Origin: an uncultured delta proteobacterium
GTDB taxonomy: Bacteria > Desulfobacterota > Desulfobacteria > Desulfobacterales > SG8-13
Length of the DNA stretch: 64,000 nucleotides
Reading direction: 5' to 3'
NCBI GenBank assembly: GCA_963848135.1
Contig: CAWKCK010000002.1
Coordinates: forward strand, 1 to 64,000
Below the pieces are notes generated by a model. That model made no database searches. It had not been told where the DNA came from and saw nothing but the letters and a program-made list of their open reading frames with translations. This document shows positions 1-64,000 of this stretch, piece by piece (position 1 is the stretch's first letter; every line of letters starts with the position of its first letter). The position numbers and the translations under genes were made by a program.

Positions 1-1123
1 ACCATAATCCGACTGAGACCGCCTTCTTGCCATGTTCGAGGTGATGCTACTTGGATATTATGCCTTCCTTGTGTTGCGGTTCCCAATCCTTCACCAAAGA
101 AGCCAGACTGTTTGTATGTAGTGATGACCAGCATCAAATCCATGTTGTCCAATCCTACCGAAAACCACGTCTGGATTGTTGGAAGAAGTATCTTCTCAAT
201 AGCAGTGTTGCTACCAATCTTGTTATATAGGTAGACTTTCCGCTTAATGAGGAAATCTATAACAACCATTGCCAATACTTGTTGCCCTGGTACGTATAGA
301 AATACTATAATAATATAAGAGATAAATACTGTTGATAAAGACCGGTAGCATAAAAAACATTTTACGGCGTCCGCATAAAATGGAGCCTATACTTGATTCC
401 ACATGCGGCTAAGGCAATCCATAAATATTTTTCGGGTGACCGGTTGTATTTATAGCTAATATTATTGAAAGAATGCTGAGGGAGGTTGAGTGCCAACCCA
501 TCACATCCGGACTGCGGTAGAATCCGGAAATCATATCTTATCCGAATAACACCCGGGGAACTGCGATAATTGTTGCCATCTCTGTTCCCCATATGGCTGT
601 TGATTCCAAGGCGCAAGACCAACCTTTGGCAAACCCTAAGATATTCCGCTGGGTGTACCAAGAAAACATTATCGCTGTAACACCACAGTAGAATTTTAAT
701 AATTTCAATAAATCTTTTGGTTTAGGAATGTAAATAATATCCGAAAAATAGGTCAAGTAATACAGAAATATATGAAAAAAAACCTAAGACTGTAATTTGC
801 CATGAACCACTACTATAAGTCGCTGACTTTACAGCTGCAGGCAAAATGGAAAGAAAAAATATAAATATAGCAACCGCTAAACTTTTATACTGTTTAATAA
901 AATTTTTTATCAATTTAGGATCTTCGATGATAGCACCAACACAAATTGCCCCCCAGATTGGAACTGTAGCAAGGGCAAGGTAGGCTGGAGCTCCGGGTAT
1001 CATTTTTCTAATCGGGTCTTTAAATATCCCAACCAAGATCATTAGATAGATACCGAAACGCCAGTCTTTGATAGCATACAGACTGGAAATTACAGTAAAA
1101 AGTAAAAAAAGTTTAAGTAACAT
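1..1123 (-). pseudogene. Wzy/O-antigen polymerase- or ligase-like polytopic membrane protein; frameshifted, runs off the left edge
   Basis: Hydrophobic ORF pieces 722..1123, 538..756 and further frames join into one membrane protein with GFYRSPDVMGWH and GRRK segments; lies downstream of the glycosyltransferase genes. Frameshifts may be sequencing errors. Confidence 0.6.
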
Positions 1124-1203
1124 AAAATTTAATTGATTTTAGGCGATAGATTATGAAAGAAAAAGATTTAAGCGTCTATTGGTTTGTTTGGATACATTAT
1201 ACT

Positions 1204-2884
1204 TAGTGTCCGTCCATAAATCGTCGGTTTTCAGATTTTCAGCGCGACAAAGAAGCTATTTTTCTGGCCGAGAGTATTCAGAACTTTTCCGGCTGGGATA
1301 AAAGTATATCAATTTTTGTATTATTGCTTACGGCAAGACGTGGTTATCCTCTGATCTGCTAATTTTCTTTATGCTCTTTGACTTTACTACGCTGGAGTCG
1401 ACCGACGACTCAGAGTCAACAAGTTGGCCGCGACAATCGATGACCAGACGTAGCTTTTAAAGGAAGCAAATCCTTTCCAGGTACATCGCCACATCCCGAA
1501 GCTACGTTTAAGCCAGGATATACCGGATTCGATACCGGCACGGAACCGCCGCAGGCGATTGTACACATAGTCACTGCGGCACATATCGGTGACTTTCAGG
1601 CCGCGTTTTTTAGCAAAACACACGTCCTTGACGCCGCTGGTTTTGGCATTCTGAAGGTTGTCTTTGGATGCAAAACCACCGTCCAGAGCGGCCTTGAGCG
1701 GATAACGTCCATAAATTTGCCGCTGACGATCGAGCATCGTCTGGGGCAGCGTACTGTCGGCGGGATTGCCTTCGACAATTAGACAATCAAGGATCAGGTT
1801 CGTGCCGCCACCAGTCAGGCAGATTTTATGCCCGAAGAACGTGTCGCGGTTGTCTTTGACAATGATGTCGGTATGTGGCTCGAAGATCGAGACAATTTTC
1901 TCAGCCGGCGGCAACTTCTCGCCGGCGATCACCCGGCGCTCGGTCTGACGGATCACCTGTTCGGCCAGATCGCCATAATGGCGCAACTCTGCGGCGATTG
2001 CGAGAACGCTGACATCGATGCTCTGCTGCTCGATACACTCGATGGCTCGGCGGCTGTAGCCGAGGGTGTTTCGGGTAACCTTGAGCAGGTCCAGATACTT
2101 GTTTTTTCGGACTTGGGCCCTGCGAGCATACTGAATGGCCAGCATCCGGCGTTTGGCCCGTCGACCGTGATCTTGAAAACAGATACCCTTGAGCCCGGAG
2201 GCCTTTTTGGCAACGGCAAGCAGCCGGGTGAGCACCCGTACTATATCAAAGAGCAGGCTCGAATCACTGGGCGCATGAATGTTTGTTTCCACCACCGTGC
2301 AGTCGATGCGAACCTCTCGGGCTTTCTCGATTTTATCAGCAGCGGCCTGAGCCAGAAGCTTGCGGTTGATCTGCTCCCAGGTGGCTGCTGACAGTGCCTT
2401 TATGGTCTTGTTTAGAACCGACTTTTTGAAGCCTTTGTCGGCAAAGCCGATCAGGCAGAACCGGCGCAAGGCGCGTGAATCGACCATGTGGAAAGCCAGT
2501 TGCTGATAAGTAAAACCAAACAGTGCCTTTACCAGCGCAGCGCGCAACACTTGCTCGGCACTCATGCCCCGGGCCCCGCTACGAGCTGCTGTAATTTTGC
2601 CATTGGAAAGATCTTGATGTACAAGCTGACAAATAGTAGGATGCTTTTTCAAAATCACGCTGATGGCTTCCAGTTCTCTGACCTGGGAATGATCGGTTGC
2701 GGGGTTGATCAGCGGCATTTGTTTTTGCATCTTTTCGCGCATTTTGTGTCAGGCCTCCTCTCTGCTTTTGTAGTAATATTAATTGTTTGGCGACTTTTTA
2801 TATACTACATTAAGCAAATTGATGCCAGCACAAAATGCGCTTTTTTTATGTATTCCAACTAGTTATTACCGTGGATGGACACTA
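1204..2884 (-). mobile_element. Insertion sequence, ISNCY (ISDol1-like)/IS5-related
   Basis: Terminal inverted repeats TAGTGTCCGTCCA (1204..1216) and TGGATGGACACTA (2872..2884), one mismatch; ACT on both flanks is a possible 3-bp TSD; encloses one transposase; GC-richer than the flanks. Confidence 0.88.
1387..2742 (-). CDS. DDE transposase (ISNCY/IS5-like), apparently intact
   Basis: 451 aa; RIDCTVVETNIHAPSDS, ALDGGF and RFRAGIESGISWLKR motifs. Confidence 0.92.
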   Translation of the reverse strand: MREKMQKQMPLINPATDHSQVRELEAISVILKKHPTICQLVHQDLSNGKITAARSGARGMSAEQVLRAALVKALFGFTYQQLAFHMVDSRALRRFCLIGFADKGFKKSVLNKTIKALSAATWEQINRKLLAQAAADKIEKAREVRIDCTVVETNIHAPSDSSLLFDIVRVLTRLLAVAKKASGLKGICFQDHGRRAKRRMLAIQYARRAQVRKNKYLDLLKVTRNTLGYSRRAIECIEQQSIDVSVLAIAAELRHYGDLAEQVIRQTERRVIAGEKLPPAEKIVSIFEPHTDIIVKDNRDTFFGHKICLTGGGTNLILDCLIVEGNPADSTLPQTMLDRQRQIYGRYPLKAALDGGFASKDNLQNAKTSGVKDVCFAKKRGLKVTDMCRSDYVYNRLRRFRAGIESGISWLKRSFGMWRCTWKGFASFKSYVWSSIVAANLLTLSRRSTPA

Positions 2885-2891
2885 ACTTAAC

Positions 2892-3849
2892 TTAATCGAT
2901 TTTCGTTTGTTTATTGTAATCACCGATCTGTATTAGTTTAGGAGATAATCGGTAAAATACCACTGCCTGGACTATTGCCATGATTTCCCCAATGAGTTTT
3001 ACCGGTATCCACCAGGGGTGTTTGAGATGATACTTAGTTCTTACCTCTCGAAAAGGCCGTTTAAAGATATACCATAGAACGGTCCCAACCATTTCCTCTG
3101 AGTAACGCATAATAATAATCCCCAACACCATAACGTGGAGAAATACTATTTAAATGTCCTCCTTTTGAACGGGTACCTCCACTTTTCGCTTGCAAGTGGT
3201 GGATGCTTGCTTTTGGCTCAAACCAGACTTTACCCCCACTTGCAACCAATCTTTTGGCAAATTCAGTCTCAAACCGCGAAGCGACTGGTGGCTTAAAGTT
3301 TTCATCAAATCCACCTATGGCCAGAGCTTGATTACGCTTAACGGATAAATTTCCCGCCATAGCATTTTCGACATAGACACCTTCTGTGCTTCGGAATGGA
3401 AAATTAAGATAACGTTTGAGTTGGCCACCTTTCGGGATATAGGGAATCGGTTCTGGCGACTGCCCTGGTTGCAACACTTGTCCTGCTACCGCCCATACAT
3501 GGGGTTTAGTCCTGTGCGCGGAAAGATGTTTTTCAATCAAGTTTTCGTTGGGGATGATGTCATCGTCAGTGAATAGAACAATATCCCCACGGGCTTTAAG
3601 TAATCCCAGGTTCATTGAGCGTGTAAGATGTGGCTGATCGAGGCGTAGCCATTTAATGGTGTCTGTATCTTTCCATTCCAATAAGCGATGTTCTGTTTCA
3701 AGTTCATGTTGCGAGGTTTGATCAACAAGAATTAGCTCAAGAAAACCTTTAGTTGTAAGTGCATGAGAAAGTAGGAATTCGAGTGTATTAATCAGTACTT
3801 TTTCGCGCTTATACGTTGGAATGACTATACTGAGCGTCAGCTTGGGCAT
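2892..3849 (-). CDS. Glycosyltransferase family 2; C-terminus continues in another frame (frameshift near 3080)
   Basis: SIVIPTYKR and LFTDDD motifs in 3061..3849; ORF 2892..3131 supplies a plausible C-terminal continuation. Confidence 0.85.
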
Positions 3850-3855
3850 TTGACA

Positions 3856-5004
3856 CTATTTTTCAATTGCCATTAATAATTCTTGGTAGGTTTGCTCGTA
3901 AGTCCATTGCGAAATTTTTTGTTTAGCCGATTTGCCCATATTAAATAAAAGTTCCTGATTGGTAACTATTTGTGAAAGTTTTTCAGTTAGCGAATTGCTA
4001 TCTCGATTAGAAAAGATAGCTCCAGTTTTCCACTCGGTAATCAAATCTGTGCCGGCACCGACTCCCTCAGAGGCAATTACCGGGATTCCACAGGCCATCG
4101 CTTCGTTAACAGAGACCCCCCAAGGCTCATTAATTGCAGGGTGAACAAAAACATTACTGATTGCATAATATTTGGGAAGATCGGAATAGGGGGCATAACC
4201 GGGCAAAAAGACACTATTCCCGATGAAATTTGCTTTCCTATAAACTGCTTCGTATAGGGGACCATCTCCAACTAGAATCAAACCTGAATTAGGATATTGA
4301 TTATTAAGCTTAGCAAAGGCATCGATTAATGTTATTGGATCTTCGCGGTCATTCCACTTCAATATACCCAACACAATAAAGTCTCTGGATGAAAAACCCA
4401 TTTCTGATCGAATGACATCACGATTAAGTCGATGCTTGGTTGATTCCACTTCAAACCAATCGTTATCAACGTTATAGGGAAAAAGAAATGTAGGCTTTTT
4501 CTTTTTTGCTATTTTCTCAAAATATTGTCGCGCGAGTGTACCAACCGGATGCCATGTGTCGTATTGTTTTAGCCAAAATGGCAGAGTCAATCGTTTGACA
4601 ACGCCTTTCAAACCCTTGAGGTTAGAATGATCGAGCGTATTATCAGATCTTAATCCAATACGGATTTTTTTTTTTTAAGCAGCCATGCTAGTTTAGCGTG
4701 TAGCGACGGGAAATATCCACAGAGAATGACAAGACTGGGTTTGAGTGATGCGATTTCATTTGATAATGCTATTACCTTAGTGGCGGCATCTGAGGTAAAA
4801 TACTTTTTTACATAATTACAAGTGGTTAAGTGATCCCACAGAGGAGCATGGCCGATTTCAGGATCGAATGAGGCGTCAGTTTCGTGCGCTACTGCTGTGT
4901 AATAGATTATTAAGTCGAATAGAGTATTGCGGTGCAAAAAGGCGTATAAGGGTACATCAAACTGCGTCGGCCTAGTTTGAACGATGATCGAATTTTGGTT
5001 TCAC
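3856..5004 (-). pseudogene. Glycosyltransferase family 4 (GT-B), split by frameshifts
   Basis: EPWGVSVNEAMACGIPVI motif in 3856..4611; N-terminal piece 4650..4937; one break at an A12 run (4665..4676), another near the GTG start at 5004. Confidence 0.82.
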
Positions 5005-5006
5005 GG

Positions 5007-5993
5007 TTATATTTCTGAGGCTTCACTATATGTTTGGTTTGATTGAATCATCGACTGAAGCCATCTTATATAGGCCCTGGCACGTAGTGGGGACTGCCGA
5101 ATGGCATTGCGAAAATAGGGTCGACATCTGTGATCACCGTTCCGACGAAGTGCTTCGCCTATGAAATAAAGGCCTGGCTCTTTATTAAAATTATGATCAT
5201 TTTTGGTTTTTAGTACCATATTTTCAGGACAAATAGACGTTGCCATTTCAATCCAAGGCTGTTCGTCTTCGTTGCAACGTCTAGCCATAAAAGCGCCCAA
5301 TGAGCATTGAGCGGCGGTATCCTGGTAATGCTTACTTGTCATACTGATGCATTCGGGGAATATACGTACTTTGTACAGTACCTCTGGTACGATAAAATAA
5401 TTGCCTATTTCTGCAAGGCGGTACCATAAGTCCCAATCCTGCCCATAATAGAATTGTTTGCGGTAACCCCCCACTGACTCATAGGAGGATTTACGAAACA
5501 TAACTGAACCATGGTGAGGAATATCACCGGTGAGGCCGTTTGAGGTGTTTTCTGGAATTACTGATACAGGGACATCACTTGGTGGTCTACCACTATTGAT
5601 CCACAGAAGTTCCCACTTTGGGCCGAAAAACTCCGTATGACACGAAACAAATGCGCAATCAGGATATTCATCCAGTATTTTTTTCTGTTTGCCAATCCTA
5701 TCAGCCGTAAATACGTCGCCGACATCTATACGAGCAATGTAGGTTCCATTAGAAGTTGAACAGCCATCAATGAGAGCCTTTGTCAACCCCTCATTGTTTT
5801 TGTGTATAACTTGGATTCGAGCATCTTGTTTTTGGAAATAAGAAAGAGTCTCTCTTGTTTGAGGATCAGGTGACCCATCGTTTACAATCACCAACTCAAA
5901 ATCTCCGAATTCTTGGTCAAGCACGCTCTCAATTGTTTCGCTGAGATATTTCTCATCATCGTATGTGCTCATAACAACGGTAACGGAATGCAT
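5007..5993 (-). CDS. Glycosyltransferase family 2
   Basis: VTVVMSTY, IVNDGS, ARIDVGD and QDWDLWYR motifs. Confidence 0.92.
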   Translation of the reverse strand: MHSVTVVMSTYDDEKYLSETIESVLDQEFGDFELVIVNDGSPDPQTRETLSYFQKQDARIQVIHKNNEGLTKALIDGCSTSNGTYIARIDVGDVFTADRIGKQKKILDEYPDCAFVSCHTEFFGPKWELLWINSGRPPSDVPVSVIPENTSNGLTGDIPHHGSVMFRKSSYESVGGYRKQFYYGQDWDLWYRLAEIGNYFIVPEVLYKVRIFPECISMTSKHYQDTAAQCSLGAFMARRCNEDEQPWIEMATSICPENMVLKTKNDHNFNKEPGLYFIGEALRRNGDHRCRPYFRNAIRQSPLRARAYIRWLQSMIQSNQTYSEASEI

Positions 5994-5997
5994 AATG

Positions 5998-7053
5998 TTA
6001 AAGTTGGGGAAAATGTTCCTTTAAGTTTCTATATCGTTTGTACAAAAAAGGAGAATAGATTCGCAGCATAACAATAATAACAGCGGTAAAGCGAGAGCTC
6101 TGAATATTTGGAAACTGATGACGCATCGACATCCAAAAGAGCGTTTTAGCGGCAGTGCGATTTCCATCAACAAGTGCTTCAGACATATATGACCAAAGAA
6201 TATTGCTGAGTGTTCTTCGAATGAGTTTTTCATATCGATAGTCGAAATATTTGTTTATTTTATCGAATAGTATGATCCCTTTGCATGCCTTGTACAGTGG
6301 ATCTGTTGGCATCCATATACCACCATCGTGCATTCGATAGACGGATGTGACTTCAGGAATGAAACCTACCGGCCCTTTTTCGGCGCAGAGTAGATAAAGG
6401 GGTCTGTCAGCGCAATAAACGTCCCAGAACCAGCGTGGAAAACGGACAGGCTTTTTTCTAACCATGACGCTGGAGAAATGGAAGGTATAATTCGGAATTA
6501 GGTCTTCCAATAAATACCTTTTCTTGATTTCAGACGGGCCTATGGTACCTGATTCAGTCCATGTACCGGATTGGTCTCTCGCAATTTTTAGCGTGTAAGC
6601 CCCACATAGAGTATACTCTGGTCGGTCTTCCATCCATTTTGCCTGTTTGGCAAGTTTTTTCGTATCTGTCCAATAGTCGTCTCCCTCACAAAATGTAATA
6701 TATTTTCCACGTGCTCGGCACCAGATTCGAGCAAGATTACGGTGAATTCCCAAATTATTATCTGAAACAATAAGGCGAATTATATCAGGAAACCGTTTTT
6801 GATAATCTAAGCACATGAAACGAGTTCGATCCTGTGAACAGTCTTCACCAATGATCAACTCAAAGTTGAAATTACAGTGTTGATTAAGAATGCTATCAAT
6901 GGCCTGAGCGATGTGAGACTCGTGATTCCATGTAATCATCAAAACGCTCACTAATGGACGGCTCTCGACGTTAATACCGCTGATTTCTGTAGCCGGGATA
7001 CATAAAAAATCATGAGTGGTAAAAAAGTGGTCTTTTTGTTTTATATGTCCCAT
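5998..7053 (-). CDS. Glycosyltransferase family 2
   Basis: PLVSVLMITWNH, IGEDCSQD and FCEGDDYW motifs. Confidence 0.92.
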   Translation of the reverse strand: MGHIKQKDHFFTTHDFLCIPATEISGINVESRPLVSVLMITWNHESHIAQAIDSILNQHCNFNFELIIGEDCSQDRTRFMCLDYQKRFPDIIRLIVSDNNLGIHRNLARIWCRARGKYITFCEGDDYWTDTKKLAKQAKWMEDRPEYTLCGAYTLKIARDQSGTWTESGTIGPSEIKKRYLLEDLIPNYTFHFSSVMVRKKPVRFPRWFWDVYCADRPLYLLCAEKGPVGFIPEVTSVYRMHDGGIWMPTDPLYKACKGIILFDKINKYFDYRYEKLIRRTLSNILWSYMSEALVDGNRTAAKTLFWMSMRHQFPNIQSSRFTAVIIVMLRIYSPFLYKRYRNLKEHFPQL

Positions 7054-7125
7054 GTGATTTTCAACATATTGATAATATGACCACTTATATGTGGTACTAT
7101 TACAATAGAGCCTTGTAATTTTGTA

Positions 7126-8089
7126 TTAAGATATTAATTGATCACGTATTTGGCATAACTTTCCCGTCAATTTCCATCCGATTCCTTTTGCCGCTAAGCC
7201 TATGGCTGTCATGGATATATCTCTATTAAAAGAGCTTATTTCAGCAAGTTTTAACAATTTCCAGGCAGTATTTGCTTCTCCCATTGCTCCTAATTCTCTG
7301 GCACGCATGAATGCCCACCTTGAAAAATGCTGCATTTCTGAAGTATTGCGCTTGACTCCTGCTTTCAATGCGCAATCGTATAGCCTAGGAAGAAACCACG
7401 CCTCATCTCGAAGATAGGTTTTCAAATTACCTTTAGAAACTCGATGCTCACTTGGGTGGTCGCGATGACAGGATACAGTACTCTCGCAATAAACCAGTTT
7501 GGTTTTCAAAGCGCCCATTCTTGCTTCTATATCCCAATCCTCTGGACGTTGTCTGGGCCAGGATCCTGCTGCATCGGAAATTCTTCGTCGATAAAGGGGA
7601 GTATGCGTATGCCACCAACGATCAACAAGGAGAGCTGGAAAAAGGTATTCCATTTTGTGCCCAGTCCATTTGCTCGGTTCCTTAAGAATGTTCCCTTTAT
7701 CATCGACAAGGCGAGTAATGCCATAAGCGATATCGCTTTCCGGGTTGTTTCGAAGAGCCTTTACTTGCAAATTAAACTTATTTGGCAATAACCAGTCGTC
7801 GCTGTCGAGATATTGGATGAATTCACCTTTAGCCAAAATACGGCCAGCCTCGCGAGCAAGCCCCGGACCTTCGTTTATTTTATGGACAATCCTGATGATA
7901 TCCTGATGTTCTGATGCGATCTGATCGAGTATATTCGGTGTGTCATCGGTTGATCCATCGTTAACAATTATGATTTCAATAGGTCTGTAAGTTTGCTTCA
8001 AGAACGCTTTTAATCGCTTTTTGGATCATATCCGGACGGTTATAGACTGGAATAATCGTTGAGACGAGGTTAGGAATTGTTTCGTTCAT
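7126..8089 (-). pseudogene. Glycosyltransferase family 2, frameshifted near 8000
   Basis: N-terminus MNETIPNLVSTIIPVYNR is in the frame of 7976..8161; the remainder (VNDGSTD, YLDSDD) is in 7126..8001. Confidence 0.85.
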
Positions 8090-8093
8090 TGTA

Positions 8094-8752
8094 TTAAAGA
8101 TATTTTTCATTAGGTGCTCTTGACCTAATAATTCTACATGGAGCACCATAGGCAAGAACATGATCAGGGATGTTCTTAGTCACTACTGAACCTGCACCAA
8201 TTACAGTATCGTTGCCAATGCTAATATCATTGACGACTTTCGCACCAAGATTGATAGAGGAACGTTCACCAAGGTGAAGACGGCCGCCGACAATTGTTCC
8301 CGGTCCAAGGCTGGACCACGGCATCATGATACCATCGTGATCAATAGAAGACGCTGTATTCAAGAGACAGCCTTCAGCGATTGAAGATCCACTGACAATG
8401 ATGGTTCCAGGCATGACGACTGTTCCTGCTCCAATTTTAACATCAGACCCAATGATGGCTGAAGGGTGGATGCAGGAAATAAATTCAATATTAGTGATCT
8501 TTTTTTTACGCGTTCAGACATCGCCTGACGCTGGTAGTTATCACCAATGGCGATGATAATTTTGTGTATATTTAGATCATTACATATTTGAGGAAGGTTT
8601 TTCTCGCCACCAAATATTTTGTATCCAAAACAATATGTACCTGGTTTTTGAAAAGAATCTAATAATCCTTCAATCTCATAGCGACCTTCAGCTTTAATGA
8701 CATCTGCGACAGCCCGTGCATGCCCTCTTGCACCGATGAGAATAATTTTCAT
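8094..8752 (-). pseudogene. NeuD/PglD-family sugar acetyltransferase (left-handed beta-helix), frameshifted
   Basis: IGARGHA N-terminal motif, hexapeptide repeats, IGAGSVVTKNIP; break at an A8 run (8500..8507) that A9 would repair. Confidence 0.85.
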
Positions 8753-9927
8753 CTTTTAATATCAGCGAAAATCCCTGAGGATATTTTTTCTTGCTGAAAC
8801 GAAGAAACAATCCTACATATTGATTCTATCTCATTATGTGCAATCTGAGTTCCGGTGGGAAATACTATTACACGTTCACAAAAACTTTCTGTTTCAGGTA
8901 AGTTGTAGTAGGCATCTGGGTACAATGTACTGAAGGGTTCCATACGGTGGCAACCTGGATAAAAGTATCTTCTGGCCAGTACATTGTGATTATGAAGCTC
9001 ATATAGCAACTCATTGCGTGTTTTACCGAAAGCTTCGGAAAAAATTTCTGCAACAACATAATGATAGTTGTTATGTTCTGATTCATTGTATGGAAGTAGT
9101 TTTATGCCAGGAATAGGTTCTAAGCCTTTATTATAAGCATTCCAATTACAACGGTTGGTCGAAATAAAATTCTCTAAGTCTTCCAGGTTGGTCAGCCCCA
9201 TTGCTGCACACGCTTCATTCATCTTTCCATTCGTTCCGATGTATATAACCCTATCCATACCGGCAAAACCGAAATTTTTCATCAGCCTAATTTTTTCTGC
9301 CAACTCATCATCATTAGTCGTAATTGCACCGCCTTCAAGTGAATTCAAAACTTTGGTTGCATGAAAACTGAACACTTCACAATCCCCAAAACAACCGATT
9401 AAATTGCTTTGTATGAACATCCAAAAGCATGGGCAGCATCAAATATTAGTTTTAACTTATAATTTATCCGCTATTGATTGCAAAGAATCAATATCACAAG
9501 TCCTTCCATACAAATGAACTCCGATAATGCCGGTTGTTCTTTGAGTGATATGTTTTTCAATTTTATTAGGATCTATGCAACAAGTTAATGGATCGATATC
9601 ACAAAAGACCGGAGTAATTTTCTGCCATTGTAACGCATGTGCAGTTGCAATAAACGTAAGTGAGGGGATAATCACTTCACCTGTCAAGCCAGCTGCTCGA
9701 ATGGCTAATTCAAGGGCAACTGTACCATTGCATGTGGCAATACAATGCTTGACACCTAAAAATACGGCAATACGTTGTTCGAATTCCTGGACCATCGGGC
9801 CGTGATTAGTCAACCAGTTATTGTCCAGCATCAGGTTAAGACGTTCAAAGAAACGATCACGATTACCAACGTTTGGCCTGCCTACATGCAGTATATGTGG
9901 GAATAATGGATGTTGACTGTTTTTCAT
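8749..9927 (-). pseudogene. DegT/DnrJ/EryC1/StrS aminotransferase, VioA-like, frameshifted around 9420-9460
   Basis: HVGRPN, CNGTVAL, SFHATK (PLP lysine), NGKMNE and RRYFYP across ORFs 9457..10020 and 8749..9420. Confidence 0.87.
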
Positions 9928-9986
9928 GGAGTAAATATGGAAACAATTGTGAAGGAATTCGTTATTTTGAACTACTTGTTTGGGAA

Positions 9987-10800
9987 TTAATACATTTTTT
10001 GACGACTCTTGCAATACCAAACAGATCTGTACTGCCTAATATTGAAACCGTTTTGTTTTAGGATTCGGGAAACCAATGCCTCAATATGAGGGCCATGAAG
10101 TTCCATTATTATAAGATCAACGAAAATAATCCAACTTTCTGGATTTGATAGAAAAATAAATTCTTCACCGCCCTCAATATCCATTTTTAAAATATCCAAA
10201 CATGAGATAGAAAACTTTTCTAAAATTGTAGGTATGCTTATAGCCTCAACCTCAGAGCCAATGTTTTGAATGGATGCACCTGTAGAATGTCCGCCAAAAG
10301 ACACGCGTTGATCGTTTGCAGATAGTGCCTTATTAAGTAAGATTGCACGTTCTTCATATGGCTTTAGATTTCGGACTGCAATTTCCCAGCTCGGGGGGTT
10401 AGGCTCAAGTGCGATGACTCTCAATTTCCGGAACCGCGAAAGAAAATATGCTGTGGTATCGCCAATGTATGCACCTGCATCTATCATCCACCTTGGTTCA
10501 TAGGTAGGACGGAAGTTGCCGTACTCCTCTCGGACAACATTATTTACGATTGTTCTCGCATCATCCGTCTTTGGCCGCACCAGGATTGAGTACCGAAGAT
10601 TGCGAAGGTTAATAGGAACTAGACAGTCGGACGATGGATTGACTGAGTTAAGTTGTTTGAGTTTAATCCAAGTTCGAAAACCATCTTTAAAAGTAATTGA
10701 GATGAAATCAATAAGGGTGGCACCGACTTTGAATGGTACTAGAATTATAACCTAAAAACCGGCGAAGCCAACGACGAAGGTTTTCAGTTAAAACACTCAT
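9987..10800 (-). CDS. FkbM-family SAM-dependent methyltransferase; N-terminus probably frameshifted
   Basis: IDAGAYIG, ALEPNP and LKMDIEGGE motifs in 9987..10580; likely true ATG at 10800. Confidence 0.82.
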
Positions 10801-10971
10801 TCTGAATTTATTTAAGTGTTTCCTATTCAAAAATATTATAATCTTGAAGGTAAGATAAAAGGTTCAGATTTCTGTTAACTGAATATTTGCCATCATTTTG
10901 AGGCAAAGTAGTATTACTATAGTATATTATTTGGAAGAAAATTAATCTTTGACATTTAATGTCTATTAAAT

Positions 10972-12263
10972 TTACCTAGCAAATCTTACTCCCTTTGAAA
11001 GCGCATTTGTAAAATTCAAAATGCCTGTTTGATCTTTCTTGCAATTTTTATCCCATACTTCTGCAATTCTCAATTGGACAAGATTTTCCCCATAAAACCA
11101 AAAGGATCTTTTTTTGCGATCTCCTCCCACACCAATGATATATTCACCAGGGCGGAGAATATATTGGGGAATTGTTACTTTTGATTCAAAAACTCCTTTT
11201 GGGAGAGGATCATAATCCTCCGTATCACTGATTGTTGCAACTCGCATCCCATTAGTGCTGATCGTTATTAATATCTTAATATCTTGAATATAGTGTTTAC
11301 ACTGACCACAAATCGTAATTTCTATATCTTCTGATGGTATTACTTGGACGAAACTCGCTTGAGAATTTCCGTTTATTATAATATCAGTTACTTGAATATT
11401 GTTTGCTAAGTCACCTACGAATTTCCAATCCTTCGGGTGGATAGAAGTATTAAAATAGTCTAATATTACCTGTCTTGATTTACCGATTTCTTTAATTCTG
11501 CCTCTCTCAATCAAGATGGAACTTTCACATAAACTATCGATCATTCCCATATTATGACTTACGAACAACACTGTTCTACCTTGTTCGGAAACATCTTTCA
11601 TTTTACCGAGACATTTTTTTTGGAAATCAACATCACCTACTGCTAAAACTTCATCTATCATTAGAATTTCAGGTTCTAAATGGGCGGCAACAGCAAAAGC
11701 AAGGCGAACATACATACCTGATGAATAACGTTTTACTGGAGTATCAATAAACTTCTCAACTTCAGCAAATTCAACAATATCATCAAATTTACGTCTGATT
11801 TCAGTCTTTGTCATACCAAGAATAGCGCCATTGAGATAAATATTTTCCCTGCCGGTTAGTTCTGCGTGGAAGCCAGTACCGACCTCAAGAAGAGAACCAA
11901 CCCTGCCGTGTAAGTGAACTATACCTTCAGTTGGTTTGGTTATACGTGAAAGAATTTTAAGCAGGGTGGATTTACCAGCGCCATTGCGTCCGATAATTCC
12001 TATAATTTCACCGCGTTTGACTTCGAAGGAAACGTTCTGAGTGCCCAAATGGCTGCGTCGGAAGGCGATGGCGTAGGGCATGGCGTTTGGCGCATTGGAT
12101 TTTGAAACAAATGCTTGGAGTAATGCGCTTGGCGCTTTGCGTTATACGCCATGCGATTAAAAGCTTGAGATAACTTTTCCCGAAAAGAGCCTGTTTGTTT
12201 ATGGAGCTCTCCAAGTCGGTAGCGTTTGGAGAGGTTTTCCACTTTTATTACGGTGTCACTCAT
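10972..12263 (-). CDS. wzt: Polysaccharide ABC transporter ATP-binding protein with C-terminal Wzt_C domain; frameshift near 12035
   Basis: N-terminus MSDTVIKVENLSKRY...WALR in 12000..12263; GRNGAGKST, YSSGM and IDEVLAVGD in 10972..12081; one extra A restores WALRNVSF. Confidence 0.9.
12067..12158. repeat. Inverted pair of 7-bp-period arrays inside the wzt coding sequence
   Basis: TAGGGCA-TGGCGTT-TGGCGCA (12074..12094) versus TGCGCTT-GGCGCTT-TGCGTTA-TACGCCA (12124..12151). Confidence 0.7.
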
Positions 12264-13290
12264 AGGTCTTTAGCAAAGTGCAAAGAGCGAAGAGCATAGT
12301 ACGTAGCGCAACTTTTACCACCATTAGATAAACATCCTTGACGAATGATCGCGACCAATTTCGAGTAAATCGTTTATATGACCCGTTGAGCAAGCAACGT
12401 GTCATCTTAATTATTGATGATACTTTGAATTCAACGGGGTTACGCACATTTGTGAAATTAATATATTCATCGATTAACGCAATTCGCTTGCGTGCTTCCG
12501 CTTCATTAAAGAGATAATATTGGCGATTAGACAATAACATTATTTTTAGCACATAAAGTTTTTCAATTCTACTTTCAATTCTACGTTCTAAATTGAATTT
12601 TGACTTGGACTGCTGGTGCTTATAGCCTACGTGCTGTGCCGGATGTTGTCTATATAGTGTCAGAACATCCGGAATCAGCATTAGTTTGCCGAGACTCATA
12701 GCTACTGTAGCAACTTTCTCCTCAAACCAAAAATTCTGAACACTTCCAAGAAGTTGATCAGTCAAAAGGTCTTTTACCGTAGATCGAAAAGCCAGTGTGT
12801 GTGCGTCGAGAGGAAGGCCAACTAAGAATTGGCGAAAATCATCCTTTATAGACAGCGAGGCAAGTTTAAATGATATATTTTCGTTACCGCGTAATGTTCT
12901 CCCTGTCCGACCCAGAGATATATCAACAATTGCACTATCCGACGAAACAATAGAAACATCTTCGAATCTTAGAAAAATATCGTGGATTGATTGTATTTTA
13001 TTTGGCAGCCAAACATCATCATGATCACCAACAACTATAATTTCGCCAGACGTGTGATTTAATGCATTGAGATAATTCGCAGAAATTCCAGTCTGCGTAT
13101 GCCTAGTCAGTTTAATCGGGCAAGGAGAAGATTTGATATAAGCTTTTACTATTTCGATGGTGCCATCGCTTGATTCATCATCTGAAATAACAATTTCGAA
13201 GGGCAACATTGACTGTGTTGTAATACTATCCAGCGTTTCGGCGATGTAGTTTGCACCCTGACACGTCGGGATAATGACTGATACTCGCAT
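12256..13290 (-). CDS. Glycosyltransferase family 2 located between wzm and wzt
   Basis: MRVSVIIPTC start at 13290; ISDDESSDGT and GDHDDVW motifs. The ORF-track extension to 13377 runs into the IS end. Confidence 0.9.
   Translation of the reverse strand: MRVSVIIPTCQGANYIAETLDSITTQSMLPFEIVISDDESSDGTIEIVKAYIKSSPCPIKLTRHTQTGISANYLNALNHTSGEIIVVGDHDDVWLPNKIQSIHDIFLRFEDVSIVSSDSAIVDISLGRTGRTLRGNENISFKLASLSIKDDFRQFLVGLPLDAHTLAFRSTVKDLLTDQLLGSVQNFWFEEKVATVAMSLGKLMLIPDVLTLYRQHPAQHVGYKHQQSKSKFNLERRIESRIEKLYVLKIMLLSNRQYYLFNEAEARKRIALIDEYINFTNVRNPVEFKVSSIIKMTRCLLNGSYKRFTRNWSRSFVKDVYLMVVKVALRTMLFALCTLLKTYE
12276..12310 (+). repeat. 7-bp-period array (5 degenerate units)
   Basis: AAGTGCA AAGAGCG AAGAGCA TAGTACG TAGCGCA. 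Confidence 0.65.
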
Positions 13291-13312
13291 TCTCTTAGTT
13301 CTCTGTGTATAC

Positions 13313-14737
13313 GAGACCTTTGCATAACCCCCAGAAAAACATCTTGTGACCAAGCTCTTCTCTTTAAAATTTTGCAAATAAAACCCTTTAAATATCTATT
13401 ATTATTGCTTATTACTTGTTTTTTCCTTCCTTTTGTGCCATACATTTCATAATTACAACCATTTGGAGGATTGTATGGGCTACAAGAAAATGAAAAAAAA
13501 TTTAGGATTCGCCGATTTTGCTCTCTCCAGTTCCCTCAAACATAACCGCAGTCTTAAACTAATGGATAAATTTTCTAATTCCCTCGACTGGTCCAGGATC
13601 GATTCGGTCCTGATGAACCATTACACTGTCGGCACCAGCGGAGAAGGTGCCGATGCCTACCCGCCTCTTCTGCTCTTTAAATGCCTGATGCTCCAGAAGT
13701 GGTTCCGCATCAACTCCGACCCCGAGTTGGAAAACCAAATCAACGACCGGCTGTCGTTTAAAAAATTCCTCGGCCTGCCCTTGAGCAAACCCTCCCCGGA
13801 TCACTCCACCTTCTCGCGCTTCAGATCCAGATTGTCCAAACAAGCCATGGACCAGCTCAACTCGGAAATCCTGCGTCAATTTGAAGGCCGGGGGCTCACT
13901 ATCAATAAAGGCGTTGCTGTGGATGCCAGGCTTGTTAAATCCGCCAGTCGGCCCCTCAGCAATGATCAACTCAAAGAAGTTAGAGAACAACGAAATACTC
14001 CTGAAGGAAAACTCGATAAAAACGGCAATACCAGAAAGTTCTCAAGAGACCTCGATTCGAATTGAGTCGTGCAAAACGATGAACCGCACTACGGCCTTAA
14101 AGAACATGCCTCTGTCGATACCAAACATGGCTTTATTCTGGCTACCACCATGACTCCGGCTTCCGTGCATGATACCAACTACTTGCCCTATTGTACCGTT
14201 TACAGCCACCACACCAAACAGCCTATCGAAAAAGTATATGCCGACAAAGGATATGCTGGTAAGCCCAACCGGGACTTCCTGGCCCTTAATGAAATCGCCG
14301 ATGGAATTATGCGAAAGGACTCGACTACGGCCAAAATCACTGAATATGAAATAGAGCGAAACACAAAAATATCAAAAGTCAGATATATCGTTGAACAATA
14401 CTTTGGAATCAGTCACCTGCACGATGGAGCTAAAAGAGCAAGATTTACTACCATCGCAAAAAACAATTTCGATGCTTGGTGTCGCCAGGCGGCCTATAAT
14501 ATCCGCAAGGGATTAAAGATCCGGAAGGTCGCTACCGTATAAGGTGGATAGGTGCGCCCGGGGGTGGATAAAACCTGTGGGCCAGCTTGAAAACGATCTT
14601 GTAACACCTATTTAATGCCAGAAAAAACGTAATTTTCATGAACAAATTCTAATATCAGACTGAATTTTATCTCACTTTAGTAAAAAATTTGACAGAAATC
14701 ATAAAATCGGTAATCTAACCAAATTTTCAAAGCTCTC
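13313..14737 (+). mobile_element. IS5-family element (IS1106-like ends)
   Basis: Left end GAGACCTTTGCATAA; right end reverse complement GAGAGCTTTGAAAAT; TATAC directly repeated at 13308..13312 and 14738..14742. Confidence 0.9.
13475..14542 (+). pseudogene. IS5-family transposase with an in-frame TGA at 14063..14065
   Basis: SPDHSTFSRFR, VDARLV, YADKGY and RYIVEQYF motifs; ORFs 13433..14065 and 14069..14542 share one frame. Confidence 0.9.
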
Positions 14738-15179
14738 TATACGTAAGGAGTTAAACGAGCGGTAGCCGTCACACAATCACCTGCTGGTGAAGGCAATAAT
14801 ATTAGGAAAGGGTTTAAGATCCTAAAGTATGCGACTACAAAAGCTATAGAGTCGCGCCCAGATTGAATGAAGCACTTGGGATACCCATAAAATGCCTATT
14901 TATTGCCGATTTAGGTCTGGAAAATGTTTTCTATAATCTAATTATGATACTACGCAAAAATTTATCTCGTTTTTCTTAAAAATTTGACAAGATTTCTTTA
15001 ATCTGTAGTCTTTCTAAATTTTCAAAACATTCTCTGAGAGTATAGAGAACAAAGAAATATGTTTTAATTGTCAAATTGGTTTGATTAGTTGAGTTGTTCT
15101 TTTATTGAAACAGAAGAATCCTTTAATTTACAATCAAATACTTCAAAATAGACTGTTAAAAAATGTGACGAATGATCTT

Positions 15180-15207
15180 ATCGCTATGCTCCATGCCCTT
15201 TGCAATC
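15180..15207 (-). repeat. 7-bp-period array (3-4 units) just after the wzm stop
   Basis: Minus strand AAGGGCA TGGAGCA TAGCGAT. Confidence 0.6.
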
Positions 15208-15215
15208 TGACTTTG

Positions 15216-16042
15216 TCAGATCACATCCGCAAATTCATCCTCCATTCGTCTGAAATAAAACAGACCGGCAAAAAGGACGGCAAAAGAGAAGAGGGCGGTG
15301 ATGAGGATCTTTTGCCAGTCCATATCACCAACACCCAAAAGCGACCAGCGGAAACCTTGGATGATCCAGGTCATGGGGTTGAGATAAAAAGATCCATGTC
15401 AATTTTGGTGGAATGTTCTCAATGCCGTAGGCCACAGGGGTGACCCAGAACCAGAGCTGAACCATAAACGGTAGGGCATGGGCCAGGTCGCGATACTTAA
15501 CGGCAATGGCCGAGAAAAACAGGCCCAGGCCCAGGGTCAATGCAAGCCCGAGAAAAAGAAAGACAGGAAACAGGACGATCTCCCAGCCCGGGAAGAATGC
15601 CGTAGCACAGCATAATGACCAGGAAAATGCCAAAGGATATGACAAAATCGACACATCCGGTGCCAAGGGACGAAAGGGGAATGGCCAGGCGCGGGAAATA
15701 GACCTTGGTGATGAGATTGGCATTTCCGACGATGCTGTTGGTGGAACTGGACAGGCTGGTGGAGAAAAATCCCCAGGCCACGATGCCGCAGAAGGTAAAG
15801 AGAATATAGGGCTGGCCGCTGCTGGAGAGGTTGGCCACCTTGCCGAAAACCAGGGTGTAGATCAGGGCCTGGGAGATGGGTTTTGCCAAAGCCCAGGCGA
15901 TGCCAAAGAAGGCCTGTTTGTACAGGGCCATAATGTTACGCCAGGCCAGAAAACCGATGAGTTCCCTGTATTGCCAGAGTTCTTTCAGGTCGAGGGAAAC
16001 CCAGCCTTTGGAGGGTTCGATGAGGATGGTTGTTTTTTGCAA
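15216..16042 (-). pseudogene. wzm: Polysaccharide ABC transporter permease, frameshifted
   Basis: LKELWQYRELI, YKQAFFGIAW, LITKVYFPR, KYRDLAHALP and C-terminal EDEFADVI* spread over three frames. Confidence 0.87.
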
Positions 16043-16062
16043 CTTGAATGCTAAAATCGTCA

Positions 16063-16090
16063 GAGCGCAAAGCGCATGGCGCAGAGCGTG
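16063..16090 (+). repeat. 7-bp-period array (4 units) just upstream of wzm
   Basis: GAGCGCA AAGCGCA TGGCGCA GAGCGTG. Confidence 0.75.
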
Positions 16091-16519
16091 AAGGGTTGGT
16101 TAAAGTAGGTAATGTATAGTGAAAGTTTTAAGTGTTGCATAACGAATCGCATAGAGCATAGTTTAAAGGTTGTAGTAGTTATGATCAACGTAAATGGTAA
16201 TTTTCGCAAAGATCAAGATCACGATAAGGTTCTGTTTTTCATAAGTTCCAATTTTCCATTCAGAACGTTGAGTGACGTGCTTATTAATAAATTGGCAAAT
16301 TCTTTTTTGAGTGAGCTACCTTCTGCAATTTCCTAATGCTATTCCTGGCCGAACTGTCAAGATCTTACAAATTCTTTTTTTATAGTCGGCATATCAGTAA
16401 GGTTTCATTGCTAGGAGAGTTCAATGTTTCCAACATTGAAGAATCTCTCAAAGCCAATTTTACAAATATGAATTAAACTTCATTTCAACACTAATCGAAC
16501 AAATATAACAAGCATGCAA

Positions 16520-17848
16520 TTATCGCTCTGCCCTATGCTCTATGCCCTCTGCGCTTAGCGCCATGCGCTCTGCCCTATGCGCCATCCGCTTTGCGCTTTC
16601 CGGCACGGGTAATGCCACAATGGCGGCGAGAACGGTGAACAAGATCGCATTGGCCGGGATGTGGAGGTTGAAATCGAAAATGCTGTAAAACAAGATGGCG
16701 GATATTCCTGACAACGCTCCAATGGTTGTGCCCCTTACCAGGCGGCTCGGATGGGCCAGCTTGGTAATACCTTTTTGAATAGAGCCCGACAATCATCCAG
16801 GCCATGATAACGATCAATGGAATACCGGCTTCGGAGATGAAATGAAGGTAGTCGTTGTGGGCCATGTAATAGCGACCCAGAATTCCCGGTGGCTGGTACT
16901 GGGTAAATATGGTGGCATAGGTTCCGGGGCCTGAACCGAGGAAGGGGTAATCTGAGATCATTTGGGCCGTGTGCCGCCAGACCAGGATTCGCGATTGAAG
17001 GCTTGCGTCTTCGGAGGTTTCTTTAAGGGTCAGGACTTCCTCGACGGCCGGTGTGCTGAGCAGAAAAACAAAACCGATAATAAAAAGGCCACCGGCCATT
17101 AACAGGAGAGTTTTTTTCGAAAAAATGTGACGTTTCGAGGCGAATAGAAGGGTGCCACCCATGAAGGCCATGCCAACAAACGCACTCATCCAGCCGCCCC
17201 TTGAAAGCGCGAACAATAGGGCCAACAAGATAAAAAAAGTGAATAGACCGTTGAAAATCTTTTGGGATTCCTTAAGGCCAGTAAAAAACATTCCCAGGCA
17301 GACCGGAAGAGCCATTGCGAGATATCCGGCAAAATGATTGGGATTGCCGAAGGTCGAAGACGAATTGGCGATTTCGCGATTGAGGCTGATGTCATAATCC
17401 CACCAAGGAAATGGATTGGCACCGGATTTTTTGATCAGACCGAATATCGACAGGAAAACAGGCCACGAATATGATGACTTGCAGAAGATGCCGCAGTTGA
17501 CTGCGTGTTGTTATTGAATGGATGGTCAGATAGAAAACGGCAATATAGTTTACGAGCAAGCCGAGTGACCAATAACTAACATACCTGTCGAGTCGAGAAT
17601 AGTGTCGACAAAAGAACGACAATCAGCAAGATGGCCAATGGTATATCGATGGGTGTTCTTATCCATTGCCATTCCCATGTAACGATTTTGTCGATGAAAT
17701 AGGCTGTAAGGGCAATTAAGGTGATGATGTGAATGACCATCATGGCCCATGTCGGGGCGGATCCCACGGCCAGGGGGGTGAAGATGAGGAGGGCGTATAT
17801 ACAAAATTGCGTGATACCTCCTAATATTTTATGAATTTTTTTTTGCAT
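16520..17848 (-). pseudogene. O-antigen ligase (Wzy_C) family protein with several frameshifts
   Basis: GNPNHFAGYL, LSRGGW, GSGPGTY, AHNDYL and FDFNLHIPANA motifs over several ORF pieces. Confidence 0.85.
16522..16598 (-). repeat. 7-bp-period tandem array, 11 units, consensus about (T/G/A)AG(C/G)GCA
   Basis: Minus strand AAGCGCA AAGCGGA TGGCGCA TAGGGCA GAGCGCA TGGCGCT AAGCGCA GAGGGCA TAGAGCA TAGGGCA GAGCGAT. Confidence 0.88.
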
Positions 17849-17876
17849 ATGATTGCGATGGATAGATAATTATTTA

Positions 17877-18240
17877 TTCACCGCGAGCTCACGCCAGGAG
17901 AAGGGTAATTTTTACCCGACGGAGCGCAGATCAGATAAACCTTTACCCTCCGCGATCCTGCAAAAGATAAATGGAGAATATTTTTTTGCATTAGTGATAC
18001 ATTTTCCAAAATGGAAATGATTTCACTGCCAAGGGACGTGAAGGCGGGTACGTAAAATATAAATAGTGCGCATCGGTAATAGAAACTATCATGTCTAGGC
18101 AATTTTTCGTCTTCCTTGAGTTTATTTATTCACCACAGAGCTCACAGAGGCTACGGAGAAGGGTAGATTTTTACCCGGATCGGGAGGTGCCGATCCAGGT
18201 AAACCGCTCAGCCGCTTCGAGGCAATCCGAAATCACGCAA
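17877..18240. repeat. Two related REP-like structured elements (about 17877..17962 and 18129..18230)
   Basis: Both begin TTCACC-(G/A)C...GAGCTCAC...GGAGAAGGGTA...TTTTTACCCG and contain hairpins. Confidence 0.6.
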
Positions 18241-18252
18241 AAAAAGATTGGG

Positions 18253-18281
18253 TTGACAATATATCAGATCTGACATATTAT
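18253..18281 (+). promoter_or_regulatory. Sigma70 promoter with overlapping palindromic operator
   Basis: TTGACA (18253..18258), 17 bp, TATTAT (18276..18281); imperfect palindrome ATATCAGA/TCTGACAT in the spacer; ATG at 18289. Confidence 0.75.
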
Positions 18282-18288
18282 CAGCGAT

Positions 18289-18705
18289 ATGAACCCACAA
18301 GATAAACCCCTGGTATGGATGCACGGTGAAGTCGCCACCCCTCCCTTTTCTGCGAATGCTCGCATTGAAGCAGGATATTTGTTACGGCAAGTCCAAATGG
18401 AAAAGAGAAAAAAGAAAGATTTAGAATCTAAAGGTTATAAAATCGGATCAGTAGAAGAGTTTCTTGGACTGAGTACTGAAGAATCGGAATATATTGAGCT
18501 AAAGCTGGCACTCAGCGAAGCTCTCGCGAAACGCCGCAAAAAAAGCAATTTAACACAGGCACAGTTAGCCAAACTGCTGAAATCCAGTCAGTCAAGGGTC
18601 GCGAAAATGGAAAAGGGGGATCCAACCGTATCTGTTGACCTGCTCGTAAAATCATTGCTGGCTTTGGGTGCTGACAAGAAAAGTATCGCCAGAGCGATCG
18701 CCTGA
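18289..18705 (+). CDS. HigA-like XRE-HTH antitoxin carrying an in-frame 36-aa N-terminal stub of a HigB/RelE (Gp49-like) toxin
   Basis: KPLVWMHGEVATPPFSANARIEAGYLLRQVQ resembles the toxin N-terminus; LTQAQLAKLLKSSQSRVAKMEKG is an HTH. Confidence 0.8.
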   Translation: MNPQDKPLVWMHGEVATPPFSANARIEAGYLLRQVQMEKRKKKDLESKGYKIGSVEEFLGLSTEESEYIELKLALSEALAKRRKKSNLTQAQLAKLLKSSQSRVAKMEKGDPTVSVDLLVKSLLALGADKKSIARAIA

Positions 18706-18777
18706 CAAGTTTCAATGAAAGGTTCTTCTCCAATTTAGTTGGTATAGAAAAAATCATTGATTTGATTATATTTAATA

Positions 18778-18923
18778 GCCGCCCTCTCGCTGCGCTCATT
18801 CGACTGACGCAGACCATATCCGGCCGACCCCAGAGAAACAGGCTGCGCGTTTCACGGGGCAGGCGTGGCCGGATATTATTCCCGTTGCCCTTCGGGCAAA
18901 TCTAAAACCAAACGTTTTATTTC
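18778..18923 (+). repeat. 146-bp structured repeat, copy 1 (family C)
   Basis: Near-identical to 20597..20742 (GCCGCCCTCTCGCTGCGCTC...AAATCTAAAACCA.ACGTTTTATTTC). Confidence 0.92.
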
Positions 18924-19100
18924 AGCTTTGTTCCTTATTCATTTTGAATGTCTGCGTTTGTCTTGTTTGTCTGCGGCTAATTTATCAAAATTTCATCGTT
19001 TGATATAGCTCCGCCTGGTCAATTACATATAGAAAATTCAGTAACTAACCAGAAATACAATAAAATTAATTGCGTCTAAATGATTCTCAAACCCATTCAG

Positions 19101-19201
19101 TCTCTCGCAGAGCACGCGGAGGGTTTAGAGTCTTAAAAAATTTTCAAAAATATTCTCTGCGCTCTCTGCGCGCTCAAGCGACCACGGGAGCGGGTGTGAG
19201 A
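19101..19201. repeat. Palindromic REP-like element overlapping the 3' end of the TPR gene
   Basis: TCTCGCAGAGCACGCGGAG ... CTCTGCGCTCTCTGCG ... TGTGAGA arms around an AT-rich loop. Confidence 0.6.
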
Positions 19202-20566
19202 TAAGACACTATATGATATCTTTTTTGCGACACCTTTGTCTTTACCCATGCGTTTTCGTAGCTGAATAAAAACATTCTGGTAGTGTTTGTTCGTCGGTTC
19301 GAGCACGGTGGCTTTTTGGATATTTACTTCCATGGCATCCCAGTCTTTTTCGATCTCGGCAATTCGGGCCAGCCAGTAATAGGCACCTGCATTGGGTCGA
19401 TGTTCATTTACGACTATTAAGATGCGTTGGGCTTTGTCGAGTTGTTTCAGATCGATGAATTTTTTGGCCGCAATGATCTGCATTTCAGGAGACAGGAAAA
19501 AGTGATTTTCGATTTCGTTGTAAAACTGAGAAAATTCGTTCTGGTGGCTCCTGTCGTTGAATATTTTCGTTATGGCATCGAGGCTCTTTTCTTTGTCCGG
19601 GCTGATGGTCAATGCTCGAATAAAATTGACGATCGACTCTTCGGTTGAATCATCGTAGAGATACAGCCGACCGAGTTGGATATAATCCCTATCGGAAATT
19701 TCTCTTTGGTAAGACAGCGTTTCTTTGAAGTGCTCAATAGCCTCGGGCCAGTTTTGCTCGTCTGCCAGTGCGTATGACAGCGAACGATGGGCTTCTTTGA
19801 CGGCAATTTCCTCGTTGATGGCCTCTTGAAGCCCTTTCTTGACAGCCATGCGAACCTCGGGCGACCACATCGGCTCTCTTTTTAAAAGATCGTAAACTCC
19901 GGGATATATGCGGGCCAATGATTGGGCCGTTTGAATGAGGCTTTCATTTTGACCCATTTGGTGTAAATGGCGCGCCAGGGCAAAGTGATACGGGATGCCG
20001 TTCGGCTTGAGCTTGATGGCCGATTCAAAATAGGGGAGAGGGTTGTATGGGTTGTTGGGGTTATCGGGATAGAGATATGGATAGAGTTGTTGCATCCGGC
20101 CTTCAGACTTTGCGAGCCCGATGACGGCGGCTGCATCCAAAGAATTGAGTTGGTTCGCTTCCAAATACGCTTTCCTGGACCGTTCGGCATACATAAAAGC
20201 TCTTTGAATCGAATCTTCCTGCTCCCCGATCGTACTATAGATCTCACCTATTTTTCGCCAGAAAATGATGTCGTTTGGCTGGTAGCTTATGGCCTTTTTC
20301 AGGTTTTGAACCGCAATCCAGTGGTGGTTGTCTTTATATGCTGAAATGGCCTTGGTGTAATAGATTTGAGACCCCAACCGTTTACCCACCAAGGCAAACA
20401 GGGTTCCCGATAGTGCGAGAACAACAATGCCCAACACCAATCGCAGCCAAAGGGAAGGGGGGGTGTTTTTGACTTTGGCCTCAGTTGTGCGGTGAACTCG
20501 GCTGGTTGGCGTAAGTTCGGTCATGACGCTATCCGTGTAAAAATCACTCTCGATTCCCCTTTTCAT
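19133..20566 (-). CDS. Membrane-anchored tetratricopeptide-repeat protein
   Basis: 477 aa, one N-terminal TM segment, repeated TPR-like helices (AISYQPND, AIKLKPNG, ATVLEPTN). Confidence 0.85.
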   Translation of the reverse strand: MKRGIESDFYTDSVMTELTPTSRVHRTTEAKVKNTPPSLWLRLVLGIVVLALSGTLFALVGKRLGSQIYYTKAISAYKDNHHWIAVQNLKKAISYQPNDIIFWRKIGEIYSTIGEQEDSIQRAFMYAERSRKAYLEANQLNSLDAAAVIGLAKSEGRMQQLYPYLYPDNPNNPYNPLPYFESAIKLKPNGIPYHFALARHLHQMGQNESLIQTAQSLARIYPGVYDLLKREPMWSPEVRMAVKKGLQEAINEEIAVKEAHRSLSYALADEQNWPEAIEHFKETLSYQREISDRDYIQLGRLYLYDDSTEESIVNFIRALTISPDKEKSLDAITKIFNDRSHQNEFSQFYNEIENHFFLSPEMQIIAAKKFIDLKQLDKAQRILIVVNEHRPNAGAYYWLARIAEIEKDWDAMEVNIQKATVLEPTNKHYQNVFIQLRKRMGKDKGVAKKISYSVLSHTRSRGRLSAQRAQRIFLKIF

Positions 20567-20596
20567 AAGGAGAATTTGATTTGATTATTTATAACG

Positions 20597-20742
20597 GCCG
20601 CCCTCTCGCTGCGCTCGTTCGACTGACGCAGACCATATCCGGCCGACCCCAGAGAAACAGGCTGCGCGTTTCACGGGGCAGGCGTGGCCGGATATTATTC
20701 CCGTTGCCCTTCGGGCAAATCTAAAACCATACGTTTTATTTC
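20597..20742 (+). repeat. 146-bp structured repeat, copy 2 (family C)
   Basis: Direct repeat of 18778..18923. Confidence 0.92.
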
Positions 20743-20748
20743 TGACTT

Positions 20749-20910
20749 GTTCCTTTCCAGAAATGAGCAATTTTTCGCAAGTTCAAGGAAATTGGCGGCA
20801 TTGAGCGGATGCATACTCTCTCGTACGCCGCACAAACAGATTCCAGGCCTGTCACGCCCAAGGTGTGATTGAACCGAAATTGTGGCAAAGGACTATTTAC
20901 GGACGGAATC
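20749..20910 (-). mobile_element. Degenerate inverted copy of MITE family A, overlapping the wzc stop codon
   Basis: CAGAAATGAGC...GCAAGTTCAAGGAAA...GCCGCACAA...CCGAAATTG...GGACGGAA aligns with the reverse complement of 44416..44558. Confidence 0.75.
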
Positions 20911-23640
20911 CGACTCATTTCCATAATATTGCGCATAGTACTTGTGATAATATTTGTAATATCCCTCCTTTTCCACATTCACCCGGTTGAGCACGATCCC
21001 CAACAGGTTCGCTTTGGCATTTTCGAGCTGATTGATCGACTTGATCACCATTTTGCGGTTCATCAGACCGGATCGGCACACAAACAAAACGCCGTCCACA
21101 TGTGAACTCAAAATCATGGCATCTGTTGCCGGCAACAGGGGAGGGGTGTCGGCTATGACAATGTCGTATTTTTTTGCGAGAAGCGACATCAAGAACGCCA
21201 TCCGCCGCGAACCCAACAGCTCCGGAGGGTTCGGCGGTATTCTGCCACAGGGTAATAGAAACAAATTTTCCGCTTCAGTGGGCAAGACCGCGGAATCGAC
21301 ACTGTTGTGAATAAAGGGCAACGCTTCGTCTCCGAGGAGAACCTGATAATAGAAGTCGTGGACATCGATGGGGTTGAAGCTCAATTGATCATGTTCATAA
21401 GGGGAAGATTCCGTGAAGGTGAACCGGCCTTTTCCGACCTGCAGCGCGGTTCGGATTCCTTCCATCATGTGAATCGTCAGGGGGCCTTTGAGACCTTCCT
21501 CAGTTAAAAAACCCATATTGATTAAAATGAATCCGAGTTTTTGACCGGTGTCCCTTTGCTTGATGATGGCTTTTTGGGCTTGCTCTTTGGTAATTTTGGC
21601 ATTGCCGACCAACAAACTGGCCAGTTTTTTGTCGTCAGGGCGGGTCTTCCATTCGACATCGACCAGCGTGCCCTGAATAAACATCAAATTTACGTTTTCA
21701 TTGTCACTGTGTATGCTCAGTACACCGGTTTTCTTTTGAAGAGTTGCCAGTCTGAATAGATCGCTGACACTCAACCCACTGCCGATGTCTCCTTTGTGGA
21801 GCGGCCGATTGAACGTGTCGGTGAGCAGTCCTGTCAGGCCACTGGATTCGACCGGGTCAATCAGGTAACTCAGCTTGGGTTTTCTCAAATCCGCATCGAT
21901 CATCAATACCGACTGTCCGGTCTGGGAAATGGTAAATGCCAGATTGGTTGTGGTCAGCGTCTTGCCTTCCAACGCGCCGGCGCTGGTAACAAGCAAACTG
22001 CCAAGGTTTCTTTCGAGATACCGAAAGTTCATATTTGTATAAAGGGTCCGGTAGGATTCCCCGAAGCGTGAATTGGGCGAATAATTGGCCAGGAACAAAT
22101 CTTTAGGAAATTTCTCATCGCTCGCCTGGGTCTTTTTAGACCGCTTTTTATTTGTTTGCTTCCCGTTGGTGTCCGGTACCACTGTCAGCACGGGATGTCC
22201 GAGGTGCTTTTGCACATCATCTTCCGTTCGTAACGAACGATCCAAATATTCAAGAAACAGAATCAGCCCGATCGCACTGACAAGGCCGAAAACAAGACCC
22301 ATCAACAAATTCCTTTGTTTATTGGGGATGATCGGTGCCCGGGGCAATTCAGCCCTTTCCACAATCCGTATATTGGAGATGTCGATATCTTCGATAAGGC
22401 TCGATTCCTGTACTTTCGAGAGCAGGATATCGTAGAGTTTCTGGTTGGTTTCGACATTGCGTTGTAGAATCGTGTACTTGAGCTCGTTGCGACCTTCCTG
22501 AAGTGATTCACCTTCGAAGTCCGCGATGGTCTTTTGAAGGACTTTTTCTTTTTCGAACAGGATCGTTCGTTCAAACTTTAAATTTTCAACCTCTTTCAGC
22601 ACCTCTTCGTGCAATTTGCGCCGGGCTTTTTCCAAACGTGCCTTGGATTGAATCAACTTGGGGTGCTTGGATTTGTATGTCTTGCCGAGCTGCGAGTGCT
22701 CCATTTCAAGGCTCAACATTTGAGAATACAACTCGTCAATGACCGGATTCAAAATAACCGAACGGGCGTACAGAATATTGACCTTGTTGGTCGAGGAGGG
22801 GTTCAATTCTTTGAGCTTGGAATCGATCTCCAGCCTGCGGTTGCGGGTTTGGATGTAGGTATTGTTAAAGTCCGAGATCTTTTGACCGATCATGTCCTGC
22901 TTGCCGGAAAACGAAAACAGTTTGTTTTGCTGTTTGAAGGCGTAAAATTCTTCTTCGGCGTCTTCCAGATTTTTCTTCATCTCATACAGCTGGTCGGTCA
23001 TCCAGGTGAGGGTACTGCGCGACGATTTGAGGCGGTTTTCGATGTTGAACTCGATGTAGGCGTCAGCCAGTGCGTCGGCCACATTTTTGGCGGTCATGCG
23101 GTCGGGATCCGTGGCCGTGATTTTCAGCAAGCGCGTGTCCTTGACCGGCTCGACGAGTAATTGGCCTTTTAACCGCGAGACCAGCACGGGCATCTTGTCG
23201 AAGACGACATTGGGTTTCTCTTTTACACCCATGAGCAAATCGATGTTTTTCTTGAGGCTGGCAATGAGGGACTTGCGGGGTTGTTTTTCGATGACCTTGG
23301 CTTTCTGGACCACGTCCATTTCAAGCTTTGAAACGACCCGCTCGAGAACCGGGGTCGACGTGATGAGACTGAAATGGGTATTGAATTTTAAGGCCCCTAA
23401 ATAATAGGACTCCCAGCCGATCATATTGCCGCTGACCGGGGACCGTCGGCGTTCGTCATCGACGATGATGGTGGTGGTCGCGCGAAACACCGGTCTGAGG
23501 GTCGAGTTGTGCCAGGCGGCAATGCCGACGGCGATAAGGCAGGTGGCGATAACGAGCCATTTACGTTTGAGCAGCAGAAACAGATACTCGGTCAGATGTT
23601 TGGTTTGTTCGTTCTCAATGGTGGGTTGGACATCTGGCAT
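20893..23640 (-). CDS. wzc: Wzc/GumC-type polysaccharide co-polymerase and BY tyrosine autokinase with a DUF4388/MshEN-like insertion
   Basis: Wzz-type N-terminus, coiled coil, second TM, Walker A LEGKT, A' IDADLRKP, B ADTPP, C-terminal Tyr cluster GYYKYYHKYYAQYY. Confidence 0.93.
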   Translation of the reverse strand: MPDVQPTIENEQTKHLTEYLFLLLKRKWLVIATCLIAVGIAAWHNSTLRPVFRATTTIIVDDERRRSPVSGNMIGWESYYLGALKFNTHFSLITSTPVLERVVSKLEMDVVQKAKVIEKQPRKSLIASLKKNIDLLMGVKEKPNVVFDKMPVLVSRLKGQLLVEPVKDTRLLKITATDPDRMTAKNVADALADAYIEFNIENRLKSSRSTLTWMTDQLYEMKKNLEDAEEEFYAFKQQNKLFSFSGKQDMIGQKISDFNNTYIQTRNRRLEIDSKLKELNPSSTNKVNILYARSVILNPVIDELYSQMLSLEMEHSQLGKTYKSKHPKLIQSKARLEKARRKLHEEVLKEVENLKFERTILFEKEKVLQKTIADFEGESLQEGRNELKYTILQRNVETNQKLYDILLSKVQESSLIEDIDISNIRIVERAELPRAPIIPNKQRNLLMGLVFGLVSAIGLILFLEYLDRSLRTEDDVQKHLGHPVLTVVPDTNGKQTNKKRSKKTQASDEKFPKDLFLANYSPNSRFGESYRTLYTNMNFRYLERNLGSLLVTSAGALEGKTLTTTNLAFTISQTGQSVLMIDADLRKPKLSYLIDPVESSGLTGLLTDTFNRPLHKGDIGSGLSVSDLFRLATLQKKTGVLSIHSDNENVNLMFIQGTLVDVEWKTRPDDKKLASLLVGNAKITKEQAQKAIIKQRDTGQKLGFILINMGFLTEEGLKGPLTIHMMEGIRTALQVGKGRFTFTESSPYEHDQLSFNPIDVHDFYYQVLLGDEALPFIHNSVDSAVLPTEAENLFLLPCGRIPPNPPELLGSRRMAFLMSLLAKKYDIVIADTPPLLPATDAMILSSHVDGVLFVCRSGLMNRKMVIKSINQLENAKANLLGIVLNRVNVEKEGYYKYYHKYYAQYYGNESDSVRK

Positions 23641-23712
23641 TTCGGTGAAAGCTCCTATCGCTCAAAAACCTGATGAGATCTTTTGAGATTTAAGAAATCA
23701 TTTCAATATGCA

Positions 23713-23815
23713 CTCACCGCCCGCTGCGCTCGAGTCACGAAGGGCACAGAGTAATTATTTTTGTTTGTTTTTCGCTGAGAGGCCGAAAAACAAACTCCGA
23801 ATTGCCCTCGGGCAG
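23713..23815. repeat. REP-like structured element between the export gene and wzc
   Basis: CCGCCCGCTGCGCTC shared with family C; hairpins TTTGTTTTTCG...CGAAAAACAAA and TGCCCTCGGGCA. Confidence 0.6.
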
Positions 23816-23912
23816 ACGAATGAATAAATAGTGGTCATTAGTATTTACCTACCGCAAGTAATCTTAAGCGGAATTGATAACGATATTGATATTTATAATT
23901 TAATGACATCAT

Positions 23913-24818
23913 CTACAACCATGTTTCAGGGATGTGAATGCGATCCCCGGGTGAGATCTTGACATCCTGAATTTTACCCTCGACCACGTCCTCGAGATCG
24001 ATCTTTATCACCTTTTGTTTGTCACCATCCTGACGGACAATCCGTGCGCGGTTCGGGGCGGCAAATTTACTGAAGCCCCCGGCCATTATACACGCGCTTA
24101 AGGCTGTCATACCTTCCTGATAATCGTAGGCCCCCGGGCTTTGGACCTCGCCTTCGACATAAATTTTCGATTCCGCCAGGTTCAAGGATGTACTCAAGGG
24201 GACATAAACAACATCGCCGGTTTGCAAAACAATGTTCTGGCTCATGTCGCCCTGGTCGAGTAGTTTTTTAAGATCAATTTTCAGCGGCGGTTTGGGAGGA
24301 TCAGAATTATCACTTTTTGTTTTGGCAGGGTCGGATTTTTCAGGGGGACGTAAAATGTAGGCGATATTGCCTCTGTTTGCTGAAACGCCGCCGGCTTTGG
24401 CGATAAGCTCCAGCAAGGTTGGCTGCGATTTCATTTCGTACAACCCGGGTGAACCGATGGCCCCGGAAATGTAGTAATGAAGACTGTGGTATTCGCTGAC
24501 CGTGACGGTGACTTCGGGATCGACCAGATAATCGGCAGCCAAGGGTTCGGTGATTTGACTTTCCAACTGCGAAACGGTCAGTCCGGCGGCCTTGATTGAA
24601 CCGATGAAAGGCGCGTTGATGATTCCCTGGGAGGATACGGTGAGTTGCGCAGCGTGTTGTTCTTCTCCACCGGCCAAAATTCTCAGTGAGAGGACATCAC
24701 CCGGACCGATGCGGTATCCCGTAGTTTGGGCATGAGACCTCTCGTCGATCGATAAAGAAATGATCGAGACGGCCAAACAAAGGAAAAATATGATACGTAC
24801 CGAGTGAAACAAAAACAT
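23913..24818 (-). CDS. Polysaccharide export (OPX/Wza-family) protein with Poly_export and two SLBB domains
   Basis: YRIGPGDVL, GIINAPFIG and IYVEGEVQSPG; ends GDRIHIPETWL with no C-terminal membrane helix. Confidence 0.92.
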   Translation of the reverse strand: MFLFHSVRIIFFLCLAVSIISLSIDERSHAQTTGYRIGPGDVLSLRILAGGEEQHAAQLTVSSQGIINAPFIGSIKAAGLTVSQLESQITEPLAADYLVDPEVTVTVSEYHSLHYYISGAIGSPGLYEMKSQPTLLELIAKAGGVSANRGNIAYILRPPEKSDPAKTKSDNSDPPKPPLKIDLKKLLDQGDMSQNIVLQTGDVVYVPLSTSLNLAESKIYVEGEVQSPGAYDYQEGMTALSACIMAGGFSKFAAPNRARIVRQDGDKQKVIKIDLEDVVEGKIQDVKISPGDRIHIPETWL

Positions 24819-24875
24819 ATTTTACACCATAATGTAAGTGCCGGTCGTAAATCCGAGCAGCTCAGGAACACGTCT

Positions 24876-25018
24876 AGTTTCCGTCCAATAATGGCCCTTT
24901 TTCGCAATGTCGGCGTCAATCGGCGGAATCGCTTGTGTGGCACACGACAGTTCGCCGCCGCGCAATATTTTGATTTCCTTGAATCTTCAAAAAATTGCGC
25001 ATTTCTGAATCGGAAACT
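24876..25018 (+). mobile_element. MITE family A, 143 bp
   Basis: TIR AGTTTCCG...CGGAAACT; colinear with and the same length as 44416..44558. Confidence 0.85.
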
Positions 25019-25055
25019 GGGCGGTGCCATTAACATACCGTTGGCGGGCACAAGT

Positions 25056-26240
25056 CTATTTCCTGCCGATTTCGTAAGCGAAGTTGAGCCTCGCAATTAC
25101 AAAGGTGTTGTCATAGTTGAGACCAGGTATATTCGAATCCCTGCTTTCATAGCCGGCGGCCAAGTTGAGGGCCACCCAGCGTGCAAATCGGTAATTGAGG
25201 CTACCCGAGATCGTATACGTATTGTCTTTACGCGGCGAAAGCTGGTAGTCACTGATCTGATAGGATGCCAGCGCATCAGCCGATAATTTCGATGTAAATT
25301 CGTAGCCACCGGACAGGGCGAAGCGGGTGGCGATGAAATAGTCACTATTAAAAGCTTGATCGTTCAGATTCTGTTCCGCTCTAAAGGTGGCGAAGGCTCT
25401 GCGCCTCTCCAGTATCTCGCCATCGAGGAGGACATTGTAAGTGAAGGCACCCGTACTTCCCAGGGCACCGTCTTTATATTTTCTGTTCTGGTAGCCGCCC
25501 CCGACAACCAGATCGAAAGATCGCATCTGTCTGCGAAAAAGGAGTTTAACCTGATTTGACGTGTAATCCGAGCTGACCTCATACTTTTTGGACCAATATT
25601 GATATTGGAGGTCCAACGAATTTCGGCGGTTAAGGTTATAGACAAAATCTAAAATACCGCGATTTTCCCATGAATCTTCGATATCCGCCGGATCGAGGTA
25701 ATCGATTGTGGTGTAGCGATAGCGCAGGCCAACGTTGAATTTGGGCCCAAATTCGTAAATCACCAGAGGTGTGACCGCATTAAGGAGGTATTTTGCCCTG
25801 ATAATCGAATCGCTGAATTGGTCGGATTGTCCTGGATCCCGCGTCAATCGCAACGTATCATCGAGGCCGACCTGCAGCCGGTCAAATGCCTGGTACCGCA
25901 TTTTTAAATCGCCGGTTTGCCCAATATAATCATAATCGGATGCGTTCCTTTCGAAGGCGGGCACCGGGTCCTGGTCGCTGTACCAATAGGCATCCAAAGT
26001 ATAATTCAACAGCACACTGGTCTTGGCTGTTTCGATCCCGAGATCGATACCAGGCTGAACCAAGTAGGTAAATACCGACCTTTCGTTGAAATCCGCTTTG
26101 AAATAATTGGAATCATAACGCCAGCTGGCGGACACTTTCGGGACGATGTCAAAATCAGCCGCTGCCCAAACGGACAGCGGCAGCAGCGTTACACATAGAA
26201 AAATCAATACAGCAAGCGAACCCAATTTAGCCTTATTCAT
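25056..26240 (-). CDS. Outer-membrane beta-barrel protein of polysaccharide export loci (BBP2/EpsX-like)
   Basis: Signal peptide, YDSN motif near the N-terminus, alternating aromatic beta-strands, C-terminal RDSN...YDNT strand; adjacent to the OPX gene. Confidence 0.82.
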   Translation of the reverse strand: MNKAKLGSLAVLIFLCVTLLPLSVWAAADFDIVPKVSASWRYDSNYFKADFNERSVFTYLVQPGIDLGIETAKTSVLLNYTLDAYWYSDQDPVPAFERNASDYDYIGQTGDLKMRYQAFDRLQVGLDDTLRLTRDPGQSDQFSDSIIRAKYLLNAVTPLVIYEFGPKFNVGLRYRYTTIDYLDPADIEDSWENRGILDFVYNLNRRNSLDLQYQYWSKKYEVSSDYTSNQVKLLFRRQMRSFDLVVGGGYQNRKYKDGALGSTGAFTYNVLLDGEILERRRAFATFRAEQNLNDQAFNSDYFIATRFALSGGYEFTSKLSADALASYQISDYQLSPRKDNTYTISGSLNYRFARWVALNLAAGYESRDSNIPGLNYDNTFVIARLNFAYEIGRK

Positions 26241-26400
26241 ACCATACCTGTTATGCACCGTGTTTTAAATGTTGCGCTAAGTGCGCATGAATTTTCAGTC
26301 AATCTATAGTGTACCCTTCAGGTAAAAGGCATGTGACCTTTTTGAATCCTATTCTCTAATGGCTTAGAGCTATCATTATAACCTAAACTCAGTAGTTTTC

Positions 26401-27114
26401 TTATTGTGTAGCCCCAAATGGTGACGCCTGCGGTTCTTCCTGATTTCTTAGCCATGTCGTTTGCGTGGGTACGGCTGTCAGTGGATCGATATCAGATCCG
26501 ACAAAAGGCGTAAAACCCTCAGCGGTTTCGAAATCAAGGCTGGCCCCTGCGGCGATAGCGTTTTCCCTAGCAATTTGCGCACTGATCAGGTTTTGTTCGG
26601 CTTTAGATAGCTGCTCCTCCCATTCCTGAGGGTCGGCGAAAGGGTTTTCGAGCATGGCAAGAGCCGTCACCTGCAGTAGAATAGCCGATTTTTCATCGGC
26701 GTCGGCGCAGATCAGGTTGGCTTGTTCCTCTGCCATTTCATCTTTTTTTACTTGTTCCCTGGCCTCCAAACACTTCAACCATGTGTCCCACGCTTCAATT
26801 GTTGCAAACTGGATAAGATTGGATTCGGCTTCTTCGGTGGTGAGGTCACGCGGGACGCCGCTGATATACCCCATGGCGGGCTCAGGAAGAACGAATTCCT
26901 GCCCCTCGATGAAAACGATGTAGATGTTTAAATCCGGGCCAAGGATCAATTTGCCGGATGACCTCTTTGCCTTAGTTTCAGCTTCAATTTTGTCCGCTTG
27001 GGCTATCCAGAAGACCGTCTGGTCCCCTACCGATAGGGCAGCCGGTACACCCGCCGTGGTAACGAGAAATGCGATCGTAACAAATAGAAAAATATGTTTT
27101 GTTCTCTTTGTCAT
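26401..27114 (-). CDS. Secreted hypothetical protein paralogous to the C-terminal half of the upstream FecR-domain protein
   Basis: Signal-peptide-like N-terminus; colinear similarity to 27185..28117 (see findings). Confidence 0.8.
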   Translation of the reverse strand: MTKRTKHIFLFVTIAFLVTTAGVPAALSVGDQTVFWIAQADKIEAETKAKRSSGKLILGPDLNIYIVFIEGQEFVLPEPAMGYISGVPRDLTTEEAESNLIQFATIEAWDTWLKCLEAREQVKKDEMAEEQANLICADADEKSAILLQVTALAMLENPFADPQEWEEQLSKAEQNLISAQIARENAIAAGASLDFETAEGFTPFVGSDIDPLTAVPTQTTWLRNQEEPQASPFGATQ

Positions 27115-27184
27115 GGTGTTGCACCCAAACTGATCCACAGGTGTTTCGATTGGTTAGCTTCTGAATTTTTATATTAATCGTCTC

Positions 27185-28117
27185 TTAGGTGCTGCCATCT
27201 TTTGATTTTTCTTGATTCGATGGCACATCAAATCCCGGTTCATCTGAAGAGAACCCGCCGAATTTTGGATCCGCGCCGTTATCGATGGCCCTTTGCTGTT
27301 CCGCCTTGGCCTCTTTAATGGTTTCTTCGGCCTCAGCGATTTGTTCGGTTGCCCACTGGCGGACTTTCTCATCCGGGCTCGCAAGCACGGACTCCCCATA
27401 AGTCCTTTTTCCGATAGCCGCCACTTCTTTGGACATCGCTTTGGCCAAGTCGAGTTGTACGGCCGGCATAACCCCAGCCAGCACTTTCTCTTCAGTTTTT
27501 TCAACCTGGTTGGCAGCAGCCTTCGCGAGGAAAGCGGCCCGTTGGACCGGATTCTGGTCAGCCAACTCCAGGCGCACATCGGGAGCCACGCCCTTGATAA
27601 AATCGCCGATGAGGTATTTGGCGCCGCCCTCGGTAAAGAGAATATAGGTTTGGCCGTCCGGTCCGATACTCAGGATGCCGGCGGTGCCACGTATGCCGAT
27701 GACGGCTTTGGTCGTTTCGAAACGGGTTTCGATGTTTGACTTACCGGTTTTAAAATTCATCTTTCCAAGAAACAGAAGCACACGCCGCTCGATGTAGTTG
27801 ATCTTTTTTTCAATTCCCCTGGTTTGTTCCCGCTCCTCGATGATCAGGTTGGAATTGTTTTTTACGTCGAGTATGGCACCATCGCTGAACAAAACCTTTG
27901 CGACACCGACGCGTGTGACGACCCTGTCGCCGGAGTATAGTGGCAGGTTGACTTCAGGTTTGACCCCCCACGACCCGCGGCTGTTGATGAGTATAGTGCC
28001 GGTAAATTCAGCCAGCACCGCAACCGGATCCTCTTCTGCGTGCAGGGGGGACGACAAAACTAAGAAAGTCAAACACACAATGGCAAATACAGTGTTTTGA
28101 ATCTTTTTGGGTTTCAT
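27185..28117 (-). CDS. Secreted FecR-domain protein with a helical C-terminal domain
   Basis: Signal peptide, LYSGDRVVT, FSDGAILDV and TKAVIGIRGT motifs. Confidence 0.88.
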   Translation of the reverse strand: MKPKKIQNTVFAIVCLTFLVLSSPLHAEEDPVAVLAEFTGTILINSRGSWGVKPEVNLPLYSGDRVVTRVGVAKVLFSDGAILDVKNNSNLIIEEREQTRGIEKKINYIERRVLLFLGKMNFKTGKSNIETRFETTKAVIGIRGTAGILSIGPDGQTYILFTEGGAKYLIGDFIKGVAPDVRLELADQNPVQRAAFLAKAAANQVEKTEEKVLAGVMPAVQLDLAKAMSKEVAAIGKRTYGESVLASPDEKVRQWATEQIAEAEETIKEAKAEQQRAIDNGADPKFGGFSSDEPGFDVPSNQEKSKDGST

Positions 28118-28154
28118 TTTTTCTTCTTCCGGTATTGAAGCTAATTTAACTTTT

Positions 28155-28260
28155 ACCTAAAGTGAGCGTTTCAAATTTTAAAATCAAACGATGATAGAAT
28201 TCCTTGATAAATAAAAGCAGTTCCCCCTCCATTTAAAATTTACAAACGTTCACTTTAGGT
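28155..28260. mobile_element. MITE family B, short 106-bp copy
   Basis: TIR ACCTAAAGTGAGCGTTT / AAACGTTCACTTTAGGT; interior shared with the copies at 34237 and 50207. Confidence 0.85.
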
Positions 28261-29023
28261 TTAAGCACCCATTAACAGATGCAAGAAACATGCACAATCT
28301 TTTAAGTGGAAAGACGATAATAAAAATTATAATTATTACAGAAAGATGTTGACTGAACTGATGGCCAGTATGTACACAGTTGCCTGAAAATAGGAAAAAT
28401 TTTTCACAATTTTGAGCGTTTGTGGACGTATTGCTGGCATATTGGAAACCGTATCTGTTTCATTGAGATCCCAATCCCTGATTTCATGCAAGATTAAATT
28501 TTAATAGATCTGTTGTGCCGATTCGATCTAAGTTAAGAGCTGAATGAGAGAGAACTCGATTGGTAACAGAAACAATCATTACCAGTTAAGGTATGAGGTA
28601 TTAATAACAGCTATATTAATTCTAATAACTGATCGCAAGGAGAGAGCTGGCACCACATAGCGAGGTTTTCGCACAACTAAACATATTACCCTTTAATCTC
28701 TAACAATATAAAATCTAATATGTCAATAATAATCATAATCGTTAAACCTCCAACTTTGCCGGGGAGACCTCCGATGGTTGACAGTTCCAGGAGTTAAAAA
28801 ATACCCGAAACGATGATTATTATGTATCTCAAAAACAGATAAATATATGGTGTTGGCGGTGGACCCATGAAAATAGACAGCCTGAGCTTAGAGTTAAGCT
28901 CTGAGTCGGGCGTAGTGGGAAAGAGCCTAAGGCAGCCCTCGGCAAACGAATTATATTCAATGACCGCTTTGAGCGGTTCACAAGCCATCCCTCCGGCCTT
29001 GCCGAAAGTCATTTGATATCAGA

Positions 29024-29941
29024 TTAATTGACTCTCCACTTGAAGAACAATTCCACTTGCCATCGGCACTTGTAAAGATCGGCAATCGTTATCGCCGGAA
29101 GGCGAAAGTGATTGGTCAAAAAAGTCAACCGGTTGTCGGTAAGCGCATCGTGGTATTTGATTCGCCTGATCTGCTCCGGATAATCTTTTTTGGCGTAGTA
29201 ATTGGCCAACACAATGATTTGGTCACAGCGCAGACCGCAGCTTTTATCGATCGGCCGCGAGTAAATGCGACGGAAGGCCAGGTTCGATTTTGAACGAATG
29301 ATGAAGAAGGCCGGCACCTGATGGAGCGTATAGAGCCTTTTAAAATCCAGATAGCCGCGATCCATGATATAAATCGAACCGATTTCAGCCTCCAGCCGGT
29401 CAAGGATGTTTACCTCATGCACCTTGCCATCGGTAATGGCAATCATAGAGGGAATATTGCCGCGCAAGTCAAGCAGGGTATGTAACTTGATTGCCGCTTT
29501 TGTTTTCCGAAATTGCGCCCATGGGAATACGGAAAGACATAGATCTATGATGGTCGCATCCAAAGCATAGATGGTCTCTTGCAATTGCAGACCAAAATCT
29601 TCACCGGCATAGAGTCTGCGGGCTTCATCGATCAGAATTTTGGCAAAGTCTCTGTAAATGCGCCAGTCACGTTTTTCATTCGCATCTGCTAATGTGCTTT
29701 TTGAGACTTTGCTGCGAATGCCCATGTGATAAAGCTTGTCCTGCAGGGCTCGCAGACAGCATTGGATATCGCGAAGACTTTCGCGGTATGTCAACTGAGC
29801 GAAGGCCATGCACAAAAACTGATCGTAACATGAGAAAGAACGCGTTCGATAATTACCGTTATAGCGTTTGACACACTGCCGGAATTTGTACTTGGGCATA
29901 AAATCGATGATCTGTGAAAAGACAGTTTGTCCTTCGTACAT
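29024..29941 (-). pseudogene. IS4-family transposase (DUF4372 + DDE), truncated at the 3' end
   Basis: MYEGQTVFSQ, LDATII and MDRGYLDF; stops right after YKCRWQVELFFKW; no terminal repeats recognised. Confidence 0.88.
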
Positions 29942-30044
29942 GGGCTCGACCCTCCTTTCAGATACTCGGAGGGTACGTATCAACCCGGCTAACTCGAATT
30001 CAAGTCGATAACACCGATATTAGCCATTATTTAACGTTATTTCC

Positions 30045-30658
30045 TCAATCATATAGATGCGTGTGGACATAACCCGCTAGGATTTCAGCTGTTGCTGCCG
30101 GAGGACGAACCAATAAATAGTGATCGATGATCGCGTGGGCCATTTCGTGTGCCAGAAGTTCCTCGTGTACGTCCTTAATATTGATATAAATCGTGTTCAG
30201 TTCATACACATACCACGCACGAATATTACAGGGTTTTTTATAAAGCTTGAAATAGGCCGCATGGAGCGCTTTTTGTCTGCGTAAATATCAATATTAATCT
30301 TATCGAACGGTTTTCGCATATCGAGAATTTCTTGAACCTTCTCATACAGCGTATCGACTTTTCTGGCGATTTTTTGCAGTTCCTTTTTCGGGTCTGATTT
30401 TTTAAAAATATTGGGAAAACCCAACCTCCCTGGGGAATAGGCGATCACACGGTCAAATTTATTGAGGTCGCCAATGGTATGATAGCGGAGAAACGTGTAT
30501 TTGGATTCCAGGCTTTGCCAACTCTCCGGAGAGTCCTCCGCAGAAAAAACGTTCTTTGGCGAGCAAACGTTTAATATGCAGAAACAGAGGATTAGCCCGA
30601 ATATTTCATGAAATGTCCTGGTTGATAACCGTATGAGCAGCTTCGATCTAAGCATCAA
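30045..30658 (-). pseudogene. Secreted HExxH (zincin-like) protein, frameshifted near 30265
   Basis: 30197..30658 continues in another frame as AWYVYELNTIYINIKDVHEELLAHEMAHAIIDHY...AEILAGYVHTHLYD*. Confidence 0.75.
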
Positions 30659-31218
30659 GTTATGAAGGTGTTTTCGATGTGTCGATTCAGGTGATCGAGT
30701 TGTTCAACCAATTCCTGCGGTGCATCTTGACTCGATGCAGCATTAATAACTTTGAGGGTTTCTTTTTGAATCGTTAGTACCTTCTCCCGCAATGTCCCGC
30801 GCATTGAATCCAGGCTTGACGCCAAAGATACCAGCTGGTCTTTATTTCTGAGCTGGATTTTTTGGGTTAAATTGCCGGCACGGATCGTCTCAATCTCCTT
30901 TTGAAATCGGAACATCGGTCCGGCCAGCTTGTGCGACACCAAGAGGGTCAATACGATCGCCACAAGAGTAATGAGCCCGAGGGTAATCAAATTGCACAAG
31001 AGAATACTCGGTAAAAGTGCCGTGGCTGTATTTGTAATGGTGAGCTGTGAATTTTCAAACGAGGACGTCAAGGTTCCGCGCGATACCAGAATAAGCAGCC
31101 CTGTTGAGACAATGATACCGACCAGCAATATACTGCAAAACTTCAAGATAAAACTGAGTTGAAATTCCCTATTTATGAAATATTGTCTGCGCCGATTGAT
31201 GGACTCATTTTTCAGCAT
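30655..31218 (-). CDS. Two-TM HAMP-domain membrane protein without an output domain
   Basis: RRRQYFINREFQ, two TM segments, SHKLAGPMFRF...LRNKDQL HAMP. Confidence 0.8.
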   Translation of the reverse strand: MLKNESINRRRQYFINREFQLSFILKFCSILLVGIIVSTGLLILVSRGTLTSSFENSQLTITNTATALLPSILLCNLITLGLITLVAIVLTLLVSHKLAGPMFRFQKEIETIRAGNLTQKIQLRNKDQLVSLASSLDSMRGTLREKVLTIQKETLKVINAASSQDAPQELVEQLDHLNRHIENTFIT

Positions 31219-31798
31219 TACTTTTTTCCCCTTTGATCGGATCAAGTAATTCCTCGTTGATAACTATTTTGGCATTAGATTTTAATCGGACAATCCAGTC
31301 TTCCAGCGCGTTCTGCTTTTTTTCGTTCAGGATCTGTTGGGTAATCTGGTCTTGAACCTCTGTGAGCGGGGATAGGTCCGGATCGGATTCGAGCATTTCA
31401 TCATAACGGGCCTCGATCTCTTCTTGTGATACGACGGTCTGCTTTTCAATTTTCTGGCCTTCTATCGCCATGAGATCGCGAATCAGAGTCGACTCCCAAT
31501 ACCGTTCAATCGCCCTGATAAAAGCGTCCTTACGATCGAGTTTGCGCCTTTTTGCCTCTTGAATGAGAATTTCCTTGGTAACGATTTGGTCCATAAAGGT
31601 TTTCTTGGTGTCTTGGTTCAATTTGAAATCTTTGTCATACTCCAACTCTGCTTTAAGCTGGGTGTTGAATTCGTTTAACGTGAGGGCATAATCATTTATC
31701 TTGGCAAGGATTAAATCTTGTTCGGGTTTGTCCGGGGAACAACTGAAAAAAAGCAAGATCAACCATGTCAATAGCCAGAGAATCGGGTATCTTGTCAT
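31205..31798 (-). CDS. SurA N-terminal domain (PPIase-chaperone-like) lipoprotein
   Basis: Lipobox-like LFFSC; LAKINDYALT, ILIQEAKRRKLD and LKSNAKIVINEELL. Confidence 0.8.
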   Translation of the reverse strand: MTRYPILWLLTWLILLFFSCSPDKPEQDLILAKINDYALTLNEFNTQLKAELEYDKDFKLNQDTKKTFMDQIVTKEILIQEAKRRKLDRKDAFIRAIERYWESTLIRDLMAIEGQKIEKQTVVSQEEIEARYDEMLESDPDLSPLTEVQDQITQQILNEKKQNALEDWIVRLKSNAKIVINEELLDPIKGEKSNAEK

Positions 31799-32127
31799 CG
31801 CAGCACCGTCTGCCATTTGTTTGCAATTCTGAAAATATGATAAAAACGTTTTATTTTCTATATATCCGACTAATTTTACCATAACTTATTGAAAATACAT
31901 AGGACTGAAAAAAGAGTCGTTCAAAAACATACAAATAATTACAACACAGGAACAGCTCTAACTTTCTGCCAAAACACTTATTTCCTCTCCGGAAAAGACC
32001 GAGCAGCGTTTGCAAGATTCCGCCCATAAGCAAATAGATTGCAGCGAATCCCAGGATGGCGACATAACTAGTTTGTAGATTCACCTGTGGAGGCAACATC
32101 TTTCCTAATATATTTCTGAACGGCGCG

Positions 32128-32409
32128 TCAATATGCACTACTGCGGTGTTTGGCTGCTAGCATGAAGACGATGCTTTCTGTATCGTCGATTTCATAAAAG
32201 AACCGCCAGGCTCCGATTCGATATCTCCATGTGTCGGGGTCAAAGCCCTTCAGTTTTTTTATGTGTGGGCCAAAGTGAGGGTGTTCTCGGAGTTGAGGGT
32301 AGACGAATTTAACGAGCTTTTGGGTGACCTTGGGCTGGCCTGATAAGGCGATTTGCCTCAAATCGTTCAGGAATTGTTCCGTTTCAAATATTCTGTAGTT
32401 ATTCAACAA
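32128..32409 (-). CDS. RelE/ParE-family toxin
   Basis: 93 aa; HIKKLKG, WRYRIGAWRFFYEID and HRSSAY. Confidence 0.9.
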   Translation of the reverse strand: MLNNYRIFETEQFLNDLRQIALSGQPKVTQKLVKFVYPQLREHPHFGPHIKKLKGFDPDTWRYRIGAWRFFYEIDDTESIVFMLAAKHRSSAY

Positions 32410-32641
32410 AACGTCCTTTTCGTGCTTCAGCCTCCTTCGAACCCTGTTGTATTCTCGCCAGTAAATTGTGATCGGACATTATTTCGGCCATCTCTGCATC
32501 ATCCACGAATTGCTGCTCGCGGACTTTACTTAGCGCAGCCGTTTCGATGAGGTTCGATATCGTACGGTTATCCGCTCGTGCCGCCTCTGCAAATAACTTG
32601 TATGTGTCATCCTTCAATCTTATCGTCACGGTTTTTGACAT
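32399..32641 (-). CDS. Ribbon-helix-helix (CopG-like) antitoxin
   Basis: SKTVTIRL...AARADNRTISNLIETAA; overlaps the toxin start. Confidence 0.87.
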   Translation of the reverse strand: MSKTVTIRLKDDTYKLFAEAARADNRTISNLIETAALSKVREQQFVDDAEMAEIMSDHNLLARIQQGSKEAEARKGRFVE

Positions 32642-32667
32642 TTGATTCACCTTCGTTCGAATTTATT

Positions 32668-32713
32668 CATTTGAATTCAAATGCATTCTAATTGTTATAG
32701 TCAGAGATGTCAA
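32668..32713 (-). promoter_or_regulatory. Sigma70 promoter and palindromic operator of the toxin-antitoxin operon
   Basis: Minus strand TTGACA (32713..32708), 17 bp, TAGAAT (32690..32685); perfect 16-bp palindrome CATTTGAATTCAAATG at 32668..32683. Confidence 0.8.
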
Positions 32714-32843
32714 TATTTTCAGATATTGTCCATGCACCATTGGCCACCGCAATCGGCAGGGTAATGATGGCCACTGACAAGGCTCCGGAAAATCCTTGTT
32801 TGGTCCAGATGGTATCCGACATACTCGTTTGGCGATCATTCGA

Positions 32844-33713
32844 TTATGAGACCGAACAGCTGAAAGGCCACATGTTGCATCCGTGTTCCGCCCCGAACAC
32901 ATTGGCCTGCAGGTTGGCAATCCACTGTTTACCGTCCTGGGTAACACGCAAGTACCGTATGCCGTCCTGCACGTACTGGTTTACATGGTCCCAGTAAAAT
33001 TTGGCATTGTTCTCGCGCAAATCTCCCGGAGATGTGTAGCCGAGTTCTGCGTTGAGGCCGAGCTCTTCGAATTCGTAAAACAGGGCTGTGCACTTCTGGT
33101 TGCGGTAAGGGTCCCCGAGCTGGCCGATATAATCGGCCGCCCGCACCAGGCTGGGATACCCTTGCGCGGTTGTATGCACGTCGCTGTCAGGAATCGGGAA
33201 GCGGGTCATTTCGATGTACGATTCGATCAGCCCGGCATTGATCATCCCCTGTGCCAGCATGGCTTGGCCAAATCGGTCGCGCACGAACATTTTGCTCCTG
33301 TCGACGTGATAAGGCGCCAGGGCGGCATCCGTGCCTCCTTTGGGTACGGCGATACGTTTATCGTCGACACCGGTGGCAATCAGATCATTCGTGTCACCCT
33401 TGCAGATTCCTCGCACGTACCCGATGTCATGGCACAAGAGGGCAATCATGAAATTGGCCCAATCTTGGGGAGTGACGCCGCCCTCGGACAGATGCTTGCC
33501 TTCCAGTATGGACTGACCTGCCAGGGCCACCATCACTGTGTGCTCGACGTTGTGGTAGAGGGCGTCGGAGTTGGCGATGATTTCGAGGGCCAGGTGCGAT
33601 GACCATACGATCACATTGCCGAGTTCACTCTCCAGCTCGCTGTAATTTCTTCTGTAGGCACTCCTGATTTGATCTCTACAATAATCGATCTTTATTTTTT
33701 CGAGATTCAGCAT
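32844..33713 (-). CDS. HD-domain metal-dependent phosphohydrolase (Npun_R2479-like)
   Basis: DALYHNVEH, CHDIGY, YHVDRS and RAADYIGQLGDP. Confidence 0.87.
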   Translation of the reverse strand: MLNLEKIKIDYCRDQIRSAYRRNYSELESELGNVIVWSSHLALEIIANSDALYHNVEHTVMVALAGQSILEGKHLSEGGVTPQDWANFMIALLCHDIGYVRGICKGDTNDLIATGVDDKRIAVPKGGTDAALAPYHVDRSKMFVRDRFGQAMLAQGMINAGLIESYIEMTRFPIPDSDVHTTAQGYPSLVRAADYIGQLGDPYRNQKCTALFYEFEELGLNAELGYTSPGDLRENNAKFYWDHVNQYVQDGIRYLRVTQDGKQWIANLQANVFGAEHGCNMWPFSCSVS

Positions 33714-34236
33714 GGATAATATTCTCACCTCCTTTCATTCTATATATCTCTATCCCTATCTACACCATTGCCAACGGAAGTCACTCCCTGTGCGTTTTCC
33801 AGGCGAAGTGACTATGAAATACCATTGGCCAACAGGGCTATCCCGCATGTTTCATGAAATCTTTTCGCCACTATGAGTAAATTAATTTAATTTTAGATAC
33901 ATGAAATGAAATGGACGTATTTGAGTCAAAGTACAATTTGCAACTTATGAATTTTAGAGAAAAGCCGAAACGTTTTCACCCCTTGGGCACTCCCTGAGGC
34001 ATCCATTGGCTCCGTTATCAAAAGCTTGCAGTAGGTTGACTACGGCGGCACCCATAAGTGCCTTGCCATTGAATCCCTCAGGGACGTGAAATGTCCGGGC
34101 TAATGATTCCATCCGGACGTCTGAAAATACAATGAGAATTTGCATTGCCGGGTTATCCAAAACTTATCATGTCTGACTGTCTGGGAGTAGAAGAGAGGGA
34201 AAGTCATTATCCATCCGGATCTTATGAATATGTTTA

Positions 34237-34446
34237 ACCTAATTTGAGCGATTGTCGAGGTTGCCGCAGATACAAGGAAGATGTCGTTCCGCTATAGATG
34301 GCTATGCGGGACGGCATATGACGCCGTAGATGCGGCAAGATCGGCAATCCCGATGGGTTTCAAATATTAAAATCAAACGATGATAGAATTCCTTATAAAT
34401 AAAGCACTTCCCCTTCCGTTTAAAATTTTAAACGCTCATTTTAGGT
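34237..34446 (+). mobile_element. MITE family B, 210 bp, TSD TTA
   Basis: ACCTAATTTGAGCG ... CGCTCATTTTAGGT flanked by TTA on both sides. Confidence 0.88.
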
Positions 34447-34926
34447 TTAAACAATTGGTCAACTCGTGGCAAGAATAAAATTAATGGCATAGATCCAATA
34501 GATGGCTGAATCACAAGCGGATTTGCCTTATGATTTTTAGTCCCTGTGTGGTCTTAAGCACATTGGACATTTCAACTCTGTGAACCGACATTGTTTTACG
34601 AGCTCAACATTTTAGTCATTCAAAGCCTGAGTATATACCCGGGGCTGTAAATTCTTAATATCCCCCTTATAAATTACTAAAATTTGTTGTGAAGTCATTT
34701 GCCTAATCTATACCTCATTATGTATTAAAATGGTCATGAATACAGCTGGCAACTGTTACAATGTGGCAATGCCATGTCCTCGAGCGTTTACTTAACTATC
34801 TGTAAATATACAAAAAAAGTTCATAAACGCGAAAAAAATTATTTTGCATGGATTTTGCTTTATCAGAGGAGACAATCTTTCAAACGATTTGGCGGTTCTC
34901 GGTTATGGGGATGATCTGATAAATTT

Positions 34927-35265
34927 GGATCATCTCCAATAAAGTTGGTGGTTTTTACGGGCTAATTATTCATATCTTATTGAAATAAAGATATAAATTA
35001 ACCGCAGATGCACGCTGACATAACGCAGACAAACCCTTTTTACCCGGGCGACTTGCCCGGGTAAAAGATGCATGCCTTTCAGGTAAAAAAGCAGATGGCC
35101 TCGCGCAGCGATTGCTCGTTTTGCCTCCGCGGGTCGCGGAGGCAAAACGTCTGTGTCTGTCAGCGTCTGTCGAGCGAGCGAAGTGAGCGGGCGGCCAATT
35201 TAACTATGCTATGATCCATGCATGAGCTTCGCATCAATTTACACCAACTAAATCGGAGAAGAACC
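34927..35265. mobile_element. MITE family D, 339 bp, 24-bp TIR, 8-bp TSD, with a nested hairpin-rich element
   Basis: GGATCATCTCCAATAAAGTTGGTG versus reverse complement GGTTCTTCTCCGATTTAGTTGGTG (19/24); ATAAATTT on both flanks. Confidence 0.85.
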
Positions 35266-35460
35266 ATAAATTTTAATCGCTAATAACGAGTTTGGTATCG
35301 GTTTCGAGCCGGATAGTCATTTCCATAATAGTGGAATCCGGTTTGAATAAGAAACCGCTCCGGTGCCTATTCCCGCGCCGATTTACCATTTATGTGCGAG
35401 TATGATAGAATAAACAGGCATCCGGCCGGAACAAGTTCATACAATAAAGAGAATTTTAGA

Positions 35461-35763
35461 ATGTCAAAAACTAAAAGTAGAAGCTCCAATAAAATCCTCA
35501 CTTGGGAAGTTCTTATTCGAATAGGATTGGTTGTCTTCGGGTTAACCCTTTTCCCGGGAATTATTTTTCTGATCCGGAACATATTTATTGCGGATAGCCC
35601 GGCCCTATCAACGTCCTACGCAATGTTTTATCGGTCATTACTCGATGTGGGTGTCGATGGGATTATTTCCTGGAGTATCGCATGCGTTCCTTATTTTGCC
35701 TATGATGTATCCCTCTTGATCAAAAAAAATAGAACCCAAAAAACCGAAATTATTAAGAAATAA
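35461..35763 (+). CDS. Small hypothetical membrane protein
   Basis: About 100 aa with two hydrophobic segments. Confidence 0.6.
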   Translation: MSKTKSRSSNKILTWEVLIRIGLVVFGLTLFPGIIFLIRNIFIADSPALSTSYAMFYRSLLDVGVDGIISWSIACVPYFAYDVSLLIKKNRTQKTEIIKK

Positions 35764-36200
35764 CGTCATCTGCTTTTCTAATTCCAAATTATCTCCATGC
35801 AGGTCCATGACCTGGGCCACACGCTCAATGTCATCATCAGAATTGAAGCCTTAGTATCTCAAACGGAAATCTTTTTCCAATTCACCCAAATTTTGATTCA
35901 GAGACAATAGTTACCCCTTGGGTTCTTGGGCAATCCAAGACCTGATGAATTAGGTCTTGCCTAACGGCAGTGCCATATATTATAGGGGTATTGTTTGTCC
36001 GATATCACTGCCAAGTAATATGGGTTGAATCGCTCAACTCTATCCTTCCGATTGACACGGTACTAAAAGCAAGGTCCCATCACGTCCTGAACATAAAGCT
36101 GTGTGCCAATGATTATGCTGATGGACGGTATAAATGTAAAACCGCATGAACCGGTAAATGTATCAGCACCTTTTACGCCCTAAACCGTTTTCCGTATAAG

Positions 36201-39200
36201 GTGAGTGCTATGAAGAGGGTCTCATCGGGTCGTTTTGCTCTCTTAATTTTTTGGGGTTTTCTCCTTGCTTCCGGGTATCTATGCGAATCAAAAGCTGAGA
36301 AGTGCGAAACACCAGTAGCAAAGATTGTTTCCGTTCAGGGAACCGTCGAAGCGAAAAGTGCCGGTAATACCCAGTGGCAGTTGGTCACACTCAACGAAAC
36401 CTTTTGCCAAGGGGATACAATTCGGGTACTCGAGAAGAGCCGGGCGGACGTTACCCTTATGAACCGGTCTTTTCTGCGCATCAACGAAAATACAACTATT
36501 GTTTTGGAAGGGGTTTTAGAGGAGAAGACTTCCCTGATTGACCTGCTGAAGGGAGCGGCGCATTTCCTTAGCCGCGAACCGCGCAGTCTCAAGGTTAAGA
36601 CGCAGTATGCTATTTTCGGGGTGAGGGGGACCGAGTTTTATATCCGGGAGGAAGAAACCCAGTCCCTCCTGTCGGTGTTCGAAGGCTCGGTAATGGCTGA
36701 GAATGCCCTCGGCAGCCTACTGCTCATAAGCGGTCAGTCGGCCGTTGCCGAGGCCAACAAGGCTCCGGTGTTAAGAGTTGTGGCACGGCCCCGGGATGCT
36801 GTTCAGTGGGCCCTTTATTATCCGCCGGTCATGTATGGGATTTCCCCTGAGGTCATTAAACTGGCGCCTGAGGAGATCGATGACCCGCGTCTTCTCGCCC
36901 AACGGGCGGCGTTGTTATTGAATGTCGGCCGTCTGAAGGAGGCATCCGCAGACCTTGATCGTTCACTGAGTTTAAAAGCCGATTTCAGTGATGCCCTGTC
37001 ATTGCAGGCGATCATCGCGATCGTTCAGAACGACCGGGACAAGGCCCTGCACCTGGCTCAGAGGGCGGTGGATGCCGACCCCACCTCAGCAACTGCCCTA
37101 ATCTCTCTCTCCTATGCACAGCAGGCCCGATTCGATCTGGAGGGCGCCCGTACCACTCTTCGAAAAGCTACGGAGGTGGCGCCGGACAACGCCCTGGCCT
37201 GGGCGCGGTTGTCAGAAATCCAGGCCTCCTTTGGCCGGCTGAATAAAGCTCTGGATGCGGCCCGAATGGCCGAGTCTTTGGCACCGAATCTTTCTTTGAC
37301 TCAGACAGTGTTAGGGTTTGCCTTCCTGGCACAAGTTAAAATTGAGTCGTCGAAAGAGGCCTTTGGAAAAGCGATCACTCTCGACCAGGCGGCGCCTTTG
37401 CCGCGTTTGGGTCTGGGACTGGCCAAGATCAGGCAAGGCGACCTCGATGGCGGCGGCAGGGATATCGAAATTGCTGCCAGCCTTGACTCCGCCAACTCGC
37501 TTGTCCGCAGCTACCTGGGCAAGACCTACTACGAAAAAAAACGCATACCGCTTGACGAACGCGAATATAAAATTGCCAAGGAACTCGACCCTAACGATCC
37601 CACCCCCTGGTTCTACGATGCCATCGCCAAGCAGACCACCAACCGACCGGTTGAGGCGTTGCACAATATCCAGAGGGCGATCGAGCTTAACGACAATCGG
37701 TTTGTCTACCGCTCCAAGTTGTTGCTCGATTCAGATCTGGCCGCCCGTAGCGCCAGTCTCGCTCGAATATATGATAATTTGGGCTTCCAGCAGCTGGCAC
37801 TTGTTGAAGGTTACAAGGCCGTCAACACGGACCCAGGCAACTTTTCCGCTCACCGGTTTCTGGCGGACTCCTACGCTGTCCTGCCCCGCCACGAGATCGC
37901 CAGGGTTAGCGAATTGCTGCAGTCCCAGTTGCTTCAGCCGATCAACATCACCCCCATTCAGCCGGGTCTAGCCGAGAGCAACCTTTTTCTAATCAGTTCC
38001 CAGGGGCCCACCCAAACGTCCTTCAATGAATTCAACAATCTCTTGTTTACGCGCAACCGGGCCGCTCTGCAACTGAATGGTTTGGTTGGTGAAAACAGTA
38101 CGTGGGCTGGTGAAGGTATCGTTTCGGGCATCCACAACAAGCTGTCGTTAAGTGCCGGGTACTCCCATTTTGAAACCGATGGGTTTCGCATCGAACAATG
38201 ACCAGGACGATAGCGTTGCCAATGTATTCGCGCAATATGAAGTTTCATACAAAACAAGTCTGCAGGCGGAATATCGTCATAGAGACGTTAAAAGAGGTGA
38301 GACCCAACTGCGGTTTTTTGCCAACGATGTAGACCCCAACCTTCGCCAGACAGATGAGACGGGATCAATCCGCGCTGGTTTTCGACATGCCTTTTCACCG
38401 AACTCTGTTTTAATCGGTAATTTCGGTTACCAGGATGAGATGTTCACTTCGCGGACACAAACCGCTGGTCCGATTGAATCGACCCTTGAAACCTCTTCGG
38501 AGCAGACTGCGTATGGCGGCGAACTCGAATATATCTTCCGGTCTGAAATCTTAAACCTTGCCGGAGGGATTGGTTATTTCAATGTCGACAGTCAAGCCGA
38601 GTCGACAACCACACAATTTATTCCTGGCTTCGTAATTCCTTTACCACCGCCACCCATTGGACCTGGACCCATTGTTGTCGATCCTGAAACACGGATGGAT
38701 ACCTTAACCTTTGATAAAGATGTCGACCACACCAATCTGTATTTGTATTCCTATATTTCGGCGCTGAAAAATTTGATCCTTACTGTCGGTGCCAGTGGTG
38801 ATTTATTTAACAGCAGCAGCCCAGATCAAAAGGACACGGACCAGTTCAATCCTAAATTCGGTCTTTCCTGGAATCCAGTTCCAAGCACCACGCTGCGTGG
38901 CGCTGTTTTCAGGGTATTGAAAAGAACCCTGATAACCAACCAAACCCTTGAGCCCACGCAGGTCGCCGGTTTCAACCAGTTTTATGATGATATTACAGCA
39001 ACCGATGCCTGGAATTACGGTGCTGCTGTCGATCAAAAATTTTCCAACAGTGTGTATGGGGGCTTAGAGTTTATATACAGGGATTTGAAGGTACCTTTTA
39101 CCATATCGATTCCAGGTGCGGGCATATCAGAGTTGGCTGAAGATGATTGGACGGAAAAACGGACACGTGCTTATCTTTTCTGGACCCCGCATAAATGGCT

Positions 39201-39588
39201 GAGCCTGACGGCAGAGTGGCTGTGGGAACGATTCGACAGGGAGAGGTTTGCTCAAGGCGCAAAAGATGTTGAAACAAATTTTTTTCCGATAGGGGCCAAT
39301 TTTTATCATCCGTCCGGACTCTACGCCGGATTAAAGGGCACCTATGTTTATCAGAATGGTAGTTTTGAGCGACAGTTTCAAGCAGGAATATTTGAAGACG
39401 GTGAGGATAAATTCTGGTTGGTGGATGCCGCTATCGGTTATCGTCTTCCAAAGCGCTTTGGTCTTGTCACCGTCGGTGTGACAAACATGTTTGACAAAGA
39501 ATTCCGGTACTATGACGTAGACCCTGATAACCCACGGATACAGCCGTCACGGTCCGTATTTGCCAAACTCACGCTCGCATTCCCTTGA
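36201..39588 (+). CDS. FecR + TPR + TonB-receptor-like beta-barrel protein; one frameshift near 38192
   Basis: GVRGTEF FecR motif, multiple TPRs, barrel ending ...VFAKLTLAFP; removing one base at CGCATCGAAC joins ETDGFRI to NNDQDD. Confidence 0.85.
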
Positions 39589-39680
39589 TTTGACGGTATT
39601 TAGAAAAATCCAGGATAATTCAGTTGAGATGGGTGATGGCTTTGATCCGCTTCCAAAAACAATCAATTGAAAGGGGGCAA

Positions 39681-40181
39681 ATGATGTACAAACCAGAGTT
39701 CAGATTTTTAGTCATTCTTTTTTTTGTAACTACCCTTTTTATGACAGATAGTGCACTCGCCGGTCTTAAAAATCCATTTCAATCGATTCCGGGAACCACA
39801 GAGTCAGTTATTGCAGGAGTAAATATTCGGTATTTTAGAGACAGCAATGGATGCGCTGAACAGTGTGAGTTTTATAATGATCCAAAACGGTGCGGGGACA
39901 ATGCCAAATGCTTGGATTACGCCAAAGATACAAAGGCTAAATATGAAAGCTGTCAGCGTCCCGAAAGTCCTCCTAGAATTGGAAAAGAACTGGTGAAAAG
40001 CGCCGGATACACGACAGGTACAACTCAGCTGTGTGATGAATTCACAATAACGACACATGGCAGCCCGGGTTGGACTTGGAACTACTTTGGGGGCGGTAAC
40101 TGGCAATTGGTGTGCATTGGTTACTACTATGCACCGGCTAATTTGTGCTGCGATCCTACGGGTTGTGTTCCGAAACCTTAA
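39681..40181 (+). CDS. Secreted cysteine-rich hypothetical protein
   Basis: RBS AAGGGGG, signal peptide ending ALA, 10 Cys in the mature part. Confidence 0.78.
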   Translation: MMYKPEFRFLVILFFVTTLFMTDSALAGLKNPFQSIPGTTESVIAGVNIRYFRDSNGCAEQCEFYNDPKRCGDNAKCLDYAKDTKAKYESCQRPESPPRIGKELVKSAGYTTGTTQLCDEFTITTHGSPGWTWNYFGGGNWQLVCIGYYYAPANLCCDPTGCVPKP

Positions 40182-40212
40182 AATTAAACACACGGTATAT
40201 TTGTTAGGAGTT

Positions 40213-42477
40213 TCATTTGTCTGCTAAAGTAAAAACACAATCCCAGCCTTCCGGCGGTGGTGCTTTCTGATAATACCGGCATCGTTCAGCCATAGTACGG
40301 GACGGACCATCAGTCGGCCAAATCTCAAGGCTGCTCTTGAAAAGACCCAGCGCTTCATCCCAGTGCTGGCTACGGTACGCTGTGTATCCTGCGGCGTACT
40401 CTCTTAAGGCCTTTTCAAGCTCGTTTGGTAGAGACGCACTGGATACGGCCATGAGCTCGAAAACCCGGACGGATTTTTGACGACCTACAACTCGCACCCT
40501 ATCGATCTCACGCAGGTGGAAATCGTCCCTAACGCGGCGTGCCGTGTTTTCCCCGATGAGGATCTCAGTGTGGTAAAGCTTGTTAAGACCCTCTAATCGC
40601 GAGCCCAGGTTCACCTGGTCCCCGAGGACGCCGTAAGCAAAGCGATAGCTGGATCCCAGGTTGCCCACGAGCATGAGGCCCGAGTTAATGCCCGTGCGGG
40701 CGCTGAGTTGCGGGCGGCCCGTTGTGATCCACTCCGAATTTAAATTATTTCGCTGTTCGCGCATGGCAAGGGCGGCGGCGCAGGCCTTTTGTGCATGATC
40801 GGGGGCATCGAGGGGTGCCCCAAAAAAGGCCATGATCTCATCGCCCACGTATTCCTTGAGCGTGCCCTGATGGTGGAAAATCTGTTCGGTCATTTTGTCG
40901 TAATAGACGCTCAGGATTTCGATCATTTCTGTAGGGGAATAGCGCTCTGAATAGGTTGTAAACCCCTCGATATCGCTGAACAGAACCGTTAGCTCCTTTT
41001 CCTCTCCCCCAAGTTTCAGCTTTTCAGGCGCTTCGAGAAGCTCATCGATGACCAATGGCGCTACATATTGCTGGAACGCACCCTTGACTTTTTTACGCTC
41101 CCCTTCTTCGGTAACGTAACGGTACGCCGTCAAGACAGTATAATTCAGCGACAGGACCAGAAGGGGAAAAACCATGTTGAGCCAGACCCTTTGGGTGACG
41201 AAAAGCCAGCGCGCAGTGAAAATATAGAGCATGAAAAGGCCGACGGCCAATAACAGACCTTTAACCGCACCAAAGCGCGGTAAGGCAATTCCGGTCAATG
41301 CACCCATCACGATGATGGCCCCAAGGTCGAACACTTTTGACCACTTCGGTTTCGTTATGAACTGTTGCGACAGAAGGTTGTCGATAACGGTTGCGTGTAC
41401 TTCCACCCCTGGATAGAGAGGGCTGATCGGCGTGCTCCGCAGGTCTCGCATGCCCGATGCCGTGACACCGACCAATACGATTTTGTTCTCAAATACCCCC
41501 TCGGCAGTCCCACCGGACAGCACGTCACTAATGGAAATTTGCGGGAAGGTTTTCGGTGAACCGAGGAAATTGATCAAAAAGCCGCCATTTTCATCCGTGG
41601 GTATCCACCGCGTTCCCATCTGAATGCCTTCAATTCCATAATGAGCCACCTTGACCATGAGCTGCGGCTTGTCCAGGTAATGCCAGGCGCATAATAACGA
41701 TAGCGGCGGATAGAGGTCCTCTCCGCATTTTATGATCAGCGGTATCCAGCGTACGACACCGTCCTGGTCACTTCTCAGGCTATAGAAGCCTGACGACGAT
41801 CCTGATTGGTTGAAAATACCCAGGTTGCTTACCGGGGCAAAGGCCCGGATAAAAGGATCGCGATTCATTTCCTTCTCTTTATAGATAATAAGGGGGTATT
41901 TTGAACTGCTGATGTGGTCGAGCTGCGCGTTTATTTGACGCTGATCGATATCATAGTTGATATCTTCGGCATTCATGTGGAAAAAATAACCGAGAACGAC
42001 CGATGCGGTTGAATTCTTGATGGCGTTCGCAAGCACCCTGTCGTCGTCTGCTTCCTCTTGGTTGTTTTTTACGAACGCATTCACTTTCGGATTGTCGATA
42101 CCCATGGCGCCCATTTCACGGCTGAATTTTTCGATGAACTCCAATTGTGCATTTTGCGACGGTTCAAAAAAACCGATGTCGAAGCCGATAACCTTGGCAC
42201 CATTTTGGGAAAGGGTATTTACGAGCTTGGCGATCTTGGTCCTGGGCCAGGGCCAGCGTCCTTCCATATCGATGCTTTTATCGTCGATCAATGCCATGAC
42301 AACCGCCGGAGTCGGTTGCTGCTGACCACGTGACCGGAAACGAAGGTCATATGTTTTCAACTCGACCAGATCGAGGATGGGAACACCACCGAGGAAAAGG
42401 GACACAACGACAAGAATGGTGACCAATGTGATTGAGGTCGGATTGATTGCGAAGGTGGATTTGACGGAAAATTTCAT
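40213..42477 (-). CDS. CHASE2-domain class III adenylate/guanylate cyclase
   Basis: GRWPWPR, DQDGVVR, YPGVEVHA, three TM, LFSDIEGFT, YVGDEIMAFFGAP and VNLGSRLEGLNK. Confidence 0.95.
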   Translation of the reverse strand: MKFSVKSTFAINPTSITLVTILVVVSLFLGGVPILDLVELKTYDLRFRSRGQQQPTPAVVMALIDDKSIDMEGRWPWPRTKIAKLVNTLSQNGAKVIGFDIGFFEPSQNAQLEFIEKFSREMGAMGIDNPKVNAFVKNNQEEADDDRVLANAIKNSTASVVLGYFFHMNAEDINYDIDQRQINAQLDHISSSKYPLIIYKEKEMNRDPFIRAFAPVSNLGIFNQSGSSSGFYSLRSDQDGVVRWIPLIIKCGEDLYPPLSLLCAWHYLDKPQLMVKVAHYGIEGIQMGTRWIPTDENGGFLINFLGSPKTFPQISISDVLSGGTAEGVFENKIVLVGVTASGMRDLRSTPISPLYPGVEVHATVIDNLLSQQFITKPKWSKVFDLGAIIVMGALTGIALPRFGAVKGLLLAVGLFMLYIFTARWLFVTQRVWLNMVFPLLVLSLNYTVLTAYRYVTEEGERKKVKGAFQQYVAPLVIDELLEAPEKLKLGGEEKELTVLFSDIEGFTTYSERYSPTEMIEILSVYYDKMTEQIFHHQGTLKEYVGDEIMAFFGAPLDAPDHAQKACAAALAMREQRNNLNSEWITTGRPQLSARTGINSGLMLVGNLGSSYRFAYGVLGDQVNLGSRLEGLNKLYHTEILIGENTARRVRDDFHLREIDRVRVVGRQKSVRVFELMAVSSASLPNELEKALREYAAGYTAYRSQHWDEALGLFKSSLEIWPTDGPSRTMAERCRYYQKAPPPEGWDCVFTLADK

Positions 42478-42857
42478 TTGTCGTGCACCGCGCCGGTGAT
42501 ACCGGGCCCCGGTTCCTGACGGAGAAATCTAACCGGAAAACCAGTGGAATGAAAAATTATATTCACATTAGGGTAGATAACTGGGAATATTCGCTAAAAA
42601 TTACGGTGGGGTCAAGCTTAATGTCTAATTTTTCTTTTTCGGCAGACTGATCTTTCACGGCTTTGTTAAAATTGTTGAAAGTACCATGGCGCACATCCTG
42701 GGGGGTGTCCCTGTGCAGCCGTCATCGGCTGCAACCGTGTTGATGGCATCGTTTGTGGGCTACAGGTCGAGGGGCGTGCACCTATTTCTGCAGAAATATT
42801 GACCGAGCTATTGGGGCGGGGAGTGGTTTGTAGCTGGGTGTTTTGGTATCAGTCGTT

Positions 42858-43079
42858 TCAGACGCTGTTTTTCAAGAATTTGGCGATTTTGAGTTTTGCC
42901 AGCGGGGCGCTGGACCATTTGCTGATTCGGATCCAACCGGTGCGCCGTTCCTTAATTTCCCTGCGATCACCCGAAGTGCGCCGGTCTTCTCCTCTGAAGA
43001 AAAACCGCTTTAACTGAAAGATTCGTCGTCTGTCTTTCCCTGAGCGCCTTTCAACGAATGCCCGATCGATTCTATTCAT
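42858..43079 (-). CDS. 73-aa Arg-rich protein with repeated (E/D)RR motifs
   Basis: RBS GGAGG; ERRSGKDRR, FRGEDRRTSGDRR and ERR. Confidence 0.75.
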   Translation of the reverse strand: MNRIDRAFVERRSGKDRRRIFQLKRFFFRGEDRRTSGDRREIKERRTGWIRISKWSSAPLAKLKIAKFLKNSV

Positions 43080-43351
43080 GTCAGGCCTCCTGCGGATATT
43101 GATGAGAACCTCGTAACACAGTGTTCCATGCAATTACCATACAAGTTAAGTCCTGCCCGAACGAATGCAAGTAACTCTTTGAAACTAAATAAGAATATAT
43201 TGAGCCGGCATCGAATACCATCGGCGTTTGTGGCATAGGCTACCCAATATATGGAAAATATAAGTAATACTTAGCGCTTGTTTTCGAGAACATGTGGCTT
43301 CGTCGAAGAGCGCCTGTCAGTGTGTGAAAATGATGGTTTGAATATTACCGA

Positions 43352-44224
43352 TTAGCGGGCGACAGCCTGACTGATCAGTCCCATAGACTCTAATTCGAGC
43401 GCTTGTTGCTCAGCCTGTGTTTTACGCGTGTAGGCGCCCACGAAGAGGCGAAAAACATTATCCGTATCCTCGAGAACATAGGGAAACAGCCCGAGCACCG
43501 TCAGACGTTCCTGTTCAGCGCGTGTTTGATCCCCGGAGGTATACTCACCGATCAGATTGGCAAAAGGGGTTTTCTTGGCAATGGCATCCGATAGTCCGAG
43601 GTCCTTTTTGGCCGCCAGAGTCTCATCCAGCGTTGCATATTGGCCCGTGTATACCCGCCACCAGGTGCCGCCGTCGCCATATAGGGTCACCTTGACAAGG
43701 TAGACGTCCAGGCCTTTTTTCTTGAAGCCGGCCAGAGAATGTTGCGCACTTTCAACCGCCCGGCAGCTGCACAGCTGCAGTGAATAGGGCAGGGGCGGTG
43801 GAGGCGCTACGGGAACGGCGATTTCTTGAACAGAGGCTGTTTGTTGCATTTTGGGTACGTTATACTCAGGTGTAACTGCAGCAACGACTTGCGGTTCCTT
43901 GGAGGGAACAACCGGATTTTCAGTCTTCGCCTCAATAATGACCGTTTCTGGAGTTGACTTGGTGTCGGTCTCGGTTACGGCGGATGGAGGAGTTAAGGGC
44001 GGTTTTGGCCGAAATAGACCTGTTTCTTCGATTTTTTTCCAGATGACCATCGGCTGGATACCGGCGGCAACGACTATCGCACGGTTACTATTAAAACTGC
44101 GCAGTGGATTCAACAGGTCGGAAATACCCTTGAGGCCGATATGCCGCGCACCGATAATGAGAACAAGAGCCAAGACCACACCCGCGAACAGAAATATTTG
44201 TTTGATCGCTTTGTTTTTATCCAT
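43352..44224 (-). CDS. SPOR-domain membrane protein (two SPOR repeats)
   Basis: N-terminal TM, Pro/Thr-rich linker, YSLQLCS...WWRVYTGQY and FRLFVGAY. Confidence 0.85.
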   Translation of the reverse strand: MDKNKAIKQIFLFAGVVLALVLIIGARHIGLKGISDLLNPLRSFNSNRAIVVAAGIQPMVIWKKIEETGLFRPKPPLTPPSAVTETDTKSTPETVIIEAKTENPVVPSKEPQVVAAVTPEYNVPKMQQTASVQEIAVPVAPPPPLPYSLQLCSCRAVESAQHSLAGFKKKGLDVYLVKVTLYGDGGTWWRVYTGQYATLDETLAAKKDLGLSDAIAKKTPFANLIGEYTSGDQTRAEQERLTVLGLFPYVLEDTDNVFRLFVGAYTRKTQAEQQALELESMGLISQAVAR

Positions 44225-44415
44225 ATGCTCTCCTTTTCGTTGATGCGACCGGCCAAGTAGGCCTTTTTCTAATCTCACTCCCGAAATTGCACAACCTCTA
44301 TTCAGGGGCTCCTGAAAAAAAGGACGCCGTATGCTGAAATTTTCAGGGAGGAAACGAATTCTGGAAGTTTGTTACAAATTAAAAGCATCTTCCGATGATT
44401 TTTGCAATCCCAAAT

Positions 44416-44558
44416 AGTTTCCGTCCAGAAATGGCCCTTTCCCGCAATTTCGGTGTCAACCATCGAAATCGATTGTGCGGCATACAGGAGTATGCCTCCG
44501 CTCGATTCCTTGGTTTCCTTGAACTTGCAGAAAATGGCTCATTTCTGAATCGGAAACT
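44416..44558 (+). mobile_element. MITE family A, 143 bp
   Basis: AGTTTCCGTCCAGAAATG ... CATTTCTGAATCGGAAACT. Confidence 0.88.
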
Positions 44559-44701
44559 TTGCCATTTAGTACCCTTTTTTTCATAAACAGAGTATTCACT
44601 GGGTTCCGGCTGCGGCGCACAGAACGTGCGCCTCGCCGTAACCCTTTGTGCGGCCCTGCTCAGCGGAAAATATCCTCACTTATGCATAAGGACACATGGC
44701 G

Positions 44702-44786
44702 GTTTCCGTCCAGAAATGGCCCTTTCCCGCAATTTCGGTGTCAACCATCGAAATCGATTGTGCGGCATACAGGAGTAAGCCTCCGT
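44702..44786 (+). mobile_element. MITE family A, partial (left about 85 bp)
   Basis: Near-identical to the first 85 bp of the 44416 copy. Confidence 0.85.
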
Positions 44787-44872
44787 TTGATACCTTTTTG
44801 AGCGATGAGAGGGTTTGCGTTGATTTTGGCTTGGAAAGCTTTTACAGTGAAAAACACTTTACCCTTTCTTAT

Positions 44873-45081
44873 ACCCAAATTGAGCGATTTTCAAGTTTGC
44901 CGCAGGTACAAGGAAAATGTCGTTCCGCTATAGTGAACTATGCGGGACGTCATTTGATGCCGTAGATGCGGTGAAATTGGAAATCCCGGAGGATTTTATA
45001 TTTTCGAAATTCTGATGGGCAGAATGCCTTATTTTATTGTTTATTTTCATATTTCGAAAATATGAAACGCTCGACTTGGGT
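44873..45081 (+). mobile_element. MITE family B, 209 bp, TSD TAT
   Basis: ACCCAAATTGAGCG ... CGCTCGACTTGGGT flanked by TAT on both sides. Confidence 0.88.
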
Positions 45082-45116
45082 TATATTTATTTACACACCT
45101 TACGGGAGAACAATAT

Positions 45117-46067
45117 ATGGAAGACCGCATCAAGATCGGAATCAGCCAATGCTTGCTGGGTGAAAATGTCAGGTGGAACGGGGGCCATTCACGGAGCCGG
45201 TTTATCACCGACACCCTGTCTCGTTATGTCGATTTCGTACCAGTTTGTCCGGAAGTGGAAGCCGGATTCCCTGTCCCACGGGAGACATTCAGGCTGGTCG
45301 GCGATATCGAAAGTCCGCGTCTGATCACCTCGAAAAACAAGGTCGATCATACCGCGCACATGCTCCAGTGGGCCGCTCAGCGGGTCGAAATGCTGGAAAA
45401 GGAGGATCTTTGCGGCTTCATCTTCAAGAAAGATTCCCCCAACAGCGGCCTGTTCCGCGTGAAAGTATACAATGAGAAAGGGATGCCGGAAAAAAAGGGG
45501 GTTGGTCTGTTTGCCAGAGCCTTTACAGAGCGGTTTCCCCGTATACCGGTTGAAGAAGATGGGCGTCTGAACGATCCGCTGCTCAGAGAAAATTTTATCG
45601 AACAAATATTTACCCTCAAAAGGTGGCGTGAATCGCTGGAAAAAAAGAAAAGTGTGGGCGATTTGGTCGATTTTCATACGCGTCAAAAACTGCTGATCCT
45701 CTCCCACAGCACGACGCATTACCGGGCAATGGGAAAACTGGTCGCCGAAGGCAAATCGCTGCCACTGGACACGCTTTACGACCACTATGAACTTCAATTG
45801 ATTGAATCGCTACGGTTGAAACCAACCGTCAAAAAAAATGCCAATGTCCTTCAACATCTGTTGGGATATTTCAAAAAAGAACTGTCTGCCGATGAAAAAC
45901 AGGAAGTGCTTGAAATCATCGACCGTTATCGGGAGGAGATCGTGCCCCTGATCGTACCGATCACACTGATAAACCACTATGTGCGCAAGTACCAGCAGCC
46001 GTATCTGCTGCAACAGGTATACCTGAATCCGCACCCGCTCGAGCTGAAACTACGCAATCACGCCTGA
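45117..46067 (+). CDS. ybgA: DUF523 + DUF1722 protein (YbgA family)
   Basis: GISQCLLGENVRWNGGH, VCPEVE, EEDGRLND and YLNPHP. Confidence 0.92.
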   Translation: MEDRIKIGISQCLLGENVRWNGGHSRSRFITDTLSRYVDFVPVCPEVEAGFPVPRETFRLVGDIESPRLITSKNKVDHTAHMLQWAAQRVEMLEKEDLCGFIFKKDSPNSGLFRVKVYNEKGMPEKKGVGLFARAFTERFPRIPVEEDGRLNDPLLRENFIEQIFTLKRWRESLEKKKSVGDLVDFHTRQKLLILSHSTTHYRAMGKLVAEGKSLPLDTLYDHYELQLIESLRLKPTVKKNANVLQHLLGYFKKELSADEKQEVLEIIDRYREEIVPLIVPITLINHYVRKYQQPYLLQQVYLNPHPLELKLRNHA

Positions 46068-46254
46068 ATTTTTAATTTCGTATCGCTGGTTATGCCGGTT
46101 ATCAAGGCGTTAACTTTTACCGAATTCCATACGGAGAGTCACGCGCACCAATCGCATTGGACACCGCCGCGTATCGAACGCCCAGGTGCACGAGTGAATA
46201 GGGCGGATGATATGGTATCGAATCGGGCAAAAAATAGTGAGAGGCCGTAATTCA

Positions 46255-47660
46255 ATGACACACTCGAAACCCTCACCCTCCATCGAGGCGACCAGAATCC
46301 AGGTGTTGAATCAGAAAAAAATGGCCACCGGCGATTATGTTCTCTACTGGATGCAGCAGTCCCAGAGGGCCGAGGAAAACCATGCCCTCGAATATGCCGT
46401 CGAACTGGCCAATCACCTCGACCTTCCCCTGTTGGTGGTATTCGGATTGACGGATACCTATCCCGAGGCCAATCTGCGGCATTACCGATTCATGCTCGAA
46501 GGGCTCAGAGAAACATTCTGGCGTTGGCGGAGCGGGGGATTAAGATGGTTGTGCGCCGGGGTGAGGTACCGGAGGTGGCGCTGGCAACCGGACGAAACGC
46601 GGCCGTTATTGTCTGTGACCGCGGTTATCTGCGACACCAGAGAAGCTGGCGCCGGCAAGTGGCCCGGAAAGCCGCCTGCCGGGTGGTTCAGGTGGAAAGT
46701 GATGTGATTATCCCCGTGGAGGTGGTCAGCAACAAAGCCGAGTATGCCGCCCGGACCATCCGGCCGAAGATCCACCGGGAATTGGATGCCTATCTGACTA
46801 TTTTTCAGCGTACTCCAACTCCATTGCACAAAAGATCTTTAGAATTTAAGGTTGACGGTTTAGACCTCGAAGATATCGATGCCCTGTTGGCCCGGATGGA
46901 TCTCGATGGCAGCGCCCGGCCGGTGAGCCGTTTTTTCAAAGGTGGCACACGCCAGGCAAAAAAACGGTTCAAGGCATTTGTTGCCCATGGATTGAAGACG
47001 TACAGCGCCCATTCCAATCAGCCCCAGACGGATGACATATCTCACATGAGCCCCTACCTCCATTTCGGGCAGATATCGCCGTTATATCTTGCCCGGACAG
47101 TAAAGGCCGCCGCCAAATCGTCGCTGGATCAAAATGAAATTGATGCCTTCCTCGAGCAGATGATCGTCCGCCGTGAGCTGGCGATGAATTTTGTCCAGTT
47201 CACACCCGACTACGACAGCTATACCTGTATTCCCGGCTGGGCCAGGCAAACATTGGACGAGCACAGAAATGATCGACGCCCTCACCGTTACGCGCTCAGG
47301 CAACTTGAAGCGGCCGATACCCACGACCGCTATTGGAATGCGGCCATGCGCGAGATGAAGAACACCGGGTTCATGCACAATTACATGCGCATGTATTGGG
47401 GCAAGAAGATCCTCGAATGGAGCCGTACTCCTGAGCAGGCCTTCAAATCCACCCTGGCGCTCAACAATAAATACTTTCTCGATGGACGTGACCCGAATTC
47501 TTACACAGGTGTGGCCTGGATTTACGGCATTCACGACCGGGCCTGGCAGGAACGGCCGATATTCGGCAAGGTACGCTATATGGCTGCAACGGGACTCGAA
47601 AGAAAATGCGATATAGAGGCCTATGTAAAAAAAGTTGAAAAAACAGACGGAAAAGTTTAG
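46255..47660 (+). CDS. phr: Class II CPD photolyase; one frameshift near 46520
   Basis: [45 protein letters not shown] and LDGRDPNSY. Confidence 0.92.
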
Positions 47661-47746
47661 GGATGAAAAGGGTTGCAACGCGGGCCGATCAGGCTGTAGG
47701 TAAAAACGTGGGATTCGCGAGACAAGATGACGGGAGGGGAAGATCA

Positions 47747-49084
47747 ATGACGGGAATGAGAGCGTTTTCCGGCGGAGTGATGCCCGGTCTCGCCAAACCG
47801 ACGACCCTCGACCATTTAGCCCGTCGCGTTTTTCTCGGTGTTATATCCAAGTTTCGGCTGGGGCGCCTCAATTTGGTGGAGGGCCATAAACGCCGTACTG
47901 TCGGTTGCCGGACCACTGCTTGCCCCATTGAAGCCACCATTTTTATCAAGACCCCTCGATTCTACAGACATGTACTTTCAGCCGGCAGCGCCGGAGTCGG
48001 TGACGCCTTTGCTCGCGGCCTCTGGTCGACCGACAACCTCACCGATGCGCTCAGGATCGTCCTGTTGAACCGGATGGTTTTCGCACAGACCCACCGCGAA
48101 TGGCAACGATACGCGTCACCGGCCCGCAGACTGCTCAACCTCACTCGCCAGACAGCAGATCAAAACAAAAATCATTGTTCTCCGGTATCACAGGAGCCGG
48201 GCGACACATTTTACTCCCTTTTCCTCGATGACAGCCTGAGTCATTCCTGCGGTATTTTCAGACGGCCGGACACTCCTCTCGCAGAGGCCAATTCGGCCGC
48301 TTACGAGCGGATTTGCCGCAAACTGCGACTGCAGAAAGACGATTCTGTGGTGGAGATCGGCAGTGCCTGGGGCGGCTTCGCAATCCATGCGGCTGCCCGT
48401 TACGGTTGTCGAATTGTCGCTGCTGTAGAATCAGACAATCAGGTTCAACCGACGCGACAGCGGGTGCAGGCCGCCGGTGTTGCCGACCGGGTCCAAATTG
48501 TTCCCAAGGACTTTCGACGGGTAAACGGTCGGTTCGACAAACTGGTCGCTATCGAGGCGATCGCATCCATCGACCGCCGGTATCGGGATGTCTTTTTCCA
48601 GGTGTGTAATCAACTGCTCAAAGATGACGGTATCATGGCGTTGCAAACGGTTACCCGATCCAATCACACGTGTGATCGCGGCTCCCCGGCTATCGACGCG
48701 GCCGGGCCCTTCATCCAGCCGAGTGGCTGCTTACCATCTTTGACCACTATCAGCCGGACACTGGACCGGTGTACCGATTTACGCCTCGTTCATCTGGAGG
48801 ACATTTCGCCCCATTATGCTGTGACCATGCGTCGCTGGCGCGAGCGCTTTTATGCCAATGTCGACCGGGCGCGCGACCTTGGAATTTCAGAACAATTTCT
48901 CCGGCGCTGGGCGTTTTATCTGTGCTACGGCGAAGCGGGATTTGCCGAGCGCCAACTCGGGAGCGCACAAATGATATTTGCCAAGTCGCTGTCGCGTCAC
49001 AACCCAATTCTGCCCCCCTTGGCCAGTAAGTTCGGTGTTATTCTGCAAAAAAGAAAGGAGAACACCGAGAACTGGCTCTCCTGA
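47747..49084 (+). CDS. Cyclopropane-fatty-acyl-phospholipid synthase-like methyltransferase with divergent motifs
   Basis: Overall Cfa layout (LFLDDSLSHSCGIF, EIGSAWGGFA, HYAVTMRRWRERF, RRWAFYLCYGEAGF). Confidence 0.82.
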   Translation: MTGMRAFSGGVMPGLAKPTTLDHLARRVFLGVISKFRLGRLNLVEGHKRRTVGCRTTACPIEATIFIKTPRFYRHVLSAGSAGVGDAFARGLWSTDNLTDALRIVLLNRMVFAQTHREWQRYASPARRLLNLTRQTADQNKNHCSPVSQEPGDTFYSLFLDDSLSHSCGIFRRPDTPLAEANSAAYERICRKLRLQKDDSVVEIGSAWGGFAIHAAARYGCRIVAAVESDNQVQPTRQRVQAAGVADRVQIVPKDFRRVNGRFDKLVAIEAIASIDRRYRDVFFQVCNQLLKDDGIMALQTVTRSNHTCDRGSPAIDAAGPFIQPSGCLPSLTTISRTLDRCTDLRLVHLEDISPHYAVTMRRWRERFYANVDRARDLGISEQFLRRWAFYLCYGEAGFAERQLGSAQMIFAKSLSRHNPILPPLASKFGVILQKRKENTENWLS

Positions 49085-49132
49085 AGCGTATTCGTTGACA
49101 GGTGTTGGAGAATAAGGCGGCGAGAGGGTAAT

Positions 49133-49208
49133 TGGCAGGCCAGGAGGGATTCGAACCCCCAACACCCGGATTTGGAGTCCGGTGCTCTGCCATTAGAGCT
49201 ACTGGCCT
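49133..49208 (-). tRNA. trnW: tRNA-Trp (CCA)
   Basis: AGGCCAGTAGCTCTAATGGCAGAGCACCGGACTCCAAATCCGGGTGTTGGGGGTTCGAATCCCTCCTGGCCTGCCA; cloverleaf with encoded CCA. Confidence 0.97.
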
Positions 49209-49671
49209 GCATTGAACCATCGACAATGAACGCGTGGCGGTGCGAGAGCAACGGCAGCGGCCGTTGGTTGCCGGGACGTGCATTATGGGATGCTATTTAT
49301 ACCTCCGGTAAACGATTATGACAAGGCCTAACCCGTACGATTCATAAATTTTTTCTCAAGAGGGCGAAAGGTACGTGCCTTTTTATCGGTTTGGCGGCTG
49401 GGTCAAGACCGAAGATCAAATAGTTTGCGTTACACATTTCACACCTATCGAAGCATTTCCACCATAAAGGTCTATGCCGACGTGATCCGTGTGAAACGAG
49501 ATGTAAAAGCTTGGCTTTTCTCTCAGGCTGATAAAATAACGCGCCTTTCCCAGGGGTTGTGAAATAAAGGATATAAAATTCAAACCTTTACTTCACACAA
49601 AATCTCTGCCGGTCACGACGTTAATTGATGTATATAGCTGAAATGTTAACTAAATGTAAATTTGGCATAGC

Positions 49672-49687
49672 TGGCATGTTTCATGCT
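49672..49687 (+). promoter_or_regulatory. Putative sigma54 (-24/-12) promoter
   Basis: TGGCATGTTTCATGCT with GG-N10-GC spacing, upstream of the 66-aa ORF. Confidence 0.55.
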
Positions 49688-49741
49688 TCGCAGTATATTA
49701 GTAAACCGTGTATAACACCATGATTAAAAGAGAGTCATACG

Positions 49742-49942
49742 ATGGATTCAAAGAAGCTTGAATGCCGGCAATGCCACCAGACAGAAGTTCTCAGGCGAGA
49801 CACACAAACGGGTATGTGGGAATTGATGGTGGGATATGCCTCCATCAGCAATTCTTCCTGGCAATATCTTGAAGAAACATGGCTGGATATCAACCATCAG
49901 GGCTGCCAGGATAGACCACAAGCGCGCCTGTTAAGAGCATAA
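49742..49942 (+). CDS. Small hypothetical protein with CxxCH near the N-terminus
   Basis: 66 aa, purine-rich upstream sequence, follows the putative sigma54 site. Confidence 0.45.
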   Translation: MDSKKLECRQCHQTEVLRRDTQTGMWELMVGYASISNSSWQYLEETWLDINHQGCQDRPQARLLRA

Positions 49943-50094
49943 ATTTTACCGGTTCATTTCAGACTTTCAGCCACAGACGAAGAATCGGGTCTCGTCCAAT
50001 CGGTGTGAATTACAGGTGTCGCTAATTCATATCGTCACATCTTGAGGTTCGGGCGACTCCCCAGCGAGACGGCTCAAACGGACTGTTTAAAACC

Positions 50095-50128
50095 CAAACG
50101 GCAGGACTCATACCGATCCTGCCGTTTG
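50095..50128. terminator. Hairpin, likely terminator
   Basis: Perfect 12-bp stem CAAACGGCAGGA / TCCTGCCGTTTG between convergent units. Confidence 0.65.
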
Positions 50129-50206
50129 CCATTTGCGCGTGCCTTTTTCTATGGGAGCTCTCAAATCAGATGTTCCGTTATACGAACATATTTTTCAGCA
50201 ACCTTT

Positions 50207-50348
50207 ATCCAAAATTGAGCGTTTTATATTTTCGAAATTCCGATGGGCAGAATTTCCTTATAAATAAAGCAGTTCCCCCTCCATTTAATATTTGAAACGC
50301 TCACTTTAGGTTTTTATATTTCGAAAATATGAAACGCTAAATCTAGGT
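50207..50348 (+). mobile_element. MITE family B, mosaic copy with two right ends
   Basis: ATCCAAAATTGAGCG ... CGCTCACTTTAGGT (ends 50311, TTT flanks), then a second end CGCTAAATCTAGGT (50348). Confidence 0.8.
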
Positions 50349-50443
50349 TTATATCACCCTTCCGCGGTTCGTAATTTATTCTTGATAAGCGTTATGAAAA
50401 TCATCAGTGTGGGGCGCACGCAATATTTCCCACCGGCTGCATT

Positions 50444-51154
50444 TTAATGCGAGGGCTGCTCGGTTATCAGCATGGTGGACGGATCGAGAAATAGTCCGCC
50501 GTTATCACTCAAAATATCCTTAGATTTAAGTACATTAATGTGGACAACCTTACCTTTTGGATTAAGGCATAGGATGACATTGAAGAGGTCTTCGGTATCT
50601 GCCAGTTGCGATGGAATTCCGCTTTCCTTCGGTGGGTCTTGCCGATGGGTCCGCACTGTAAACCAGGCATGACATCCACGCCGATGCGCCAGATCCTTTA
50701 ACTCGGTCAGGGGCATGCGCACATTATCATCGAAGGGCAGGCCGTCGATGATAATCATGTGGGGTGTAAAAATATTCTGCTCAATCAGATCCGTCAGGCG
50801 TTCGTCAAGTTTCGGAGCACTGAAGCCTTCGACGCGAAAAGTCATAATAAAACGGTGGGGCAGCAGTGTTTCCCAGAGTTCATTGGCTTGTTTGACGTTG
50901 TATTGTTTGGCAATGTGGCTGAAGACCTCGCTATACCAGAGGTTGACCTTGTGCACTGGATCATCGAGGCTGATATGCAGAACGTTGCGCCCTTTGAGCA
51001 AAGAATTTAGCGACACCTGGACCAACAAGGCGGTCTTGCCCACACCGGCGCGGGCAAGGACGGCGCCGAAACCGCCTGCAGGCAGGCTGGCCTCATTTGC
51101 GTCAGTCTGCATGAACCGCAGAGGATTGCGCAAGATCAGGTCGTTTTTAAGCAT
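50444..51154 (-). CDS. RecA/KaiC-like P-loop ATPase-fold protein
   Basis: ARAGVGKT Walker A, VLHISL and IIIDG; RBS before the ATG at 51154. Confidence 0.85.
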   Translation of the reverse strand: MLKNDLILRNPLRFMQTDANEASLPAGGFGAVLARAGVGKTALLVQVSLNSLLKGRNVLHISLDDPVHKVNLWYSEVFSHIAKQYNVKQANELWETLLPHRFIMTFRVEGFSAPKLDERLTDLIEQNIFTPHMIIIDGLPFDDNVRMPLTELKDLAHRRGCHAWFTVRTHRQDPPKESGIPSQLADTEDLFNVILCLNPKGKVVHINVLKSKDILSDNGGLFLDPSTMLITEQPSH

Positions 51155-51508
51155 GTTCAGGTTCCTTTCCTTTAGATACACGACCCGCTGTGAAGCCGGT
51201 AGTGCTTGAGCGGCGGCCAGTCCAGCGGAACTGGTGTCCAGAGCGCTGTTATTCAGACGGAATATACCGGCGTAATTGCTGTAGTCCGGGCAGGCGGTAT
51301 TGAAATCCCGCGTTTCGGCTGACGATATCTGTTTGTCCAGGTCTTTGATTCGGTTTCCCATCGGCCCTTTCAGTTTCCGAGGCAACACGATCGAATTGCA
51401 AAAGGTTGCCTCATGGCTGCTCGAATCTTCGCATTTCAGGCATTTTACCCGGATATTTTTTTTAAAAGATCTGTTTGCGTGATATTCACGGGTTGATCCG
51501 CGAATTTG

Positions 51509-53593
51509 TCAGGCCACCCTTTTCTTGTTTTCCTCCGCTTTTTTGGCGAGTTCCTCGGTGATCGACTGCGGTACCTGTTTGTAGGCGGCAAACTCCATGG
51601 TAAATTGCGCCTTTCCCTGGGTGAGAGATCGCAGGACTGTCGAATAGCCGAACATTTCCGCCAGGGGCACCTGGGATTCGATGACACACATGACGCCCTC
51701 GTCCTGCGAACCGAGGATCATACCACGGCGCTGGTTCAACGATCCCATGACCGCTCCCTGAAATTCCGTCGGCGATTCCACCACAACTTTCATGATCGGC
51801 TCATGGATTACCGGTTTGGCCTTAGGGTAGGTTTCCATAAAAGCACCGCGGGCGGCTGCGGAAAAAGCCATTTCGGAAGAGTCGACCGAGTGAGAAGCCC
51901 CATCGTTCAAAACAACACGGATACCGGTGACAGGAAACTCCATCTTGGGTCCCTTCTGCAGGCACGCGCGAAAACCCTTTTCGCAGGACGGAATATACTG
52001 GGTCGGTATGGAACCGCCGGTCACCTGATTGTCGAAGATAAACTCTTCGTCTTCGATAGGCTCGATATAACCGGCCACGCGACCGTATTGACCGGCGCCG
52101 CCGGTTTGTTTCTTATGGGTATAGTTGAAATCAGCCCGGGTGGTGATGGTTTCTCGATAGGCCACCTGGGGTCGTCCGGTTTCCACCATTGCATTGTATT
52201 CGCGGCGCATGCGCTCAACATAAACTTCCAGGTGCAGTTCCCCCATCCCTTCGATGATCGTTTCTTTGGTTTCCTCGTTGACGTAGGTCCGGAACGTTGG
52301 ATCTTCTTTGGTGAAACGGTTCAAGGCTTTTGACATGTTGATCTGGGCCTTGTTGTCTTTAGGCACGATGGCCAGCGATATGACCGGTTTGGGGATATAC
52401 ATGGACGTCATGCTCAGGTTGAGGCCGGGGCTGACAAAAGTGTCGCCGCTGGCGCAGTCGATCCCGAATAACGCACCGATATACCCGGCCGCGATTTCGG
52501 CAATATCCTCCATCTGATCGGCGTGCATCCGCACCAGACGTCCGATTTTTATTTTTCGTCCTGTACGAACGTTTATAACCGTTGCGCCTTTGGCCAATGT
52601 ACCCTGATAAACCCGCATGTAAGAGAGTTGGCCGTATTGACCGTCTTCGAGTTTGAAAGCCAGGGCCACCAGCGGTGCTTTCGGATCCGATGACAGGACT
52701 ACCGGCGTTTCGCCGTTTTCCATATCCAGGGCCTGGTTGTTGACGTCGGCAGGGTAGGGCAGGTAACGGGCTACGGCATCCAGGAGGGGTTGGACGCCCT
52801 TGTTTTTATAGGCTGATCCCATGAAGACCGGAGTCATTTCACGAGCTATGGTGCCTTTGCGCACGGCATCAATCAGAAGGGCTGCGGTAACTTTTTCCTC
52901 GATGGCCGCCTCTGTCAGTTCGTCGGAAAACATTGAGGCGGCATCGATCAGTTCCTCCCGCTTTTCCTGGGCAAGGGCCAGTAGGTCATCGGGAATTTCC
53001 TCTTCGCGGACCTCTTCGCCGCTGGCGCCATCGAAATAGAGGGCTTTCATGTTGACCAGGTCCACCACACCTTTTAGGTCCGCTTCGAGGCCGATGGGGA
53101 TCTGCATCGCCACAGGATTGTGACCGAGTTTCTCCCGCAGCTGTTTGATCACCCTCTCGGGATTGGAACCGCTGCGATCGCATTTGTTGATGAAGGCTAT
53201 GAAGGGAACGTTATAGCGTTTCATTTGCTGATCAACAGTGATCGACTGCGATTGAACGCCACCGACAGCGCACAGAACGAGAATAGCGCCGTCGAGCACC
53301 CTCAGAGATCGTTCCACCTCGATGGTGAAATCAACATGTCCTGGCGTATCGATGATATTGATCTCATGGCCTTTCCATTGGCAGAAGGTGGCGGCCGATG
53401 CGATGGTGATACCTCTTTCACGCTCCAATTCCATTGAATCCATCGTCGCGCCCACGCCGTCCTTTCCCTTTACATCGTGAATGGCGTGAATTCGATTGGT
53501 GTAAAAGAGAATTCTTTCCGTCAGCGTGGTTTTGCCTGAATCGATGTGCGCACTGATGCCGATATTTCTCACGCTTTCCTGGGTGTTGATCAT
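51509..53593 (-). CDS. fusA: Elongation factor G, spdEFG1/mtEFG1-like paralog outside the str operon
   Basis: [40 protein letters not shown] and GMGELHL; 694 aa. Confidence 0.97.
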
Positions 53594-53781
53594 GACGATT
53601 CCTCTCGATATTGTCTGTGCAGTTGCCGCCAGAAAACAAAAAATCTTTCATTCGCATGAGGCTGCCAGACGAAGGATTTTCCTTTATCTGTCCGATTTCC
53701 TGAAGTCCAACGACTGAAATTAGGAAAACGGCATTTATTATGTATTATTTCGACAATGTCAAGAATAAAACGAGGAACACG

Positions 53782-54492
53782 TCATCGATGCGTGTGTTTT
53801 TTTCGGCAGCGTTTGGTGAGGGACCGTTGCCTGAGCAAAACGTAAGTGGCGCCGGCCCCTCCGTCGCAAGCGCGCGCGCTGGCGAAAGCCATAACCCATT
53901 TACGCCAGGGGCCGCTGCTGAGCCAGCCGTGAACCTTGGATTTGAGAACTGGCTTGCGGGGCGAGGACAAACCACGGCCATGCACGATGAGAACGGCACG
54001 CTTGCCGCTGCGGATGGCGTCACTCATAAAATCATTGAAAACCAGTTCGGCCTCATGAGCCGTAAAACCGTGAAGGTCGATATGGGCTTGAATAGAATAT
54101 TTCCCACCGTGAAGGGCCCGGGTGGTTATGGGGTGGACATTGTGTCCGAGACCCTCACGATATTCCGGGGTATGGGCGACGACAAATCCTTCACCGGTGC
54201 GCACGAGTCTGTCCAAACGTCGCAACGTGTCGCAATCGTTATTTCGCCTGCGTTGACCGAATGAAATCAGATTGCCGGGAGAGGGCGGACCGTGTTTGTC
54301 CTGAACAATCGGGGCGACGTTTTTCATGGCAGTACGGAACAGTTTGCGGTCCTGCTCCGGATCTGACGGGTATTCCCCCGCAGCGACAGTGGGGTGGGGC
54401 GGGTCGTCGTAAACCGGGAGGGCCGTTTTTTTGATGAGCCGTTCCAGGTGGCGGAAAGGGCGGTGGGCGAAAGGTTTTTTGTGCCGGGTCAT
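53782..54492 (-). CDS. Smr/MutS2 C-terminal domain protein
   Basis: LFRTAMKNVAPI, IDLHG, LIVHGRGLSS and DGGAGATYVLLR. Confidence 0.92.
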   Translation of the reverse strand: MTRHKKPFAHRPFRHLERLIKKTALPVYDDPPHPTVAAGEYPSDPEQDRKLFRTAMKNVAPIVQDKHGPPSPGNLISFGQRRRNNDCDTLRRLDRLVRTGEGFVVAHTPEYREGLGHNVHPITTRALHGGKYSIQAHIDLHGFTAHEAELVFNDFMSDAIRSGKRAVLIVHGRGLSSPRKPVLKSKVHGWLSSGPWRKWVMAFASARACDGGAGATYVLLRQRSLTKRCRKKHTHR

Positions 54493-54872
54493 GATGCAGC
54501 CGTTCCCCTCGGTGGCGTTCGGTTGCCAATACCGGATTAACCGGGTTTTTCAGCCGATACTCGAAACCATTCTTCAGGTGACCATCGAACGAAAGAATGG
54601 TCGTCAACTATATTTTTAACAATTCCCTGGGAACGAATCAAGCCCTCGTTAACCATTTTTCAGCGACGATTGACCGAACCGCTTAACCATAATATAAACG
54701 AACCATTCAATAAGATAAGCAATCAGCGTTGAATTCTTTCGATGAATAACACCGATCTCAGGCGGCACACGATTGTGACTCCGGCGGTTATTTGCAGCGG
54801 TGACACCGTCGACCTTTTGTCTTGATTTTTGCGCCACGAGAGACAGGTGATGCGTGTAAACGGAGAAAAAAT

Positions 54873-56741
54873 ATGGATCTTGATCGGTATTGTCCCCAAA
54901 AATTTGTTTCTGCTGAAGAAGCTGTGTCCAGAATTCGGAACGGTAGCCGCGTTTTTATCGGAACCGGGTGCGGGGAGCCGCAGCACCTGATCGAGGCCAT
55001 GGTGGCCAACAGGCGCCTGCACGATATTATGATTTACCAGATGCTTTCGCACACCCTGGCCCGCTATGTCGATGAGCCCACTTTTCTGAGCCGTTTTTCC
55101 CTTAAATTGTTTTTTGTCAGTGTCTCGATGCGTAAGGCCGCCTTTGAGGGTAAGCTCGATTATCTCCCGGCCTACCTTTCCCAGATCCCGCGGCTCTTTG
55201 CCAGCCACCGCATCGGACTTGATGTGGCCATGATTCAGGTCAGCCCGCCGGACAAATTCGGGTATTGCAGCCTGGGTGTCGCGGTCGATATCACTCGCTC
55301 CGGAATGGAGAATGCCGAGATGGTCATTGCCCAGGTCAATTCGCGGATGCCCAGAACATGGGGTGATAGTTTTGTCCATGTGGATGACATCGACTACCTG
55401 GTCGTGCACGAAGAACCGCTGGTTGAAAGACGGGTCGAAGCAAAAGACATCGAGGTCGTTCGGCGTATCGGGCATTACGTTTCACAATTGGTCGATGATG
55501 GATCAACCCTGCAGGTCGGTTTCGGGCGGGTGCCCAATGCCATATTAAAATACCTGGAAAACAAGAACGATCTTGGTCTTCACACTCAGGTGATAACCGA
55601 TGGATTATTACCGCTGTTCGAGACCAAGGTCATCACGAACAAAAAAAAGAGCCTTTTGCCCGGCCGGGCGGTGGCATCACTGTGCATGGGATCCGAGGAT
55701 CTTTACGGCTATGTTGACAACAATCCTATTTTTTATTTTCGGTCTTCTGAATTCGTCAACGATCCCACTGTCATTGCGCGTAACGACAACCTCGTCTCGA
55801 TCAGTTCGGCCCTCGAGGTTGATCTCACCGGACAGGTCTGCTCTGATTCCAAGGGTTACATGGTTTACAGCGGCATCGGTGACCAGGTCGATTTTATCAG
55901 AGGCAGTGCCATGTCGAAAGGCGGTTTTTCCATCATTGCCCTGCCGTCAACGGCGCAGAATGGAAATGTTTCCCGCATCGTTTCCCACTTGAGCGAAGGG
56001 GCAGGGGTGGCGACCACTCGCGGTGATGTGAATTTCGTTGTCACCGAGTACGGCATCGCCGAGCTTAAAGGCAAAGGAATCTACCAAAGAGTCATGGAGC
56101 TGGCGCAAATTGCACACCCTAAATTTCGGGAACAACTGATTGAGGCCGCCAAAGAACATCGTTACATATTTGCCGACCAACTGCCGCCGTCACGCGAGGA
56201 TCTATTGTTTCTGGAAAACTACAAAAGCGCGCTGACGGTAAGAAATGGAAAAACTATCGAATTCCGTCCGCTGCTGCCTTCCGACGAGTTCGCCTATCGC
56301 AACTTTTTTTATTCACTGCAGGAAAAGACAATTTATCTGCGGTTTTTTCATAGCAAGCGTCTGTTTACACACGAGATGCTGCAGCGCCAATGGTCCCACA
56401 TCGACTATCGAAAAAACACATCGATTATCGGTCTGACACAAAAGGGCGGGCACAAAGAGATTATCGCTATCGGGTCATACGCAAAGGAATCCGAGCGGAG
56501 GGCGGAGGTTGCTTTCGTTGTCAGGGAAGACTACCAGGGTCAGGGGATTGCCTCTTACCTGCTGGGCGTTCTGGAACAAATCGCCAGAGAGAACCAATAC
56601 ACCGCATTTTTTGCCAATGTATTGAGTGAGAACACCGCCATGTTGAGTGTTTTCAAAAAAAGGTATCCGCATATGAAAACCACTGCCTATGACGGCAGCG
56701 AAATGTCTTTTGAAATGGTTTTCGACCCTCCCGCCGGCTGA
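54873..56741 (+). CDS. Acetyl-CoA hydrolase/4-hydroxybutyrate CoA-transferase family protein fused to a C-terminal GNAT domain
   Basis: IQVSPPDKFGYCSLG, EVDLTGQV, SGIGDQVDF, VVTEYGIA and AEVAFVVREDYQGQGIA. Confidence 0.93.
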   Translation: MDLDRYCPQKFVSAEEAVSRIRNGSRVFIGTGCGEPQHLIEAMVANRRLHDIMIYQMLSHTLARYVDEPTFLSRFSLKLFFVSVSMRKAAFEGKLDYLPAYLSQIPRLFASHRIGLDVAMIQVSPPDKFGYCSLGVAVDITRSGMENAEMVIAQVNSRMPRTWGDSFVHVDDIDYLVVHEEPLVERRVEAKDIEVVRRIGHYVSQLVDDGSTLQVGFGRVPNAILKYLENKNDLGLHTQVITDGLLPLFETKVITNKKKSLLPGRAVASLCMGSEDLYGYVDNNPIFYFRSSEFVNDPTVIARNDNLVSISSALEVDLTGQVCSDSKGYMVYSGIGDQVDFIRGSAMSKGGFSIIALPSTAQNGNVSRIVSHLSEGAGVATTRGDVNFVVTEYGIAELKGKGIYQRVMELAQIAHPKFREQLIEAAKEHRYIFADQLPPSREDLLFLENYKSALTVRNGKTIEFRPLLPSDEFAYRNFFYSLQEKTIYLRFFHSKRLFTHEMLQRQWSHIDYRKNTSIIGLTQKGGHKEIIAIGSYAKESERRAEVAFVVREDYQGQGIASYLLGVLEQIARENQYTAFFANVLSENTAMLSVFKKRYPHMKTTAYDGSEMSFEMVFDPPAG

Positions 56742-57166
56742 GGCCTTCTCCGCCCCAGAGCGATCGGTGGATTTGACGGGACGTTGGAACAAAACGATAC
56801 GACTATTTCCACCGCCGACCGGCGCCTTCACTGGATAAACGGATTGTAAAAAAACGTTCTGTTATTGGAACTTTTTTTTCTGCAATCCCTTATACCTTCC
56901 GCCCGTATTTCTGAATTTATTTTTGTAAAGCGTTATAATCAGAAGGCCGGTCTGAGATAACATCATATTTTTTTCTTTGGTTTTGGCTTGTTATCTCCAC
57001 TAAATTGGAGACCCTCCCGGAAATTTCGCTTGATAAACAGGGTGAATATTTGATAATCTTATATGTCAGCAGTATATCAATAAAATTACATAGTATATAA
57101 TTTGTATTATAAATGTTATGCCAAGTATCGCGATGGTGTCTTTAATCTTTTTGTGGAGGAAATCCA

Positions 57167-57571
57167 TTGTCTTACACGCTCGGTCAAGAACAGCTGGATG
57201 GAATGGAAGATGTGTTGCAGCAAGACCTCGTCGAAGTCGGGGTACGGTGCGTTTTTCTGATTGACATGGCCGGTAACATTATCGCCAATCAAGACAATGG
57301 TGAGAGTCAGCATGACGTATACTCCCTTGCCGCCCTGGCCGCCGGAAATTTCGGTGCTGTCAGCGCAATGGCCAAAATCATAGGTGAAGGTGAGTTTTCG
57401 CTGCTCTTCCACAAAGGAAAGAAGGAAAATATCCATTTCAACAAAATCACCGACGAATTTTTAATGATTACCATATTCAGCAATGATATCTCGCTCGGCT
57501 TTCTGAGGCTCAAGGTCAATGAGGCCGTCGAGAGAATAAAAACGATACTCGGTTCGATTGGCGCGTCCTGA
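57167..57571 (+). CDS. mglB: Roadblock/LC7 protein, MglB-like
   Basis: LIDMAGNII, LAALAAGNFGA, FSLLFHKG and SLGFLRL; directly upstream of mglA. Confidence 0.9.
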   Translation: MSYTLGQEQLDGMEDVLQQDLVEVGVRCVFLIDMAGNIIANQDNGESQHDVYSLAALAAGNFGAVSAMAKIIGEGEFSLLFHKGKKENIHFNKITDEFLMITIFSNDISLGFLRLKVNEAVERIKTILGSIGAS

Positions 57572-57638
57572 TCCCGTTTGTTATATTAAGGCCCCGTTGT
57601 CCTCGATTTTACCGATACTATTTGCAGGTACACATTAT

Positions 57639-58244
57639 ATGGCATTCGTTAATCCCAAAAAAAAAGAAGTTCAGGTTAAAATCGTCTATTATGGTCCCGG
57701 AAGAGGGGGCAAAACGACCAACCTTGAATACATATACGACAAGTTCAACAAGCGGATAAAAACCGAAATGGTCACCATCAAAACCCATGGCGACCGAACG
57801 CTTTTTTTCGATTTTCTTCCTTTCGATATCGGCAAGGTGAACGGCTATGACGTCAAAATACAACTTTATACGGTGCCAGGGCAAGTCAAGTACAATGCTA
57901 CGCGACGACTAGTGCTACGCGGTGTCGATGGGATCGTATTCGTCGCGGATGCCATGGCCGTTCGGCGAGAAAAAAACATATTGTCACTCAAGAACCTGCA
58001 GGAAAATCTTGCGAACTACAAGAAGAGCATTTTCAAGACACCGATGGTCCTGCAGTACAATAAAGTCGATCTGGCCGAACAGGGCATTCCCTTGTTACCT
58101 CTTGAAACTCTCGAGCGGGACCTCAACTCCAAACTCAAGACGGCCTCTTTTCCTGCCAGTGCAATTGTGGGAACCAACGTCGTTACGACCCTGAAGAAAA
58201 TCATATCGATGACCATGGCTTCGATCATCAAGGAGCTGAAGTAG
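57639..58244 (+). CDS. mglA: MglA-family small Ras-like GTPase
   Basis: KIVYYGPGRGGKTTNL, DRTLFFDFLP, YTVPGQ and QYNKVD. Confidence 0.95.
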   Translation: MAFVNPKKKEVQVKIVYYGPGRGGKTTNLEYIYDKFNKRIKTEMVTIKTHGDRTLFFDFLPFDIGKVNGYDVKIQLYTVPGQVKYNATRRLVLRGVDGIVFVADAMAVRREKNILSLKNLQENLANYKKSIFKTPMVLQYNKVDLAEQGIPLLPLETLERDLNSKLKTASFPASAIVGTNVVTTLKKIISMTMASIIKELK

Positions 58245-58252
58245 GGGGCAAA

Positions 58253-58906
58253 TTGGTAAGCGAATCACCCGAAGACACTTTTTCCGACGAAGTTGAAGAC
58301 CGACTGGAACACCTGTTCGGTGAGGAGGAACCGGCCGAGATGACTGAGACCAATGGTGGTGCCGTAATAGATTACCCGTTGCGAGAACTTAAAACCATAA
58401 TCCTATCGATTGATTGGGAGATAACGCCCGAGGTCATGGCCGGTTTTGTCGATCAGATCGGGGTGCTGCAGGACAAGTTTAGTGACGACAAGATTGTTCT
58501 TGTTTTTTTGCAGTTGCTGGGATCGCTGGGTGAGTATATCCGCAAGAACCTTGGCCAATCCCACCCGGAAGCTTTCAGGAACCTGAATTCCCTGTTCGTT
58601 GAGCTCGAAAAGATCGTCCAGGACGAAGATCTGACCGCAAACGAGAAGAAGAGAATCCTGTCGACAGAGTTGAGCAAATACAAACAACTGAAGGGAGAAC
58701 TCACAAAAACAAAGACCCCCGCAACCGTGACGAAGGCGGCCACCGTTACGCCACCACTTGCTCAACCAGATGCCCCCCAGCCGGATATTGCACAAGCCAT
58801 CGCCGACCTGAAGCACATTTTTCAAAGAGAACTGCAAGCCCTGCGAGAAGAGATCAAAGCCTTGCGAGATGAACTCGCCCGAGGAGGAAACAGTTCGGAA
58901 GGATAG
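58253..58906 (+). CDS. Hypothetical helical protein with acidic N-terminus and C-terminal coiled coil
   Basis: 217 aa, 8 bp after mglA; ILSIDWEI motif. Confidence 0.8.
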   Translation: MVSESPEDTFSDEVEDRLEHLFGEEEPAEMTETNGGAVIDYPLRELKTIILSIDWEITPEVMAGFVDQIGVLQDKFSDDKIVLVFLQLLGSLGEYIRKNLGQSHPEAFRNLNSLFVELEKIVQDEDLTANEKKRILSTELSKYKQLKGELTKTKTPATVTKAATVTPPLAQPDAPQPDIAQAIADLKHIFQRELQALREEIKALRDELARGGNSSEG

Positions 58907-58936
58907 CAGAACAGGTGTTATTGAAAGGGTGGTCCT

Positions 58937-59455
58937 ATGGGTATATTGACGGGCGATATTTCACGGATGATTTTTCGCCAGGTCGTCGGTGACCACCTCA
59001 AAGAAGTTTCGTTAAATGGCCGTTTGTTATCGATTTTTTTAGAAATGGATGGCAAAAGGAGTCTGGGCTCCATTGCGCGCTCCATACAATTGAATTCGAG
59101 CGATATGAGCGAAGCCGTGTCACGGTTGCTGAATCTAGAATTGATAGAACTTGTCAGGGACAGCAGTGCCGTCATCGACGATGATTTTTTGAAATTCCTC
59201 ACACTTCAATTCGCCAAGGCCATCGGGCCGCTATCCAGAATACTTGTCGAAGAAGCCATCCAAACCGCCGGTTTCAGCCTCAAAAGTTTCCCCGCCGGCC
59301 GGGTGGCAGAACTCGTTGAGACCCTCGCACAAGAAATCCAAAGGGAAGATATAAGGCATCAATTCAGAAATCGCTTGCTCCAGATTATTCAACAGAAGGG
59401 TTATGACCAACCATCACCAAAACGAGTTCAGCAAGAACCCATAGTCGATACGTAA
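58937..59455 (+). CDS. Hypothetical protein: winged-helix-like N-terminus plus small helical domain
   Basis: MDGKRSLGSIA...VSRLLNLELIE; AIGPLSRILVEE. Confidence 0.75.
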   Translation: MGILTGDISRMIFRQVVGDHLKEVSLNGRLLSIFLEMDGKRSLGSIARSIQLNSSDMSEAVSRLLNLELIELVRDSSAVIDDDFLKFLTLQFAKAIGPLSRILVEEAIQTAGFSLKSFPAGRVAELVETLAQEIQREDIRHQFRNRLLQIIQQKGYDQPSPKRVQQEPIVDT

Positions 59456-59571
59456 CGACGATAGCGGTCGTTAGGGGACATGCCGACGCTATCGTCCGGC
59501 TCTGTCCGGTAATGGCCGTTTACCTTCGACGTCGAAGCGGATTTTAGACCGGATTTCAGGAAGAATTTTCG

Positions 59572-60825
59572 ATGATCATTATTTGTGAGGACTGCGGTAA
59601 AAAATACCGGATAGATCCATCTAAGTTGCAAGGGCGGTCGGTCAGATTCAACTGCAAGTCCTGCAACCACCGCATTCAACTGCCAGGGTCGCAGCCGACA
59701 GGGGATGAATCTGCCGGGGGCGAACGGGTGTCGAGCCAAACAAAGCGATCTGCCTCTGCCGATGGGGTTCCGGCTCCGGTTGTCGCGCGAGATATCAGGG
59801 AAACGCAAGATGCAGCGAACGGCACGGGCTCCGGCTCTGAAATTGCGGGTCCGCTGGTAACGGATACAGCCGGTTTTACGGATAACGATGCGGCTGATCT
59901 GGCGGCGGCGCCCCTGTCTGAAGACGCAGTGCCGAATTATTCCCGACACAGTCTGCGTTTTAAAATGCTGATACTGTTCTTTGTCTTGCCGATTACCCTT
60001 TTCGCGATATCCTCTGCCCTTTTTTTAATCCAGACAGAAAGATTGGAGCGTCTGCTCACAGACGAAAGCACGAAGATCGTCAATCGAATGGCCGAGGAAA
60101 AAATAGCCGAACTGTCACGGGCGGTTGCAGACCAGTGCAGGCTGTATCTGATTAACAAACCGAATCTGAAAAAGGAGAATTTCGCCAAAGACGAAGATTT
60201 CAAGGAGCTGTCCGTCCAGAAAGTCGGTACAACCGGTTATACGGCACTTTATGAAAGACCAGCAAAAGATGGTATCTGGCGGACATGGTCGCATGTTCAG
60301 CCCAAAATCATCGGGATAGATATGGCGAAACTCAAGGAGCCGTTGGGTCGAAATTTCGATGGTTTCTGGCAGGTTTTCACCGGAGTAAAAGCCGGCAACG
60401 AGTCCATGGGGTATTATACATGGAAGGACAGTGATGGCCGACTTCGCAATAAATTTATGGTTTGCACACCGATAGAGGGTACCACGTACGTTATCGCCGC
60501 CACAACCTACCTTGAGGAACTGACGCAATCGGTCAATGATTTGAAGATCAGTTCGCACATGCTGGCAAGGCAGGTATTAACCACCACCACCATCATTCTG
60601 GTGGCAACGCTGGTGATGATCGGCACCATCGTTTTATTTTACGGTTACCGCCTCACCCGCAGAATCAGAGAACTGACCCAGATTGCCAACCGGATCAGTA
60701 TCGGCGACATGAATGCTGAAATTTCCGTCCGCACCAAAGACGAAATCGGTGAACTGGCCGAAGCGATATCACGTATGCAGGAGAGCATCCGTTTGTCCAT
60801 CGAACGTTTGCGATCCAGACGCTAA
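59572..60825 (+). CDS. Zinc-ribbon - TM - Cache-like - TM - HAMP protein without an output domain
   Basis: CEDC...CKSC, VGTTGYTAL, GYYTWKD and DEIGELAEAISRMQESIRL at the C-terminus. Confidence 0.87.
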   Translation: MIIICEDCGKKYRIDPSKLQGRSVRFNCKSCNHRIQLPGSQPTGDESAGGERVSSQTKRSASADGVPAPVVARDIRETQDAANGTGSGSEIAGPLVTDTAGFTDNDAADLAAAPLSEDAVPNYSRHSLRFKMLILFFVLPITLFAISSALFLIQTERLERLLTDESTKIVNRMAEEKIAELSRAVADQCRLYLINKPNLKKENFAKDEDFKELSVQKVGTTGYTALYERPAKDGIWRTWSHVQPKIIGIDMAKLKEPLGRNFDGFWQVFTGVKAGNESMGYYTWKDSDGRLRNKFMVCTPIEGTTYVIAATTYLEELTQSVNDLKISSHMLARQVLTTTTIILVATLVMIGTIVLFYGYRLTRRIRELTQIANRISIGDMNAEISVRTKDEIGELAEAISRMQESIRLSIERLRSRR

Positions 60826-60879
60826 GCGTGCACCGATGACACCGGCAACCGGCTATTGGTGCGAAGGCAAGAAACTATC

Positions 60880-61090
60880 ACCCAAGTTGAGCGTTTCATA
60901 TTTTCGAAATATGAAAATAAACAATAAAAATAAGGAATTCTGGCCATCGGAATTTCGAAAATATAAAACCCTAAGGGGTTTCCAATTTTCACCGCATCTA
61001 CGGCGTCATATGCCGTCCCGCATAGCTGACTATAGCGGAACGACATCTTCCTTGTAGCTGCGGCAACCTCGACAATCGCTCAAATTAGGT
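60880..61090 (-). mobile_element. MITE family B, 211 bp, TSD ATC, inverted relative to the 44873 copy
   Basis: ACCCAAGTTGAGCG ... CGCTCAAATTAGGT flanked by ATC on both sides. Confidence 0.88.
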
Positions 61091-61135
61091 ATCAATCAAA
61101 TAGAGCGTTGAATAAAACAAGTGTGAGGACTCCTA

Positions 61136-62122
61136 ATGCTCGTTTTTCCCAAAGAGAAACCCCTGCTGACCAACCTGAATACCTTTTATTTGAAACTCGA
61201 TAAGCTCATTGAACATTGTCAGGGGGAAATCGGCGCCGGGGGCATCTTTTTTCACTCCGTCGCTGCGCAAGGCGCAATTTTTTTTGATCCCGAAGAGATC
61301 CTCGGCGGTTACTTAACTGAAAAGAATGGTGAAAAGGTCGGTGCCGCTGCGGTTGATAGTTTAATACAGGCAGGCTACGATTACAATTTTACGGTCGACA
61401 TTTACCGTATACCACAGGAACAGGTATATTTCTGGTCCAATATTCCAACCGCGGAAAAGATTTATAAGGATCTCAGTACGGATTTTACCGATCTTGAAGG
61501 CCTTATCCGTAAGATGAGTGTCGAGAAATTGACCGGGTATATCGATGTCGACCTTGTCGGCACCCGGGAGAGCGCAATGATTTTCATCAGCGGCGGTGAA
61601 ATCATCGGAGGGTCTTTTTCATGGAATCCGGTCGGCAATGGTTCTGCAAAAGACCATGTCGACGATCTCATCGAGAGGTCCAAGAGGGCCGGGGGCACTT
61701 TTCAAGTCAGCCGAATCCCTGTGGCTGACGACATACAAAACCCATCGCCCGATATACCCACCGATTCAACATACAATCAGAATACATTGAAAATGCTCGA
61801 GGAATTTATCGGCATTTTCGAAACGATTTACAAATCCCGGAAAGACAAACAGCTTGATTTCAATAGCTTGCTGCGAAATAAATTCGTCCAAAACGCAGAT
61901 CGTTTCGAATTCCTCGACCCCTTTGCAGACGAATTCGAATATCGCGATCGCCAGATTATTTTTAAAGGCGATGCCGATGATGGAGAGTTGTCGAACGGAA
62001 TCATCGTTTCCATCAACGAACTGGCCGAAGATATCGGTGTTGCAGACCAACTGAAAAATTATCTGTCCTCCTGGCACCGGAAGTATGAAGCGCTGTTGGA
62101 TAGATTGGGAATACACTTATAG
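61136..62122 (+). CDS. Hypothetical protein with tandem PATAN/DUF4388-like repeats
   Basis: Internal repeat LNTFYLKLDKLI...GAIFF..EEILG and LSTDFTDLEGLI...TGYI...AMIFISGGEIIG. Confidence 0.65.
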   Translation: MLVFPKEKPLLTNLNTFYLKLDKLIEHCQGEIGAGGIFFHSVAAQGAIFFDPEEILGGYLTEKNGEKVGAAAVDSLIQAGYDYNFTVDIYRIPQEQVYFWSNIPTAEKIYKDLSTDFTDLEGLIRKMSVEKLTGYIDVDLVGTRESAMIFISGGEIIGGSFSWNPVGNGSAKDHVDDLIERSKRAGGTFQVSRIPVADDIQNPSPDIPTDSTYNQNTLKMLEEFIGIFETIYKSRKDKQLDFNSLLRNKFVQNADRFEFLDPFADEFEYRDRQIIFKGDADDGELSNGIIVSINELAEDIGVADQLKNYLSSWHRKYEALLDRLGIHL

Positions 62123-62230
62123 TTACGAATGCCGCTGTTGCGCGCGTCACCGACAAACACTGGAAAAGGATCAGCGCTATATGAGGAGACAACCCGTCGG
62201 AGAAAATTGGTGGAGGTCGGCTTGACCGGA

Positions 62231-63241
62231 ATGAAGGACCTTTCCCCGCGTTGGTATTTCGATTTTATTAACAGTTTGCCAACGGCTGTTTATCGAACGA
62301 CGATTGAGGGCAAAATTGTTTTTTGCAATCGCAGATTTGCCGGTATGTTCGGTTTTGAGTCTGCCGATGAAATATCCGGGTTTCAGGCCATAAATCTTTA
62401 CCGCAATAAGAGAGACCGGGGAATTCTCGTGCATTCGATTATGCAAAATGGCGGTGTTAACGATTTACCGCTGCCGTTGGTCCGGCAAGATGGCACGCCG
62501 ATTTGGTGCAGCGTTACCGCCAGAGCGGTTCTGGATGATGACGACATGGTGGTGCATCTGGATGGTGTGCTGCAGGAAATAACGGATAAAATTGAGGAAG
62601 AAGGCATGCCAGCGGGTATCGATGCAACCGCCGGCACTGCCGAGGAAATAATCATCGTTTTCGATGTTCAAGGAACGCTGCTCGAGATTAATGACGCCGG
62701 CGCGCGTCTCCTGGGGTATCCGGCAGCCGAATTGAGGGGGAGGTCCTTGAGTGATTTTATCGCTCCCAGGCATCGGGAACTTCTCATGCTTTATACGGCG
62801 GATATCCTAAAATTCGGCTCTGAGCAGATTATTCTACCCATTGTCGACAAAGACGGTGTTGAACATCAGGTCGATTGTCAGGCACTGTTGATCAAACAGA
62901 GAAACAAAGCGCATCATATCAAAGGGGTTGCCAAGGATGTTACCCGTCGGCTGGTCCGACAGAAAGTCGCGGCCGGCGAAGAAAAGTTCCAAGGTGTTCT
63001 GGAAATGGCCGGCGGTGTTGCCCATCGGCTGAATCAGCCTTTGACTATCATCAACCATCTCTTGGCAGAGATTACTGCAGATCAAAAACCCGGACATGCC
63101 CACTACGACAAGATGATGACCGTTCGAAAACAGGTTTCTAAAATGACTGAAATAACAAAAAAAATAAGCAATATACGAAAGTACGCCGCCATGGAGTACG
63201 TGGCCGGGATAAAGATTGTCGACATTGACCGGGCCAGTTGA
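62231..63241 (+). CDS. PAS-PAS-HisKA(DHp) protein lacking an HATPase domain
   Basis: Two PAS/PAC domains, LEMAGGVAHRLNQPL H-box; the protein ends about 65 aa later. Confidence 0.85.
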   Translation: MKDLSPRWYFDFINSLPTAVYRTTIEGKIVFCNRRFAGMFGFESADEISGFQAINLYRNKRDRGILVHSIMQNGGVNDLPLPLVRQDGTPIWCSVTARAVLDDDDMVVHLDGVLQEITDKIEEEGMPAGIDATAGTAEEIIIVFDVQGTLLEINDAGARLLGYPAAELRGRSLSDFIAPRHRELLMLYTADILKFGSEQIILPIVDKDGVEHQVDCQALLIKQRNKAHHIKGVAKDVTRRLVRQKVAAGEEKFQGVLEMAGGVAHRLNQPLTIINHLLAEITADQKPGHAHYDKMMTVRKQVSKMTEITKKISNIRKYAAMEYVAGIKIVDIDRAS

Positions 63242-63290
63242 TCCCGTTGTATCAACCCCTTCATGCGCATGGCTTACCAAGAGGCGGATA

Positions 63291-64000
63291 ATGATAAAAA
63301 AAGTCCTGATCGTCGATGATGACGGAGAGATGTTGAACGCCTTGCAAGAGGGATTTGCAAGGTATGAAGATACCTTTAAGGTCGTGACGGCCGAAAATGG
63401 GGAGAGTGGCATCGATGCGTTAAAAAATCACACCCTATCCCTGGTCGTAACCGACCTTAAGATGCCCGGCGTCGATGGACTGGCTCTCCTGCAGCACGTT
63501 ATGCAGAATTATCCGGACATTCCGGTCATCATGATGACGGCCTACAGTACCCCTCAAATGGAAAGACTCGCCCGCGAAGGCGGTGCGGTCGGTTACATTG
63601 CCAAGCCGTTCAAGCTCGAAAACCTGGCCAAAAAAATTATGGCCACGTTGCGACAGGAATCCGAGGGCGGGACGCTGCACAGCGTATCTTCAGGCATATT
63701 CCTGCAGCTGATGGAAATGGAACAGAAAACCTGCACGATCAGGCTCGAAGACCGAACTTCGGATAAGAAGGGCGTGCTGTTTTTTTCCGATGGAGAGCTT
63801 CTCGATGCGCGGGTGAATAATTTGCAGGGCAAGCCGGCTGCTTATGAAATATTCACCTGGGACAAAGTCACGATATCGATTCAGAACCATTGCCCTTCCA
63901 TCGAAAATAGAATCCAAAGTGAGCTCCAACCGTTGATACTCGACGCGACCCGGATGAAGGACGAGGCGGAGCCTGCCGGGCAACCGCTGCAAATGGACCA
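63291..64000 (+). CDS. Response regulator, REC + DUF4388/PATAN (runs off the right edge; absent from the ORF track)
   Basis: Translated by hand: MIKKVLIVDDD...VVTDLKMPGVDG...MMTAY...YIAKPF...GTLHSVSSGIFLQLMEMEQKTCTI...GVLFFSDGELLDA. Confidence 0.9.
   Translation, partial: MIKKVLIVDDDGEMLNALQEGFARYEDTFKVVTAENGESGIDALKNHTLSLVVTDLKMPGVDGLALLQHVMQNYPDIPVIMMTAYSTPQMERLAREGGAVGYIAKPFKLENLAKKIMATLRQESEGGTLHSVSSGIFLQLMEMEQKTCTIRLEDRTSDKKGVLFFSDGELLDARVNNLQGKPAAYEIFTWDKVTISIQNHCPSIENRIQSELQPLILDATRMKDEAEPAGQPLQMD

Follow-up and report, generated by a model that had tools for sequence, protein, structure and literature searches.

The locus considered here raises the question of whether the catalytic domain of a Wzc-type bacterial tyrosine kinase (BY-kinase) may have acquired its own input for a second messenger. 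In the window (the whole stretch of 64,000 nucleotides that was analyzed), the gene occupies 20893..23640, stop codon included, as an intact 915-aa open reading frame; this gene and all other features given below lie on the minus strand. A preliminary description had read the product as a BY-kinase of the Wzc type in which the stretch from Walker A' to Walker B holds a DUF4388/PATAN domain together with an MshEN-like tandem motif, which agrees with our results from Pfam, NCBIfam and Foldseek, and every string that it quoted is present in the 915-aa frame.

The N-terminal transmembrane and periplasmic co-polymerase part, comprising a Wzz (chain length determinant) domain (residues 16-106, 23323..23595; PF02706, E 1.7e-7) and a GNVR domain (residues 392-462, 22255..22467; PF13807, E 1.7e-13), is fused to the kinase. 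This combination of Wzz, GNVR and P-loop kinase is that of E. coli Wzc and Etk, S. aureus CapAB, Burkholderia BceF and V. cholerae VpsO. The protein scored 164.3 bits with the NCBIfam BY-kinase profile TIGR01007 (cut-off 108), the best Foldseek matches of its predicted model were Wzc 3LA6, CapAB, Etk, BceF and VpsO, and the fold predicted for the kinase domain agrees with 3LA6, 4JLV, 3CIO, 6Z0P and 6U1Q. The kinase domain comes in two parts, which were aligned to the CapA1B1 chimera 4JLV: residues 514-607 (21820..22101) correspond to chain residues 51-143, and the second part (residues 780-915, 20896..21303) is aligned over residues 780-898 to chain residues 147-266. By motif reading, the first part contains Walker A (A554-T561, ...GALEGKT) and Walker A' (LMIDADLR, residues 579-586), and the second contains PPNPPEL (residues 802-808), Walker B (IVIADTPP, residues 827-834) and the C-terminal Tyr cluster YYKYYHKYYAQYY (residues 894-906, 20923..20961), which has 8 Tyr and is almost invariant in an alignment of 62 sequences (this kinase and 61 close homologs). 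Walker A, A' and B, the C-terminal Tyr cluster and a gene adjoining a Wza-type exporter are all shared with Wzc-type BY-kinases. With every catalytic motif as well as the Tyr tail intact, the possibility that the protein is a pseudokinase was rejected. The first part also contains an EX2RX2R-type motif, which we take to be the oligomerization motif of BY-kinases, with E528 and R531 present. Unlike Wzc, Etk, CapAB, BceF and VpsO, it has Tyr (Y534) at the third position.

Upstream of the kinase gene is a short Wza/OPX export protein of 301 aa (23913..24818; Pfam Poly_export and two SLBB domains), for which the closest NCBIfam models, pepcterm_export, EpsE and EpsY, each remained below cut-off, followed by an outer-membrane beta-barrel of 400 aa (BBP2_2, EpsL-like by Pfam and NCBIfam; 25056..26258). 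A TPR protein of 477 aa (Pfam; 19133..20566) is the downstream neighbor. Based on sequence, the predicted gene product is the Wzc-type co-polymerase/tyrosine autokinase of a PEP-CTERM-related, Wzx/Wzy-type exopolysaccharide locus. Several neighboring genes are fragmented, and the polysaccharide pathway may therefore not work in this strain; in the assembly around 8.7-17.9 kb, such breaks may be real pseudogenes or indel errors.

Approximately 25 residues past Walker A', the kinase is split by a cassette of PATAN and alpha-clip. Since the flanking residues 514-607 and 780-898 align to 4JLV residues 51-143 and 147-266, about 172 residues (608-779, 21304..21819) replace three of CapB. This is close to the 150-170 aa estimated in the preliminary description, whose coordinates (21380-21800) covered the PATAN part but not the whole insert. 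Its statement that BY-kinases normally lack such an insert also held: CapB has only three residues here, the other three BY-kinase frames of the genome match TIGR01007 as a single contiguous piece, and 85 among the 150 representatives listed have no match to the insert HMM. When folded alone, residues 612-765 gave a confident prediction (pLDDT 94.2, pTM 0.86). One could consider the insert as a structural embellishment that stabilizes or reshapes the kinase ring without any signal input, since it is situated in a surface turn that is only three residues long in CapB, and the R534Y change in the EX2RX2R ring motif implies that ring contacts may differ. However, R534Y is limited to 2 of the 62 sequences (Tyr here and in P0002, Arg in the other 60) while the insert is present in all 62; both inserted modules come from signaling families, and the ligand-site residues are conserved beyond the need of a spacer. 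We regard this embellishment as improbable.

The outer module of the insert is a PATAN/DUF4388 (PatA_N) domain (residues 621-751, 21388..21780), which is interrupted by the alpha-clip. The Pfam protein scan matched PF14332 with E 2.8e-13 and 50.4 bits (cut-off 25), and the genome search gave 53.2 bits at 21385-21780. Profile positions 5-101 of 122 are spread across 131 residues of the kinase insert, so that 131 residues span 97 profile positions and the optional alpha-clip of two helical hairpins is present; its helices are at residues 673-679, 685-698, 702-708 and 714-733 of the predicted model. This and other kinase-embedded copies match only profile positions 5-101 or 5-102 and hence are not full-length PATAN domains, whereas five further PATAN domains encoded in the genome extend to positions 118-121. 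In terms of fold, Foldseek gave no confident match for the PATAN core of the predicted model, and a PPC/DUF296-type fold was discarded as too weak (VIA-align Z 3.2-3.9 to 3HTN, 2DT4, 3HWU, 2P6Y and 2HX0); the lack of a solved structure for PATAN does not by itself establish the fold as new. The biochemical role of the PATAN domain is poorly understood.

Inside the PATAN domain, the alpha-clip is an MshEN_N-like module of 53 residues (672-724, 21469..21627) recognized by NF053729, phmmer and Foldseek. It has the 24+5+24 arrangement (motif I K672-Q695, spacer R696-Q700, motif II K701-H724), and codon arithmetic placed the 24+5+24 stretch that had been noticed at 21627..21469 exactly on K672-H724. 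The NCBIfam model NF053729 (c-di-GMP_motif, MshE-related) matched residues 674-717 with E 3.4e-10 and 39.6 bits, so that the scan suggested by the preliminary description found both DUF4388 and MshEN above cut-off. The NF053729 cut-off is 38, a narrow margin of +1.6 bits in the protein scan; the six-frame genome search gave 45.3 bits against the same cut-off. Weak profile matches of NF012033 and NF008411 (NfrB) also fall on the alpha-clip. In phmmer searches against PDB sequences, the module aligned in register with both Thermus PilF 6F8L (E 1.1e-8) and MshE of V. cholerae, 5HTL (E 2.7e-4); in MshE, K672 corresponds to R9, L673 to L10, A674 to G11, Q695 to Q32, K701 to R38, G703 to G40 and H724 to Q61. 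The predicted model forms a four-helix bundle like that of ligand-bound MshEN_N; Foldseek superposed it on c-di-GMP-bound MshE 5HTL with an rmsd of 0.8 Å over 52 residues (36% identity) and on PilF GSPII-B 8PDK with 0.9 Å over 53 residues, and the VIA-align Z values were 7.0 and 6.0, respectively. Overall, the likeness to MshE and PilF GSPII-B covers 53 residues in 24+5+24, with 36-38% identity and predicted superposition at 0.7-0.9 Å; the difference is that the module is embedded in PATAN here, instead of being N-terminal on a secretion ATPase.

We are nearly certain of this architecture, i.e., a P-loop kinase split by a PATAN domain that itself holds an MshEN_N-homologous alpha-clip. The preliminary description had presented the MshEN-like motif as an additional feature of this protein, which did not stand: according to a preprint (bioRxiv 10.1101/2021.06.11.447907, citing Makarova 2006), the alpha-clip is a known PATAN insertion that shares homology with the N-terminal parts of T2SS/T4P ATPases. 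It is thus an already described insertion and not peculiar to the 915-aa kinase; it also occurs in a PATAN protein from this phylum that is not a kinase (NF053729, 63.6 bits). Cyanobacterial PatA-type PATAN proteins (PixG, PixE and LsiR) have a helical two-repeat insertion at the same place, but there PATAN is paired with REC or other signaling domains and acts on type IV pilus motors, whereas here it is nested inside an enzyme domain and matches the 122-position profile only at positions 5-101. What is new is the BY-kinase host, into which one domain has been inserted that in turn contains another.

Whether the alpha-clip could still bind c-di-GMP depends on its motif residues. A regular expression for the relaxed motif of Wang et al. 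had no match in either half of this alpha-clip: in motif I, position 3 is Ala and position 11 is Lys, and motif II departs by His at position 24 but is otherwise canonical. The preliminary description had cautioned that the changed RLG signatures may weaken or abolish binding. The Arg-to-Lys part of this caution was not borne out. PilF also has Lys at motif position 1, and because wild-type PilF K167 binds with a KD of 6 nM compared with 150 nM for K167R (PMC11731258), Lys at this position should be harmless or favorable. On the other hand, the Gly-to-Ala change in motif I was upheld as a liability, as it caused an approximately 10-fold loss in the PilF9-65 construct (PMC12002112), and Gln-to-His at the end of motif II is a further one beside it. 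Ala for Gly and His for Gln are the differences from MshE and PilF GSPII-B; PilF GSPII-A, which does not bind, has His and Arg where binders have Gln, and even a perfect motif is not sufficient for c-di-GMP binding (PMC12002112). Because of Ala674 and His724, any binding of c-di-GMP is probably weaker in this clade.

The insert is strongly constrained across the 62 aligned sequences. G703, L706, G710 and L677 are invariant and K672, Q695, K701, L702, L717 and L721 are retained by 90% or more of the sequences, and the two deviating residues are nearly fixed as well (Ala674 in 60 and His724 in 58 of the 62). This conservation of Ala674 and His724 has the appearance of selection for a property different from canonical binding, and the pair may retune affinity or ligand choice in this Desulfobacterales clade. 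One version of this idea, purely speculative, is that Ala674 and His724 are specificity determinants and that the alpha-clip of the clade has shifted to another cyclic dinucleotide, e.g., 3'3'-cGAMP or c-di-AMP. Two ligand-contacting positions that were changed and then conserved would be in line with it, and cGAMP signaling is used by relatives of this phylum; however, the MshEN/PilF literature examined describes no domain of the MshEN type that takes a different ligand, and we consider such a shift very improbable.

Regarding c-di-GMP itself, the genome contains a network of 17 GGDEF and 27 PilZ matches above cut-off. Co-folding of residues 545-915 as a dimer together with two c-di-GMP molecules, a run without controls, gave a score of 0.00 (mark 0.42), which speaks neither for nor against binding. 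Putative c-di-GMP binding by the alpha-clip of this particular kinase has, in our judgment, at most an even chance of being real, while for relatives that keep RLG...Q it appears quite likely. A measured c-di-GMP binder, Bd2402, is described as 'REC - MshEN_N - UNK' (PMC5013675 supplement). It might be a REC-PATAN protein, in which case it would show c-di-GMP binding by an alpha-clip.

The survey of this architecture that had been proposed extended it well beyond one gene: besides the 61 close homologs that share the PATAN/alpha-clip insert, PATAN-kinases were found in at least three ESM-Atlas clusters and in 10 of the 301 sampled genomes of the phylum. ESM-Atlas also hints at their occurrence in Eiseniibacteriota. 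Two forms exist, either fused as here or as a stand-alone kinase of approximately 400 aa behind a separate co-polymerase gene. Of 55 wider relatives scanned, 24 among the 42 listed exceeded the NF053729 cut-off (up to 63.1 bits); many have RLG...Q in both halves of the alpha-clip, and two (P0147 and P0194) match the relaxed motif of Wang et al. twice with a 29-residue offset. On the other hand, PATAN BY-kinases without an alpha-clip also exist (P0127, P0113 and P0080), which implies that the role of PATAN does not depend on the nucleotide module.

These clip-less kinases bear on another explanation, in which the cassette is a protein-protein docking module that tethers Wzc to a partner, e.g., the TPR neighbor, a glycosyltransferase, Wzx/Wzy or a localization factor, and the ligand binding of the alpha-clip has been lost in the clade. 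According to the preprint, the PATAN domain of PatA-type regulators binds PilB1 and PilC (bioRxiv 10.1101/2021.06.11.447907), which would fit such docking, as would the conserved deviation of Ala674 and His724 at ligand-contacting positions and the downstream TPR gene, which is conserved in locus L009, where the order Wza, co-polymerase, PATAN-kinase and TPR is found again. Several observations speak against it: the hydrophobic residues and Gly forming the ligand site of MshEN_N are invariant or nearly so, motif II is canonical apart from its final residue, and full RLG...Q motifs are kept in relatives. We consider docking rather unlikely.

A regulatory role of the PATAN/alpha-clip cassette is likely. 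The direct second-messenger control proposed in the preliminary description would be a reasonable reading; for its other suggestion, a connection with polarity or MglA/MglB, the analysis turned up no evidence. The best explanation overall, whose chance of being correct we put at about even, is that the cassette provides a nucleotide signal input to the Wzc-type kinase. The alpha-clip would bind c-di-GMP, in this clade probably less tightly, or perhaps a related dinucleotide, and ligand binding would displace PATAN with respect to the kinase core. Such a shift could bias the established Wzc cycle between the dephosphorylated octamer and phosphorylated monomers (PMC8285477), and polysaccharide polymerization and export would then track the second-messenger level post-translationally.

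Two other systems come close to this arrangement and are independent precedents for it. Methylobacillus EpsG-type kinases (TIGR03029) were described as 'MshEN_N - AAA_31' (Wang et al., 2016, Suppl. Table 4; PMC5013675); like the kinase studied here, EpsG is a BY-kinase of a PEP-CTERM-type polysaccharide locus with an MshEN_N-like module, but that module is N-terminal and without PATAN. The 915-aa protein falls outside the EpsG equivalog, with 116.4 bits against a TIGR03029 cut-off of 313.8 and a match that begins at profile position 63. As a separate observation, the alpha-clip of L022 matches positions 5-59 of the EpsG profile. NfrB, the c-di-GMP-activated exopolysaccharide synthase of E. coli, also has an MshEN-type module on a polysaccharide-producing enzyme; it differs in being a synthase-dependent glycosyltransferase rather than a Wzx/Wzy co-polymerase kinase, and its module is C-terminal and not nested.

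It is well documented that c-di-GMP controls how polysaccharides are produced, both through transcription and in synthase-dependent systems (cellulose and alginate synthases with PilZ, as well as PelD and NfrB). Our literature search brought up no case in which a second messenger acts on the Wzc-type co-polymerase kinase that governs Wzx/Wzy pathways, no paper joining DUF4388 with tyrosine kinase and no relevant paper on MshEN in tyrosine kinase together with c-di-GMP; its titles and abstract openings mention no c-di-GMP binding to a BY-kinase, and among the matches listed none paired the PATAN domain with Wzc, co-polymerase, autokinase or EpsG. Database annotation flattens such proteins to 'tyrosine autokinase' or 'DUF4388 domain-containing protein'. 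It is possible, although we suggest this only tentatively, that a cyclic dinucleotide directly gates this family, which would then be the first such case among co-polymerase/BY-kinases; the nested c-di-GMP receptor module would set the phosphorylation cycle of octamer and monomers and so switch Wzx/Wzy export post-translationally at Wzc. The 915-aa kinase is a clean case of three-level domain nesting, in which the PATAN domain gains an enzymatic read-out in the form of autophosphorylation, and the PATAN-kinase family is a natural test case with built-in controls, namely relatives with RLG...Q, those with Ala/His and those without the clip.

The Wzc-type gene occupies positions 20893..23640 on the reverse strand as a single unbroken ORF of 915 codons, and its product carries the Pfam domains Wzz (residues 16-106) and GNVR (392-462) as well as a split P-loop domain (CbiA, 558-896). 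Features read from the translation include Walker A (...GALEGKT561), Walker A' (LMIDADLR, 579-586), PPNPPEL (802-808), Walker B (IVIADTPP, 827-834) and the C-terminal tail YYKYYHKYYAQYY. In an NCBIfam scan of the 915-aa protein, the BY-kinase profile TIGR01007 scored 164.3 bits over two stretches (cut-off 108), and on this profile evidence the protein is placed with the polysaccharide tyrosine autokinases. The gene is intact, and its product shares 98% identity over the insert and 97% over the full length with P0002, a 915-aa protein that was deposited independently. Tyr occupies the third position of the EX2RX2R ring-contact motif (E528-R531-Y534; residue 534 lies at 22039-22041), a residue found there only in this protein and the near-identical P0002, Arg being present in 60 of 62 close homologues.

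Alignment to the CapA1B1 chimera (4JLV) matched residues 514-607 to chain positions 51-143 and residues 780-898 to 147-266, so that approximately 172 residues (608-779; 21304-21819) occupy a site with three residues in CapB. The other three BY-kinase ORFs of the genome match TIGR01007 in one piece, and only the PATAN-bearing ORF is split; the claim of the preliminary description that BY-kinases normally lack such an insert thus holds. All strings and coordinates quoted there were also correct, the 24+5+24 spacing corresponding to K672-Q695, R696-Q700 and K701-H724 (21627..21469). Both profiles for which it had proposed a scan were matched, namely DUF4388/PATAN (Pfam, residues 621-751, E 2.8e-13, 50.4 bits) and the MshE-related cyclic di-GMP-binding domain NF053729 (residues 674-717, E 3.4e-10, 39.6 bits, cut-off 38).

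Residues 501-915, modeled with 60 sequences, gave a pLDDT of 78 and a pTM of 0.77, and the kinase part of this model matched Wzc (3LA6), CapAB, Etk, BceF and VpsO (Foldseek E 5e-12 to 3e-9). The insert modeled alone (612-765) reached a pLDDT of 94.2 and a pTM of 0.86; it is predicted to form a beta-sheet/helix core (PATAN) broken up by four helices (673-679, 685-698, 702-708 and 714-733). For the PATAN core, neither Foldseek nor VIA-align over 48,161 representative chains revealed a convincing relative among solved structures. With residues 1-149 of the insert model, VIA-align repeatedly gave low-scoring matches (Z 3.2-3.9) to five PPC/DUF296-type proteins (3HTN, 2DT4, 3HWU, 2P6Y and 2HX0); this predicted likeness may reflect a common arrangement only.

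The helical module is an MshEN_N homolog. A phmmer search of PDB sequences retrieved Thermus PilF (E 1.1e-8) and Vibrio cholerae MshE (5HTL, E 2.7e-4), as well as PilB proteins and isolated PilF GSPII domains, and the alignment to MshE was in register (K672=R9, L673=L10, A674=G11, Q695=Q32, K701=R38, G703=G40 and H724=Q61). Superposition of the predicted helical bundle gave 0.8 Å for c-di-GMP-bound MshE (52 residues, 36% identity) and 0.7-0.9 Å for PilF GSPII-B complexes, and MshE/PilF proteins again ranked at the top for the model among the 48,161 chains (Z 7.0, 6.0 and 5.9). An alpha-clip insertion of PATAN domains, homologous to the N-termini of T2SS/T4P ATPases, is described in Han et al. 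(bioRxiv 10.1101/2021.06.11.447907), which cites Makarova et al. (2006). Among the six PATAN domains of the genome, the alpha-clip is present only in the Wzc copy; the other five span their Pfam matches with some 100 residues each and are clip-less. The clip of L022, a non-kinase PATAN protein of the same phylum, reached 63.6 bits with NF053729 and also aligned to 55 N-terminal positions of the model for EpsG, an MshEN_N-bearing BY-kinase type. Both observations agree with the published description: the module is the alpha-clip already known, which is an optional but standard component of PATAN and not an invention of the 915-aa protein. Thus, the MshEN-like tandem motif proposed previously is real by profile, PDB alignment and predicted fold, but it is not an extra feature of this protein. 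A second PATAN/DUF4388 protein in the window (L005, 63216-63998, forward strand), which runs off the window end, is also clip-less (profile 2-121 in 100 residues).

In published MshEN structures, the residue at position 1 is stacked on guanine, and a hydrophobic platform is made up of Leu-2 together with the two late Leu of the other motif; O6/N7 is bound by the amides of Gly-3 and of the residue after it, and ribose and phosphate by the last Gln (PMC5013675). In favor of binding by the clip, Lys at position 1 of PilF GSPII-B is better than Arg (KD 6 nM vs 150 nM for K167R), and the consensus was widened to (R/K/L)LG (PMC11731258). Also in favor, the clip retains both Leu-2 residues, both late Leu/Ile pairs, the motif II Gly-10 and Gln695, all conserved in the 62-sequence clade, and the genome has a large c-di-GMP network (17 GGDEF matches, 27 above-cut-off PilZ matches and three further ORFs with MshEN motifs). 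Against binding, motif I begins with KLA (Ala at position 3) and motif II ends in His; Ala674 occurs in 60 and His724 in 58 of the 62 clade sequences. Replacement of Gly by Ala raised KD from 1.8 to 19 μM in the PilF9-65 construct, GSPII-A, which does not bind, carries His and Arg in place of the two Gln, and even a perfect motif may fail to bind owing to helix capping and inter-subdomain contacts (PMC12002112). The relaxed motif that Wang et al. used for searching was matched by neither half of the clip. Across 48 wider relatives, motif I had Arg in 28 and Lys in nine at position 1, Gly in 26 and Ala in 10 at position 3, and Gln in 25 at position 24; the corresponding counts for motif II were Arg in 22, Pro in 12 and Lys in eight, Gly in 36, and Gln in 20 and His in 17. 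NF053729 scored above cut-off in 24 of 42 wider relatives (55 submitted), below it in 16 and without a match in two. It is very probable that the family as a whole includes genuine c-di-GMP binders; our reading of the 62-sequence clade is that binding may be weaker or retuned.

BY-kinase, PATAN and alpha-clip/MshEN_N are each already known, and MshEN_N on a BY-kinase was noted earlier in Methylobacillus EpsG ('MshEN_N - AAA_31', Suppl. Table 4, PMC5013675). However, the EpsG module is N-terminal and lacks PATAN, whereas here it is nested in PATAN inside the kinase. The unusual element is the host, PATAN plus clip within a BY-kinase, rather than the clip. No description of PATAN inside a BY-kinase was found in the openly readable literature that was searched; Pfam/InterPro architecture tables probably list the combination, and public annotation names relatives 'tyrosine autokinase' or 'DUF4388 domain-containing protein'.

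The survey of this architecture suggested in the preliminary description showed that it recurs. A word-indexed search with residues 600-780 gave 735 candidates and 61 close relatives (41-98% identity), all with PF14332, GNVR and P-loop families, and with names referring to 'Desulfobacterales bacterium' MAGs. With residues 501-915 as the query, a full HMMER search produced 68,724 matches at E<=1e-3 among 1.84 billion cluster representatives, and an insert HMM detected 65 of the 149 new proteins among the best 150, both as ~900-aa fused proteins and as ~400-aa stand-alone kinases. In the three nearest ESM Atlas clusters (77, 73 and 89 members), PatA_N occurs together with CbiA/AAA_31, Thermodesulfobacteriota being the commonest taxon, or Candidatus Eiseniibacteriota for one cluster. 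PATAN plus clip was matched at E<=1e-10 in 48 of 301 sampled genomes of the phylum. Eleven loci outside the own genome were inspected, the other 37 matching genomes being left out: nine (L013-L021) lie within BY-kinase ORFs by motif reading, three of which (L013, L016 and L017) were confirmed by Pfam and have a GNVR co-polymerase gene upstream, and two (L022 and L023) lack kinase motifs, L022 being PATAN-only by Pfam. At least 10 of the 301 genomes, including the one that holds the window, thus have a PATAN-bearing BY-kinase. One Desulfobacterales MAG contig (L011) has two PATAN-bearing stand-alone BY-kinases in tandem (906-2258 and 2574-3890, forward strand).

The gene order at another locus (L009), Wza - co-polymerase (Wzz/GNVR) - PATAN-kinase - TPR, is mirrored in the window by Wza (23913-24818), the fused Wzc and TPR (19133-20566). 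The Wza is short (301 aa, Poly_export and SLBB, EpsY/EpsE-like) and is followed by a BBP2_2/EpsL-like beta-barrel (23913-26258 for both, reverse strand), as in OPX proteins that have no outer-membrane pore of their own and rely on a separate barrel. A CHASE2-sensor adenylate/guanylate cyclase (754 aa) lies at 40213-42477 (reverse strand). Several genes in the neighborhood of Wzc are in pieces, all on the reverse strand: a DegT/DnrJ/EryC1 aminotransferase in two ORFs (8749-10020; 9457-10020 covers profile 5-137 and 8749-9420 covers 158-359), which represents a frameshifted pseudogene or else an indel error, an ABC-2-like permease in three pieces (15216-16042), and a Wzy_C/O-antigen-ligase-like gene over at least four overlapping frames (16520-17848); the locus may have lost a working polymerase. 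Within or beside the cluster lie three IS/transposase genes (DDE_Tnp_1, DUF772 and DUF4372; 1387-2742, 13433-14542 and 29024-29983), the second itself in two ORFs. Decay of the cluster or indel errors in the assembly would explain this state.

Three BY-kinases (P0127, P0113 and P0080) have PATAN without the clip, covering DUF4388 profile 1-102 in 74-83 residues, and NF053729 had no match in them by profile scan; they represent natural 'clip-deletion' controls. In the established Wzc cycle (PMC8285477), a dephosphorylated octamer that supports polymerization and opens Wza alternates with phosphorylated monomers. Since the cassette enters about 25 residues past Walker A', where other BY-kinases have only a minimal turn, a change in it could affect the nucleotide site or subunit packing. 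A ligand or partner acting on the cassette could then alter nucleotide-site geometry or packing, and might in this way shift the octamer/monomer cycle of Wzc.
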